A program made the translations under genes and the position numbers. Positions 1-43,546 of a stretch of 43,546 nucleotides of DNA are shown one piece after another (position 1 is the first letter of the stretch; each line of letters starts with the position of its first letter). The DNA comes from Candidatus Zhuqueibacterota bacterium (GTDB lineage Bacteria; Zhuqueibacterota; Zhuqueibacteria; Thermofontimicrobiales; Thermofontimicrobiaceae): positions 1 to 43,546 of the forward strand of contig JBMOPW010000040.1 in assembly GCA_049322915.1 (NCBI GenBank). Direction: 5' to 3'. The notes beneath the pieces are model-generated. The model saw only the letters and a program-made list of their open reading frames with translations, did not search any database and was not told the origin of the DNA.

Positions 1-32
1 ATAAGGTAGAAGTAAAAAGAAAGGTGAGGATA

Positions 33-126
33 TTACCGGATAGAGAATAATCCGGTAAATCATTATCATCCTGTTATCCTGTCCAAAGTAAACAAATACA
101 ACTTTTGATCCCCTGTGATCAATTAC
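33..126. repeat. Small repeat element at the left end, inverted relative to the right end
   Basis: CATCCTGTTATCCTGTC (67-83) is the exact reverse complement of 43448-43464; CCCTGTGATCAATTAC (111-126) matches the reverse complement of 43421-43436 at 14/16; 9-bp hairpin at 33-58. Confidence 0.7.
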
Positions 127-168
127 GCAAAATCACTCTAACAGTATTGAAAATATGAGAATTGTCAC

Positions 169-3100
169 ATGAAAGCCATGCCTCTTCAGATTGGAGAATC
201 GATTTTAAAAACTGACGCCGGAACTGCGACTGGTCAATTCATTGACATCGACCGGGAGCGATTTTACAAGATTTCCAACTACGATTGCATGCCGCCGTTT
301 CTGATGAGCATTGTCAGCGATTCAGATCACTGGATGTTCCTGTCCAGTCGGGGCGGAATCACCGCTGGCCGACGTGATCCGGACAACGCGCTATTCCCTT
401 ACGAAACCGATGACAAGATTTATGATGCCGCAGAAAAATCGGGCAGCGCAACCTGCATGCGCGTGGCCAGGGCTGGCGGTTCGTACCTCTGGGAGCCATT
501 CTCGGCGCGCTATGCCGGCCTCTACCGGATTAAGCGAAATCTCTATAAAAATGGCCTGGGCAACAGAGTGCTCTTCGAAGAAATTAATGCGGATCTGGCG
601 CTGACATTTCACTATGGCTGGATGAACAGCGAGAAATTCGGATTTGTGAAAACCTCGCGAATCATCAATTCCAGCCCGGAGTCAGTCACCATTGAACTGC
701 TGGATGGGTTGTTGAATATTCTGCCGTTCGGAATTACCCGGCGGTTTCAGATGGAATACAGCACCCTGGGCGATGCCTACAAGAAAAGCGAATCAGCGCC
801 CGGAACGACCGTGGCCATTTATTCGTTGAGCTCCATCCCCACAGACAAAGCGGAACCCAGCGAGGCATTGAAAGCGACGACTGTTTTTTCTGTCGGGCTG
901 GAACAGGGACGCGTTCTTCTGTCGCAGCGGCAACTCGATGACTTCCGCAGGGGTCGCGCCATCGAATCGGAGGACGAGATTCGCGGCCAACGCGGCGCGT
1001 ATCTGCTGCACGCCACCATTGGGCTGGCAGGTCGTTCCGAGCGCGACTGGCTATTTGCCTGCGACGTGGCGCAGGACAGCGCCGACGTCATTCGCATCGT
1101 GAACATGCAGCAGCAGCGCAATCTGAAAATGCAGGTTCTGGAGGACGTCTCTGTCGGGTGCGCGAATTTGACGAAAATCCTGGCCAACGCTGATGGGCTC
1201 CAATGCTCGCGGCTCACCACGCACTCGGCCCGCCATCTGTCCAATGTCCTGTTCAATGTCATGCGCGGTGGAATTTTTGAAGAGAATTACGTCATTTCCA
1301 AAAGCGATTTTCTCTCCTATCTGGAGCGGACGAATCGCGCGGTGCTGGAGAAGCACCGCCAATTTCTCCAGCGCCTGCCGGATAAGCTGATCCATTCGAA
1401 TTTGAAAGAACGCATTGAGCCGTTGGGGGAAAAGGATCTCACGCGATTGTATTTCTGCTATCTGCCTCTGACATTCAGCCGGCGTCACGGCGATCCCAGT
1501 CGTCCCTGGAATCTGTTTTCGATTGAAATAAAAAACAGCAGCGGTGAACGGATTTTGAACTACCAGGGGAACTGGCGGGACATCTTTCAGAATTGGGAGG
1601 CCCTGCTGCTGTCCTTCCCTGAATACATCGAAAGCGCCGTGAGCAAATTCCTCAACGCCTCGACTGCAGATGGCTATAATCCCTACCGAATCACTCGCGA
1701 AGGATTTGACTGGGAAGTGCTCGACCCACACGATCCCTGGTCCTACATCGGGTATTGGGGCGATCATCAGGTGATTTATCTGCAACGCCTGCTGGAGCTT
1801 TCGCAGCGCTACCATCCGGAAGTGCTGGAATCATTTTTGACCCGTGAAATGTTTGCCTTCGCCAATGTGCCGTACCGAATAAAGCCCTATGCCGACATCG
1901 TGAAGAATCCGCACAGCACAATCGATTTCGACGGTGCACTCCACGCAGACATTGAACGCCGGGTGAAAGCGCTGGGCTCAGATGGCCGTCTCGTCGTGAC
2001 CCGGGATGGCGCCGTCTTTCATGTGAATCTGACTGAAAAGCTCCTCATCACCTTGCTGGTCAGGCTCTCCAATTTCATTCCCGGCGCCGGGATTTGGATG
2101 AACACGCAGCGGCCTGAGTGGAATGACGCCAACAATGCGCTGGTCGGATTTGGCGTGTCCATGGTGACGCTGTATTACCTGAGACGATTATTGAACTTTT
2201 GCGCGGAACTGTTCCGGGCATCGCAGGCTGAGTCGGCAGCCATCTCCGAAGAGACGGCGGCGTTTTTCCATGCCATCTCTCATGCGATGCAGCAGCGCCT
2301 TCATTTGCTGAGGCAGCCTCTTTCCGATGCGAATCGCAAGATGATTCTGGATGAACTGGGCGAGGCCGGCAGTGCCTATCGGTGGCGGATTTATGACCAG
2401 GGATTCTCCGGGAAAAAGAACCCGATCACATTTGAAACCCTCAACTCGTTCTGTGACCTGGCCCTGCAGCACATCGATTCTGCCATCGCGCAGAACAAGC
2501 GGGAGGACAGTCTGTACAATGCCTACAATTTGATGAAGGTCGAGAATCGGAATGCCATTTCCATCCGGCGGCTGTACGAAATGCTGGAGGGTCAGGTCGC
2601 CATCCTCAGCGCGGGCGTTTTGTCCGCCGGCGACGCGCTGACCGTGCTGGAATCGCTCCGTGACAGCGCACTGTATCGGGCGGATCAGCACAGCTACATT
2701 CTCTATCCCAATCGGCGGCTGCCTCGCTTCCTGGAAAAAAATCGCATCCCGGCCGCGGAGTTTGAAAAATCGGAACTGCTTCGCGAGCTTGTCGCTCAGG
2801 GCGATTGTCAGATTGTGGCGCCGGATGTGGAGGGCGCTGTCCATTTCAACGGCGCCATGCGGAATGCCCGCGTGCTGGAACAGGCGCTAGATAAACTGCC
2901 GCACAGGGCACTGGTTACGAAAGAAAAAGAACTGATTTTGAAAATGTATGAAACGGTATTCGACCATCAGTCCTTCACCGGGCGGTCCGGGACATTTTTC
3001 AAATATGAAGGATTGGGCAGTATTTATTGGCACATGGTCTCCAAATTGTTGGTCGCCATTCAGGAGAATATTTTTCACGCGCTGGAACAGAACGAAGACA

Positions 3101-3618
3101 GGGCGATCATCGACAGGCTCATCCATTTTTATCGCGATGTGCAGCAGGGGATTGGCGCGACAAAATCGCCGGCGGAATACGGCGCGTTTCCGACTGATCC
3201 CTATTCGCACACGCCGGCCCATGCGGGCGTACAGCAGCCGGGAATGACCGGGCAGGTGAAAGAGGATATTCTCACCCGATTTGGAGAATTGGGCATCATC
3301 GTTCAGGCCGGGAAAATTCACTTCCAGCCAATCCTGCTGAATGAGGAAGAATTTTTGGTCGAGCCGGCGGACTTCACCTATTACGACGTTGCCGGCGAGA
3401 GACAGGTGCTGCCATTGAAATCCGGCAGTCTCGGATTCACCTATTGCCAGGTCCCGGTGATCTATTCAATGGCCGATCGGAACGAAGTTATCCTCACGGA
3501 CATCGATGGGATGGAAACACGACTGGCCGGGCTGGTCTTGGACGCACAGCAAAGCGCTTCAATGTTCAGGCGGGAAGGACGAATCCGGCGCATCGATATT
3601 CACATTCGAAAAGCGTGA
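169..3618 (+). CDS. GH149-like beta-1,3-glucan phosphorylase (cytoplasmic)
   Basis: 1149-aa ORF without signal peptide; motifs YLPLTFSRRHGDPSRPWN, YQGNWRDIFQNWEAL, WMNTQRPEWNDANNALVG, YEGLGSIYWHMVSKLL and GAFPTDPYSHTP; size and GH16/GH5 context fit GH149. Confidence 0.8.
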   Translation: MKAMPLQIGESILKTDAGTATGQFIDIDRERFYKISNYDCMPPFLMSIVSDSDHWMFLSSRGGITAGRRDPDNALFPYETDDKIYDAAEKSGSATCMRVARAGGSYLWEPFSARYAGLYRIKRNLYKNGLGNRVLFEEINADLALTFHYGWMNSEKFGFVKTSRIINSSPESVTIELLDGLLNILPFGITRRFQMEYSTLGDAYKKSESAPGTTVAIYSLSSIPTDKAEPSEALKATTVFSVGLEQGRVLLSQRQLDDFRRGRAIESEDEIRGQRGAYLLHATIGLAGRSERDWLFACDVAQDSADVIRIVNMQQQRNLKMQVLEDVSVGCANLTKILANADGLQCSRLTTHSARHLSNVLFNVMRGGIFEENYVISKSDFLSYLERTNRAVLEKHRQFLQRLPDKLIHSNLKERIEPLGEKDLTRLYFCYLPLTFSRRHGDPSRPWNLFSIEIKNSSGERILNYQGNWRDIFQNWEALLLSFPEYIESAVSKFLNASTADGYNPYRITREGFDWEVLDPHDPWSYIGYWGDHQVIYLQRLLELSQRYHPEVLESFLTREMFAFANVPYRIKPYADIVKNPHSTIDFDGALHADIERRVKALGSDGRLVVTRDGAVFHVNLTEKLLITLLVRLSNFIPGAGIWMNTQRPEWNDANNALVGFGVSMVTLYYLRRLLNFCAELFRASQAESAAISEETAAFFHAISHAMQQRLHLLRQPLSDANRKMILDELGEAGSAYRWRIYDQGFSGKKNPITFETLNSFCDLALQHIDSAIAQNKREDSLYNAYNLMKVENRNAISIRRLYEMLEGQVAILSAGVLSAGDALTVLESLRDSALYRADQHSYILYPNRRLPRFLEKNRIPAAEFEKSELLRELVAQGDCQIVAPDVEGAVHFNGAMRNARVLEQALDKLPHRALVTKEKELILKMYETVFDHQSFTGRSGTFFKYEGLGSIYWHMVSKLLVAIQENIFHALEQNEDRAIIDRLIHFYRDVQQGIGATKSPAEYGAFPTDPYSHTPAHAGVQQPGMTGQVKEDILTRFGELGIIVQAGKIHFQPILLNEEEFLVEPADFTYYDVAGERQVLPLKSGSLGFTYCQVPVIYSMADRNEVILTDIDGMETRLAGLVLDAQQSASMFRREGRIRRIDIHIRKA

Positions 3619-3970
3619 CGTCCGCGCAGCGCTCCGACCCAGGGTGGGTTTTTCTGCGCGAACGGATCCCGCGATTTACACCTTCTAATATGATTGACCA
3701 GTTGAACGCATGTGCAATAAATTCGATACTTTTTTGTATCTGTAGTGGACGGTCGCGACCGTCCACTACGCGTATGTCCAATAATAATAGAGGTGCTAAA
3801 ATTTTAACTGGTCATTCATATTTCTACCGGAAAGGTAGTCCTCTGATCAAACCTGATCTGCGTGGCGATTCGTCCGGGCTGAGATGCAAAATGAAGTTGA
3901 AAGTTATCGTTTTTTATATTATCTTATCCAGGAACTCAAAGCAGAATCTGACCAAAATTATGGTGTTGCA

Positions 3971-6016
3971 ATGACTAAAAATTATGCTGACCGATGGATG
4001 ACGTGGATGGTTGTGTGGCTTGTGCTGTCTTGTTTTTTGATCACGCCGGGATACGGCTACCTCAAAGCCAAGGGACAAAACATCGTCGATTCCAACGACC
4101 GCGAAATTCTTCTGCGCGGGATAGGTTTGGGCGGATGGCTTGTGCCGGAAGGCTATCAGCTTCACATCCCCGGATTCGGCTCGCCGACGTCCATTCGCAC
4201 CATGATCACCGATTTGATCGGCCCTGAAAATACAGCGGAGTTTTACAGTCGCTACGAAAGCAATTACGTCACTGAAGGCGATATTGAAAAAATAGCGTCC
4301 TGGGGATTCAATTCAATCCGCCTGCCTTTTTGCTATTATCTGGTGACGCCCAAAGATCAACCGGGCGTTTATTTGGAAGAGGGATTTGCCGTCATCGACA
4401 CTCTGCTCAATTGGTGCCGGAAGAACGAACTGTATTTGATCCTGGATTTGCATTGCGCGCCGGGCGGCCAGAGCAAGGATAACATCGCCGATGCGGATGG
4501 CGTTGAAGCGCGACTCTGGACAGAGCCGGCAAACCAGACGCGGACCGTTGACATGTGGAAAAAAATCGCTGAACGGTACGCCACTGAGGAATGGATCGGC
4601 GGCTACGATGTATTGAATGAGCCGGTGCTGCCTTCAGGTCATACCAATGCGGAACTGCGATTGCTCTACACGAGAATAACCGGGGCAATCCGCGAAGTGG
4701 ATACCAATCACATCATTTTCATCGAGGGAAACCGGTACGCCACAGATTTCACATCGCTGACGCCGCCTTTTGATACCAACCTGGTGTACAGTTTTCACAG
4801 ATACTGGTGTGAAAATACCCATGCGACGATTCAGAATTTTATCACAATTCGAAATACCTACAAGGTGCCGCTGTGGTTGGGTGAATCCGGGGAAAACTCC
4901 AACACATGGTTTTACGACGCCATCCGCCTGCTGGAAGATAATAAAATTGGCTGGTGCTGGTGGACTCATAAAAAAGTCGCAACGCTGACCAGTCCGTATT
5001 CGTCGCCGATTACTTCCAGCTATCAGGTTATTCTTGATTTTTGGAATAAGCTTCGCGAGGAACCCAGCCTGGAGTTCTCCAGAAATGCGCTGTTCGGAAT
5101 GGCGGAGAATTTAAAAACAGAGTATTGTGAATTCCGGCCGGATGTGCTGAAGTCGATGATGGATAAGGAATTTGGCGTGAAGCCAAAGCCCTACACTGAG
5201 CATGTCATCCCGGGAATTGTGAATTGCTCGGACTATGATTTTGGCCGGCAGGATATTGCCTACCACGACAGCGATTTTCAGAACGCGCGGGGCTTGACCA
5301 GCGGCGATCAATGGAATCGGGGTGACGAGTACCGCAACGATGGTGTGGATCTCCAACTCAGCAATGACAGCCAGGGCGCAAAGTACAGCATCGGCTGGAT
5401 CGAGACGGGCGAGTGGATGAAGTACACCGTGAGCGTGAGAGAATCCGGCAAGTACAATATACTGTTCCGCGTGGCGTCGCCGAATAGCACCGGCCGATTG
5501 CAGGTAATGCAGAATGATCAGCCGCTGACTTCAAACATCACTGTGCCCGGTACCGGCGGCTGGTTCAACTGGCAGACGCTCACCATCGAGGACGTCCAGA
5601 TGACAGCCGGAACGACCACCCTGACATTGTATGTCAGTCAGTCCGGATTCAATGTGAATTCCATGCGATTCGTCCTGGTTTCTTCATCCAATGGCCATAA
5701 CTTTTTAGACACCGTCCCCACCCGGCTGACGCTGAACCAGAACTATCCCAATCCATTCAATTCGGCCACCAATATCTGGTACGGCCTGCCGAATGATGCG
5801 CACGTGCGGATTGACATCTTCAACAGCCTGGGACAGTTTATTTCCTCGGTGGAAGATAGTGAGAAGTCATCCGGCTGGCATCTGGCCAACTGGTCGATTC
5901 AGGAGGACAATGCGTTCGCTTCGGACATTTCCAGCGGTGTGTATTTTTACCAGATCGAATCGACCTCGAAAAGTCAAACCCATTATTCCACTAAAAAAAT
6001 GCTTTACCTGAAGTAA
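3971..6016 (+). CDS. Secreted GH5 glycoside hydrolase (GH5_46-like) with CBM6 and C-terminal sorting domain
   Basis: LRGIGLGGW, LDLHCAPGGQ, YDVLNEP (acid/base), WLGESGEN (nucleophile); CBM6-like GWIETGEWMKYTV...TGGWFNWQT; LNQNYPNPFN C-terminal domain. ORF is open from 3884, but ATG 3971 or a nearby Met precedes the hydrophobic signal peptide. Confidence 0.85.
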   Translation: MTKNYADRWMTWMVVWLVLSCFLITPGYGYLKAKGQNIVDSNDREILLRGIGLGGWLVPEGYQLHIPGFGSPTSIRTMITDLIGPENTAEFYSRYESNYVTEGDIEKIASWGFNSIRLPFCYYLVTPKDQPGVYLEEGFAVIDTLLNWCRKNELYLILDLHCAPGGQSKDNIADADGVEARLWTEPANQTRTVDMWKKIAERYATEEWIGGYDVLNEPVLPSGHTNAELRLLYTRITGAIREVDTNHIIFIEGNRYATDFTSLTPPFDTNLVYSFHRYWCENTHATIQNFITIRNTYKVPLWLGESGENSNTWFYDAIRLLEDNKIGWCWWTHKKVATLTSPYSSPITSSYQVILDFWNKLREEPSLEFSRNALFGMAENLKTEYCEFRPDVLKSMMDKEFGVKPKPYTEHVIPGIVNCSDYDFGRQDIAYHDSDFQNARGLTSGDQWNRGDEYRNDGVDLQLSNDSQGAKYSIGWIETGEWMKYTVSVRESGKYNILFRVASPNSTGRLQVMQNDQPLTSNITVPGTGGWFNWQTLTIEDVQMTAGTTTLTLYVSQSGFNVNSMRFVLVSSSNGHNFLDTVPTRLTLNQNYPNPFNSATNIWYGLPNDAHVRIDIFNSLGQFISSVEDSEKSSGWHLANWSIQEDNAFASDISSGVYFYQIESTSKSQTHYSTKKMLYLK

Positions 6017-6033
6017 GGGAGAGGTGAACAACG

Positions 6034-7767
6034 ATGTTTTCTCACTCGAAAAATGAATGCCGGCTTAGCCATGCGTCTCTGTCTTTCTTGCGGCATGCTG
6101 GCCGAAGCACAGTGCTGACCGCGGCTGTACTTCTCGCACTCATGGTGAACTCCGCGCCGGCGGATGAAAAAGTCGTGTTCACTGATTCCAATCTGCCGAT
6201 CGTGGTCATCGACACGCACGGCCTGGAAATTCAGGACGAGCCGAAAATCACCGCCGATATGGGCATTATTTATAACGGCGAGGGGGTGCGAAATTATCTG
6301 TACGATGATCCGTACAATGAATATTTCGGCAAGATCGGTATCGAGTACCGCGGCTCCTCGACGCAGTCGTTCCCCAAGAAACAATTTGCAGTGGAGACGC
6401 GCGATATTCACGGCAACGATTCCACGGTGTCGCTGCTGGGTTTTCCGCCGGAAGATGATTGGATTCTGTACGCGCCTTTCACGGATAAATCGTTGATGCG
6501 GAACGTCCTGGCTTACAAACTCTTCAACGACATGGGGCGGTATGCAAGCCGCTCGCGGTACTGCGAAGTCGTGCTGAACGGCGATTACGTCGGCGTTTAC
6601 GTGCTGATGGAGAAAATCAAGCGGGACAAGAATCGCGTCAATATTTCCAAATTGGAACCCCAGGATTCTCAGGGCGACGATTTGACCGGCGGCTATATTT
6701 TTAAAATCGATAAATCCGATGGCGCAAAAAGCGATGGCTGGGAATCCCCGTTCCTGCCAATTCCCGGTTCCTGGCAGCGGATTTTTTATCAGTACCATTA
6801 TCCGGATCAGGAAGAAATCACCCCGGTGCAAAAGTCCTACATCCAGAATTTCATGTACAGATTCGAGAGCATGATGCAGGAATCCGATTATGCTGATCAG
6901 GAAACCGGCTACCGGTCGCAAATCAACGTCGACACCTTTGTTGACAATTTCATCATCCTCGAAATGGCCAAAAATGTGGATGGGTATCGCCTCAGCACCT
7001 ATTTTCATAAAGATCGCGACAGCAAAAATGGCAAGCTTTCTCTGGGGCCTATCTGGGATTACAACCTTGCCTTTGGCAATGCCGATTATTACGATGGCGC
7101 GGTCATCAGCGGCTGGCAGGTCGAGTTTTATCAGATCGATGATTACTGGCAGAATCCTTTCTGGTGGCGGAAACTGATGGCGGACACGAGTTTTGTCAAT
7201 GCCATCAATGCGCGGTGGTATCAACTTCGCGGCTCTGTTCTTGACGTCTTTCGGATCGAGGCGATCATCGATTCGCTGGTCACTCACATCGATGAAGCGC
7301 AGAAACGAAATTTCCAGCGCTGGCCCATTTTGAGCGAGTACATCTGGCCCAACGCCTACATCGGCGGCAGTTATTCCGCTGAAGTGCGCTATCTGAAACA
7401 GTGGGTTCACAGCCGCATATTGTGGATGGATGCCCACATGGTCGGCGCCTCCGGCGTCGAACGCAGCGATGATTCGGGCGCAACGCCTGGCAATTTCACT
7501 CTCAATCAGAACTATCCCAATCCGTTCAATGCCTCCACCCGCATTGACTATCAACTTCTGGCGCCGGCGCACGTTCGGCTTGTGCTGTACGATCTATTGG
7601 GGCGTTCCGTCGCCGTTCTCGCCGATGCTGTGCAGCCAGCCGGAAATTATGCCACGGTCTGGGATGGCGCCGATGCCAATGGCCAGCCGGTCGCCGATGG
7701 CGTTTATATTCTGCGTCTGGAATCCGGAGAGCATTATGCAAGCATCAAACTGGCGCTGGTGAAGTAG
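6034..7767 (+). CDS. CotH kinase family protein with C-terminal sorting/FlgD-Ig-like domain
   Basis: GIEYRGSSTQSFPKKQF, DKSLMRNVLAY, YVGVYVLMEKIKR, GPIWDYNLAFGN; signal peptide; LNQNYPNPFN...WDGADANG; GGAGAGG RBS upstream. Confidence 0.85.
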   Translation: MFSHSKNECRLSHASLSFLRHAGRSTVLTAAVLLALMVNSAPADEKVVFTDSNLPIVVIDTHGLEIQDEPKITADMGIIYNGEGVRNYLYDDPYNEYFGKIGIEYRGSSTQSFPKKQFAVETRDIHGNDSTVSLLGFPPEDDWILYAPFTDKSLMRNVLAYKLFNDMGRYASRSRYCEVVLNGDYVGVYVLMEKIKRDKNRVNISKLEPQDSQGDDLTGGYIFKIDKSDGAKSDGWESPFLPIPGSWQRIFYQYHYPDQEEITPVQKSYIQNFMYRFESMMQESDYADQETGYRSQINVDTFVDNFIILEMAKNVDGYRLSTYFHKDRDSKNGKLSLGPIWDYNLAFGNADYYDGAVISGWQVEFYQIDDYWQNPFWWRKLMADTSFVNAINARWYQLRGSVLDVFRIEAIIDSLVTHIDEAQKRNFQRWPILSEYIWPNAYIGGSYSAEVRYLKQWVHSRILWMDAHMVGASGVERSDDSGATPGNFTLNQNYPNPFNASTRIDYQLLAPAHVRLVLYDLLGRSVAVLADAVQPAGNYATVWDGADANGQPVADGVYILRLESGEHYASIKLALVK

Positions 7768-8057
7768 CGATGCGCGACCGTTCCCGCTGCGACGTGGCTG
7801 TGGAGACGGGGGGGACGTTTGACTATTAAAGCCATTAAAAAATGATGAGTCAACGGTGCATGACGGTTCTGGAAAAGTACACAGCGCCCGGTTCGTCAAA
7901 GGCGCCAATCCAACGGTCGCCCCGGGGAGAAAGTTGAGTTACCTGTGGCGTTATCAATTTAATAACGCGATTTATTATTTTAATAATTATTTTCGAAAAC
8001 AAAAAAATCCTGCCTCATTAACATTATAAAAAACAGCGCTCCAATTGGGTGAAAACG

Positions 8058-8073
8058 TGGTATGCTTATTGCT
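8058..8073 (+). promoter_or_regulatory. Putative sigma-54 (-24/-12) promoter
   Basis: TGGTATGCTTATTGCT has GG-N10-GC spacing, lies 35 bp upstream of the symporter ATG and follows an AT-rich tract (~7955-8035). Confidence 0.55.
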
Positions 8074-8107
8074 AAGATTGATTAAACAATAAATCGGATT
8101 TGAACGC

Positions 8108-9721
8108 ATGCAGCAGAACCTTACAACACCCGACCTCTTTTCTCTCCTTCTCTATTTTGCACTGCTCCTGGGTATCGGTTTCTATTATTCGAGAAAAGAA
8201 AGAAACAGCACCGATTATTTTTTAGCCGGTAAAAACGCCGGTTGGATTGCCATGGGCGCTTCCCTGTTCATCGCATCCATGTCCATAGATTATCTGTTCG
8301 GATTTACCGGCTCGACAGAGAATGTGTTTGCCGGTCATTTCGGATGGATGGCTGCCTTTTTCATTCTCATGCTGGGCTGGCTGTTTGCGCCGGTGTATGT
8401 GAAGATGGGCGTGTTCACCACGCCGGAGTTCCTGGGCCGCCGCTACAATCGCTTTGTCCGGGATTTCTCGACAATGTTCTCGCTGCTAGGCTATGTGTTC
8501 ACCCGAATATCCGTGCTTTTGTACGCCGGCTCGATGCTATTGAATAGCGCCCTGGGAATGGATCCGGCCGTCTCCGCGTTCATCCTGATTGCATGCGCCG
8601 GCATCTACGCCGTGACCGGCGGGTTGAAGGCCATCCTCCACGTCGATATCTTCCAGTCGGCGGTGATCGTTCTCGGCGCGCTGGCTCTGACAATGTGGGG
8701 CCTGCCCGGCTTCACCGGTCTCTCAGCTGTAACACTGACTGCCTCGCAGTCCCTCGGCACCCTGGAAAACCTGCAAGCAAAACCGTTGCTTTCAGGGATT
8801 GGAATGATGTTCGGCCTGCCGATTATCGGACTCTGGTATTGGTGCACCGATCAATACATTGTCCAGCGCATTCTCGGCGGTAAAAATTTGAATCATATTC
8901 GGAGTGGAGCCATCCTGGCCGGTTTTCTCAAATTAGTCCCGATGATGATGCTTGTCTTCCCGGGACTCATTGCTTTCGATTTTTTCAATCCCCCGGCTCA
9001 GGCGCCAAACGCCGCGTCGCTGCACGCGGCTGGCCAGTTTTTGCCCGCAGGAATCAGGGGCCTTGTAGTCGCCAGCATGCTGTCGGCGTTGATTTCTTCG
9101 CTGGCGAACAGTTTCACGAGCAGCGCCACGCTGTTCACCATGGATTTATACCGTCCGGCCCGGCCCCATTCCACGGAAAAAGAGCTTGTGTTGATCGGCC
9201 GTCTGGCGACAGTGGCGGTCATTCTTTTGGGCATTATCTGGGTGCCGTTCCTCCGCCATATCCATTCCGGCGGGTATCTTTATTTGCTGATTTTCCAGGC
9301 AGTCATGAGTCCGCCCATCGCCGCCGTATTCGTGATCGGCTTGCTCTGGACTCGCGCCAATGCTACCGGCGCTGTCTGGGCGCTGGTGTCCGGCGCGATG
9401 ATCGCTCTCGTCCGGCTCATCGCGGACCTGTTTGATGCCGCGGCAGGGGTGCGCATCCCCATCCTGCACGAGATCGCTGACATACATGTTTTACATTTCG
9501 CTGCGCTGCTATTTCTGATTTCGGGCGTTGTGTTGATCGTCGTGAGTGTGAGCACGCAGGTTTCTCCAGCGAGCCCGGCGGCGACGCGAGACGCCCATGC
9601 CATCGCCGGCAAATCAATGGGGGAGGCCAATCCAATGTGGACGAAGTTGAATATTGGTTTTTCGATTGCGCTCGTCCTGGCGCTCATTGGGCTTTATGGG
9701 ATTCCCAAAATTCTGAAATGA
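8108..9721 (+). CDS. Sodium:solute symporter (SSS/SLC5, SGLT-like), divergent
   Basis: Polytopic membrane protein; DYFLAGK, FTTPEFLGRRY, GGLKA, WYWCTDQYIVQRILG, GFLKL, TLFTMDLY, LIGRLAT. Confidence 0.9.
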   Translation: MQQNLTTPDLFSLLLYFALLLGIGFYYSRKERNSTDYFLAGKNAGWIAMGASLFIASMSIDYLFGFTGSTENVFAGHFGWMAAFFILMLGWLFAPVYVKMGVFTTPEFLGRRYNRFVRDFSTMFSLLGYVFTRISVLLYAGSMLLNSALGMDPAVSAFILIACAGIYAVTGGLKAILHVDIFQSAVIVLGALALTMWGLPGFTGLSAVTLTASQSLGTLENLQAKPLLSGIGMMFGLPIIGLWYWCTDQYIVQRILGGKNLNHIRSGAILAGFLKLVPMMMLVFPGLIAFDFFNPPAQAPNAASLHAAGQFLPAGIRGLVVASMLSALISSLANSFTSSATLFTMDLYRPARPHSTEKELVLIGRLATVAVILLGIIWVPFLRHIHSGGYLYLLIFQAVMSPPIAAVFVIGLLWTRANATGAVWALVSGAMIALVRLIADLFDAAAGVRIPILHEIADIHVLHFAALLFLISGVVLIVVSVSTQVSPASPAATRDAHAIAGKSMGEANPMWTKLNIGFSIALVLALIGLYGIPKILK

Positions 9722-10131
9722 AGCGGAATCGAGCCGTCATGGCTGCTGTGCTGTGAAGCAGCACGATATTGAAAATGCAAAATGAATCAGGACTTTTAAA
9801 ATAATGTGGAAGATTTTCAGCATCGTATTTGGCATAGAGTAATTTTGATTTCGAAGCAACAGCGAGTTTAACTGTATTCTTCAACCATTGAAGTAACTCT
9901 CTGACCAATTCGTTAAATCATTTTTCTTCAAAAAATCGTGAACAGAATTCCCGTTTCCAGGGGAATAAGAGTCTATGAAAAATAAAACCAAAGAGAAGTG
10001 GAAGCTGAACCGAAAGGAGGTGACAGAAAAGCTAGACCTGGTGTTTTTAGGAAAGGGGTACTTATCATCATGTTGTATTAATTCATATTAACAAAGTGCG
10101 TGCACAGAACAAAATTCTGTAGGAGGAATTC

Positions 10132-12609
10132 ATGAAGAGATTGTTTTTGACACTGATTTTTTCAGTCATGATCGTTCATTTCGTGTATGGACAGATCGTA
10201 ATCGATAATTTTGATGCGACCAATCCGGACTCCATTTACTGGATTACGAATGAAGGCGCTCCCAGCAAAGTGACGTTCACTGTGGATAATAGCGATTTCG
10301 TCGAAGGAACGGCATCGCTTAACGTCAAAGCGACGATTGGTGCATTTCATCCATGGGGAAGCTTTGTGCAATTCGGATATGCCGTACCGGATTCATTGCC
10401 CCCCATGGACTGGAGCATCAGCGATTCGTTCAGCATTCGACTGAAAATTCGCATGGCCCCATCACATCCGGAGTTCATGGTATTTCGAATGCACATCGAA
10501 GACCAACCCACAGCCGATGCGGATAAAGAAGAATACATTTACGAAAACACCGTCATCCTGGATCAGACATCGGATTGGCTCGAGTTGAAAATACCGATTT
10601 TCGAACGACCCACTGATGGCACCACAACTCCCAATGAAGAGGGATTTGTCCTTTTCCCAACGACCTGGGGCGGCGGTTCCTATAACAACCGCGTGCTGGA
10701 TCGGAATAAAATCACGGAGTGGAGCCTCGCACTGGTCACCACCGGCTGGACCGATCCCAATAACATACCCGAAGATTCACTGGAAGTATCGTTCGATAAC
10801 CTGGTTCGCTTCGGGACCCGCGCCATTCCATTTGTGTTTTTCAATGGAAAATCGTTACCGGCAGCTATCTCTATTTGGTCCTGGGGACAATCGTCCTTTG
10901 GTTTGGAAGAAGGCGCCGGCATTGTGGCCAATACCAATGCGTTGAAATGGATTCAGGGTAACGAATGGGGAAATGGCTGGACTGGCGTTGGCATGACAAT
11001 TTCGCCGGCTCTCAATATGTCCGGTGTGTGGGAAACCGATAGCTTGAAATTCAAAATGAAAGCCCAGGATGGCGTCGGACCGATCCGGCTGCAATTTGAA
11101 GGCGGCCCTGGCAAGATAGGCGCGGTGTTCCAGCCGCTTACTGATAACGCCTGGCATTATTACGCGTTTAAACTCAGTGAATTGGTTTACCAGGAAGGCA
11201 CTTCAAACTTCGATATGGAAAATGTCGGCGTATTAGGCTTTATGGCCGAAGCGTCCGCAATTGCCGGCAAAGAAATTTTCATTACGGAATTATGGACAGG
11301 CACCCCTGATATCGATGTCGCTCCTCCCGAAGCCCCGACCGGCGTTGGCGCTTTAGCCAGTTCGTTTTACAATCTGGTGTACTGGCAGGACGTCGCCAAT
11401 GAGTCTGGCGAAACCTACTCCATCTATGCCAGCACCGAACCGATCACCGATCTGGAAAGCTCAAAAGTGGATATCGTTGCGACCGGTATTCTTGAAGACA
11501 TTCAATCTGCGGCGCATTGGCTGCTCTATCCTCTTGTGGATAAATCCGTCAGCTACTACTATGCTGTGAGTTGCATGGATGCGGCCGGCAATACCAGTGT
11601 CACATTCGGTGTGAATGCTCAGGCAGTTGTCAATATGGCCAAAGGCACCCCGACGATCTCCCCGGCGCCGCCGGCAACATTTGCAGCGGATGGGGATTTG
11701 GCCGAATGGGAAGCCAGCGGCATCGTGCCGTATGTCATGACTCCCGAGACTCATTTTGTTTCCGCCGGAACAGTGACCGATGCCGATGATATCACAGGAA
11801 CCGTTTACCTGGCTATCGATGATTCCTACCTCTACATTGCCGTGGATTGCTTTGATAATACCTACAGCCATAGCGCCGGCAACTGGTGGGAACAGGATGC
11901 ATTTGAGCTGTTCATGGGGCTGTACGACCAGCGCGGTAAAAAACATTCATCTCCCAAACGCGGCGCCGAACCTGACTACAAATTTGTGATGGATGAAGTT
12001 TCCTGCCGCGAAGATTTTGCAGGCCACACGTTCTATCTGGCAGGCGAAGAGAATTATCATTTCGAAAGCTTTGGCGGACAGGACTACGTCATTGAAACGA
12101 AAATTTCCCTGGATTCCATTTTGGCGGCTTCGGACACGAGATTCCATCCGTTGCGCGGCCAGAGAATTCCCATTGAAGTAACGTTCCACGATAATGACGG
12201 CGCCGGCTGGGAAGGCAACCTGGTCACTTCTCCAACCAATAAAGATAACGCCCATCAAACCCCAACCGTGTGGTCCAATACCTGGGTCGGCGATACCACC
12301 GATGTGGCGACTGCAATCGACGAAGAACCAGTCTCCGTGGTTGTCACTTCGTACAACTTGTCTCAAAACTATCCCAATCCATTCAACCCGACAACATCGC
12401 TCAGCTACTCGCTGGCGCAATCCGGCCATGTGAAACTGGCTGTCTATAATATGCTTGGCCAGCAGGTGAGGCTGTTGGTGGATGAAAAGAAAACCGCTGG
12501 TATGTACACGGTTCAAATGGATGCCAAAGATTTGCCCTCCGGTATTTACTTCTATCAAATCGCAACTGAAAACTTCAAGAAAACCATGAAGATGGTTCTC
12601 ATGAAATAG
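10132..12609 (+). CDS. Secreted putative glycan-binding protein (CBM-like modules, CBM9/DOMON-like domain, C-terminal sorting domain)
   Basis: AGGAGG RBS; signal peptide; Trp-rich beta modules; ADGDLAEW...YLYIAVD...DAFELF CBM9-like segment; LSQNYPNPFNPTT...SGIYFY...KMVLMK; no catalytic motif recognised. Confidence 0.6.
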   Translation: MKRLFLTLIFSVMIVHFVYGQIVIDNFDATNPDSIYWITNEGAPSKVTFTVDNSDFVEGTASLNVKATIGAFHPWGSFVQFGYAVPDSLPPMDWSISDSFSIRLKIRMAPSHPEFMVFRMHIEDQPTADADKEEYIYENTVILDQTSDWLELKIPIFERPTDGTTTPNEEGFVLFPTTWGGGSYNNRVLDRNKITEWSLALVTTGWTDPNNIPEDSLEVSFDNLVRFGTRAIPFVFFNGKSLPAAISIWSWGQSSFGLEEGAGIVANTNALKWIQGNEWGNGWTGVGMTISPALNMSGVWETDSLKFKMKAQDGVGPIRLQFEGGPGKIGAVFQPLTDNAWHYYAFKLSELVYQEGTSNFDMENVGVLGFMAEASAIAGKEIFITELWTGTPDIDVAPPEAPTGVGALASSFYNLVYWQDVANESGETYSIYASTEPITDLESSKVDIVATGILEDIQSAAHWLLYPLVDKSVSYYYAVSCMDAAGNTSVTFGVNAQAVVNMAKGTPTISPAPPATFAADGDLAEWEASGIVPYVMTPETHFVSAGTVTDADDITGTVYLAIDDSYLYIAVDCFDNTYSHSAGNWWEQDAFELFMGLYDQRGKKHSSPKRGAEPDYKFVMDEVSCREDFAGHTFYLAGEENYHFESFGGQDYVIETKISLDSILAASDTRFHPLRGQRIPIEVTFHDNDGAGWEGNLVTSPTNKDNAHQTPTVWSNTWVGDTTDVATAIDEEPVSVVVTSYNLSQNYPNPFNPTTSLSYSLAQSGHVKLAVYNMLGQQVRLLVDEKKTAGMYTVQMDAKDLPSGIYFYQIATENFKKTMKMVLMK

Positions 12610-12617
12610 CGCGTCTG

Positions 12618-12657
12618 AGAATGAGTGCACTGCCCGGAGCAGTGCACTCTTCATTCT
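12618..12657 (+). terminator. Intergenic stem-loop (terminator-like or mRNA-stabilising)
   Basis: Perfect 11-bp stem GAGTGCACTGC-ccgga-GCAGTGCACTC (12623-12649), extendable with AGAAT/ATTCT; weak U-tract. Confidence 0.55.
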
Positions 12658-12678
12658 AACTGAAATCATAAAAGGATT

Positions 12679-14484
12679 ATGGGAAAATCTATGACGTTTC
12701 GAATCGTGGTCATGCTGCTTTTCGTCATTGGCTCGTCTGTTTTTTCCAAGGAATACAAAGGGGGTGAACTGCGCACCAAAGAATCGTATCTCTACGGCCG
12801 ATTTGAGGTTCGGTACAAAGCGTCTCCCGGCTCAGGCCAGACATCCACGTTTTTCACCTACAATGACATTGATCCAATGGTCAGGTGGAATGAAATCGAT
12901 ATTGAAATACTCGGCCGTTATACTGATGATGTTCAATTCAATGTCATCACGCCGCAAAATGGCCAAAACCATGTGCGGCATCAGTACGTAAATTTCGATC
13001 CTTCCCTGGGTTTTCACACATACACGATCGAGTGGACGCCGGAATATATCGCATGGTCTATTGATCTGATTGAGGTATGCCGGCAAACAGGTGACCACAT
13101 CACGACGATGATCAAGCCCCAGAAAATTATGATGAATATCTGGAATCCGGATGCTGAAACATGGGTCGGCCCCTGGTACAACCAGGGCCTGCCAAAATTC
13201 GCCTATTATGATTATGTCAGTTACGCGTCGTATACGCCAGGCAGCGGCGACGTTGGGACAGATAATAATTTCACTTTTATGTGGAAAGATGATTTTGAGA
13301 GTTGGGATCAATCCCGCTGGGATAAAGCGACCCATACATTCGGGGGGAATAATTGTGATTTTTTACCAGACAATGTGGTTTTTCAGGATGGGTACATGAT
13401 TTTATGTTTGACCGATAAAACCAATACAGGTTTTGTCGACAAGACTGCGCCCCACATTTTGTGGGCGCGAGCTACTGAGAATCAGGTTCTCGTTAGTTTT
13501 ACCGAAGCTTTGGACATCACCAGCGCGCAAGCAACAACCAATTATGCAATCCCCAACGCCACGATCATCTCCGCTTCTCTGCAGGAAAACAATCGGCAGG
13601 TGTTGCTGGACGTAGCCGGCTTTGTGCAAAGTCAGAACTACAGCCTTGTGGCATCCGGAATTTATGATGCGTCCGCGAATAGAAATCGATTGTTCGCTCA
13701 GATGGTCAATATCATCATGGCCTGGCCATTGACGTTTCCCATTAAAATCAATGCTGGCGGCAGCGCATTGGGTGAATTTATGCCCGACCAGCCGTGGAGC
13801 GAGAACGTTGAATATGGCTATGAAGATGGAAACGCGTTCGAGGCGTCCCAGTCACTAACTATCTATGGCACCGACATACCGCAAATTTTTCGCAGTGAAC
13901 GTCATGGCCTTGTTGCATATCGAATAAGAGTCCCGGCCGGCAGCTATAACCTTTCGCTTCTCATGGCTGAAAATTATTTTGACCAGCCGGATGAACGCGT
14001 TTTTGATATCTGGATCGAGGGCAAAATGGCGGCGCAGTCGCTTGACCTTTTCGCCGTCGCCGGGAAAAATACTGCCTATGTGATGACAGCATCTAACTTT
14101 GAAGTAAATGATGATGTGCTTGATATAAATTTCTCTGCACAAAAAGATTTCGCGCTGGTCAACGGGATTATCGTTGAAAAAATTGACACGCGCGTTTCAG
14201 AGAGTGCACTGACAAAGCCGGCAGAGTATGCGACATTGTCAAACTATCCGAATCCGTTCAATTCCAGCACCTGCATTCGCTATGCCATTCCACAGGATGG
14301 ATTTGTGACGATGGAAATGTACGATGTCCGCGGGCAAAAAATTACAACGCTGGTGGCCGGGAATCAATTGGCTGGCGAACACCAGGTTCGGTTGCAAGCA
14401 ATCGACCTGGCGTCTGGCATTTATTTCTGCAGGCTGCACAGTGCACAATCGACTCAGGTGATTCGGCTTGTTTTATTGAAGTGA
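12679..14484 (+). CDS. Secreted GH16 beta-glucanase with Ig-like, malectin-like and C-terminal sorting domains
   Basis: YLYGRFEVR and WNEIDIEILG (EIDIE catalytic motif); malectin-like KINAGG...IFRSER...AENYF...RVFDIWIEG; SNYPNPFNSST. Confidence 0.85.
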   Translation: MGKSMTFRIVVMLLFVIGSSVFSKEYKGGELRTKESYLYGRFEVRYKASPGSGQTSTFFTYNDIDPMVRWNEIDIEILGRYTDDVQFNVITPQNGQNHVRHQYVNFDPSLGFHTYTIEWTPEYIAWSIDLIEVCRQTGDHITTMIKPQKIMMNIWNPDAETWVGPWYNQGLPKFAYYDYVSYASYTPGSGDVGTDNNFTFMWKDDFESWDQSRWDKATHTFGGNNCDFLPDNVVFQDGYMILCLTDKTNTGFVDKTAPHILWARATENQVLVSFTEALDITSAQATTNYAIPNATIISASLQENNRQVLLDVAGFVQSQNYSLVASGIYDASANRNRLFAQMVNIIMAWPLTFPIKINAGGSALGEFMPDQPWSENVEYGYEDGNAFEASQSLTIYGTDIPQIFRSERHGLVAYRIRVPAGSYNLSLLMAENYFDQPDERVFDIWIEGKMAAQSLDLFAVAGKNTAYVMTASNFEVNDDVLDINFSAQKDFALVNGIIVEKIDTRVSESALTKPAEYATLSNYPNPFNSSTCIRYAIPQDGFVTMEMYDVRGQKITTLVAGNQLAGEHQVRLQAIDLASGIYFCRLHSAQSTQVIRLVLLK

Positions 14485-14662
14485 ACGAGCGATCCGGTTT
14501 TGAGCATCTGCCGGTGATGCCTGGTGTGAGCAATATTCAAAGAGGTCATTTCATCGGTCATTCACAGCGCTGCATGGTAAATGGAGCGCGATGCCTGCTG
14601 ACTGACCTCATCGATCGGGAATAATCAATCAACTTTCAACATTAATTCGAAGGAAAAAAATT

Positions 14663-17389
14663 ATGAGAAAGTGTGCCAATCTATATCTGTTGATTTTTGT
14701 TCTGCTTGTGTTTTCCGTTATTGCCGCTTTCGCACAGACCACCGGGAAAATATCCGGCGCTGTCACTGATGCGCAGACGGGCGACCCATTGCCAGGCGCC
14801 AGTGTTCTTGTCGAAGGGACGTCTCTGGGCGCAGCAACGGCCATGGACGGGGAGTTTTTTATTATCAATGTGCCTCCCGGCACCTACACGCTCATCGTTC
14901 GAATGATGGGATATGAAACCCTGAAATATGAAAACCTCCAGGTTTCTGTCAATCGCACGACATTCGCTGGAATGAAATTGAAAACAACGGTCATCGAAGG
15001 CGATGTCGTTGTCATCCAGGCCGAGCGGACCGTGGTGAAGAAGGATCAGACGAGTTCGGTGCGAAATGTCTCTTCGGAGCAGATGGAAATACTGCCGGTG
15101 GAAAATGTCGGGCAGGTCATTTCCATGCAGGCCGGCGTTGTAAACGGCCACTTTCGTGGCGGCCGAATGACCGAAGTCGCCTACCTGGTTGATGGCGTTG
15201 AAGTCACCGAATCCTTCGGCGGCGAAGGCCGGGCAGTGGATCTGGAACCGGAGGCTGTGCAGGATCTGGAAGTCATCACCGGCACATTCAATGCGGAATA
15301 TGGCAACGCCATGAGCGGCATTGTCAACGCGGTGACCAAAGACGGACAGCAGAAATTTGAAGGCTCATTCTCAACCAGTCTGGCTGAATACGCCAGCAGC
15401 CATGACGAAATCTTCATCGGACTGTCCGATGTGAATTTGATGCGAAACCAGGATTATAAACTCCAGTTGAGCGGCCCCATCTGGGGCGACCGGCTCACAT
15501 TTTTCAGCAACGTCCGCTACCAGGACAATCTGAACCATCTGTACGGCATCCGCCGGTTCGAGGTCGATGACTACAGCGACTACTCGAATGACAACGAGTA
15601 TTTATGGCACACAGAAGCCAATGGCGACAACGAGAAGGTCTCCATGAATGGCAGCAAGAATACCTCTTTCATGGGAAAACTGACTGCGCGGCCCCTGGGC
15701 AATTTGAAAGTATCATTGCTTTACACACTCAATAATGATGAATGGAACGGCTACGATCATAGCTTCAAATACAACCCGGATGGCATGGCTGCCAGCTATC
15801 GGGAGACAAGTCTTTACTCCCTCAGTTTCAACCACATGCTTTCGACAAAGCTGTTCTACGAATTGAAACTGTCCTACATGGATAATTTTAACGGCTGGTA
15901 CGTTTTCGAAGATCGGGACGATTGGGATAATTATGTGCACGATGTGTACCTCAATAATTCCGGCCCTGGATTTTTTACAGGCGGTCAGCAAAAAGGACAC
16001 AGCACCCGCACCATGATCGACAAGAGCAGCAAATTCGATCTCGTCTGGCAGGTGAATAAACAGCACGCGCTGAAGACTGGATTTTCGTATATTGATCACG
16101 ATCTGGATAGCCGCTATTCAGACATACGAAACAAATATTCCGGGCTGGATGAAGAGGGCGTTCGTTATTATGATTACGAGCGCAACAAGACTGTTTACCC
16201 CAACTATATACCGGTCACCTACCCTGACTCTTCTGTTTACACGGATAGCATTCGCGTCAATCCCAAAGAATTCTCACTGTATTTCCAGGATAAAATGGAA
16301 TTCGATGAAATGGTCATCAACATCGGAATTCGCTATGATTACTTTGATCCCAACACGGTTGTCCCATCGGACCGACGAAACCCGGCGAATCAGTTGAGCT
16401 TGCCGGATACCATGTCGTCCAACTACCCCAAAGCAGAAGTGCAAACGCAAATCAGTCCCCGTTTCGGGCTGTCGTACCAGTTGGGAAAAAGCGCGCTGTT
16501 GCATTTCAGCTATGGGCATTTTTTCCAGATGCCGCCGATGTACGCGCTGTACGATAACAATTCATTCCGCGTGGCGCCAACCGACTATTCGACCACTATG
16601 GGCAATGCGGAAATCAAAGCGGAAAAGACCGTGCAATATGAAATCGGACTCTGGCAGGAACTGGCAGAGGGCATGGGCCTGGAAGTGGCGCTGTTCTATC
16701 GCGATATTTACGATTTGCTGAGCACAAAGATCTTCAGTACGTACAATCAGATCGAATACGGTCTGTACAGCAACAAGGACTACGGCAATGTCAAAGGCCT
16801 CGAAGTGAAGTACGATTATCGCCTGAGAAATTTTTCAACGATGATCAATTATACGCTGCAGTACACCCGGGCCAATGCCGACAACCCAACCCAGACATTC
16901 GACCGCGCCGGAAACTCCCGGGATCCCATCAACCGGTTGATCCCGTTGAGCTGGGATCAGCGGCATACCCTGAACGTCACTGTCGGCTACAACACCAGCG
17001 ATTATGGCTTGACGCTCACTGGCTATTATAATTCCGGCTCGCCCTACACCTGGTCGCCCATCGGAGAGAGCATGCTCAGCCGCGTCAATTTGTACCCCAA
17101 TAATAACTGGCGTCCCAGCAGCTATACCGTCGATTTGAATGCCTACTATGATTTCTCGATTATCAAGAATATCAAGTTGAGAGTGACGTTGAATGTCTAT
17201 AACCTCCTGGATCGATTGAACGAAGAATGGGTCAATGCCCAGACTGGCCGGGCGTATACCGCAATCATTCGGCAGAAGGATATCGAAAACCATCGGAGTG
17301 ATTTCAATGAATATCTGGACAGGGTTCAGAATCCATCCATGTATTCGGCGCCTCGACTCGTGAAACTTGGCTTCGGAGTTGTCTTTTAA
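14663..17389 (+). CDS. TonB-dependent receptor with N-terminal carboxypeptidase-regulatory-like domain
   Basis: Signal peptide; TTGKISGAVTDAQTGDPLPGASV; plug HFRGGR..EVAYLVDG..ITGTFNAEYGNAMSGIVNAVTK; SPRFGLSY; C-terminal Phe. Confidence 0.92.
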   Translation: MRKCANLYLLIFVLLVFSVIAAFAQTTGKISGAVTDAQTGDPLPGASVLVEGTSLGAATAMDGEFFIINVPPGTYTLIVRMMGYETLKYENLQVSVNRTTFAGMKLKTTVIEGDVVVIQAERTVVKKDQTSSVRNVSSEQMEILPVENVGQVISMQAGVVNGHFRGGRMTEVAYLVDGVEVTESFGGEGRAVDLEPEAVQDLEVITGTFNAEYGNAMSGIVNAVTKDGQQKFEGSFSTSLAEYASSHDEIFIGLSDVNLMRNQDYKLQLSGPIWGDRLTFFSNVRYQDNLNHLYGIRRFEVDDYSDYSNDNEYLWHTEANGDNEKVSMNGSKNTSFMGKLTARPLGNLKVSLLYTLNNDEWNGYDHSFKYNPDGMAASYRETSLYSLSFNHMLSTKLFYELKLSYMDNFNGWYVFEDRDDWDNYVHDVYLNNSGPGFFTGGQQKGHSTRTMIDKSSKFDLVWQVNKQHALKTGFSYIDHDLDSRYSDIRNKYSGLDEEGVRYYDYERNKTVYPNYIPVTYPDSSVYTDSIRVNPKEFSLYFQDKMEFDEMVINIGIRYDYFDPNTVVPSDRRNPANQLSLPDTMSSNYPKAEVQTQISPRFGLSYQLGKSALLHFSYGHFFQMPPMYALYDNNSFRVAPTDYSTTMGNAEIKAEKTVQYEIGLWQELAEGMGLEVALFYRDIYDLLSTKIFSTYNQIEYGLYSNKDYGNVKGLEVKYDYRLRNFSTMINYTLQYTRANADNPTQTFDRAGNSRDPINRLIPLSWDQRHTLNVTVGYNTSDYGLTLTGYYNSGSPYTWSPIGESMLSRVNLYPNNNWRPSSYTVDLNAYYDFSIIKNIKLRVTLNVYNLLDRLNEEWVNAQTGRAYTAIIRQKDIENHRSDFNEYLDRVQNPSMYSAPRLVKLGFGVVF

Positions 17390-17470
17390 TGGACGGAATA
17401 GGCTCAGGTTCTTTTTTCCACGGCGAAAGAAATTTCACAGGAATCTCATAAATCAGACAGAGGTGAAAAT

Positions 17471-20400
17471 ATGAAGCAGACATTTCATATTGTTAAACTA
17501 ATCACGATCATCATGTTAATCATCACTTCGAGCCTGTTGGGCCAGGGTAAACAATACGACGGCCCGGACGATCCGGCCGGCGATATTGCTGCGGAGCGCG
17601 AAGGATACATGACCGGCAACCGGGTTTTTCTCTATTTCAAAAACAATACCGAACTGTCCGATTGGCCCAAAGTGGATGTGTCCAAATGGCCCAATACCTA
17701 CGACGGCGTGAAGATGCTGGACGGCATCGGACTGCTGATCGGGGCGTTGGTGTTCATTGAAAATGACTCAGTCCCGGTGGTGGATACCAATCGGGTCAAT
17801 TTATTGGACGCTCAGGGGAAATTGGATACATTGTTCTATCTGCAGACGAGCTATCGCGAAGAGATGGATCGGGATCCTTCCGGGACAGTGGAGTGGGGGC
17901 TCTATCCGGTGTTTGGCTATTTCAATGAATTGGGCGATTACCCGGCCATGAGCAACCGCGAAGCGTCCTGGCCATTCGGCGGCTGGCCCGATGCGCCGGA
18001 TTTTGTCGATGTAAATGGCGAAACCGAGTGGAATGGTCGTTTTGGCCGCGGCGTGAAGTACGCTAGTCTGGAAACCTACTTCGTGGCCAACGATGCCCAG
18101 GACCAGGAATACCTGGGCCCGGAAGATCGGGTTCAATACTATCCCCGTCCGGGACATTACATCGGCGATATTCGGCCCAATGTCACCATCCAAAAAGGCA
18201 AACCCTGGGGCGGCATCGGCATTCGCGTGGAGCAACGCGGGTTCCAGTGGAATAACGCGCAGACGCGGGATGCCATTTTTTGGGAATATAATATTGCCAA
18301 TATTTCGGATTACGACCTGACAGAAGTCGCTTTCGGTTATTGGGTGGATAATGCCATCGGCGACGCCATTGCCGGCAGCGGCGAAGACGATGAAGTCGGG
18401 TATTTTGATACACAGATTGATATGGCTTATTCGTGGGACATCGATGAAATCGGCCAGGGCGGCTTCAGAACCGGCACCATGGGATTCGCTTATCTGGAAA
18501 GCCCCGGTCTCGGCTACGATGAAAACGATAATGACCAGGATGGTCTCCTGGACGAAAAGCGCGATAATGACGCCGAAAATCTTGTGGGACCAATGGTTGG
18601 CATTTATAATCTTCAGAAATTTTTAGAGACGTATAAAATGACTGAAGCGGATCTGCGGGAACACTGGGACGCGGATGAAGACCAGGATTGGGAAGATGGT
18701 AATGATGTGAATAATAATGGTATTTATGAAAGCAATGAATTTGCCGGCGACGATGTCGGCCTCGATGGTGTGGGGCCGTCGGAATTGAACTATTACGGCC
18801 CGGATGAAGGTGAATGTAACCATCGCCCGGATCGGAAGGAAGGCGCCGCCGAACCCAATTTTGCCGAGACCGATGTGACCGAATCCGATATGGTCGGCTT
18901 GACCTCGTTCCTGTTGTTCCGCGTGCCGGATCATGTGCCGCCGTATATCCGCTGGTTCCGAAATGACCGTTCCATGTGGGAAATCGTCGGTCGCGACACG
19001 CTGCTGGAAAGCATCGAGTGGACAACCAATTTGATCGAAGTATTTGCTTCAGGCCCCTTCCCGCTGTTTCAGGGGAGGACCGAGCGCATTTCCATGGCGG
19101 AGATTCATTCCTATGATCCTCTCGAAGGTCTGAATTCCTCGGACCACCGCGCACCGTCGCTGTTCAACAAGAAAGAGATCGTTCAGATCATTTATGAAAA
19201 AGATTACCGCTGGGCCTCCGAGCCAAAGATGCCGACCCTTTCAGCGACTGCCGGCGATAGCTATGTCATTTTGACCTGGGACGATGTGGCCGATACCAAA
19301 ACGCGGGAACCCCTGTTGGGCAATATCAACGATTTCGAGGGCTACAAGTTGTACCGCACCACAGATAAGAAGCTCTCCGATCCACCGTTCATCACAGATG
19401 GTTACGGCGATCCGCTGTCCATCATCCCCATTTTCCAGTGCGATGTGATCGATACGCTGACCGGATTTGCGACGTGGGGCATCGATGAAACAGGCACGGC
19501 CTATTATCTCGGCGATGACGTCGGCATCCAGCATTATTATGTCGATACTGAAGTGAAGAACGGCATCACCTATTATTATTCATTGATCGCCTATGATTAC
19601 GGCATCCCGGATCTGGGCCCCGGCATCGCGCCCACGCCGAATACGATCAACACTATTGAACTTGATGAATCCGAAGAAGTACGACTGATCGGTCGTAATA
19701 TTCAAATTGTCACACCGCATCAAAAAGCAGCCGGGTATGTGCCCGATGAAATTGAGGTTGTCGCGAACCCAAATCTGATTGGAAATGCCCAGGTCGTGCC
19801 GGAGATCCTGTCGAAGAGCAAACTGAAGAGCGGCCATGTGTACAAAGTCAAATTCGATCTGGACACGGTTGATGTGGCGCCGAACTATCCGCACGGCATT
19901 CAATACGTGAACGACGGCTTCTTTGTGTACGACCAGACCGAAGACGATTCGCTCATTTTCAAGGAGTCGCCGGAGAAATATTCCGGCAACAATCTCGTGT
20001 TCGACGATTCGCTGAATGTGTGGCATTTCGATACCTCGGGCGAGCTTTCCACCGATGTCTTCGAGGGAATGCGCTTGAAAATCACCATGCCGTTTGTCAC
20101 GGCCAGTTACGATTACGCCAATTCCGGCTGGCTGGTTGGCAGCGCTCCTGTCTTGATTTCACCCATGATCGACGAGCAGCAATTCTACCCATGGGATTAT
20201 GATATTGTGTTTACCGATAATGATACAGCCTTTACCGGGATTACGACACCCAGCCGGGTTTATGACAATACGTACAGCCGGTTAGCAAAGGCCGATTTAT
20301 TGACGCAGCAGAAATTCAATTTCTACGTGGTCAATAAATCGTTCCAGGACAGCCTGGGCAACAATGAAGTGATGGATCTGATCGTCCACGACATGAACAA

Positions 20401-20950
20401 CAACGATGTCTTCGATATGGTTGGCGATCGCATTCTCGTCGGCCCGGTCTCCAGTCTCGGTAGCTGGTCAGGTACGGCGTTCGTCATCACGTTTTTAGAT
20501 AATAGCAAACTCCCGGCGCCGAACGACGTCTATCGAATCACGTTCAAGCGCCCGTTCTGGTCCACTGATTCCATTCTGTTCAAAACGACGTCCTTCGATT
20601 CGGTCCTGGATGTAAAGGATGTGAAAGAGAGTATGGACAAAATCCAGGTGGTTCCCAATCCCTACGTGGCTACCAATGCCATGGAGCCGGCTGTCGCCAA
20701 TTTCTATCTGAACCAGCGGAGACGCCTGATGTTCACACACATTCCGGCGCGATGCACAATCAAAATTTTCACGGTGAGCGGCGTGCTGGTCGATGAGATC
20801 GAGGTGGACAACCCTGTGTCGCAAGGCATTGTTCACTGGGACCTGTTATCCAGAGAAGGGCTGGAAATCGCCGCCGGCATGTACATTTACTACGTAAAAT
20901 CAACCCTGACCGGGGAGGAGAAAATTGGCAAATTCGCTGTGATCAAATAG
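17471..20950 (+). CDS. Large acidic secreted protein of unknown function with variant C-terminal sorting domain
   Basis: 1159 aa, signal peptide, AGAGG RBS; Asp-rich loops (DENDNDQDGLLDE, DVNNNGIYE); FN3-like DFEGYKLYR...NGITYYYSLIAYD; C-terminus IQVVPNPY...CTIKIFTVSG...WDLLSREG..IAAGMYIY...GKFAVIK. Confidence 0.75.
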   Translation: MKQTFHIVKLITIIMLIITSSLLGQGKQYDGPDDPAGDIAAEREGYMTGNRVFLYFKNNTELSDWPKVDVSKWPNTYDGVKMLDGIGLLIGALVFIENDSVPVVDTNRVNLLDAQGKLDTLFYLQTSYREEMDRDPSGTVEWGLYPVFGYFNELGDYPAMSNREASWPFGGWPDAPDFVDVNGETEWNGRFGRGVKYASLETYFVANDAQDQEYLGPEDRVQYYPRPGHYIGDIRPNVTIQKGKPWGGIGIRVEQRGFQWNNAQTRDAIFWEYNIANISDYDLTEVAFGYWVDNAIGDAIAGSGEDDEVGYFDTQIDMAYSWDIDEIGQGGFRTGTMGFAYLESPGLGYDENDNDQDGLLDEKRDNDAENLVGPMVGIYNLQKFLETYKMTEADLREHWDADEDQDWEDGNDVNNNGIYESNEFAGDDVGLDGVGPSELNYYGPDEGECNHRPDRKEGAAEPNFAETDVTESDMVGLTSFLLFRVPDHVPPYIRWFRNDRSMWEIVGRDTLLESIEWTTNLIEVFASGPFPLFQGRTERISMAEIHSYDPLEGLNSSDHRAPSLFNKKEIVQIIYEKDYRWASEPKMPTLSATAGDSYVILTWDDVADTKTREPLLGNINDFEGYKLYRTTDKKLSDPPFITDGYGDPLSIIPIFQCDVIDTLTGFATWGIDETGTAYYLGDDVGIQHYYVDTEVKNGITYYYSLIAYDYGIPDLGPGIAPTPNTINTIELDESEEVRLIGRNIQIVTPHQKAAGYVPDEIEVVANPNLIGNAQVVPEILSKSKLKSGHVYKVKFDLDTVDVAPNYPHGIQYVNDGFFVYDQTEDDSLIFKESPEKYSGNNLVFDDSLNVWHFDTSGELSTDVFEGMRLKITMPFVTASYDYANSGWLVGSAPVLISPMIDEQQFYPWDYDIVFTDNDTAFTGITTPSRVYDNTYSRLAKADLLTQQKFNFYVVNKSFQDSLGNNEVMDLIVHDMNNNDVFDMVGDRILVGPVSSLGSWSGTAFVITFLDNSKLPAPNDVYRITFKRPFWSTDSILFKTTSFDSVLDVKDVKESMDKIQVVPNPYVATNAMEPAVANFYLNQRRRLMFTHIPARCTIKIFTVSGVLVDEIEVDNPVSQGIVHWDLLSREGLEIAAGMYIYYVKSTLTGEEKIGKFAVIK

Positions 20951-21035
20951 CGGTTTGCAACGGCCATCGGCCTGTTAACGCGGCAGATAACTCAGTAGAA
21001 ATTTTCTCCACCATCAATTTTAGAAAGGCAGACAC

Positions 21036-22103
21036 ATGAATACATACAGGCTAACAACATTCATTCTGGCCATCAGCCTACTGGTGATTGGCTTCTCTGA
21101 GGGTTTGGCGCAGGAACCGTATCGCGTCGGGACGACAGCGGCCGGATTCCTGGAAATCGGCTACGGCAGCGCCGGCAGCGCCATGGGCGACGCCTACGTG
21201 AGCGTGGCGCGCGACCTTTCATCCGTGTACTGGAACCCGGCAGGCCTGGCTTACATGGATAACAACGAAGCGCAGTTCACCTACCAGCCGTGGATTGCCG
21301 ACATCAACACCTCGTTCATCGGCGTGGGCATGGTCTATCCCTCGTTCGGAACCGTGGCGTTGAGTCTCATTCAGGTGGGCTACGGCGATATGCCGGTGAC
21401 CAATCTGGATATGCAGGACGGTACAGGCGAGTTGTTCACTGCGTCGGATCTGGCGTTCAGCGCGTCCTATGCCCGCCGGCTGGCTCAGTGGTTCGCCTTT
21501 GGCGCATCAGCGAAATTCATTTCATCGAAAATCTGGCACACCAGCGCCAAAGCCGTGGCAGTGGATCTGGGCGTCATTGTGAACACGCACTTTTTCTCAC
21601 CCACCGGCAAGCGGGAAGATGGCCTCAATATCGGCATGAGCATTTCCAATTACGGGACGAAAATGAAATACGACGGCATTGACCTGCTTTTTCCCATCGA
21701 TATCCTTCCGGATGAAGAGGGTAACTACCGCGATGTGGAAGGGAAATTCAGCCTGCAATCGTGGGAATTGCCGCTGATATTCCGCATCGGCGTCTCGCAC
21801 TCGCCCATCATCATTGGCCAGCATCGACTCATGGTGTCGGTGGATGCGCTGCACCCGAACAATAATTCGGAATCGGTAAATCTGGGCGTGCAGTACCAGT
21901 TGACGCTTCCTTCCTACGGCGAGTTCTATCTGCGCGCCGGTGAGAAGGCGCATTTCATGGAGGACACTGAGTTCGGCACGACGTTCGGCGGAGGCTTCCT
22001 GCTGCGAATGATGAATAATATGGGACTGAAACTCGATTACGGCTATCGCAATGTCGGCGTGCTGGGGAATGTTCATGTGTACACGCTGGGACTGATATTT
22101 TAA
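21036..22103 (+). CDS. PorV/PorQ-family (FadL-like) outer-membrane beta-barrel
   Basis: GTTAAGFLEIG...AMGDAY...VYWNPAGLA, DLAFSASYAR, ELPLIFRIG, LDYGY, C-terminal Phe. Confidence 0.85.
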   Translation: MNTYRLTTFILAISLLVIGFSEGLAQEPYRVGTTAAGFLEIGYGSAGSAMGDAYVSVARDLSSVYWNPAGLAYMDNNEAQFTYQPWIADINTSFIGVGMVYPSFGTVALSLIQVGYGDMPVTNLDMQDGTGELFTASDLAFSASYARRLAQWFAFGASAKFISSKIWHTSAKAVAVDLGVIVNTHFFSPTGKREDGLNIGMSISNYGTKMKYDGIDLLFPIDILPDEEGNYRDVEGKFSLQSWELPLIFRIGVSHSPIIIGQHRLMVSVDALHPNNNSESVNLGVQYQLTLPSYGEFYLRAGEKAHFMEDTEFGTTFGGGFLLRMMNNMGLKLDYGYRNVGVLGNVHVYTLGLIF

Positions 22104-22363
22104 GCCGTCGGGCAAATGAACTTTTACGCGCTCGGTGCAGTTCTATGCTTCAGGTGTAATGAAAACGAACATAGGCGCCGGGCGCGATTTCAGCGCTGCT
22201 GCAAAAAGCGGAAGCTGTACTGATTATTTTGAACCACGAATTTTAAAAAATTAAAAAGACGATCCGTCGGTTTAGCACCTTCAGCCTCCAAGACTCAAAA
22301 ACTCGAAATTTATTTTTAAAACTTTGATTCAGTCTCCTGACATTTCAAATTCGTTGACTCACA

Positions 22364-22399
22364 CCCTTCTCCCACCGGGAGAAGGGCCGGGGATGAGGG
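22364..22399. repeat. REP-like GC-rich hairpin element
   Basis: CCCTTCTCCC-acc-GGGAGAAGGG (10-bp perfect stem) followed by CCGGGGATGAGGG. Confidence 0.65.
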
Positions 22400-22597
22400 A
22401 AAGAATCATTACATTATTTTCAAATTATTTTTAAGTGAAGCTGAATAGTGACTCTGTTTAGTTTTTAAGTCCAAAGATTTTTTGTAGTGACTCTGGTTCA
22501 AAGCAGCCAGTTCAAGGTTTACGGGAAGTGAAAATTAAACTCACTTTTGTCATTCAAGCCTGGCAAACAGCCCGGGAATTTACCCGGTAAGGTCATT

Positions 22598-22627
22598 AAC
22601 CCGGAACCTGGAACCCTGAACCCTGAA
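22598..22627 (+). repeat. Heptamer short tandem repeat, 4 copies
   Basis: AACCCGG AACCTGG AACCCTG AACCCTG AA. Confidence 0.7.
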
Positions 22628-22698
22628 AATCCTCTCCGGATCAAGGAGCCCTTTTCAGAAATTTAAATCGATCATTTCGTACAATACTTTTTCTCAGC

Positions 22699-24255
22699 AT
22701 GAATTCAGTGAAAGGCAGAATGACTTTTTCAACAAAATATCCCGGACCAAGCTTCGGCGGCCGTCCCTGGACGGCGCTGCTTCTGGCAATGCTCCTCATT
22801 TTTTCGAATTGCGGAAAGGAATCGGATAAAATTCCGGACGGGAAGATACTGGCGCGGGTCGGCGATACCATCATCACAGTCGATGAATTCCGGCGTCGCG
22901 CGGATTACACCATCCGCCCCATGTATTGCAACGGCGAGAACTACATTCACCGAAAGATCATTTTGAATTCGTTGATAGCCGAAAAACTGCTGGCGCTGGA
23001 AGCGGGCGAATCCAACGAGCTTACCGGGAGTGAGCAGTTTCGCGACTACATCCAGGGACGCGAGGAACAATCGCTGCGCCAATGGCTGTTTTATCATGAT
23101 TTCTATGACTGCGTTGCGCTGGATACCGCGGACATCCGGGCGAAGTACAAGGCAGCCGCCAGAGAATATACCATCGAGTACGTCTCGTTGAAGGATAGCG
23201 CCATTGCCGGAGAAATCGGGCGTCAGCTTCTGGCCGGCGACACGTTTGAGAATGTCTTTGCCGCGCTCGATTCGCTGCCGCAGCGGAAGGTCACCTGGGA
23301 ATCCCCGGAGCATGAGAAAATCCACGCCGCGCTGTTCAGCGGGCTGCTGCCCAAAGGGCGCATCATCGGCCCGCTGAAAATTGAACGCGATTTTTACATG
23401 GTCATGCGAGTGGCCGGCTATTCCGATGTGCATTACCTGACTGACTTTGATATCCGAAATCGCTACCGGGACGTTCAGGAGCGGATGACCCTGGACGCTG
23501 CCGTGGAGAGCTACGCGCAATTTGTTCAATCCGTGATGAAAGGGAAGCGGATCGATTTCAACCGGGACACTTTCAGGAAGCTGGTGAACCTCATCGGGCC
23601 GCTGTATCTGGCCGCTTCGAACCGAAATGAGGATGCGTTCGCCGGTCAGATCTGGCGCAAAGAAACAGAGGAGGTGTCGCTGGATTCCGTCTCGACCGAC
23701 ATCGATAAAATGGGGGAGGAGACCCTGCTCAAAATTGATGACGATGTCTGGACTGTGGCGCGCTTCAAAAAGGAATTGAATATTCATCCGCTCGTATTCC
23801 GGAAGAAGCAGATGAAGAAGGGCGAATTTTCAGAACAGTTCAAATACGCTGTCGCCGATATGATCCGCGATAAATATCTGGCCAACGAGGCGCGCCGAAA
23901 GGGCTACGATCGCGCGTTCGCTGTGTCCAACAATGTGGCAATGTGGCGGGATCATCTGATGGGGCTGTATCGCCGGAATGAATTCCTTGCCGAACGGGGC
24001 AAACTGGCCAGCTTTCAGAAAAACTACCTGACGATCCTCGATCACGATGTGAATCCCTACATCCGCGAGCTATTCCAGAAGTATTCCAATCAAATTCAGA
24101 TCAATACAGCGCTGTTCGAACGCACCGAACTTTCGCGAATCGATATGGTGGCGCTGCAAACCAATGTGCCGTTTCCTGTCGTCGTCCCGAATTTCCCCAT
24201 TGTCACGACGCACGATAAATTGGATTACGGCAGCCAGATGACCGGAACAAAGTAA
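22699..24255 (+). CDS. Foldase/peptidylprolyl-isomerase-like (SurA/PrsA-type) lipoprotein
   Basis: Lipobox LIFSNC; ILARVGDTIITVDEF, ILNSLIAEKLLALEA and a second similar module; the parvulin core looks degenerate; start may be ATG 22720. Confidence 0.55.
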   Translation: MNSVKGRMTFSTKYPGPSFGGRPWTALLLAMLLIFSNCGKESDKIPDGKILARVGDTIITVDEFRRRADYTIRPMYCNGENYIHRKIILNSLIAEKLLALEAGESNELTGSEQFRDYIQGREEQSLRQWLFYHDFYDCVALDTADIRAKYKAAAREYTIEYVSLKDSAIAGEIGRQLLAGDTFENVFAALDSLPQRKVTWESPEHEKIHAALFSGLLPKGRIIGPLKIERDFYMVMRVAGYSDVHYLTDFDIRNRYRDVQERMTLDAAVESYAQFVQSVMKGKRIDFNRDTFRKLVNLIGPLYLAASNRNEDAFAGQIWRKETEEVSLDSVSTDIDKMGEETLLKIDDDVWTVARFKKELNIHPLVFRKKQMKKGEFSEQFKYAVADMIRDKYLANEARRKGYDRAFAVSNNVAMWRDHLMGLYRRNEFLAERGKLASFQKNYLTILDHDVNPYIRELFQKYSNQIQINTALFERTELSRIDMVALQTNVPFPVVVPNFPIVTTHDKLDYGSQMTGTK

Positions 24256-24273
24256 CTGCGGAGAAAAGAGCGA

Positions 24274-25326
24274 ATGATTTCTAAAATGATACCCCTGCGC
24301 GTTTTTATTATTTTCACGATCCTGGTCAATGCGAGTCTCTTTTCCTACTGCAAACCCCAATCCAGCGAGCCCGACGCAAGCCGGAATGAAGAGGTCGATG
24401 CGTTTGCACAGAATGAGCTGATTGCCCGAAGCGTCAATCTGGGAAATGCGCTGGAAGCGCCGAACGAGGGGGAATGGGGCGTCACACTGCAGAGCGAGTA
24501 TTTCAGGAAAATAAAATCCGCCGGCTTCACCGGGGTGCGCATTCCCATCCGATGGTCTGCCCACGCCGAGGTCGATTCGCCGTACACTATCTCGTCGGAT
24601 TTCCTGCAGCGCGTCGATTGGGCCGTGAACGAAGCGCTCACCAATGACCTCGCCGTGATGATCAACATGCATCATTACGAAGAAATCATGGAAGATCCGT
24701 ACGGCCAGAAAAAGCGCTTTCTTGGCTTGTGGCAGCAATTAGCCCGGCATTATCGATCTTATTCCAGCGCATTGTTTTTCGAAGTGCTGAATGAGCCGAC
24801 CAATAAATTGACTGCCGAAATCTGGAACGAATTTCTGGTCGAAGCCATTCGCGTCATCAGGCAACAGAACAAATACCGCACACTGGTCATTGGCACGGCG
24901 GAATGGGGTTCGTTCAGCGCATTGAAAAAATTGGTGGTGCCGGAAGATGACACCAACATCATCGTGACATTCCATTATTACAACCCCTTCCAGTTCACCC
25001 ACCAGGGCGCCGAATGGGTGAGCGGTTCGGAGCAATGGTTAGGCGCCACGTGGCGCGGAACTGCCAATGAAGAACTAGCCATTAGCCAGGAATTGGATCA
25101 GGTCGTTCTCTGGGCGCAGCAACATCAACGGCCGCTCTTTTTGGGTGAGTTCGGCGCATACAATAAAGCGGATATGGCGTCCCGCTATGCCTGGACAAAT
25201 TTCATCGCGCGCGAGGCTGAAAAACGCGATATGAGTTGGGCCTACTGGGAGTTCTGCGCCGGCTTTGGCATTTACGAGGCGGGAACCGGTCAGTGGAATT
25301 ATCTGCTGGATGCCCTGATTCCGTGA
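24274..25326 (+). CDS. GH5 endoglucanase lipoprotein (resembles Thermotoga Cel5A type)
   Basis: VNLGNALEAPNEGEWG, VRIPIRWSAH, INMHHY, FEVLNEP, FHYYNPFQFTHQGAEW, LFLGEFGAY, SWAYWEF; lipobox-like SLFSYC. Confidence 0.92.
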   Translation: MISKMIPLRVFIIFTILVNASLFSYCKPQSSEPDASRNEEVDAFAQNELIARSVNLGNALEAPNEGEWGVTLQSEYFRKIKSAGFTGVRIPIRWSAHAEVDSPYTISSDFLQRVDWAVNEALTNDLAVMINMHHYEEIMEDPYGQKKRFLGLWQQLARHYRSYSSALFFEVLNEPTNKLTAEIWNEFLVEAIRVIRQQNKYRTLVIGTAEWGSFSALKKLVVPEDDTNIIVTFHYYNPFQFTHQGAEWVSGSEQWLGATWRGTANEELAISQELDQVVLWAQQHQRPLFLGEFGAYNKADMASRYAWTNFIAREAEKRDMSWAYWEFCAGFGIYEAGTGQWNYLLDALIP

Positions 25327-25356
25327 TTTTGTACCTTTTGAACGAGCGAGAAAATA

Positions 25357-26214
25357 ATGATGAAACGAATGGTCACGACTGGCCTGATGATATGGCTCGC
25401 CTTTGCGCTGAGCATTTCCTGTGATAAGTCGGACGACAATCCGATGAATTCCACCGATGATGACATACCCATCCCGGCAGGCTACACGCTCATCTGGCAC
25501 GATGAATTCGACGGCCCGGAGATCGATGATTCCAGATGGGAGCATGAGGTGAATGCGGATGGCGGCGGTAACAATGAGCTTCAATATTACACCGATCGCA
25601 GCGTCAATTCCTACATCGAAGACGGCGCGTTGATTATTCGGGCGCTCAAAGAGCAGTATACCGGCCCGGGCGGCACGCGCAGCTACACCTCCGCGCGATT
25701 GCGGACGCTGAAAAAAGGTGATTGGAAATACGGCCGTTTTGAAATACGCGCGAAACTGCCCTTTGGGAAAGGTCTCTGGCCGGCAATCTGGATGCTGCCG
25801 ACTGATTGGATTTATGGCGGCTGGCCGGTGAGCGGCGAAATCGACATCATGGAACTCATCGGCGATGAGCCCAACAAGGTCTATGGAACCCTGCATTACG
25901 GCGCTTCCTATCCCAACAACACCTCCAGCGGAGATTCCTATACCCTGGCCGAGGGCGACTTCAGCCAGAATTTTCACGTCTTCATCCTGGAGTGGGAGGA
26001 GAAACAATTTCGCTGGTACATCGATTCCATTTTCTACCAGAGTCAATCCGAGTGGTGGTCCGGGAATGGCGCTTACCCGGCACCGTTCGACCAATTCTTC
26101 CACATGATCCTGAATGTGGCTGTCGGCGGCAACTGGCCCGGCAATCCCGATGTGTCGACCCAATTCCCGCAGAAGATGGCAGTCGATTACGTGCGGGTTT
26201 TCAAGAAGAAATAG
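25357..26214 (+). CDS. GH16 laminarinase (endo-beta-1,3-glucanase) lipoprotein
   Basis: LIWHDEFDG, GGGNNELQYY, YTSARL, GLWPAIWML, WPVSGEIDIME, ILNVAVGGNWPG, VDYVRVF; lipobox ALSISC. Confidence 0.95.
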   Translation: MMKRMVTTGLMIWLAFALSISCDKSDDNPMNSTDDDIPIPAGYTLIWHDEFDGPEIDDSRWEHEVNADGGGNNELQYYTDRSVNSYIEDGALIIRALKEQYTGPGGTRSYTSARLRTLKKGDWKYGRFEIRAKLPFGKGLWPAIWMLPTDWIYGGWPVSGEIDIMELIGDEPNKVYGTLHYGASYPNNTSSGDSYTLAEGDFSQNFHVFILEWEEKQFRWYIDSIFYQSQSEWWSGNGAYPAPFDQFFHMILNVAVGGNWPGNPDVSTQFPQKMAVDYVRVFKKK

Positions 26215-26485
26215 CCGGCCTCGATCCTTGCGGCGTGTCCTGCGTCGCAGTTTGTTCCTGTCTGCGCGGCTGCATCAACGCCGCGATTGTCACCTCGTTC
26301 CAACCCGGCGAAGTTCACCTCTCGCCCGCTGCGCTGATAATGGGGGAGAGGCGAACGCGCTGCCAGGTCTCGTTGCCCCGAATATCCCTTTTAAAATAGT
26401 CCATCGAAATTTCTCACGAAGCGGCTCCTACCGAAAACGCCCTGGCTGCGGCCCATCCCGGTCAGCGAAAAATCAACTCTGTTAA

Positions 26486-26638
26486 CCTGCATTATTCATC
26501 GTATATTTAAAGGAGGCTGGCTAACCTGAATGGTGCTCTTTTTAGAATAAACGTATAAAAACTGAGTTTCAAAATAGCTTAGCCTTTAGCTAATTGAAAA
26601 TCTGAATGTTGACTCAAATTCTGAGTGAATAATTCAGG
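26486..26638. mobile_element. 153-bp MITE-like element
   Basis: Terminal inverted repeats CCTGCATTATTCA / TGAATAATTCAGG (12/13), TTAA on both flanks, no ORF; a partial inverted copy lies at 43345-43420. Confidence 0.6.
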
Positions 26639-26812
26639 TTAAAAATATCTATCCCCACGGTGCACCCCATTTTGAAAATAGCATAAAAAAGGTATTGGAA
26701 ATGTTTTTATTCAGGTGGGAAAATTGCTTATCCTTCGCTTAAATTGAATATTTTGAGAATGATTGTCCCTGGAGCTTGTTCGGGCAAAGTAATAACGATT
26801 TCAAAATATTTC

Positions 26813-26840
26813 TTGCATGTTTTCAAAAAAATATTATAAT
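26813..26840 (+). promoter_or_regulatory. Putative sigma-70 promoter upstream of the repeat array and NLR-like gene
   Basis: TTGCAT-N16-TATAAT in an AT-rich context. Confidence 0.35.
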
Positions 26841-26896
26841 TGCATAATTGTTTATAGGCGCTCCTTTTGAGTTTGTTTAATTCATTGTAAAAGCAT

Positions 26897-27496
26897 GCCA
26901 CGAGCTGAAGCATCCCGAAGTTATGGGACAGGCTGTGGCTATTCAGAAGTTCGGGGCAATTTAGAATTCTGGGCCATCCGAAAATGTAAATTGGTTGGCT
27001 CTAATTGAATAGCCCCGATCTTTAGATCGGGGACAAATGAGCTTCCCTAACCGATTTCGGGCTTTAGCCCATTTGCTTCGCGCACGAGCTGGGGCTAAAG
27101 CCCCGGGATATTTTTTTTGGGAGAATTCTATCCACGAGCTAAAGCATCCCGAAGTTACGGGACAGGCTGTGGCTATTCAGAAGCTTGTGGCAATTTAAAG
27201 CTTGGGGAAATTTATAATTCTGGGCCATCCGAAAATTTAAATTGGTTTGCTCTGATTGAATAGCCCCGATCTTTAGATCGGGGACAGATGGCCCTCCCCC
27301 AACGATTTCGGGCTTTAGCCCATTTGCACGCGCACGAGTTGGGGCTAAAGCCCCGGGATATTTTTTTCGGAGCATTCTATCCACGAGTTAAAACTCGTGG
27401 CAATTCAAAGCTCGATGCGTTGGCTCTGTTTGAATAGTCCCGATTTTTCGTTCGGGAATACATGGCGCACCCCAACCAATTTTCAGGCGTTCGCCC
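26897..27496. repeat. Tandem array of ~240-bp palindrome-rich REP-like units (about 2.5 copies)
   Basis: Units start at CCACGAG 26898, 27132 and 27381 (periods 234 and 249); they contain CCCCGATCTTTAGATCGGGG, GGGCTTTAGCCC/GGGCTAAAGCCC and CCACGAGTTAAAACTCGTGG-type palindromes. Confidence 0.9.
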
Positions 27497-27530
27497 ATTT
27501 TAAAAAAAACAAACTTAAGAAAGGAACCCT

Positions 27531-30500
27531 ATGAAAGCCGCCCCACTGTGGTACTCCCGACCCATCTTTATCACCTCTACTTTTCGCGACATGCACGCCG
27601 AACGCGACTATCTGCGCAACGTGATTTTCCCGGAACTGGAAGAACGCCTGAAGGAACGCCGCCACATGCTGGAACCGATTGACCTGCGCTGGGGCGTGGA
27701 GACGGTGAGCGTGGATGAGGAGCACTCCAAAGAACTGCTGGTGTTAAAAGTCTGCCTCGCGGAAATCGAGCGCAGCCGGCCGTTTCTCATTGCCCTGCTC
27801 GGCGACCGCTACGGCTGGACGCCGCCGGAAGAGCGCCTGGCCGCCGCAGCCCAGGAAGCCGGGTTCACCGGCGATGTGCGCCAGAAAAGCATCACCGCGC
27901 TGGAGATCGAATTCGGCGTGCTCGACAGTCCGGATCAGCGCCGGCGCAGTTATTTCTACTTCCGCGAGCCTCTGCCGTATGACACGATGCCGGCCGAAGT
28001 CGCCGCGCTTTACAGCGACGCCCATAGCACCGCGCCCGAAGCCGTTGCCGCAGCGCAGCGACTGGCTGAGCTCAAACGCCGCATCGAACGCCAGCCGGAC
28101 CTGAAAGACCGCGTGCGTCATTACCGCGCCGGCTGGGACGAAGCCCAACAGGAAGTGACCGGCCTGGAAGCCTGGGGCAACATGGTGCTGGAAGACCTGT
28201 GGCGCGATTTGCAGGACGAGACCGAAAAATATTTGCGCGCGCCGATTCCGACCTGGCAGGAACAGGAACGCTGGGCACTGGAAGAGTTCGTGCAGGGACG
28301 CAGCCGCGTATTCATCGGAAGGCAGGCGATCAGCGACCAACTCATGCGCACGGCGCTGGCGCCGGATGCGCCGGACACGCCGCAGGAACTCTGTCTGATC
28401 GGGGATCCCGGCTCCGGCAAGAGCGCGCTGTTCAGCCATCTTTATCGGCGACTGCAAAAGGAAGACGTGCTGCTGCTGGCCAACGCCGCCGGCATCAGCC
28501 CGGACTCCGCCTCTGTGGATGCCATTGTCCGGCGCTGGATTGAAGAAATCGCCCTGTTCCTTGGCATTCGCAATCCGCTTTCGGAGAAGCCGACGGCCGA
28601 TGAACTGCGGGACCAATTGACCCTTCTGTTGGGCCGCGCCGGCGCGCAGCAGCGGGTGATTCTGTTGCTCGACGCCCTGAACCAGTTGGAACAAACGCCC
28701 CGCGCGCGCCAGCTCACCTGGCTGCCAAAAACACTGCCGCCGAACGTGCGCCTCATCGCCACCGCCTTGCCCGGCGCAGAAGCCGAGGCGGTCAGCCGAC
28801 GCAATGGGCAGACGCTGAACTTGCCGCCGTTGCCGGCGCCGGAAGCCCGCGAGATCATAAACGCCGCATGCAGCCGCTATCACCGCCAGATTCACCCGCA
28901 GGTGGCCGCCATGCTGCTGGATAAAAAAGACGCTGCCGGCAACCCGGTCTGCGGCAATCCGCTCTGGCTGGAACTGGCCGTGGACCAACTCAACCTGCTG
29001 GACAGCGACGACTTCACCCGCGCCGAGCGCCAGTACCAGGGCAGCGCCGAAGAAAAATTGCACCAGTTGCTGCTGGACACGGCGCGGCAACTGCCGAATT
29101 CAATCGAAGGGCTTTACGACTGGATGCTGGCCGGCAACGAAACCGCCTACGGCGAAGCCTGGAGCAAAGCTCTGGCGGTGTCCATTGCCCTGAGCCGCAG
29201 CGGCTGGCGGGAGAGCGACCTGCGCGCGCTGCTGCCGCAGTTCAGCGAAACGCCCTGGGATGACCTGCGCTTTGCCGCGCTGCGCCGGGGATTTCGCGCC
29301 CATCTGGTCCGGCGCGGCGGCCTGGGTCAATATGATTTTTTCCACCAGCAGATGCGCCTGGCCGTGTCTCGCCGCTACTTCAGCGACGAGCGCACGAAAC
29401 AGGCGATGCACCATGCGCTTGCCGATTACCTGGCCACCCTGCCGGACAACGACGCCCTGCGCTGCAGCGAACGCATGGTGCACCTGCTCGCCGCCGGCGT
29501 GGACACCGAAGCTGCGCGCTATTATGCCGGGTATCTGAACGACGCTGAATTGAACGGCGCCACCCGCGGCCTGGCCGAACAAGTTTTAGCAGCTCAGGGA
29601 ACAACTCCCAACCTGGCGATGGCGCGATTGACGGCCTGGCTGACCGATACAAATCTCACCCATGCCCAGCAGGGGCTCATCTGTCAGCGATTCAATTTTA
29701 ATCTCCGTGACGCCATTTCCAATGCAGCAGACCTGTCAACCCAACGACAATTATTAGAACCGGTAAAACAGACATTGGAGAGATTGTCGCAGTCGGATCC
29801 GTCGAATACGGCGTGGCAGCGCGACCTGGCTGCGGCTCATTGTTTTGTTGGAATAATCTTTCAACAACAAGGCAAACTTGCTGAGGCTTTAAATGAATAC
29901 CAAGCTTATAAAAAGGGAATGGAGAAATTGTCGCAGTCGGATCCGTCGAATACGGCGTGGCAGCGCGACCTGTCCGTGAGCTATAATAAGGTTGGCGAAG
30001 TGTTGATCGCGCAGGGAGATCTGGTCCAGACGCATACGGCCTATCGCCAGTCGCTGGGGATTGCCGAGAAATTGTCGCAGTCGGATCCGTCGAATACGGC
30101 GTGGCAGCGCGACCTGGCTGCGAGCTATTCTAAGGTGGGTGATGTGTTGATCGCGCAGGGTGATCTGGTCCAGGCGCAGACGGCCTATCGCCAGTCGCTG
30201 GGGATTGCCGAGAAATTGTCGCAGTCGGATCCGTCGAATAGCCAATGGCAATTTGATCTGGGTATCAGTAATGAACGAATGGGGACTGTATTCCAGGCGC
30301 AGGGTAACTTAGAACGAGCGTTGCATCATTATAAAAACAAGCAATCAATCATAGAGAAATTGTCGCAGTCGGATCCGTCGAATACGGCGTGGCAGCGCGA
30401 CCTGTCCGTGAGCTATAATAAGGTGGGCGATGTGTTGATCGCGCAGGGAGATCTGGTCCAGGCGCAGACGGCCTATGGCCAGTCGCTGGGGATTCGGGAG

Positions 30501-32318
30501 AAATTGTCGCAGTCGGATCCGTCGAATACGGCGTGGCAGCGCGACGTGTATGTAAGCTATATTAAAATTGGCGATGTGTTGCGCGCTCAGGGCGATCTGG
30601 TCCAGGCGCAAACGGCCTATCGCCAGTCGCTGGGGATTATGGAGAAATTGTCGCAGTCGGATCCGTCGAATACGGAGTGGCAGCGCGACCTGTTCGTGAG
30701 CTATATTAAGGTTGGCGATGTGTTGCGCGCTCAGGGCGATCTGGTCCAGGCGCAAACGGCCTATCGCCAGTCGCTGGGGATTATGGAGAAATTGTCGCAG
30801 TCGGATCCGTCGAATACGGCGTGGCAGCGCGACCTGGCTGGGAGCTATTCTAAGGTTGGCGATGTGTTGCGCGTCCAGGGTGATCTGGTCCAGGCGCAGA
30901 CGGCCTATCGCCAGTCGCTGGTGATTCGGGAGAAATTGTCGCAGTCGGATCCGTCGAATACGGAGTGGCAGCGCGACCTGTCCGCGAGCTATGACAGAAT
31001 TGGCGATGTGTTGCGCGCCCAGGGTGATCTGGTCCAGGCGCAGACGGCCTATGGCCAGTCGCTGGGGATTGCCGAGAAATTGTCGCAGTCGGATCCATCG
31101 AATACGGCGTGGCAGCGCGACCTGGCTGCGGCTCATTGTTTTGTTGGAATAATCTTTCAACAACAAGGCAAACTTGCTGAAGCCTTGAAAGAATACCAGA
31201 AATATCAAACGCGAATGGAAAAATTAGTTCAGGCCGACTCGTCCAATTCCGCGTGGCAAAACGAACTATCCACGAGCTATGATAAACTAGGTGATGTGTA
31301 TAGCGCCCAGGGTAATTTGCAACAGGCACTGGTCGCCTATCAACAGTCACTATCAATTTGTGAGAAATTGGCGCAAGTCGATCCATCCAATAGTGCGTGG
31401 CAGCGTAGCATATCCGTGAGTTACATTAAAGTCGGTGATGTGTACAGCGCCCAGGGCAATCTGCGACAAGCACTTAGTGTCTATCAACAATCTAACGCTA
31501 TCTTTGAAAAATTAGTACAGTCCGATCTATCCAATAGTGAGTGGCAGCGTGATCTGTCTGCAAGCTATGACCGAATCGGCGATGTATACATTGCCCAAGG
31601 CAATCTGCGCCAAGCACTTACGTCGTATCAACAATTACTGGCGATTACCAAGAAATTAGCTCAGGCCGATTTGTCCAATCACGTGTTGCAACGTAACTTG
31701 TCTGTGAGTTACAACAAGATTGGCGACGTGTTCCGTGCTCAGGGCAATCTGCGTCAGGCGATCACGTCATTTCAACAGTCACTCGCGATTGCCGAGAAAT
31801 TGTCGCAGTCGGATCCGTCGAATACGGAGTGGCAGCGCGACCTGTCCGTGAGCTATGACAGAGTTGGCGATGTGTTGATCGCGCAGGGGGATCTGGTCCA
31901 GGCGCAGACGGCCTATGGCCAGTCGCTGGGGATTGCCGAGAAATTGTCGCAGTCGGATCCGTCGAATACGGCGTGGCAGCGAGACCTGTCCGTGAGCTAT
32001 GAGAAAATGGGCGATGTGTTGATCGCGCAGGGGGATCTGGTCCAGGCGCAGACGGCCTATCGCCAGTCGCTGGTGATTAGGGAGAAATTGTCGCAGTCGG
32101 ATCCGTCGAATACGGAGTGGCAGCGCGACCTGTCCGTGAGCTATAATAAAGTTGGGGATGTGTTGATCGCGCAGGGGGATCTGGTCCAGGCGCAGACGGC
32201 CTATGGCCAGTCGCTGGTGATTCGGGAGAAATTGTCGCAGTCGGATCCGTCGAATACGGCGTGGCAGCGCGACCTGTCCGTGAGCTATGCAAAGGTTGGC
32301 GATGTGTTGCGCGCCTAG
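27531..32318 (+). CDS. NLR-like protein: DUF4062-like N-terminal domain, NACHT/STAND-type NTPase, TPR-like repeat array (ends at a premature TAG)
   Basis: IFITSTFRDMHAERDYL..PIDLRWGV..CLAEIERSRPFLIALLGDRYGW..SITALEI; Walker A GDPGSGKS (28401-28424); Walker B VILLLDALNQL; GNPLWL; AAGGA RBS; 48-aa repeats from 29778. Confidence 0.85.
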   Translation: MKAAPLWYSRPIFITSTFRDMHAERDYLRNVIFPELEERLKERRHMLEPIDLRWGVETVSVDEEHSKELLVLKVCLAEIERSRPFLIALLGDRYGWTPPEERLAAAAQEAGFTGDVRQKSITALEIEFGVLDSPDQRRRSYFYFREPLPYDTMPAEVAALYSDAHSTAPEAVAAAQRLAELKRRIERQPDLKDRVRHYRAGWDEAQQEVTGLEAWGNMVLEDLWRDLQDETEKYLRAPIPTWQEQERWALEEFVQGRSRVFIGRQAISDQLMRTALAPDAPDTPQELCLIGDPGSGKSALFSHLYRRLQKEDVLLLANAAGISPDSASVDAIVRRWIEEIALFLGIRNPLSEKPTADELRDQLTLLLGRAGAQQRVILLLDALNQLEQTPRARQLTWLPKTLPPNVRLIATALPGAEAEAVSRRNGQTLNLPPLPAPEAREIINAACSRYHRQIHPQVAAMLLDKKDAAGNPVCGNPLWLELAVDQLNLLDSDDFTRAERQYQGSAEEKLHQLLLDTARQLPNSIEGLYDWMLAGNETAYGEAWSKALAVSIALSRSGWRESDLRALLPQFSETPWDDLRFAALRRGFRAHLVRRGGLGQYDFFHQQMRLAVSRRYFSDERTKQAMHHALADYLATLPDNDALRCSERMVHLLAAGVDTEAARYYAGYLNDAELNGATRGLAEQVLAAQGTTPNLAMARLTAWLTDTNLTHAQQGLICQRFNFNLRDAISNAADLSTQRQLLEPVKQTLERLSQSDPSNTAWQRDLAAAHCFVGIIFQQQGKLAEALNEYQAYKKGMEKLSQSDPSNTAWQRDLSVSYNKVGEVLIAQGDLVQTHTAYRQSLGIAEKLSQSDPSNTAWQRDLAASYSKVGDVLIAQGDLVQAQTAYRQSLGIAEKLSQSDPSNSQWQFDLGISNERMGTVFQAQGNLERALHHYKNKQSIIEKLSQSDPSNTAWQRDLSVSYNKVGDVLIAQGDLVQAQTAYGQSLGIREKLSQSDPSNTAWQRDVYVSYIKIGDVLRAQGDLVQAQTAYRQSLGIMEKLSQSDPSNTEWQRDLFVSYIKVGDVLRAQGDLVQAQTAYRQSLGIMEKLSQSDPSNTAWQRDLAGSYSKVGDVLRVQGDLVQAQTAYRQSLVIREKLSQSDPSNTEWQRDLSASYDRIGDVLRAQGDLVQAQTAYGQSLGIAEKLSQSDPSNTAWQRDLAAAHCFVGIIFQQQGKLAEALKEYQKYQTRMEKLVQADSSNSAWQNELSTSYDKLGDVYSAQGNLQQALVAYQQSLSICEKLAQVDPSNSAWQRSISVSYIKVGDVYSAQGNLRQALSVYQQSNAIFEKLVQSDLSNSEWQRDLSASYDRIGDVYIAQGNLRQALTSYQQLLAITKKLAQADLSNHVLQRNLSVSYNKIGDVFRAQGNLRQAITSFQQSLAIAEKLSQSDPSNTEWQRDLSVSYDRVGDVLIAQGDLVQAQTAYGQSLGIAEKLSQSDPSNTAWQRDLSVSYEKMGDVLIAQGDLVQAQTAYRQSLVIREKLSQSDPSNTEWQRDLSVSYNKVGDVLIAQGDLVQAQTAYGQSLVIREKLSQSDPSNTAWQRDLSVSYAKVGDVLRA

Positions 32319-33000
32319 GGTGATCTGGTCCAGGCGCAGACGGCCTATCGCCAGTCGCTGGAGATTCGGGAGAAATTGTCGCAGTCGGATCCATCGAATA
32401 CGGCGTGGCAGCGCGACCTGTCCGTGAGCTATGACAGAGTTGGCGATGTGTTGATCGCGCAGGGGGATCTGGTCCAGGCGCAGACGGCCTATCGCCAATC
32501 GCTGGAGATTGACGAGAAATTGTCGCAGTCGGATCCGTCGAATACGGCGTGGCAGCGCGACCTGTCCGTGAGCTATGACAGAGTTGGCAATGTGTTGAAC
32601 GCCCAGGGGGATCTGGTCCAGGCGCAGACGGCCTATCGCCAGTCGCTGGGGATTGCCGAGAAATTGTCGCAGTCGGATCCGTCGAATACGGCGTGGCAGC
32701 GCGACCTGTCCGTGAGCTATAATAAAGTGGGTGATGTTTTGCGCGCGCAGGGGGATCTGGTCCAGGCGCAGACGGCCTATCGCCAGTCGCTGGCCATTGA
32801 CGAGAAATTGTCGCAGTCGGATCCGTCGAATACGGCGTGGCAGCGCGACCTGTTCGTGAGCCATATTAAGGTTGGCGAAGTGATGATCGCGCAGGGGGAT
32901 CTGGTCCAGGCGCAGACGGCCTATCGCCAGTCGCTGGGGATTGCCGAGAAATTGGTGCAGTCGGATCCGTCGAATACGGAGTGGCAGCGCGACGTGTGGG
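29778..33000 (+). repeat. Coding tandem repeat: 22 x 144 bp (48 aa) plus a partial capping unit
   Basis: Exact 144-bp period from 29778 to 32945; consensus EKLSQSDPSNTAWQRDLSVSYNKVGDVLIAQGDLVQAQTAYRQSLGIA; capping unit starts at 32946. Confidence 0.97.
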
Positions 33001-33173
33001 TTTCGTACTGGCGAATGGCGTTAATGGCCGAACAAAGCGGCGATAACACAGCCGCGCAATGGTGGCGAAAAGCTTATGACAAATTGAATGGCATGAAACA
33101 GGCTGGTTTCTTCATCTCTCCAGATGATGAAAAATATCTGGACCAGTTGCGCCGCAAGGTGGGGGCGAAATAA
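32319..33173 (+). pseudogene. In-frame continuation of the NLR-like gene beyond the TAG (rest of repeat 18, repeats 19-22, C-terminal cap)
   Basis: Same frame and repeat phase as the 27531 ORF; the 32376 start is only an internal TTG Leu codon; read-through gives 1880 aa. Confidence 0.85.
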
Positions 33174-33185
33174 ATAAAATCATTC

Positions 33186-33636
33186 TGAATAGCCCCGATC
33201 CCGCTCGCGGGTTCGGAATTCAATGGAGCGCCCCAATCAATTTCGGGCGTTCGCCCAATCCCGTTCACGTTAGCTATGCAATCCGGAGTGCAGCGCCTTC
33301 ATCATCTGTACTCCTTAATGTAATTTTATAAAGGAAACGATACAGGTATGCGCTGCTGCGCATTGCAATCCATAAAGGGATTGCACTCCGTTTTCCTTCA
33401 ATTCCGTCTTAAGTTAACAGCATTGGGCGTTCGCCCATTCTCTTTCGGCGGGAGAATCGGGGGCTAAAGCCCAGGGATATTTTTTTGGGAGCATTCTATC
33501 CACGAGTTAAAACTTCCCGAAGTAACGGGACAGGCTGTGGCAATTCAAAAATTGGGCAATTTAGAATTCCGGGCCAATTAAAAATACCAATTGATTGGCT
33601 CGAATTGAATAGCCCCGATCCCGCGAGGGATCGGGG
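33186..33636. repeat. Downstream continuation of the ~240-bp REP-like array with a ~180-bp insertion
   Basis: TGAATAGCCCCGATC at 33186 and 33606; GGGCGTTCGCCC at 33245 and 33425; GGGCTAAAGCCC at 33461; GCATTCTATCCACGAGTTAAAACT at 33491; same orientation as the upstream array. Confidence 0.88.
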
Positions 33637-33812
33637 AACTGGCTGATGATCCGCTAAAAAGGTGGCGGCGCATTTACACTGATTAAGAATCCGTGAAGAT
33701 CAGCGCGGAACGTCCGCCGATTTTTTAGGAGGATCATCCGCGTAATCAGCGTTCTATTTCTTTTTTGGTTCTGGCTTGTCCAGGTTAGGCCACTGCATCG
33801 AATGCCCGCCGG

Positions 33813-36149
33813 CTATTTCAAGCCCTGATAGCGAATTCCCACCACCACATTTCTTCCCGGGGAATGAACGCCTGAGCCGTGCTCTTTGTATGTCTCATCG
33901 AATATATTTTCCAAAATCAAATCAAGGGTGAGGCCGGGGCGCAGTTCGTATCTGGTGCTGACATTGATCGTCGTGTAGCCCGGCGTGCCCCCGACTGGAA
34001 TCCGGCTGTCGTCCTTGTCCCGGGCGGAGAGTCGGTCCTGTTTGGTCGCTGTGCGGACAAACGCCTCCAGAGAAAGCCGCGGCGTCGGAGCGAAGCGCAC
34101 CTTCCCGAGCGTCATGAACGGCGGTATGCGGCTCATGGGTTCATCAAACGTCTCGTTCTCCCCGTATGTCCAGAAGGCGGCGCCGGTGATACTCCACAGT
34201 GCATTCAGGTGGTACGCGCCGGAGACTTCCCAGCCGGCAATGTATGCTTTGGCGGCGTTCCGCTTCTGGTAAATATCCACCTCGTCCGGGTCGCGAAGGC
34301 CATTGGCGTTTTCATCGTAGAAATCAAGTCCGTTGTAGCTGCCTCGGTAGCGGTCGATCAGATCGACTAACCGATTGTAGAATAGGAACACTGAGCCGCT
34401 GAAGTCATCGCGGTTCAGCTTTGCGCCGATTTCCACATTGTGACTCTTCTCCGGCAATAACCCCGGGCTGGGCGCATCCACGCCGGAGTTGGACACTTTG
34501 AGCACGACCGAATCGTTGAAATTGGGCGCGCGGAAGCCCTTGGCGTAGCGGGTGATGAGATTCAGCCATGGAATCGGTTTGTAGCTGACGCCAATGGTTC
34601 CGGTGACGTCGCGAAATGTATCCTCAAAATCGCCCCACGGTTGTTCCAGCGGCGACCACAAATGCATTCGGCTCCAGCGAATGCCAAACGTCAGGTCAAC
34701 TCTGGCGCTCACCATGACTTCGTCGTTCAGAAATATTCCCATCGAGCGATAGGTGGAGCCATCGGGAAAATCGCCGCGCCGTTGCTCAACTTCGCTGCCG
34801 GCTTCGACGGTGCGGCCGCTGCTGAGCCGATCGTAATAAAATTCGAATCCATAGGTGAGCCGATGGGCGTCGCGCCAGGCAGAGTTGATTTGCAGGAACG
34901 ACCCCAGCGTTTGCAGGTCATTTCGATTCTTCGTGATCGTATCGCTGCCGGTCTTTCGCTCGAATGTCCCCTCTTCTTCGAGTTGATAGGAAAAATTCCA
35001 GTCGACGGAATTGACCCATCCCATGCTCTTCGGCTGCGAGCGCAGGGTGACCGCAGCCAGATAGCGGTTCTGTGGCTCGTAATAATAATCCCGGTACTGG
35101 CCGGTGACGTACATGTCGTAGCGGGGGACTTCGCGCTGTCGGACTGTCATCAAATCCAGCAAGAGAGTGGTGGCGTCGCTGATGGCGTATCCGAGTTTGA
35201 GATTGCCATCCACTTCGCAGTAGCCGGTCGGCGATTGTTTTCCCACGTCGCTCCCGGCGGTCAGGTCGCCGATTTTCTTCAGGGAAAATCCGGCGCTGTA
35301 GTTCAATCGGCCCGCATCATTCGAATGGGAGGCGTGCAGAACCCGTGATTGGTCTGCAGCGCCGTAACGCAGCGTGGCCGAGGTCGAGCGGGGAGTCGGG
35401 GATTGAAATTGCCCCGGCCCTGAGATCATATTGATGACGCCGCCTAATGCGTCCGAGCCGTACATGACCGAGCCCGGCCCTTTGGTCACTTCAATCCGGT
35501 CCAGCGATTCCACGCTGATCGTGTTCATATACTGATTGGCGCCAAATCGGAACGTGGGTTTATTGAGGCGAATGCCGTTGTAGAGCAGCAGCACATCTTT
35601 GCCGATCAGTCCCCGAATGACCGGCGCTCCGTGGCCGGCAGTTGTTTTCTGAACCAGCACCCCGGGAATTTCCTTCAACGCATCCGCGGTGTTGGGAGAC
35701 GACCGCCTTTCAATGTTTTCCTGATGCACAATGGCGACGTCCTGCTGGCCCTGAAACAGGCTCTCCGGTTTGCGGTTGGAAATATAGGTCATTTCATTGA
35801 AGACCAAAATCCGGGGCGTGAGCAGAATATGAAATGAGTTGGACTTGCCCTGCCGCGCCTTTGTCTCGATCCGCTTTTCGTCATAGCCAATATGCTGAAC
35901 AACGAGTATCGATGCGCTGTCCGGGATGGCGTCGAAGGAGAAGCGGCCGTTGCCGTCCGAAACCGTGCCGAAATTTGTGCCTTCAAAATAGATGTTGGCG
36001 TGCGAGACAGGGGCGCGGGTGATTTTATCCATGATCTGACCGGATATCTGATGGGCGCTGTTTTCAAAGGAAAAAACAGGGCGTGTTGAAGCCAGGATGC
36101 ACAGGAAAAGAAGAAAAGAAATGATGCCTGCATGGCGCCGTTTGTTCAT
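33813..36149 (-). CDS. TonB-dependent receptor
   Basis: Signal peptide after MNKRR (36149; ORF open to 36191); carboxypeptidase-regulatory-like domain; plug ADALKEIPGV..APVIRGL..RIEVTKGPGSVMYGSDALGGVINM; GFRAPN; LENIFDETY. Confidence 0.92.
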   Translation of the reverse strand: MNKRRHAGIISFLLFLCILASTRPVFSFENSAHQISGQIMDKITRAPVSHANIYFEGTNFGTVSDGNGRFSFDAIPDSASILVVQHIGYDEKRIETKARQGKSNSFHILLTPRILVFNEMTYISNRKPESLFQGQQDVAIVHQENIERRSSPNTADALKEIPGVLVQKTTAGHGAPVIRGLIGKDVLLLYNGIRLNKPTFRFGANQYMNTISVESLDRIEVTKGPGSVMYGSDALGGVINMISGPGQFQSPTPRSTSATLRYGAADQSRVLHASHSNDAGRLNYSAGFSLKKIGDLTAGSDVGKQSPTGYCEVDGNLKLGYAISDATTLLLDLMTVRQREVPRYDMYVTGQYRDYYYEPQNRYLAAVTLRSQPKSMGWVNSVDWNFSYQLEEEGTFERKTGSDTITKNRNDLQTLGSFLQINSAWRDAHRLTYGFEFYYDRLSSGRTVEAGSEVEQRRGDFPDGSTYRSMGIFLNDEVMVSARVDLTFGIRWSRMHLWSPLEQPWGDFEDTFRDVTGTIGVSYKPIPWLNLITRYAKGFRAPNFNDSVVLKVSNSGVDAPSPGLLPEKSHNVEIGAKLNRDDFSGSVFLFYNRLVDLIDRYRGSYNGLDFYDENANGLRDPDEVDIYQKRNAAKAYIAGWEVSGAYHLNALWSITGAAFWTYGENETFDEPMSRIPPFMTLGKVRFAPTPRLSLEAFVRTATKQDRLSARDKDDSRIPVGGTPGYTTINVSTRYELRPGLTLDLILENIFDETYKEHGSGVHSPGRNVVVGIRYQGLK

Positions 36150-36388
36150 CGAAATTTTGAACCTCACGAAATAGTTTTTTGGTAGCTGCAACGTTACCTG
36201 ATTGCGTCGGACATGCCTCCGGCGCGGACAATGGCCGGGATGAATGATGTAGTTGATTTAGTCCCTTTTTTACAATTTTCATAACTTAAATATTGGACTT
36301 ACACATTATAAATTTTCGAGAAATGGGATTTATCAACAACATCATGAATATCCCTATCGATCGCGAAAGACATTCCCCTTCGACTGCG

Positions 36389-39300
36389 TTACCGGGATTC
36401 TTTATTTTTCCAGTGAATGTCCAGCTTTTCAAATGTCGGAAAGAGCGTGAAATCCGAAGCCACGACGTTGTTACGGAAATTTTGGACATCGGTTTCTATG
36501 ACGCGATTAAATTTTTCCAGCGCCAGGGAAAGACTCTGCTCCGCTCGGTCCATGCCTTGCATCTGCGTGGGATTTGGTCTGTCCCAGGATGAACCCAGGG
36601 AACTGTAGACCGCCCAGAGATCGCGGCTCACATTATCCTGCCGGGTGATGCCCTGTGCGCCGCCTGGCTGGCTCACAAACAGGCCCATGACCTCTGTCAG
36701 TTTCTTTTTCAATGCCTCTCCCTGTTTGATCAGCGACTTCGCCGAATCCCCTTTGTCCTCTTTGAGTCGATCCAGAATGACAGTCACGGATTTCTCGGCG
36801 CTGCGAAGCTGGTCCACTGCGCGGGACAGGATTTCGATCTTCTCCCCGATTCGAATCCGGGCATTGTGATTTTCGCGCCAGCCGTCGATGGAAACCTTCA
36901 TCCGCGGATCCGGCAGCACGTCCACCGGTTGACTCGCCTCGTTTTTATCCACGACTATTTTCACGGTATATGTTGCCGGAATCACCGCCGGTCCCGGCGG
37001 ATTGAAACCTTCGCGTCGCTGCCCGGGCGAGCCCGGCGTTTGGAAGCCATCCCGTTCCAGTCCCCAATAGGTTCGGTTGATCCCGGCCTTCATGGGGCCT
37101 TCCATTTTTCGGATGATTTTATTTTCCGAATCCAGAACCTGGATGGTGACTTTGGGCTCTCTGTCGCGACGACTCCCGGGCTGGTCCTGAGCCTCGGCCG
37201 TCGGCGTTGCCTCTACTTTCTCCGGCTCCTTGATCAAAGAAGCATTCACATAATAGGTGATGCCTGCGCCGAATGGTTCGGTCTGTCCCTCAAAAATTGC
37301 ATCGCCGGGGAAGTGGTAGCCGGCCGACGAGCGGGTTTGATGCTGATACGCCGCCGGGATGTCGAACAGATGGAGCGGTTTGGCAAGCACAGCCGGTGAA
37401 ATCGCTCGCAGCGGTCGGACGTCGTCGATGATGAAGGCGGAGCGGCCGTGGGTGCCGATCACCAGATCATGGTCGCGCGGATGAACCATCACGGCGCGCA
37501 CCGGCACAGTCGGCAGACCGTGCTTCCATTTCATCCAGTTCACGCCATCGTCGAAGCTGATGTACAGGCCGAATTCAGTGCCCAGATAGAGCAGTTCCTT
37601 TTGAACCGGGTCCTGCTCAATGTCGTGGGCAAAGCCCCACGGCTCTTTGAGCGGATCAATATTCCGGGGAGGATTTTTCGCCAGGTTCAGCCATGTCTTG
37701 CCGTAGTTCTCGGTTTTGAAAATATAGGTCGTCCAATTGCCCCGGCAATGATCATCGAAAACAACGTAGGCCGCGCCGTCGTCGAATTTCGAAGCCTCGA
37801 TGTGCGAGCACCACGAGGCTGCCGGCACATTGGCAATATTTTTCACGGTATTGACCCAGGTTTTCCCGCCGTCCCGCGTCACCTGAACATTGCCATCGTC
37901 CGTGCCCACCCAGATGACGCTGGCGTTGATCGGGCTGGGCGCGATGGTGAAAATCGTGGTGTGATTTTCCGCGTGGGTCACGTCCAGCGTCAGGCCGCCG
38001 CTCTCTTTCTGCTTCTGTTTTGCCGGGTCATTGGTCGTCAGATCCGGGCTGATGATGGCCCAGCTTTCCCCGCGATCCGCGCTTTTGTGCAGGAACTGAC
38101 TGCCGAAATAAAGCGCGTCACCATCGAATGGATCGTGCGCAATGGCCGCGTTCCAGTTGAACCGCAGCTCGATGGAATCCGGCGCCGGGGGACGAATGTC
38201 TTTCCGCTCGCCGGTGCTGAGATTGAACCGCATCAAATAGCCGCCCTGGGACATGCTGTAGCCGGAGTTGGGATCGTCCGGGATGCTCAGCGTGCCGAAG
38301 CCGTCCCCAAAACCGACTTCCTGCCAGTGATAATTCCGAATGCCGCCGTTTTCCCACACATCGCTGGGGCCGCGCCACGAGCCATTGTCCTGCATGCCGC
38401 CGTAAATGTTGTAGGGAATTTCCATGTCAACGTTGATGTGATAATACTGGGCCAGCGGAAGATTGTCCACAAACCGCCACGTTTCGCCGCGGTCGTAGCT
38501 GATGGCCACGCCGCCGTCGTTCCCGTTGATCATCAGATTCCCGTTCTGCGGGTGAATCCACAGCGCGTGATGATCGGAATGCACGCGGGAACGGTTGCGC
38601 TCGAACGTGCGGCCGCCGTCATTGCTCACCACTAATCGCGAATGCAGGCTGTAAATGCGATTCTCGTTTTGCGGATCAACCCGGATATCAGCGTAGTAAA
38701 ATGGCCGCGGATTGACATTGTCCGTTTGGTTGACTATCTCCCAGTGGCGACCGCCATCTTCAGAACGGCACAGCGCGTTTTTCTTAGCCTCGATCAGCGC
38801 GTACACCACCGAAGGATTGCTGCGGGCAATGCCGATGCCGATTCGTCCCAATTCGCCTTTGGGAATGCCGTCTTTTTCAGTGAACTTTTTCCAGGTTTCG
38901 CCGGCGTCGTAGGTCACGTAGAGTCCGCTTCCCGGGCCGCCGGATTTGAAAAACCACGGCCAGCGCCGATGTTCCCACATGGCCGCGAAAAGTTTGTTGG
39001 GATTGACCGGGTCCATGACCAGATCGGCGCACCCGGTTTTTTCATCCACAAAAAGGATTTTCTTCCAGGTTTTTCCGCCATTCACAGTTTTGAAAACACC
39101 CCGCTCCGGATTTTCGCCCCAGGTTGTTCCCAGGGCAGCGGCGTAGGCAATATCCGGGTTGGTCGGATGCAACACAATGCGGTGGATTTTTTCGGTCTTT
39201 TCCAGACCGAGGAACTGCCACGTATGGCCATCATCGAGACTTTTAAAAATGCCGTATCCCACGCCCACGCTGTTGCGCGGATTGCCCTCGCCGGCGCCGA

Positions 39301-39637
39301 CCCATACGATGCCGGGATTCTGCTGAAAAATGGCAATGGACCCGATGGACGAGGCCGGCTGGTCATCGAAAATCGGCTCCCACGTGAGTCCGCCGTTGGT
39401 GGATTTCCATACCCCGCCTGTGGCAGCGCCTACATAAATAATGTTCGGATTGGACTCCACCGCCTGAATATCACCGATGCGGCCGCTCATACCGGCAGGT
39501 CCAATGCTGCGCGCTTTCATGCCGGAAAATATGTCAGGATTAAATTGTGCAAAGATTAAAGATGAGGAATGAAGTAAGAATAAAGAAAGAAAAAATAGTG
39601 TGCGAAAACTGAAGGATGGCTTCATGCGATTCTCCAT
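36389..39637 (-). CDS. Secreted VPS10/sortilin-like BNR-repeat beta-propeller protein (glycosyl-hydrolase-like)
   Basis: ARSIGPAGMSGRI; multiple Asp-box repeats (STNGGLTW, SLDDGHTW, SEDGGRHW, SYDRGETW, TRDGGKTW); GGMQDNGSW; RFNWNA; LVIGTHGRS. Confidence 0.88.
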   Translation of the reverse strand: MENRMKPSFSFRTLFFLSLFLLHSSSLIFAQFNPDIFSGMKARSIGPAGMSGRIGDIQAVESNPNIIYVGAATGGVWKSTNGGLTWEPIFDDQPASSIGSIAIFQQNPGIVWVGAGEGNPRNSVGVGYGIFKSLDDGHTWQFLGLEKTEKIHRIVLHPTNPDIAYAAALGTTWGENPERGVFKTVNGGKTWKKILFVDEKTGCADLVMDPVNPNKLFAAMWEHRRWPWFFKSGGPGSGLYVTYDAGETWKKFTEKDGIPKGELGRIGIGIARSNPSVVYALIEAKKNALCRSEDGGRHWEIVNQTDNVNPRPFYYADIRVDPQNENRIYSLHSRLVVSNDGGRTFERNRSRVHSDHHALWIHPQNGNLMINGNDGGVAISYDRGETWRFVDNLPLAQYYHINVDMEIPYNIYGGMQDNGSWRGPSDVWENGGIRNYHWQEVGFGDGFGTLSIPDDPNSGYSMSQGGYLMRFNLSTGERKDIRPPAPDSIELRFNWNAAIAHDPFDGDALYFGSQFLHKSADRGESWAIISPDLTTNDPAKQKQKESGGLTLDVTHAENHTTIFTIAPSPINASVIWVGTDDGNVQVTRDGGKTWVNTVKNIANVPAASWCSHIEASKFDDGAAYVVFDDHCRGNWTTYIFKTENYGKTWLNLAKNPPRNIDPLKEPWGFAHDIEQDPVQKELLYLGTEFGLYISFDDGVNWMKWKHGLPTVPVRAVMVHPRDHDLVIGTHGRSAFIIDDVRPLRAISPAVLAKPLHLFDIPAAYQHQTRSSAGYHFPGDAIFEGQTEPFGAGITYYVNASLIKEPEKVEATPTAEAQDQPGSRRDREPKVTIQVLDSENKIIRKMEGPMKAGINRTYWGLERDGFQTPGSPGQRREGFNPPGPAVIPATYTVKIVVDKNEASQPVDVLPDPRMKVSIDGWRENHNARIRIGEKIEILSRAVDQLRSAEKSVTVILDRLKEDKGDSAKSLIKQGEALKKKLTEVMGLFVSQPGGAQGITRQDNVSRDLWAVYSSLGSSWDRPNPTQMQGMDRAEQSLSLALEKFNRVIETDVQNFRNNVVASDFTLFPTFEKLDIHWKNKESR

Positions 39638-39670
39638 TTTGTTAAAGAGTTTAGGTGAGAATATACTATG

Positions 39671-39698
39671 AATATAAACGATATTTATACAATGTCAA
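39671..39698 (-). promoter_or_regulatory. Putative sigma-70 promoter for the VPS10-like gene
   Basis: Minus strand TTGACA-N16-TATATT, 34 bp upstream of ATG 39637. Confidence 0.5.
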
Positions 39699-40016
39699 GA
39701 AGAACTTTTGGATAGCGGCAGCGGAGTTATTGCGCCGCTGGACAGCCTGAGGGAGAGGACTTCTGCCCGGTGCAATACCATTTTTTACCTCTACCAATGG
39801 CTGAAATAGCAGACGGGAAAACCGGAAGGATTGGCAAACGAGTAGAGCGCTATGCCTTCTTCACTCGCCTGATTGCGGGGACGAACTGGTAAGTTTTCCA
39901 GTGTGAAATTGTATCGCCGATGTTGAAATTCACAGGGATAGTTGAAGTGGGTTAAAAACCGAAAAGGGAAGGGCGGCAGTTTGTTTATGGCTGAACTCAT
40001 ATATGAAAAATATTCC

Positions 40017-40045
40017 TTGCAACATGATATTTATATTTGTATCTT
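40017..40045 (+). promoter_or_regulatory. Putative sigma-70 promoter for pfkA
   Basis: TTGCAA-N17-TATCTT about 170 bp upstream of the ATG. Confidence 0.3.
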
Positions 40046-40213
40046 TTGGTTTTTTAAATCCAAGATAATGTCGAATCGTATGTCGTTCAAAAAGCTATCA
40101 TGAGCAACGATGAAGGGATAGCCATATAGAGTCCGGGATCCTGTCCCAAGCTTTAGTACAAATGCGAATGAACAGGAAACGACAAAAAAAATGAGAAGGT
40201 ACAGGAAGGAATT

Positions 40214-41185
40214 ATGAAACGAATTGCAGTATTGAGCAGTGGCGGTGACGCGCCGGGAATGAACGCGTTTATCCGGGCGGTCATTCGGACGACCATTGGC
40301 CTCGGCCTGGAAGCCTACGGCGTCATGCGGGGATTTCAGGGACTCATTGACGGGGACATTGAGCCTCTGGATAAACGTTCGGTGAGCAATATCATTCAGC
40401 GCGGCGGCACCATTTTACATACAGCACGCAGTGTGGAATTCAAAACAGCCAAAGGTCAGCGTCAGGCGCTGCGCAATTTGAACAGCAAATCCATCGATGG
40501 TCTGGTTGTTCTGGGCGGAGATGGCTCACTCACCGGGGCGCTGGCGTTGCACAACGCCGGGTTCAAGGTCATCGGCGGGCCGGGCACCATCGACAACGAT
40601 CTCGAAGGCACGGACATGGCAATCGGAGTGGACACCGCATTGAATACCGTCCTGGACGCCATCGACCGCATCAAAGAGACAGCGTCTTCGCATCAACGGG
40701 CGTTTCTGGTGGAAGTGATGGGACGAAACTGCGGTTACCTGGCGCTGATCGCTGCCATCGTCGGCGGCGCGGAAATGGCCTGTATTCCGGAGATCCCGTT
40801 AGAATTGTCCGATGTCCATCGGGTCGTTGAAAATGCCTACATCAAAGGCAAAACCCATTGCATCATAGTGGTAGCCGAGGGCGCTCAACATCCCACGCGG
40901 GAGATTAAACAATACCTGGATGCGCACAGTGAAGAGACCGGCTTTGAAACGCGGGAGACAATTCTGGGACATATTCAGCGCGGGGGCTCGCCCACAGCGT
41001 ACGACAGACTTCTGGCCACGCGTCTCGGCGCAGCCGCTGTGGAACAGTTGTTAGCCGGGGAGAGCGGCAAAATGGTCGGCATTATCGGCAACCAGATTGC
41101 TGCAACGCCCATTAAAGATATTTTAGCCAATCGAAAAAAATTGGATATGGAGCTTTATAAACTGGCGCAGCTTCTGGAAAAATAG
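40214..41185 (+). CDS. pfkA: ATP-dependent 6-phosphofructokinase
   Basis: SGGDAPGMNA, RGGTILHTAR, GGDGS, PGTIDND, VEVMGRNCG, VVAEG, LGHIQRGG; AGGAAGGA RBS. Confidence 0.97.
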   Translation: MKRIAVLSSGGDAPGMNAFIRAVIRTTIGLGLEAYGVMRGFQGLIDGDIEPLDKRSVSNIIQRGGTILHTARSVEFKTAKGQRQALRNLNSKSIDGLVVLGGDGSLTGALALHNAGFKVIGGPGTIDNDLEGTDMAIGVDTALNTVLDAIDRIKETASSHQRAFLVEVMGRNCGYLALIAAIVGGAEMACIPEIPLELSDVHRVVENAYIKGKTHCIIVVAEGAQHPTREIKQYLDAHSEETGFETRETILGHIQRGGSPTAYDRLLATRLGAAAVEQLLAGESGKMVGIIGNQIAATPIKDILANRKKLDMELYKLAQLLEK

Positions 41186-41282
41186 CGTCGTTGACAGAAC
41201 AAACAATCAGGCGGCGGCCGGAGATGCTCACTGCCTCGGCCTGATTTTCCGTTGTTCGAATTTATAAAGAGTGGAGGCATGA

Positions 41283-42398
41283 ATGCGAATAGGACGAATT
41301 TGTGTTTCGCTCGTCGGGTTGTCGTTTCTCCTGTTTTTCAATTGTAGCCTGACGCGACCGGCGTGGAAAAATGTCCGGCTTTCGGAAGCGGATCAGGATG
41401 TAGTGGATCTGCTGGTGCTGGATGCGGATCACATCAGACAGCTCAAATCGAAACCGCTTTTCAAATTCACTCCCCACGATCTGGACGTCTATCTCGGATA
41501 TTTGCAATCGGTCGAGCCGGATTTGCGAGCGCGCGTCCAGCATCTGGCGCGAAAGTGCCTGGGGCAGCCCTATGAAATTTTCCTGCTGGGCGAATTCCCT
41601 TTCGAAATTTACGATCCGCAACCTCTGTACAATCTGCAAAAAAGCGACTGTGTCGTGTTCAGTGAGCATATCTACGCCATGGCGTTGTCCTATGACTGGA
41701 AAAGCTTTTTCACCATGCTGCAGCGAATTCGCTACAAGGACGGGCACATTGGCGTAACCACTCGCAACCACTACACGGAATTCGATTGGGATGTGAACAA
41801 TAGCTGGCTCGTTGAAGACATGACCGCGACATTCGCCGGGAATCGGGCTGCGCCTGTCACGACGGCGCTGGATAAAGCCAGATTTTTCGCCCGCTGGGAA
41901 CTGGGCCAATTCATTACTGTGGATACCATGAAATGGTCGTATATTCCGCACGAGCTATTGCCCGAGATCATCGATCAGTTGCAGCCTGGCGATTTTGTGA
42001 ACATCGTCCGCGGCAATGAAGAAGGAAAATGGGTCGGCCATGTCGGATTGATTACCAAAGACGACGACGGCGCGGTGAATTTCCTTCATTCCACGTGGCC
42101 CCGCGTGAAAGAAGAACCGTTGCTGAGTATGTGCCAGGCAGCAGTTCAGGCCAATGAGGCCAACCGGCAGTTCAATGAAGAGGTTCAGCGGAAGAACAAG
42201 AAAATCACTGAATTCAACGAAGCGCTTCGGGCAAAGCAGGGTGGAGAGAAGAGTCCGAAGGAGAAAAAGCTGCTCAGTACCAAGCCCTATTTTTACGGCT
42301 TCAAATTTCTCCGCCTGCGGAATGATCCCATCTGGGAACTCATGAAAATCGACGGCCCGTTAGCGCCCCGGGTCGTCACCTCGCCTATGATGTATTAG
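41283..42398 (+). CDS. DUF1460-like (NlpC/P60 superfamily) peptidoglycan amidase-like lipoprotein
   Basis: Lipobox LLFFNC; LGQPY, DCVVFSEHIYAMAL (Cys), RIRY..RNHY, LQPGDFV, GHVGLI (His), FLHS; GGAGG RBS. Confidence 0.78.
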   Translation: MRIGRICVSLVGLSFLLFFNCSLTRPAWKNVRLSEADQDVVDLLVLDADHIRQLKSKPLFKFTPHDLDVYLGYLQSVEPDLRARVQHLARKCLGQPYEIFLLGEFPFEIYDPQPLYNLQKSDCVVFSEHIYAMALSYDWKSFFTMLQRIRYKDGHIGVTTRNHYTEFDWDVNNSWLVEDMTATFAGNRAAPVTTALDKARFFARWELGQFITVDTMKWSYIPHELLPEIIDQLQPGDFVNIVRGNEEGKWVGHVGLITKDDDGAVNFLHSTWPRVKEEPLLSMCQAAVQANEANRQFNEEVQRKNKKITEFNEALRAKQGGEKSPKEKKLLSTKPYFYGFKFLRLRNDPIWELMKIDGPLAPRVVTSPMMY

Positions 42399-42419
42399 CT
42401 ACTGAGGAGAACCCATTGT

Positions 42420-43283
42420 ATGAGTAAAATTATAATCACTATCATTCTTCTGCTCGTGCTCATTGTTGTCGGGATGATAGTCGCCAGTTTCATAGGCAAA
42501 AGGATGTTTGACCGGCAGGTGGCGCGGGAAGTGACCCGGATGTTCGAGTCGTGCCGGAACTCCCGGCCGCCGGTGGTCACCGAAGCGGACGTGATGCGCC
42601 TGCCCGAGCCGGTGCAGCGCTGGTTGCGTCACTCGCAGGTCATTGGCAAAGAGCCGATCGTTGCCGTCCGGCTGAAGCAAACGGGAGAATTCCGCACCAA
42701 ACCGAATGGCGCGTGGATGCCGTTTGAGGCCACCGAATATTACACGGTGAATCCGCCGGCGTTCATCTGGTACACGGACATGAACGTCGCGCCGTTGCTG
42801 TCCATCACCGGCCGGGACAGGTACGAGAACGGCCGGGGAAATATGCTGATCAAAGTGATGTCGCTGTTCACAATTGCCGATGCCGTCGGCCCGGAAATGG
42901 ACCAGGGCACGCTGGTCCGGTTTTTGAATGAAATCATGTGGTTCCCTTCGGCTGCATTGAGCGATTATATCCAGTGGCGGGCGATCGACGCGAATTCAGC
43001 GGAAGCGACCATGAGCTATAAGGGCGTGACGGCCTCTGCGCTGTTTTCTTTCAACGAGCGCGGAGAACCAATCACCATGTCCGCCGACCGATACATGGAC
43101 GCCGGCGATGGGACTTTCCGGCTTGAAAAATGGGAGACGCCCATTACCGGGTACCGCGAGATCTCCGGCCTGAGTCTCCCGACCAAGGGCGAGGGCGTCT
43201 GGCGACTGGAATCCGGCGATTTTGCCTACGTGCGGCTTGCCATTACAGAAATAGAGTACAACAATCCAACACTTTTCGAATGA
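42420..43283 (+). CDS. DUF6544-like membrane-anchored protein of unknown function
   Basis: N-terminal transmembrane helix; LPEPVQRWL, WMPFEATEYY..PPAFIW, GRDRY..G.G.M, GPEMDQG, EIMWFPSA; GAGGAG RBS. Confidence 0.75.
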   Translation: MSKIIITIILLLVLIVVGMIVASFIGKRMFDRQVAREVTRMFESCRNSRPPVVTEADVMRLPEPVQRWLRHSQVIGKEPIVAVRLKQTGEFRTKPNGAWMPFEATEYYTVNPPAFIWYTDMNVAPLLSITGRDRYENGRGNMLIKVMSLFTIADAVGPEMDQGTLVRFLNEIMWFPSAALSDYIQWRAIDANSAEATMSYKGVTASALFSFNERGEPITMSADRYMDAGDGTFRLEKWETPITGYREISGLSLPTKGEGVWRLESGDFAYVRLAITEIEYNNPTLFE

Positions 43284-43344
43284 TGGCTTTCACCCCAGTC
43301 CAGGTTTTTGAGACGCGGCGGCAGAATTTTTTTAACAAGAATTC

Positions 43345-43420
43345 TAACCTGAATTATTCATGAACTTGCTCAGAATTTGAGTCAACATTCAGATTTTCAA
43401 TTAGCTAAAAGCTAACCTAT
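43345..43420. mobile_element. Partial inverted copy of the 26.5-kb MITE-like element
   Basis: Reverse complement of 26574-26641 with 2 mismatches and an extra 8 bp (TGAACTTG). Confidence 0.8.
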
Positions 43421-43464
43421 GTAACCGATCACAGGGTAGTTAAGAATGACAGGATAACAGGATG
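43421..43464. repeat. Small repeat element at the right end, inverted relative to the left end
   Basis: GTAACCGATCACAGGG (43421-43436) and GACAGGATAACAGGATG (43448-43464). Confidence 0.7.
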
Positions 43465-43546
43465 TTTGGGATAGACAGGATTAATTAACTTTAGCTCTTT
43501 ATCATGTTAATCAAAACATAATCGTGTAAATCACAGGAGGCTGCGT

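Follow-up and report, generated by a model that had tools for sequence, protein, structure and literature searches.

How does a glucan utilisation locus that encodes no SusD equip its TonB-dependent receptor at the cell surface? This question is raised by a 43,546-nt stretch of DNA (the window) from a Candidatus Zhuqueibacterota bacterium (GCA_049322915.1 JBMOPW010000040.1:1-43546), a KSB1-like member of the Fibrobacterota-Chlorobiota-Bacteroidota group. Positions 14663 to 22103 hold three co-oriented, closely spaced genes on the + strand, which encode a TonB-dependent receptor (908 aa, 14663-17389), a secreted 1159-aa protein from an unnamed family, here termed BIG (125 kDa, 17471-20950), and a PorV/PorQ-family barrel of 355 aa (21036-22103). 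The receptor and BIG genes are separated by 81 nt, those of BIG and the barrel by 85 nt. The called open reading frames coincide exactly with the three consecutive genes described in an earlier sequence-only reading of this DNA, which had also noted the lack of a SusD signature. Correspondingly, SusD family models (Pfam) matched none of the 19 window proteins and none of 50 flanking ORFs of seven related loci; 30 BIG orthologues and 36 distant members of the BIG family were equally free of SusD matches. We see about an even chance that this region represents the outer-membrane core of a locus for utilising laminarin-type beta-1,3-glucan, in which BIG is retained on its own barrel as a receptor accessory replacing SusD.

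In the window, the three genes are surrounded by those for a GH149 protein, two GH5 and two GH16 proteins, a CBM9 protein and an SSF symporter. The upstream part (169-9721, +), as assigned with Pfam and NCBIfam, comprises a GH149 beta-1,3-glucan phosphorylase (NCBIfam 1664.4 bits, cut-off 1150), a GH5 protein with CBM6 and a CTD, a CotH protein with a CTD-like tail and the SSF sodium:solute symporter. The gene next to it (10132-12609, +) encodes a secreted protein of 825 aa in which a CBM9-like domain is combined with a T9SS type A CTD of the ordinary kind (CBM9_1 46.4 bits, Por_Secre_tail 45.2 bits, TIGR04183 48.9 bits), a candidate surface glucan-binding protein. The gene product of 12679-14484 (+) combines GH16, malectin and a type A CTD (Pfam) and is probably a surface endo-beta-1,3-glucanase. 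Downstream of the barrel gene, a 518-aa putative foldase of the PrsA/SurA/parvulin type is encoded (22699-24255, +), whose N-terminus (...LIFSNC-GKESDK) is that of a probable lipoprotein. Its own Pfam matches all stay below cut-off (SurA_N_2 20.6 bits against 28.5; Rotamase_2 E 0.075); SurA_N_2 is found in 12 and Rotamase_2 in 2 of 28 orthologues, and the orthologue profile aligns with the PrsA foldase 4wo7 (E 1.5e-5). A GH5 protein (350 aa, lipobox-like FSYC) and a GH16 protein (285 aa, lipobox LSISC followed by DKSDDN) complete this part of the cluster (24274-26214, +; Pfam and N-termini). Neither T9SS core genes nor a BamA-like gene (Pfam) are located in the window; a T9SS is presumed for the host because type A CTD cargo is present, which is the sole basis of this assumption. 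Four window proteins other than BIG had been credited with such a CTD, and Por_Secre_tail hits four, three of them above the Pfam cut-off of 27 bits (31.4, 45.2 and 33.1 bits) and the CotH protein below it (18.7 bits).

The receptor shows the domain order carboxypeptidase-regulatory-like N-terminal extension, plug and TonB barrel (Pfam) and has F as its C-terminal residue. CarbopepD_reg_2 was matched at residues 30-118 (71.5 bits). Plug PF07715 (residues 126-219, 39.2 bits) and the TonB-dependent beta-barrel PF00593 (118.9 bits), the two domains that mark a TonB-dependent receptor, both exceed the Pfam cut-offs. The extension followed by the plug is of the SusC type, and the likeness to SusC is confined to this part: the SusC/RagA model TIGR04056 covers residues 29-229 only (model positions 2-207 of 981), and the SusC structure 8aa4 (8aa4_A) aligned only to query residues 8-156 of a profile of 28 orthologues, for the barrel part of which PhuR is nearest. 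The TIGR04056 model was matched by 22 of the 28 orthologues at E<=1e-5 (best 3.1e-23). As it scores 69.1 bits where 368.25 are required and the barrel is not covered, the protein is placed outside the SusC family, as the sequence-only reading had it, and is classed by these matches as a non-SusC TonB-dependent receptor.

Conservation was assessed in the best 80 of 227 related loci, which represent the closest orthologue group, are all beta-glucan loci and stem from KSB1, Fidelibacterota, Calditrichota and Ignavibacteriota. Within these best 80 of 227, the receptor gene lies directly upstream of the BIG gene in 78/78 evaluable loci, and the barrel gene directly downstream of it in 63/65 and further downstream in the other two. 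Since this adjacency is kept so strictly, the arrangement is far beyond chance. Median gaps across loci are 16 nt between receptor and BIG and 13 nt between BIG and barrel. Glycoside hydrolases are encoded in all 47 loci of at least 15 kb (GH16 in 46 of them), so that the proposed conservation and CAZyme linkage of the triad are borne out. The conserved module is wider than the triad, though, and two members had been overlooked. The CBM9 T9SS protein is encoded directly upstream of the receptor in 54/60 evaluable loci and at another place in the locus in four more, and the foldase-like lipoprotein right after the barrel in 41/55 loci and elsewhere in six (again among the best 80 of 227). Median identity is 57-59% for the three core proteins versus 38-45% for the lipoprotein, the CBM9 protein and the CAZymes. 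In the BIG tree, sequences from one phylum mostly cluster together, with 10 label changes compared to a mean of 18.0 after shuffling, a value as low being reached in 0/200 shuffles.

BIG ends in a variant T9SS type A CTD (VVPNPY ... GKFAVIK; residues 1055-1159, 20633-20947, +), delimited with hhalign and a CTD HMM. Aligned to the type A CTD profile, the tail gave a probability of 97.9% (E 3.2e-13, 79 columns), with one insertion of 14 and one of 5 residues relative to type A. An HMM of BIG-tail CTDs scored BIG tails at 101-134 bits versus 18-40.5 bits for ordinary CTD proteins; the PNPY start is kept in 327 and a GKFAIIK-type end in 316 of 328 full-length members, and one CTD of this type occurs per locus. 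Por_Secre_tail (PF18962) was matched neither by whole BIG (E<=0.01) nor by residues 1041-1159 (E<=10), TIGR04183 is missing from the NCBIfam matches of BIG, and the type B CTD (CHU_C/PF13585) was found in only one of 30 orthologues (E 0.012) and not in the window protein. By profile comparison the tail is a true type A CTD homologue that forms a separate, highly conserved subclass. The distinctness claimed for it by the sequence-only reading thus holds at the level of a subclass only, but not in the sense of a separate origin from the other CTDs. The tail is neither a novel signal nor one of type B. One BIG family member, P0342, carries the NCBI name 'T9SS type A sorting domain-containing protein'.

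The third gene product matches the PorV/PorQ family model NF033709 with 208.7 bits (cut-off 90, residues 33-353), as do 29/29 orthologues. The cut-offs of the specific models were not reached by the barrel, which matched each of them in its N-terminal half only (PorV NF033710, 94.1 against 250; PorQ NF033711, 88.5 against 220; PorV2 NF052325, 63.9 against 325), or by any of the 29 orthologues. Its profile aligns with PorV of F. johnsoniae (6h3i_F, E 1.2e-18, residues 8-216), and no PorP/SprF family is among its NCBIfam matches. According to the NCBI cut-offs, it is assigned to the PorV/PorQ family, but not to PorV, PorQ or PorV2.

The near-equal scores on the PorV and PorQ models could also be read to mean that BIG and the barrel are a T9SS attachment pair, a counterpart of PorU/PorV or PorZ/PorQ, which serves the type A cargo of the locus (CBM9 protein, GH16, GH5 and CotH) and is unrelated to uptake. 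In Bacteroidota, porU lies next to porV, and the PorU protein has a length similar to that of BIG. Among the NCBIfam models, moreover, BIG matches none but PorZ (E 1e-4) and PorU (E 7e-3), in each case in their C-terminal domain and at BIG residues of about 1047-1159. These matches are restricted to the tail and remain far below cut-off (PorU sortase NF033707, 14 bits against 420; PorZ NF052228, 20.9 bits against 260), the BIG body being matched by neither model. A core secretion part would also not be expected in several paralogues per assembly or in thousands of clusters, nor with a receptor adjoining it throughout the evaluable loci (best 80 of 227). We therefore regard an attachment pair as highly improbable. 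The PorU:PorV and PorQ:PorZ sub-complexes of the Porphyromonas gingivalis T9SS (PMC5562754) are nevertheless a closer parallel than type B cargo, since in them, too, a PorV/PorQ-family barrel is paired with a large protein, at the surface there and presumably so for BIG, whose CTD resembles type A; the BIG tail weakly matches those of PorZ and PorU. In contrast to them, BIG and its barrel are multi-copy, and their genes share an operon for glycan uptake with that of a TonB receptor. Type B cargo anchored on PorP-like barrels (PMC9143113), which the sequence-only reading had invoked as precedent, shares the private barrel encoded beside the cargo and the surface anchoring. It is the more distant model, as the BIG tail is derived from type A and the barrel belongs to the PorV/PorQ family.

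That the barrel is a private carrier or anchor of BIG is suggested by its position right after BIG, the conserved variant CTD, the non-lipoprotein nature of BIG and the PorU/PorZ precedent. On the other hand, a mirror-tree test with 23 sources gave no signal of specific co-evolution between BIG-CTD and barrel (r 0.39, partial 0.13). Barrel distances follow those of the receptor (r 0.74, partial 0.42) and of the lipoprotein (r 0.73) more closely; receptor and BIG are correlated with r 0.73. This pattern, together with the foldase-like lipoprotein following the barrel in most loci, would be in line with barrel and lipoprotein being assembly factors for receptor and BIG, the barrel packing on the receptor instead of the CTD and the BIG tail serving export only. 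A precedent exists in the BAM complex of Bacteroidota, for which a 14-stranded FadL homologue, BamG, bound to BamA and to a surface lipoprotein, as well as two PPIase lipoproteins, are reported (PMC12578637). Common to both would be a FadL/PorV-type barrel that holds a surface protein via outer loops beside another barrel, in company with PPIase-type lipoproteins. BAM is a housekeeping insertase and not part of a nutrient locus, and the window encodes no BamA-like protein. The barrel is a PorV/PorQ-family member that aligns with a PorV of known structure and matches Toluene_X/FadL only weakly (19.2 bits, cut-off 29.7); the conservation of the BIG tail goes far beyond what export alone seems to need. 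An assembly role in this sense appears decidedly unlikely to us.

The body of BIG has no recognisable relatives among named families. Whole BIG matched no Pfam family at E<=0.01 and, divided into three pieces, none at E<=10; no NCBIfam or PDB sequence matched the body, the NCBIfam matches being confined to the C-terminal domain. The family itself is large, with 2116 close relatives and 3379 clusters at 50% identity (E<=0.001). Several paralogues occur per genome, as seen from shared locus-tag prefixes (HQ585, two; EHM72, three; JW960, two), which is as expected for a PUL-type component. Two regions were distinguished in the body. Residues 26-760 (17546-19750, +) form a highly conserved N-terminal part, defined by column identity (0.67-0.91 per 40-aa bin) and by an alignment of paralogues, in which positions 121-360 and 441-800 align in at least 97% of 205 members. 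Numerous columns of it are invariant for Asp, Glu, His, Trp or Tyr, and Asp-rich, calcium-site-like runs occur around residues 350-470. Residues 761-1040 (19751-20590, +) are a variable module with a column identity of 0.56-0.67 and a Kimura distance of 1.02, of which positions 801-1000 aligned in only 75-78% of paralogues; near this module, 6/36 distant members possess a Reg_prop propeller instead. The mean Kimura distance of the N-terminal 735 residues (0.39) is lower than that of the receptor (0.65), so the body is the slower-evolving of the two. Its slow evolution and its alignability across paralogues are more in keeping with an enzyme or a machine part than with a substrate-specific lid; SusD lids, unlike this body, diverge rapidly.

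Such conservation, combined with the invariant polar and aromatic columns, a separate module that varies between paralogues and a mass about twice that of SusD-like proteins, speaks for BIG as an enzyme at the cell surface that belongs to a new family and acts, for instance, as a glycanase or in some other form of polymer processing. It would be displayed by its CTD, on the barrel or otherwise, and would prepare the substrate of the receptor without acting as a lid. Matches to CAZyme, peptidase or other catalytic families in Pfam, NCBIfam and PDB sequences amounted to zero for BIG, its 30 orthologues and 36 distant members. The family searches thus gave no indication of an ordinary hydrolase. 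GH16 and GH5 surface enzymes are already encoded in the locus, and the strict pairing with the receptor is typical of transport accessories. An enzyme of this kind seems rather unlikely, if a good deal less so than the attachment pair.

Several features are shared with SusC/SusD systems: within a CAZyme cluster, the gene of a TonB-dependent transporter has that of a large accessory protein directly behind it, and several paralogous sets are present per genome. Apart from the receptor barrel, the differences lie in the accessory and in the third gene, a PorV-family barrel that is obligatory here. SusD-like proteins are given as roughly 65 kDa in a 2026 review (PMC13543919), about half the mass of BIG, which has a T9SS-type tail and, from its N-terminus, is not a lipoprotein. 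The lipidated N-terminal Cys of SusD/RagB lids is absent. The signal peptide is plain and ends in ...LLG-QGK; Q25 is invariant, and the mature protein probably begins there. A Cys in a lipobox-like context was found in 13/328 full-length members, in all 13 inside the hydrophobic run before the usual cleavage site (N-termini read by eye), and these members do not look like lipoproteins either. Lids unrelated to SusD are described for Bacteroides TonB transporters, among them BtuG, XusB and DUF4876 proteins (bioRxiv 10.1101/2023.03.17.533168). As characterised in that preprint, they resemble BIG in its proposed role as surface accessories encoded beside a non-SusC TonB transporter, but are lipoproteins of moderate size, whereas BIG has a mass of 125 kDa, is no lipoprotein and comes with a CTD and a barrel of its own.

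By analogy, BIG is best read as a T9SS-delivered surface partner of the receptor, which would be held on its private barrel like PorZ on PorQ. At the cell surface, the T9SS-displayed GH16 and GH5 enzymes and the CBM9 protein may cut and hold the glucan, and oligosaccharides would be imported via the non-SusC receptor; the lipoprotein GH16 and GH5 enzymes, the SSF symporter and the GH149 phosphorylase could complete the pathway. For export, BIG would use first the Sec pathway and then the T9SS, the latter via its variant CTD. Retained CTDs are reported to anchor proteins on cognate PorV-like barrels (PMC10202324), and that of BIG would likewise stay uncleaved on the barrel encoded next to it, comparable to PorZ on PorQ and PorU on PorV. 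BIG would thereby be fixed beside the receptor, in possible contact with it, as a glucan-binding cap or platform that captures substrate in place of a SusD lipoprotein; a function as a true SusD-analogous lid is purely conjectural. The PrsA/SurA-like lipoprotein might aid folding or assembly of the set. If this reading is true, a TonB import channel with a surface partner, and with that partner's own PorV-like barrel, would be present in several phyla as a SusD-free arrangement.

The core of the glucan cluster is formed by three genes on the forward strand, encoding a TonB-dependent receptor (14663–17389, 908 aa), a large protein of 1159 aa (17471–20950, here termed BIG) and a barrel protein of the PorV/PorQ family (21036–22103, 355 aa), with intergenic gaps of 81 and 85 nt. 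Described in the sequence-only reading as consecutive and co-oriented, all three were found as ORFs at these positions, and the claimed lack of SusD and of a SusC signature was borne out. The SusD family was absent from all 19 scanned proteins of the window, and the NCBI SusC/RagA model matched the receptor at residues 29–229 only (69.1 bits), far below its cut-off of 368.25 bits. The receptor comprises a carboxypeptidase-regulatory-like N-terminal extension, a plug and a barrel; in profile searches its match to a SusC structure was confined to the extension, and the structure nearest to its barrel part was a haem receptor. A second, unrelated pair is encoded on the reverse strand (33813–39637), with a 1082-aa BNR/sortilin-type protein upstream of a haem-type TonB receptor. 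The former matched the F510_1955 glycosylhydrolase model below its cut-off, while the latter shares only N-terminal extension and plug with the triad receptor (23% identity).

The neighbourhood encodes a GH149 beta-1,3-glucan phosphorylase (1664 bits), two GH5 and two GH16 proteins, a CBM9 protein (10132–12609, 825 aa), a CotH protein and an SSF symporter. A Por_Secre_tail was found in four neighbouring proteins, three of them exceeding the Pfam cut-off, and a 285-aa GH16 and a 350-aa GH5 protein have lipoprotein-like N-termini. The window holds a locus for beta-1,3-glucan that combines surface-type enzymes and a TonB receptor with a symporter in the inner membrane and a phosphorylase in the cytoplasm; the function of this locus can be assigned with high confidence. 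The CotH kinase-like protein (6034–7767, 219.9 bits), which lies within the cluster and carries a T9SS-type tail, is also encoded in some of the related loci (L001, L002, L034). Downstream of the barrel gene, a 518-aa protein is encoded (22699–24255) with a lipobox-like sequence (...LIFSNC, followed by GKESDK). Its profile matched the PrsA foldase 4wo7 (E 1.5e-5), and weak SurA_N matches were obtained for 12 of 28 orthologues. The predicted mature N-termini of BIG (...LLG-Q), receptor (...FA-Q), barrel (...LA-Q) and CBM9 protein (...YG-Q) all start with glutamine, in agreement with the 'Q-rule' for Bacteroidota substrates of signal peptidase I; Q25 of BIG (N-terminus at 17471–17545) is invariant in 30 orthologues.

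Promoter and terminator scans performed no better than chance, neither gap of the triad showing a terminator-like site, and nothing reached the gathering scores of Rfam. The 595-nt gap between barrel and 518-aa lipoprotein genes (22104–22698), which lie close together in most related loci, contains a sub-threshold match to the rivX sRNA on the reverse strand (22346–22505, 28 bits, gathering score 100, E 3.8e-5), probably a chance match. Between the last GH16 gene and a NACHT gene, which are 1.3 kb apart, direct repeats recur about every 250 nt (26898–27482). They comprise two 130-nt copies of 89% identity and a 64-nt core present three times, each copy containing a GC-rich hairpin and, after it, a T run; no Rfam match was found for them at E ≤ 0.1. 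The NACHT gene encodes a 1595-aa STAND protein with DUF4062, NACHT/AAA_16 and many TPRs, of which PADLOC matched the TPR part only, and is situated where the G+C content is raised (0.62 at 28001–30000). It is followed, within 27531–33173, by a 265-aa TPR ORF whose first residues repeat the last ones of the STAND protein, suggesting a duplicated or broken copy.

Relatives of BIG are numerous. Among 7256 scored candidates of the 90% cluster set, 2116 were found at E ≤ 0.001, and the best 120 were 59–85% identical over the full length, originating from KSB1, Marinimicrobia/Fidelibacterota, Calditrichota and Caldithrix abyssi, the homologue of the last, a cultured species, being 60% identical. A scan of species-representative genomes yielded at least 227 relatives among 605 candidate stretches, the best 80 of which were analysed for synteny with flanks of up to 10 kb on each side by placing the 19 proteins of the window with tblastn. 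These 80 loci represent the closest orthologue group and are all beta-glucan loci. The receptor gene was located immediately 5' of BIG in 78/78 evaluable loci and the barrel gene immediately 3' in 63/65, the barrel being encoded farther downstream in the remaining two (L022, L044). A GH16, GH5 or GH149 gene was present in all 47 loci of at least 15 kb, and GH16 in 46 of them. The triad is thus conserved and linked to CAZymes in this sample of the best 80 of at least 227 loci. Gaps were short, with medians of 16 nt between receptor and BIG (≤100 nt in 72/78) and 13 nt between BIG and barrel (≤100 nt in 59/62). The gene of the CBM9 protein was found immediately 5' of the receptor gene in 54 of 60 of these loci and elsewhere in four, that of the 518-aa protein immediately 3' of the barrel gene in 41 of 55 and elsewhere in six. 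With these two, the core is a module of five genes, encoding the CBM9 protein, the receptor, BIG, the barrel and the foldase-like lipoprotein. Median identities to the window were 57% for the receptor, 59% for BIG and 58% for the barrel, and 38–45% for the CBM9 protein, the 518-aa protein and the CAZymes.

In a FastTree phylogeny of 65 BIG sequences, clustering was mostly by phylum label (10 label changes compared to a shuffled mean of 18.0, with none of 200 shuffles as low), so that the set looks old in these phyla rather than recently spread. Several MAGs titled 'uncultured Cytophagia' or 'uncultured Lentisphaeria' (L001, L003, L005, L017 and L045; L063 and L065) fall within the KSB1 and Fidelibacterota clades of this tree. 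These titles probably misname the bins, one of which contains the closest relative of the window (L001, 85%). Triad orthologues flanked by GH30 and GH2/NPCBM genes were found in a Calditrichia locus (L044, 5292–7157 and 1447–5283) and an Ignavibacteriaceae locus (L053, 11891–13202 and 513–2961, with GH30 broken into two ORFs), which indicates that the CAZyme set around the core is not fixed. In three related loci (L013, 185–2437; L063, 271–2730; L069, 5–2562), genes for a histidine kinase and a sigma-54-dependent response regulator precede the symporter gene; in another one (L028, 166–3889), a divergent LacI-type regulator is encoded together with GH3 and a ROK kinase. These are likely the regulators of the locus in the relatives; no regulator gene was seen in the window's portion of the cluster.

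BIG belongs to a family without any Pfam or NCBIfam model. No Pfam family was found for the complete BIG sequence (E ≤ 0.01) or for three pieces of it (E ≤ 10), and nothing useful for 30 orthologues. The sole NCBIfam matches were weak and limited to the last approximately 110 residues (PorZ tail, E 1e-4; PorU tail, E 7e-3); on this result and the paralogue numbers, BIG was rejected as a divergent PorU. A PDB profile search gave a single chance-level match (E 0.39), and the ESM Atlas returned unnamed clusters only for the whole protein and no lead for residues 26–760 (top named-cluster score 0.80). PADLOC had no match, and hhalign of 10 segments detected no internal repeats (highest probability 6.9%). 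Fused forms longer than 2030 aa were not found, which is weak evidence. When about 15 billion proteins were searched through single representatives of their 50% clusters, 3379 clusters were matched at E ≤ 0.001, of which 1426 remained at 1e-10 and 388 at 1e-30. Thirty of 36 distant full-length members had no Pfam family and the other six only a Reg_prop propeller near residues 1000–1340. With a family member 37% identical to BIG (P0207) as query, 3466 relatives were found among 8000 scored candidates. NCBI locus-tag prefixes shared between members (HQ585 twice, EHM72 three times, and JW960 once in this search and once among the orthologues) point to several BIG paralogues per genome.

Conservation among orthologues is highest at residues 41–760 and 1081–1159 and lowest at 761–1040. 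Similarly, 205 of 211 full-length members were less than 46% identical to BIG, and at least 97% of these align over residues 121–360, 441–800 and 1041–1159, while only 75–78% do so over 801–1000. Mean Kimura distances in 23 complete sets were 0.39 for the BIG body, 0.42 for its tail and 1.02 for its variable part, compared to 0.65 for the receptor, 0.67 for the barrel, 1.16 for the CBM9 protein and 1.17 for the 518-aa protein. A body more constrained than the receptor and common to paralogues is expected of an enzyme or of a machine part. BIG might accordingly be a surface enzyme of a new family, which we consider unlikely.

The tail of BIG had been regarded as distinct from the other CTDs, and this holds in that it forms a separate subclass, although it is homologous to type A. 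A VPNPY-like start within the last 140 residues was present in 327 and a GKFAIIK-like end in 316 of 328 full-length members. An HMM built from 91 tails scored 101–134 bits with BIG proteins of the window and the loci but 18–40.5 bits with ordinary CTD proteins of the same DNA, and detected no second BIG-type tail in any source. Profile-profile comparison with 57 ordinary type A tails gave a probability of 97.9% (E 3.2e-13, 79 columns), with insertions of 14 residues following the PNPY strand and of 5 residues farther on in BIG. The tail is therefore a separate subclass derived from type A. A type B tail was rejected, CHU_C being matched in just 1 of 30 orthologues (E 0.012). A cysteine in lipobox-like context was found in 13 of the 328 members; in all of these, as read, it appears to sit within the hydrophobic run preceding the usual A-Q site. 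One protein of the family (P0142, 1191 aa), 55% identical to BIG over the first 625 residues, ends in an ordinary type A tail (NYPNPFNPST...) in place of the BIG-family tail. This natural tail swap could help to probe the role of the special tail.

The barrel matched the NF033709-type PorV/PorQ family model with 208.7 bits (cut-off 90) and scored below the cut-offs of PorV, PorQ and PorV2. The family model was likewise matched by 29/29 orthologues (best E 2.6e-67), which gave weak matches to the three specific models. Its profile aligned residues 8–216 with the F. johnsoniae PorV structure 6h3i_F (E 1.2e-18). Barrel and lipoprotein could be assembly factors, comparable to the FadL-like BamG and the PPIase lipoproteins reported for the Bacteroidota BAM (PMC12578637), an explanation we regard as improbable. 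That BIG and barrel form a T9SS attachment pair serving the type A cargo of the locus seems very improbable.

In the favoured explanation, the T9SS would carry BIG over the outer membrane via the variant CTD, and surface export through this CTD is probable. BIG would keep the CTD and remain bound to the adjacent barrel, as is reported for PorZ on PorQ and PorU on PorV, which stay bound with the CTD kept (PMC5562754; PMC10202324). Type B cargo, described as held on PorP-like barrels (PMC9143113), would be analogous to such retention. The barrel is reasonably likely to be the partner of BIG. Mirror-tree analysis (23 sets) gave r 0.39 (partial 0.13) for BIG tail and barrel, which is uninformative on their co-evolution; the value is exceeded by receptor and BIG (0.73) and by receptor and barrel (0.74), and this counts against the favoured explanation, as does the strong constraint on the BIG body. 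Fixed next to the receptor, BIG might further act as an accessory capturing the substrate, a position otherwise filled by SusD or, as proposed for non-SusC transporters, by lipoprotein lids (bioRxiv 10.1101/2023.03.17.533168). The role as a lid, already suggested in the sequence-only reading, is plausible but tentative, and the chain of locus, export, barrel partner and cap as a whole stands at about even chances.

More speculatively, and somewhat doubtful when its parts are taken jointly, BIG, its private barrel and the non-SusC receptor may constitute a second, SusD-independent 'utilisome'. Its cap would be delivered by the T9SS and held by the retained CTD on the barrel, with no lipid anchor, the substrate being set by the variable module (residues ~800–1000, sometimes a propeller), and the thousands of BIG paralogues would mark PUL equivalents in Fidelibacterota (SAR406), Calditrichota, KSB1 and Ignavibacteriota.

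Full-text searches of the openly accessible literature found no description of the combination of receptor, BIG and barrel. The Caldithrix abyssi genome paper has no passage on the triad, and a 2026 review on glycoside transporters does not mention T9SS, type IX, Ignavibacteri, Fibrobacter or Gemmatimonad. The parts are of known kinds, as TonB transporters with surface accessories and pairs of a CTD protein and a PorV-family barrel have both been described. Textbooks attribute the success of Bacteroidota to glycan uptake by SusC/SusD; their sister phyla include the Fidelibacterota (SAR406), an abundant group in the ocean. How these sister phyla would take up polysaccharides independently of SusD was not found described in the literature searched. 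The conserved set would provide a metagenome marker for such loci and open a large protein family without a family model to direct study. It would also show the T9SS and PorV-family barrels in a new role, the building of nutrient import machines.

Follow-up and report, generated by a model that had tools for sequence, protein, structure and literature searches.

Can the sensor of a bacterial STAND receptor be rewritten one repeat at a time? Current work on bacterial STAND/NLR sensors treats them as fixed pattern-recognition receptors whose targets are conserved phage proteins. The question is raised by a gene in the window (the whole stretch of DNA analyzed, 43,546 nt) that occupies positions 27531..33173 of the forward strand, comprises 1880 codons with a single internal TAG and ends at a natural TAA stop. 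A sequence-only reading of this DNA had proposed an NLR-like sensor carrying a repeat array that recombination could reprogram. We consider it likely that the gene encodes a single-gene NLR-like (STAND) receptor, with an NADase effector, a NACHT switch and a TPR sensor under concerted evolution, and that the copy in the window was recently inactivated.

The array is as regular as had been claimed. Tandem Repeats Finder reports one array with a period of 144 (29922-32997, 21.4 copies, score 3110), and the units begin every 48 codons in the frame of 27531..33173, with no insertion or deletion. Twenty-two units span 29778 to 32945, and a degenerate 23rd begins at 32946. Fifteen of the 22 are nearly identical to one another, at 86–97% pairwise nucleotide identity, and share the core of about 50 nt noted earlier, which is 51 nt long and matched at 50–51 of 51 bases in all 15. 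These are units 2–3 (29922..30209), 5–9 (30354..31073) and 15–22 (31794..32945), the last group including the stop codon, in unit 18. Two other classes lie among them on the same strand. Unit 4 (30210..30353) and units 11–14 (31218..31793) are old, diverged units; identity of unit 4 to the shared core is limited to the first 31 bases, and units 11–14 are 62–71% identical to the near-identical units and lower in GC (0.47). Units 1 and 10 also have the core, and both are chimeric. Unit 1 (29778..29921), an N-cap type, matches the near-identical consensus at 98% in bases 1–51 and at 35% in bases 52–144, and unit 10 (31074..31217) is an internal copy of this cap-type unit, with 91% nucleotide identity to it. 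Unit 23 and the C-terminal tail (32946..33173) form the C-cap, in which a 92% match to the shared core gives way to unrelated sequence (25%); the tail after unit 23 is conserved among homologs.

Each unit is a canonical 34-residue TPR in which both helices are about two turns longer. The Pfam TPR_12 profile scores 216 bits, TPR_1 and TPR_2 match likewise and cover 26–29 residues within each unit, and there is a weak TPR_NPHP3 match. An AlphaFold2 model of units 1–9 is a TPR superhelix (pLDDT 95.7), with the best TM-scores to LGN/Pins TPR domains (TMt 0.83–0.85). The period is exactly 48 residues, neither the 34 of a canonical TPR nor the 42 of the 42PR class, and 48-residue units are also found in the four closest homologs, whose sequences were inspected in full. 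The 42PR class of TPR-like repeats, reportedly described by Marold et al. in 2015, is said to have high internal identity; like the present array, it consists of bacterial TPR-like repeats that exceed 34 residues and are very nearly the same from one repeat to the next, but it differs in period.

Variation among the near-identical units is concentrated, as the sequence-only reading had stated. Codons 18–32 (45 bases) hold 24 of the 37 variable bases and the other 99 bases hold 13 (Fisher p = 9e-7), and 66% of the nucleotide diversity lies within the eight codons 18, 19, 22, 23, 24, 29, 46 and 48. The residue sets previously given for these eight are exact in every case (18, S/A/Y/F; 19, V/A/G; 22, N/S/I/D/E/A; 23, K/R; 24, V/I/M; 29, I/R/N; 46, G/V/E/A; 48, A/R/M/D), and multi-base codon changes are confirmed at 18, 22, 29, 46 and 48. 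Three further variable positions had been overlooked: 12 (A/E), 26 (D/E/N) and 42 (R/G).

The register follows from the Pfam TPR_2 and TPR_1 alignments, in which unit position equals canonical position plus 17. Unit positions 19, 22, 23, 26, 29 and 30 therefore correspond to canonical TPR positions 2, 5, 6, 9, 12 and 13, the concave ligand-contacting set described by Magliery & Regan 2005 (PMC1261162). The variable helix-A sites fall at canonical positions 1, 2, 5, 6, 7, 9 and 12 and, by this register, are expected to sit on the concave ligand surface. The earlier idea that positions 18, 19, 22, 23 and 29 fall roughly on one helix face stands for helix A, where the variable positions occupy the face opposite the hydrophobic one (p = 0.07 in the array's own units alone, which is not significant). 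The helix-B positions 42, 46 and 48 define no face (p = 0.70). In nine homologous proteins, each with at least five near-identical units, all six canonical positions rank within the top 10 of the 48 for variability, and the entropy profile of the present array correlates with that of those arrays (rho = 0.37, p = 0.009). The homologous arrays have been amplified separately, yet they vary at the same positions.

Does this pattern reflect selection? Our pN/pS values are pairwise Nei–Gojobori p-distances rather than a site model. Within the present array they are 0.55 overall, 0.95 at the eight listed sites, and 0.65 at the six canonical sites versus 0.47 elsewhere. The positive selection suggested by analogy with fungal NLRs is not seen here, the ratio never exceeding 1, and because not even the six canonical sites reach 1, the array itself gives no support for selection of new specificities. 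These values favor an explanation by relaxed constraint and concerted evolution, in which exposed, tolerant residues accumulate neutral diversity and there is no adaptive 'code'. Synonymous diversity points the same way: it is 7-fold higher inside codons 18–32 than outside (pS 0.346 versus 0.051), so that the near-identity at synonymous sites reported earlier holds outside this segment and fails within it. Codons with an invariant amino acid vary synonymously in three of four cases inside the segment versus three of 26 outside, which fits a segment escaping homogenization. We nevertheless regard relaxed constraint as an unlikely account. Exposed convex-face positions on the same helices are invariable, the six positions defined a priori are hypervariable in independently amplified arrays, and TPRs in general vary on their concave binding face, not on the convex exposed face (PMC1261162). 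Moreover, 10 foreign DNA arrays, when pooled, give a pN/pS of 1.42 at the six sites (bootstrap 1.19–1.77) versus 0.50 elsewhere, and the six-site ratio is at or above 1.03 in all 10.

Exchange between units, the recombinational part of the reprogrammable-receptor idea, is borne out by the array. The three chimeric units 1, 10 and 23 are 92–98% identical to the consensus in the 51-nt core and 25–38% beyond it, and all four gametes are present at 31 of 55 informative site pairs, with Rm = 6 within 144 nt. This concerted evolution would be explained by unequal crossing-over and by gene conversion, both anchored in the 51-nt core: they would keep the scaffold uniform and shift units about, and diversity would be retained in a cassette consisting of codons 18–32 plus 42, 46 and 48. 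At the strain level the only trace of exchange is one 174-nt contig with a differing unit junction, from a relative of about 96% identity (run X2); no strain-level alleles were found above 66% identity in JGI metagenome contigs or above 73% in GTDB genomes. Two other sources of diversity were considered and rejected. For DGR-type mutagenesis, there is no reverse-transcriptase domain among 17 large ORFs, and the consensus base is A at only six of the 37 variable positions. For silent donor cassettes or paralogs, a two-unit DNA query matches the genome only inside the NIR-NACHT-TPR gene itself.

The order and number of units rest on a metagenome-derived assembly, which we compared with k = 31 Logan contigs of runs X1 and X2, and a short-read assembler could have set both and made some of the chimeras. 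The genome is a 45-contig, metagenome-type assembly, and the contigs of run X1 fragment throughout the array; no contig covers bin 30136-30359 in X1 or most array bins in X2, gaps to which we attach no meaning. Arrays of this kind may often break assemblies, as 24 of 80 homologous GTDB loci end at a contig edge no more than 700 nt past the N-terminal module. An artefact of this sort is, however, quite improbable in our judgment. No exact repeat within the array is longer than 108 nt and no 127-mer occurs twice, so a large-k assembly at about 87x depth can resolve it. The period is exactly 144 and the frame intact over 23 units, the X1 pieces match with no other letters, and other assemblies contain near-identical sets of the same size (in locus L089, for example, 14 of 19 units).

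The region N-terminal to the array has the domains expected of an NLR, as the claim of an NLR-like sensor implied. A NACHT-type STAND NTPase is found at 28311..28865 (residues 261–445; 32.4 bits versus a Pfam cut-off of 26.7), with AAA_16 and NPHP3_N also above their cut-offs. The Walker A residues G294, G296, K297 (codon 28419-28421) and S298 and the Walker B residue D381 are invariant in 21 family members. In a fold search with a model of the N-terminal 749 residues (pLDDT 82.4), the nearest structures are the plant TIR-NLR RPP1, Avs3 and Apaf-1. A helical linker or winged-helix-like region (28866..29777) leads from the NTPase to the repeats; in the AlphaFold2 model it is all-helical, in blocks mostly of pLDDT above 80, and it is conserved across the family. 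Avs1-5 and bNACHT are absent from the matches of residues 1–797, which hit no PADLOC-DB 2.0.0 family (E up to 0.01) and no NCBIfam family; with the whole protein, the sole PADLOC-DB 2.0.0 match is the generic 'TPR' model.

At the N-terminus, residues 7–228 (27549..28214) form a DUF4062/NIR/TeTIR domain, a predicted TIR-like NAD+ hydrolase that would serve as the effector. The match to the Pfam DUF4062 profile (PF13271) reaches 41.8 bits (cut-off, 24.7), and phmmer aligns these residues with PDB 11gz_A, the solved human TEP1 NADase domain, at E = 2.3e-25. In this alignment E125, R93 and R19 pair with TEP1 E1008, R976 and R908, and neither E125 nor R93 varies in 21 sequences. Glu125, the predicted catalytic residue, is encoded at 27903-27905. 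It aligns with residue 115 of the 11gz_A chain, which is E1008 provided that the last residue of the 220-residue chain is 1113; this numbering holds in a check, R908 then coinciding with the aligned Arg of 'STFRDM'. The same glutamate is catalytic in the NIR/DUF4062 NADases, as TEP1 E1008, KpSwz E97 and PsAvs2 E108 (bioRxiv 10.64898/2026.05.01.722283, 10.64898/2026.09.04.749371). The identity of this domain is absent from the sequence-only reading.

Taken as a receptor, the protein would use its C-terminal superhelix of 22 (+1) TPR-like, 48-residue units as the sensor and the NACHT NTPase as an oligomerization switch. Binding of a foreign protein, most likely from phage, in the groove would cause the NACHT module to oligomerize and bring the NADase domains together, and the clustered domains would deplete NAD+, leading to abortive infection. 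Such an outcome has precedents in PsAvs2 and other NIR (DUF4062)-bearing STAND defense proteins (bioRxiv 10.64898/2026.09.04.749371) and in the DUF4062 NADase defense protein Swarozyc KpSwz (bioRxiv 10.64898/2026.05.01.722283), all of which are reported to act by abortive infection through NAD+ depletion. These systems share with the present protein an N-terminal DUF4062 domain that has the catalytic Glu, followed by a STAND NTPase and by helical repeats at the C-terminus as the (here putative) sensor. The present protein differs in having an NTPase that scores as NACHT/NPHP3_N and a sensor built as a regular repeat array, where theirs is an irregular TPR lobe. The same three-part architecture is found in the animal TeTIR/DUF4062-NACHT-repeat proteins TEP1, NWD1, NWD2, TTC41 and NPHP3 (bioRxiv 10.64898/2026.09.21.753143), and the N-terminal domain aligns directly with human TEP1. 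The gene provides a direct link between this bacterial family and the architecture shared by the human proteins TEP1, NWD1 and NPHP3. The bacterial protein lacks the TROVE/VWA extension, retains the catalytic Glu in contrast to NPHP3, and has near-identical repeats, a feature that the available text of that preprint does not describe for the animal proteins.

The principle of a 'per-repeat code' is not new, having already been published for NLR repeats of both fungi and bacteria. Dyrka et al. 2020 (bioRxiv 10.1101/2020.01.06.895854), citing Paoletti 2007, Chevanne 2010, Dyrka 2014, Hu 2017 and Marold 2015, treat the highly internally conserved (HIC) WD40, ANK and TPR repeats found in fungal NLRs (Podospora HET-E, HET-D and HNWD; NB-ARC/NACHT-TPR) together with those of their bacterial counterparts, and the present gene is a large further example. 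In common with these HIC-repeat NLRs, it joins a STAND NTPase to repeats that are 80–90% or more identical, limits variation to a few predicted ligand-facing positions and bears traces of unit reshuffling. It departs from them in its 48-residue TPR variant, its DUF4062/NIR NADase effector and its uncultured bacterial host, and in a pN/pS that does not exceed 1 within the present array. Arrays of this type suggest that one branch of the NIR-NACHT-TPR family generates diversity in its binding groove by shuffling repeats, in the manner of fungal NLRs. The family combines a regular scaffold (modeled pLDDT 95.7) with a small candidate set of specificity positions (12, 19, 22, 23, 26, 29, 30 and 48 of the unit), which makes it tractable for working out the code that connects repeat order and residue choice with ligand specificity, and for asking whether the scaffold can be engineered into binders.

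The receptor model must also accommodate the in-frame stop. The TAG noted earlier is real in the sequence; it lies at 32316-32318, in unit 18, as codon 31, which reads CAG in each of the 14 remaining near-identical units. The site is spanned by a 91-nt contig of run X1, at depth 63 and with no alternative letter, but X1 is the probable source run and may be the same data as the assembly, and thus lends no independent support. Reading TAG as sense was rejected, since TAG is an ordinary stop in the window, ending seven of 18 ORFs. With TAG as a stop, the product would have at most 1595 residues and would lack the last 4.4 units and the C-cap. The TAG interrupts the gene, which therefore may not function at all, and the chances are about even that the locus is a pseudogene whose array is a relic without present function. 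The presence of the TAG in both assembly and contig, its ordinary use as a stop here and the position of the locus outside any defense context all fit a dead gene. Against this, the 1880 codons contain no other lesion, the frame remains open for 284 more codons, through to the C-cap conserved in the family and the natural stop, and the catalytic and NTPase motifs are all intact. For these same reasons inactivation, if real, would be very recent, and would say nothing of the earlier role of the gene. The present copy is probably a freshly inactivated allele of the receptor, with one recent nonsense mutation.

A more speculative possibility, which we think highly improbable, is a self-editing sensor with a reversible off-switch, in which recombination toggles a toxic NADase receptor on and off and deals new cassette orders. 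The stop-bearing site of unit 18 is flanked by stretches of 51 nt and 39 nt that are identical or nearly so between units. The frame could be reopened at high frequency by gene conversion within the array or by an unequal crossover that removes unit 18, and the same recombination would hand out new orders of ligand-contacting cassettes. Were this so, a population would be mostly 'off' and would produce 'on' variants with new specificities; a bacterial innate receptor would then undergo both phase variation and specificity variation by recombination.

The surroundings of the gene bear on whether the receptor is an immune one. Its neighborhood consists of polysaccharide- and carbohydrate-utilization genes, and no defense island is evident, none of the 17 neighboring ORFs matching PADLOC at E up to 1e-5. 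Together with MalT-type STAND folds among the fold matches (8bob_C, rank 7, for example), this setting would suit a signaling STAND protein without an immune role, a regulator or scaffold whose TPRs bind an endogenous partner. We find such a role very unlikely, as the protein has no DNA-binding or other output domain and its sole effector is of NADase type with the catalytic Glu intact; a fixed endogenous partner, moreover, would not predict hypervariable sensor positions. The patchy taxonomic distribution also speaks against it. Orthologs of the N-terminal module were found in none of 40 relatives' genomes (E up to 1e-20; 29 of the 41 genomes searched, G000 included, are at least 90% complete), and homologs are scattered across many phyla. 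The module is single-copy in its own genome, where it matches only itself, and its GC is 0.63 versus 0.47–0.57 in neighboring genes. The gene was probably acquired horizontally.

Both flanks of the gene carry a repeat element of about 200–250 nt. Three partial direct copies, with hairpins followed by a T-run, lie just upstream (26890..27482) and another copy lies downstream (33440..33640); elsewhere the element matches only as two short fragments on contig C18. A joint in run X2 that goes back 6175 nt (33637 to 27463) could be read as a circle, but we rejected this reading in favor of a simpler one, that the upstream flank repeat of X2 better matches the downstream copy. Promoter-like sites in both flanks and terminator-like sites upstream are within about one standard deviation of shuffled sequence, and downstream there are four terminator-like sites versus a shuffle mean of 1.1 (sd 1.1).

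The array under study has a period of 144 nt and is reported by Tandem Repeats Finder as a single block (29922–32997, 21.4 copies, score 3110), enclosed in one forward reading frame of 1880 codons (27531–33173) with a natural TAA stop. The 22 units described in the sequence-only reading between 29778 and 32945 are present, with unit starts spaced by 48 residues throughout the protein and no indels; a degenerate unit 23, which serves as C-terminal cap, starts at 32946. Units 2, 3, 5–9 and 15–22 are 86–97% identical to one another in nucleotide sequence. Between units 1 and 10 the identity is 91%, and against the remaining units they reach 56–62%; units 4 and 11–14 are old and diverged. The shared core of about 50 nt noted earlier holds as a 51-nt segment: each of the 15 near-identical units, as well as units 1 and 10, matches it at 50–51 of 51 positions. 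The eight variable positions listed earlier (18, 19, 22, 23, 24, 29, 46 and 48) are confirmed exactly, residue sets included; positions 12, 26 and 42 vary in addition. Variation is indeed clustered: codons 18–32, a stretch of 45 bases, hold 24 of the 37 variable bases (Fisher P = 9e-7), and 66% of nucleotide diversity sits in the eight listed codons. Units 11–14 (31218–31793) have a GC content of 0.47 and a GC3 of 0.50, far below the values of the near-identical units and the N-terminal module (0.63 and 0.75), and the gene is therefore compositionally mosaic.

An AlphaFold2 model of units 1–9, computed with no alignment input, has a pLDDT of 95.7 (four of five models reach at least 95, the fifth 36.1) and is a TPR superhelix that superposes best on LGN/Pins TPR domains (TMt 0.83–0.85). 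In the model, helix A occupies unit positions 11–30 and is followed by a turn, helix B runs from position 34 to 48 and on through positions 1–6 of the following unit, and each unit also has a DPSN loop. The Pfam alignments (TPR_2, protein residues 1250–1278 to profile positions 4–32; TPR_1, 1253–1278 to 7–32) set the register as unit position = canonical position + 17, from which the 48-residue unit is read as a 34-residue TPR with about seven residues added per helix. Unit positions 19, 22, 23, 26, 29 and 30 thus correspond to canonical TPR positions 2, 5, 6, 9, 12 and 13. Magliery and Regan (2005, PMC1261162) report the highest variability at TPR positions 2, 5, 9, 12, 13, 33 and 34, on the concave face, and peptide contacts in HOP co-crystals at positions 2, 5, 6, 9, 12 and 13. 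The proposal that positions 18, 19, 22, 23 and 29 fall roughly on one helix face is supported for helix A, where variability lies ∼150–190° from the hydrophobic moment (permutation P = 0.07 for the array and 0.002 for homologues). Helix B has no variable face (P = 0.6–0.7).

Of the 7994 candidates that were scored, at least 823 are relatives of the N-terminal module at E ≤ 0.001, the top one having 63% identity, and the 48-residue period is common to the four closest homologues as full-length sequences. Among 120 relatives listed, 33 have one or more adjacent pairs of units at least 80% identical in protein sequence, and nine have at least five units within 75% of a medoid. The ten most variable positions in those nine homologues are 22, 48, 23, 12, 19, 15, 26, 30, 21 and 29, a list that includes all six canonical sites. 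Six of the ten most variable positions of the window's array are shared with it (Fisher P = 0.0025), and the entropy profiles of the array and the homologues are correlated (rho 0.37, P = 0.009). We also compared 158 related loci at the DNA level, drawn from GTDB genomes and JGI metagenomes, excluding units containing stops or N; 78 of these loci have at least one unit. With near-identical sets defined as units at least 85% identical to a medoid, the set size is 1 in 45 of the 78 loci, 2 in 11, 3 in 12, 4 in four and 5 in two, and single loci have sizes of 6, 7, 8 and 14. Under this definition the window's array holds 15 of 23 units; its set is the largest among the loci compared, but it is not alone.

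The sequence-only reading had likened the variable positions to positively selected residues. Pairwise Nei–Gojobori proportions over the 15 near-identical units give pN/pS values of 0.55 for all 48 codons, 0.95 at the eight listed sites versus 0.25 at the other 40 codons, and 0.65 at the six canonical sites versus 0.47 at the other 42; neither set of sites exceeds 1. The non-synonymous excess at the canonical sites is 5.5-fold (0.272 versus 0.049), but synonymous diversity is raised there too, so that positive selection is not demonstrated in the window's array. In ten foreign arrays, each holding at least four near-identical units (no array was removed as a duplicate), the pooled pN/pS at the six canonical sites, chosen a priori, is 1.42 (bootstrap over arrays 1.19–1.77), and each of the ten arrays reaches at least 1.03. 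The remaining 42 codons of these arrays give 0.50 (bootstrap 0.41–0.59). All of these pN/pS figures are crude, being tree-free and uncorrected for multiple hits, and within-array pairs are non-independent.

Three lines of evidence suggest exchange among units. First, units 1, 10 and 23 are chimeras: their bases 1–51 are 98%, 98% and 92% identical to the near-identical-unit consensus, and their last 93 bases are 35%, 38% and 25% identical to it. Unit 4 has exactly its first 31 bases in common with the core. Second, all four gametes are present in 31 of 55 informative biallelic site pairs, with a minimum of six events within 144 nt; the closest relative of a unit is often distant in the array (for example 2–22, 5–17 and 8–18). 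Third, synonymous diversity is 0.346 within codons 18–32 versus 0.051 elsewhere. Taken together, these observations fit a process in which the identical core would anchor homogenization and exchange among units while the variable cassette would travel between cores. Unit 10, as an internal copy of the cap type, points to one or more block duplications.

The window is a complete 43.5-kb contig of a genome in 45 contigs (6.25 Mb). Exact repeats within the array reach 108 nt at most, and every 127-mer is unique, so a large-k assembly could resolve the array. In 24 of 80 homologous loci from GTDB genomes, the contig ends no more than 700 nt past the N-terminal module, which suggests that short-read assemblies often break at the family's arrays and that databases under-represent them. 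The gene carries one internal in-frame TAG, at 32316–32318, which would limit the product to 1595 residues. To check the assembly and the stop we used k = 31 contigs from two metagenome runs. The first, from a biofilm, is probably the source (83% of sampled words; depth ∼87 over the unique part), and its 91-nt contig covering 32261–32351 (depth 63) carries the TAG with no alternative letters. Reassignment of TAG to sense was considered and rejected, because 7 of the window's 18 ORFs end in TAG. The second run, from a cave, contains a relative with 50 differences over 1329 nt. In one contig of this run, the end of a unit-3-like unit is followed directly by a unit-5-like one, with unit 4 skipped, a weak hint that the relative has a differently arranged array.

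Pfam places DUF4062 at residues 12–101 (41.8 bits, cut-off 24.7) and a P-loop NTPase at residues 261–445, above the cut-offs of AAA_16, NACHT (32.4 versus 26.7) and NPHP3_N; many TPR families match the repeat region. PADLOC and NCBIfam models gave no match to the N-terminal 797 residues. Residues 7–228 align to the solved TIR-like domain of human TEP1 (PDB 11gz_A, E = 2.3e-25), whose construct is given as 895–1113 in a 2026 preprint. With TEP1 numbering set from that construct (as a control, R908 lands on the aligned Arg of 'STFRDM'), the predicted catalytic Glu, E125, pairs with TEP1 E1008, and R93 pairs with R976. E125, R93, the Walker A residues G294, G296, K297 and S298 and the Walker B residue D381 are invariant across 21 aligned family members. 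An AlphaFold2 model of residues 1–749 (pLDDT 82.4) has as its nearest folds plant TIR–NLR RPP1, Avs3, Apaf-1 and MalT, with the low TM-scores expected of multi-domain chains. Recent preprints (bioRxiv 10.64898/2026.09.04.749371, 10.64898/2026.05.01.722283 and 10.64898/2026.09.21.753143) describe DUF4062 (= NIR = TeTIR) as hydrolysing NAD+, name Avs2, Swarozyc, Vulcan and Vesta as anti-phage systems with a DUF4062 effector, and place the domain N-terminal to NACHT in human TEP1, NWD1, NWD2 and NPHP3 and in 'several bacteria and archaea'.

Near-identical sensor repeats are already in print: Dyrka et al. (2020, bioRxiv 10.1101/2020.01.06.895854) describe WD and TPR repeats with 80–90% internal identity in both fungal and bacterial NLRs, and the window's gene is a further instance. 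New here are the very large near-identical array in the NIR–NACHT–TPR family, the 34 + 14 anatomy of the 48-residue unit, the agreement across the family between hypervariable positions and the canonical TPR ligand set, the chimeric cap units as markers of the recombination joint, and the single, probably fresh nonsense codon in the gene.

The neighboring genes serve polysaccharide utilization and type IX secretion (GH5, GH16, TonB-dependent receptors, Por_Secre_tail and PorV), and a PADLOC search of them returned no matches. Three ORFs of this neighborhood, at 169–3618, 17471–20950 and 22699–24255 (1149, 1159 and 518 residues), matched nothing in Pfam or PADLOC at E ≤ 1e-5. The N-terminal module has a GC content of 0.63 versus 0.47–0.57 for the neighboring genes, is single-copy in its genome and was not found among the 40 relatives' genomes searched, and its homologues are scattered over Armatimonadota, Planctomycetota, KSB1, Nitrospirota, Bacillota, Proteobacteria, Bacteroidota and other phyla. 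This combination fits horizontal acquisition of the gene.

The gene is flanked by direct copies of an element of ∼200–250 nt, three partial copies upstream (26890–27482) and one downstream (33440–33640), with T-runs after its GGGGCTAAAGCCCC hairpins and with a palindrome, CCCCGATC...GATCGGGG. Across the complete genome, the element matches only around the gene, apart from two short fragments on another contig (C18). A contig of the cave run, matching window positions 27463–27629 and 33591–33637, joins sequence resembling the downstream flank repeat to the gene start, with 4 extra bases between them. This joint is most simply explained by a different flank-repeat copy upstream of the gene in the ∼96% identical relative; a possible alternative is that the gene cassette exists in tandem or as a circle. 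On C18, the genome encodes a second STAND protein (7700–10852, reverse strand, 1050 residues) with a NACHT domain (56 bits) and, at its C-terminus, an FGE-sulfatase-type domain, which a 2026 Nature survey of bacterial STANDs describes as a sensor type. No domain is assigned to its first 275 residues. The two flanking-repeat fragments lie near this gene, at 6001–6035 and 7199–7246.
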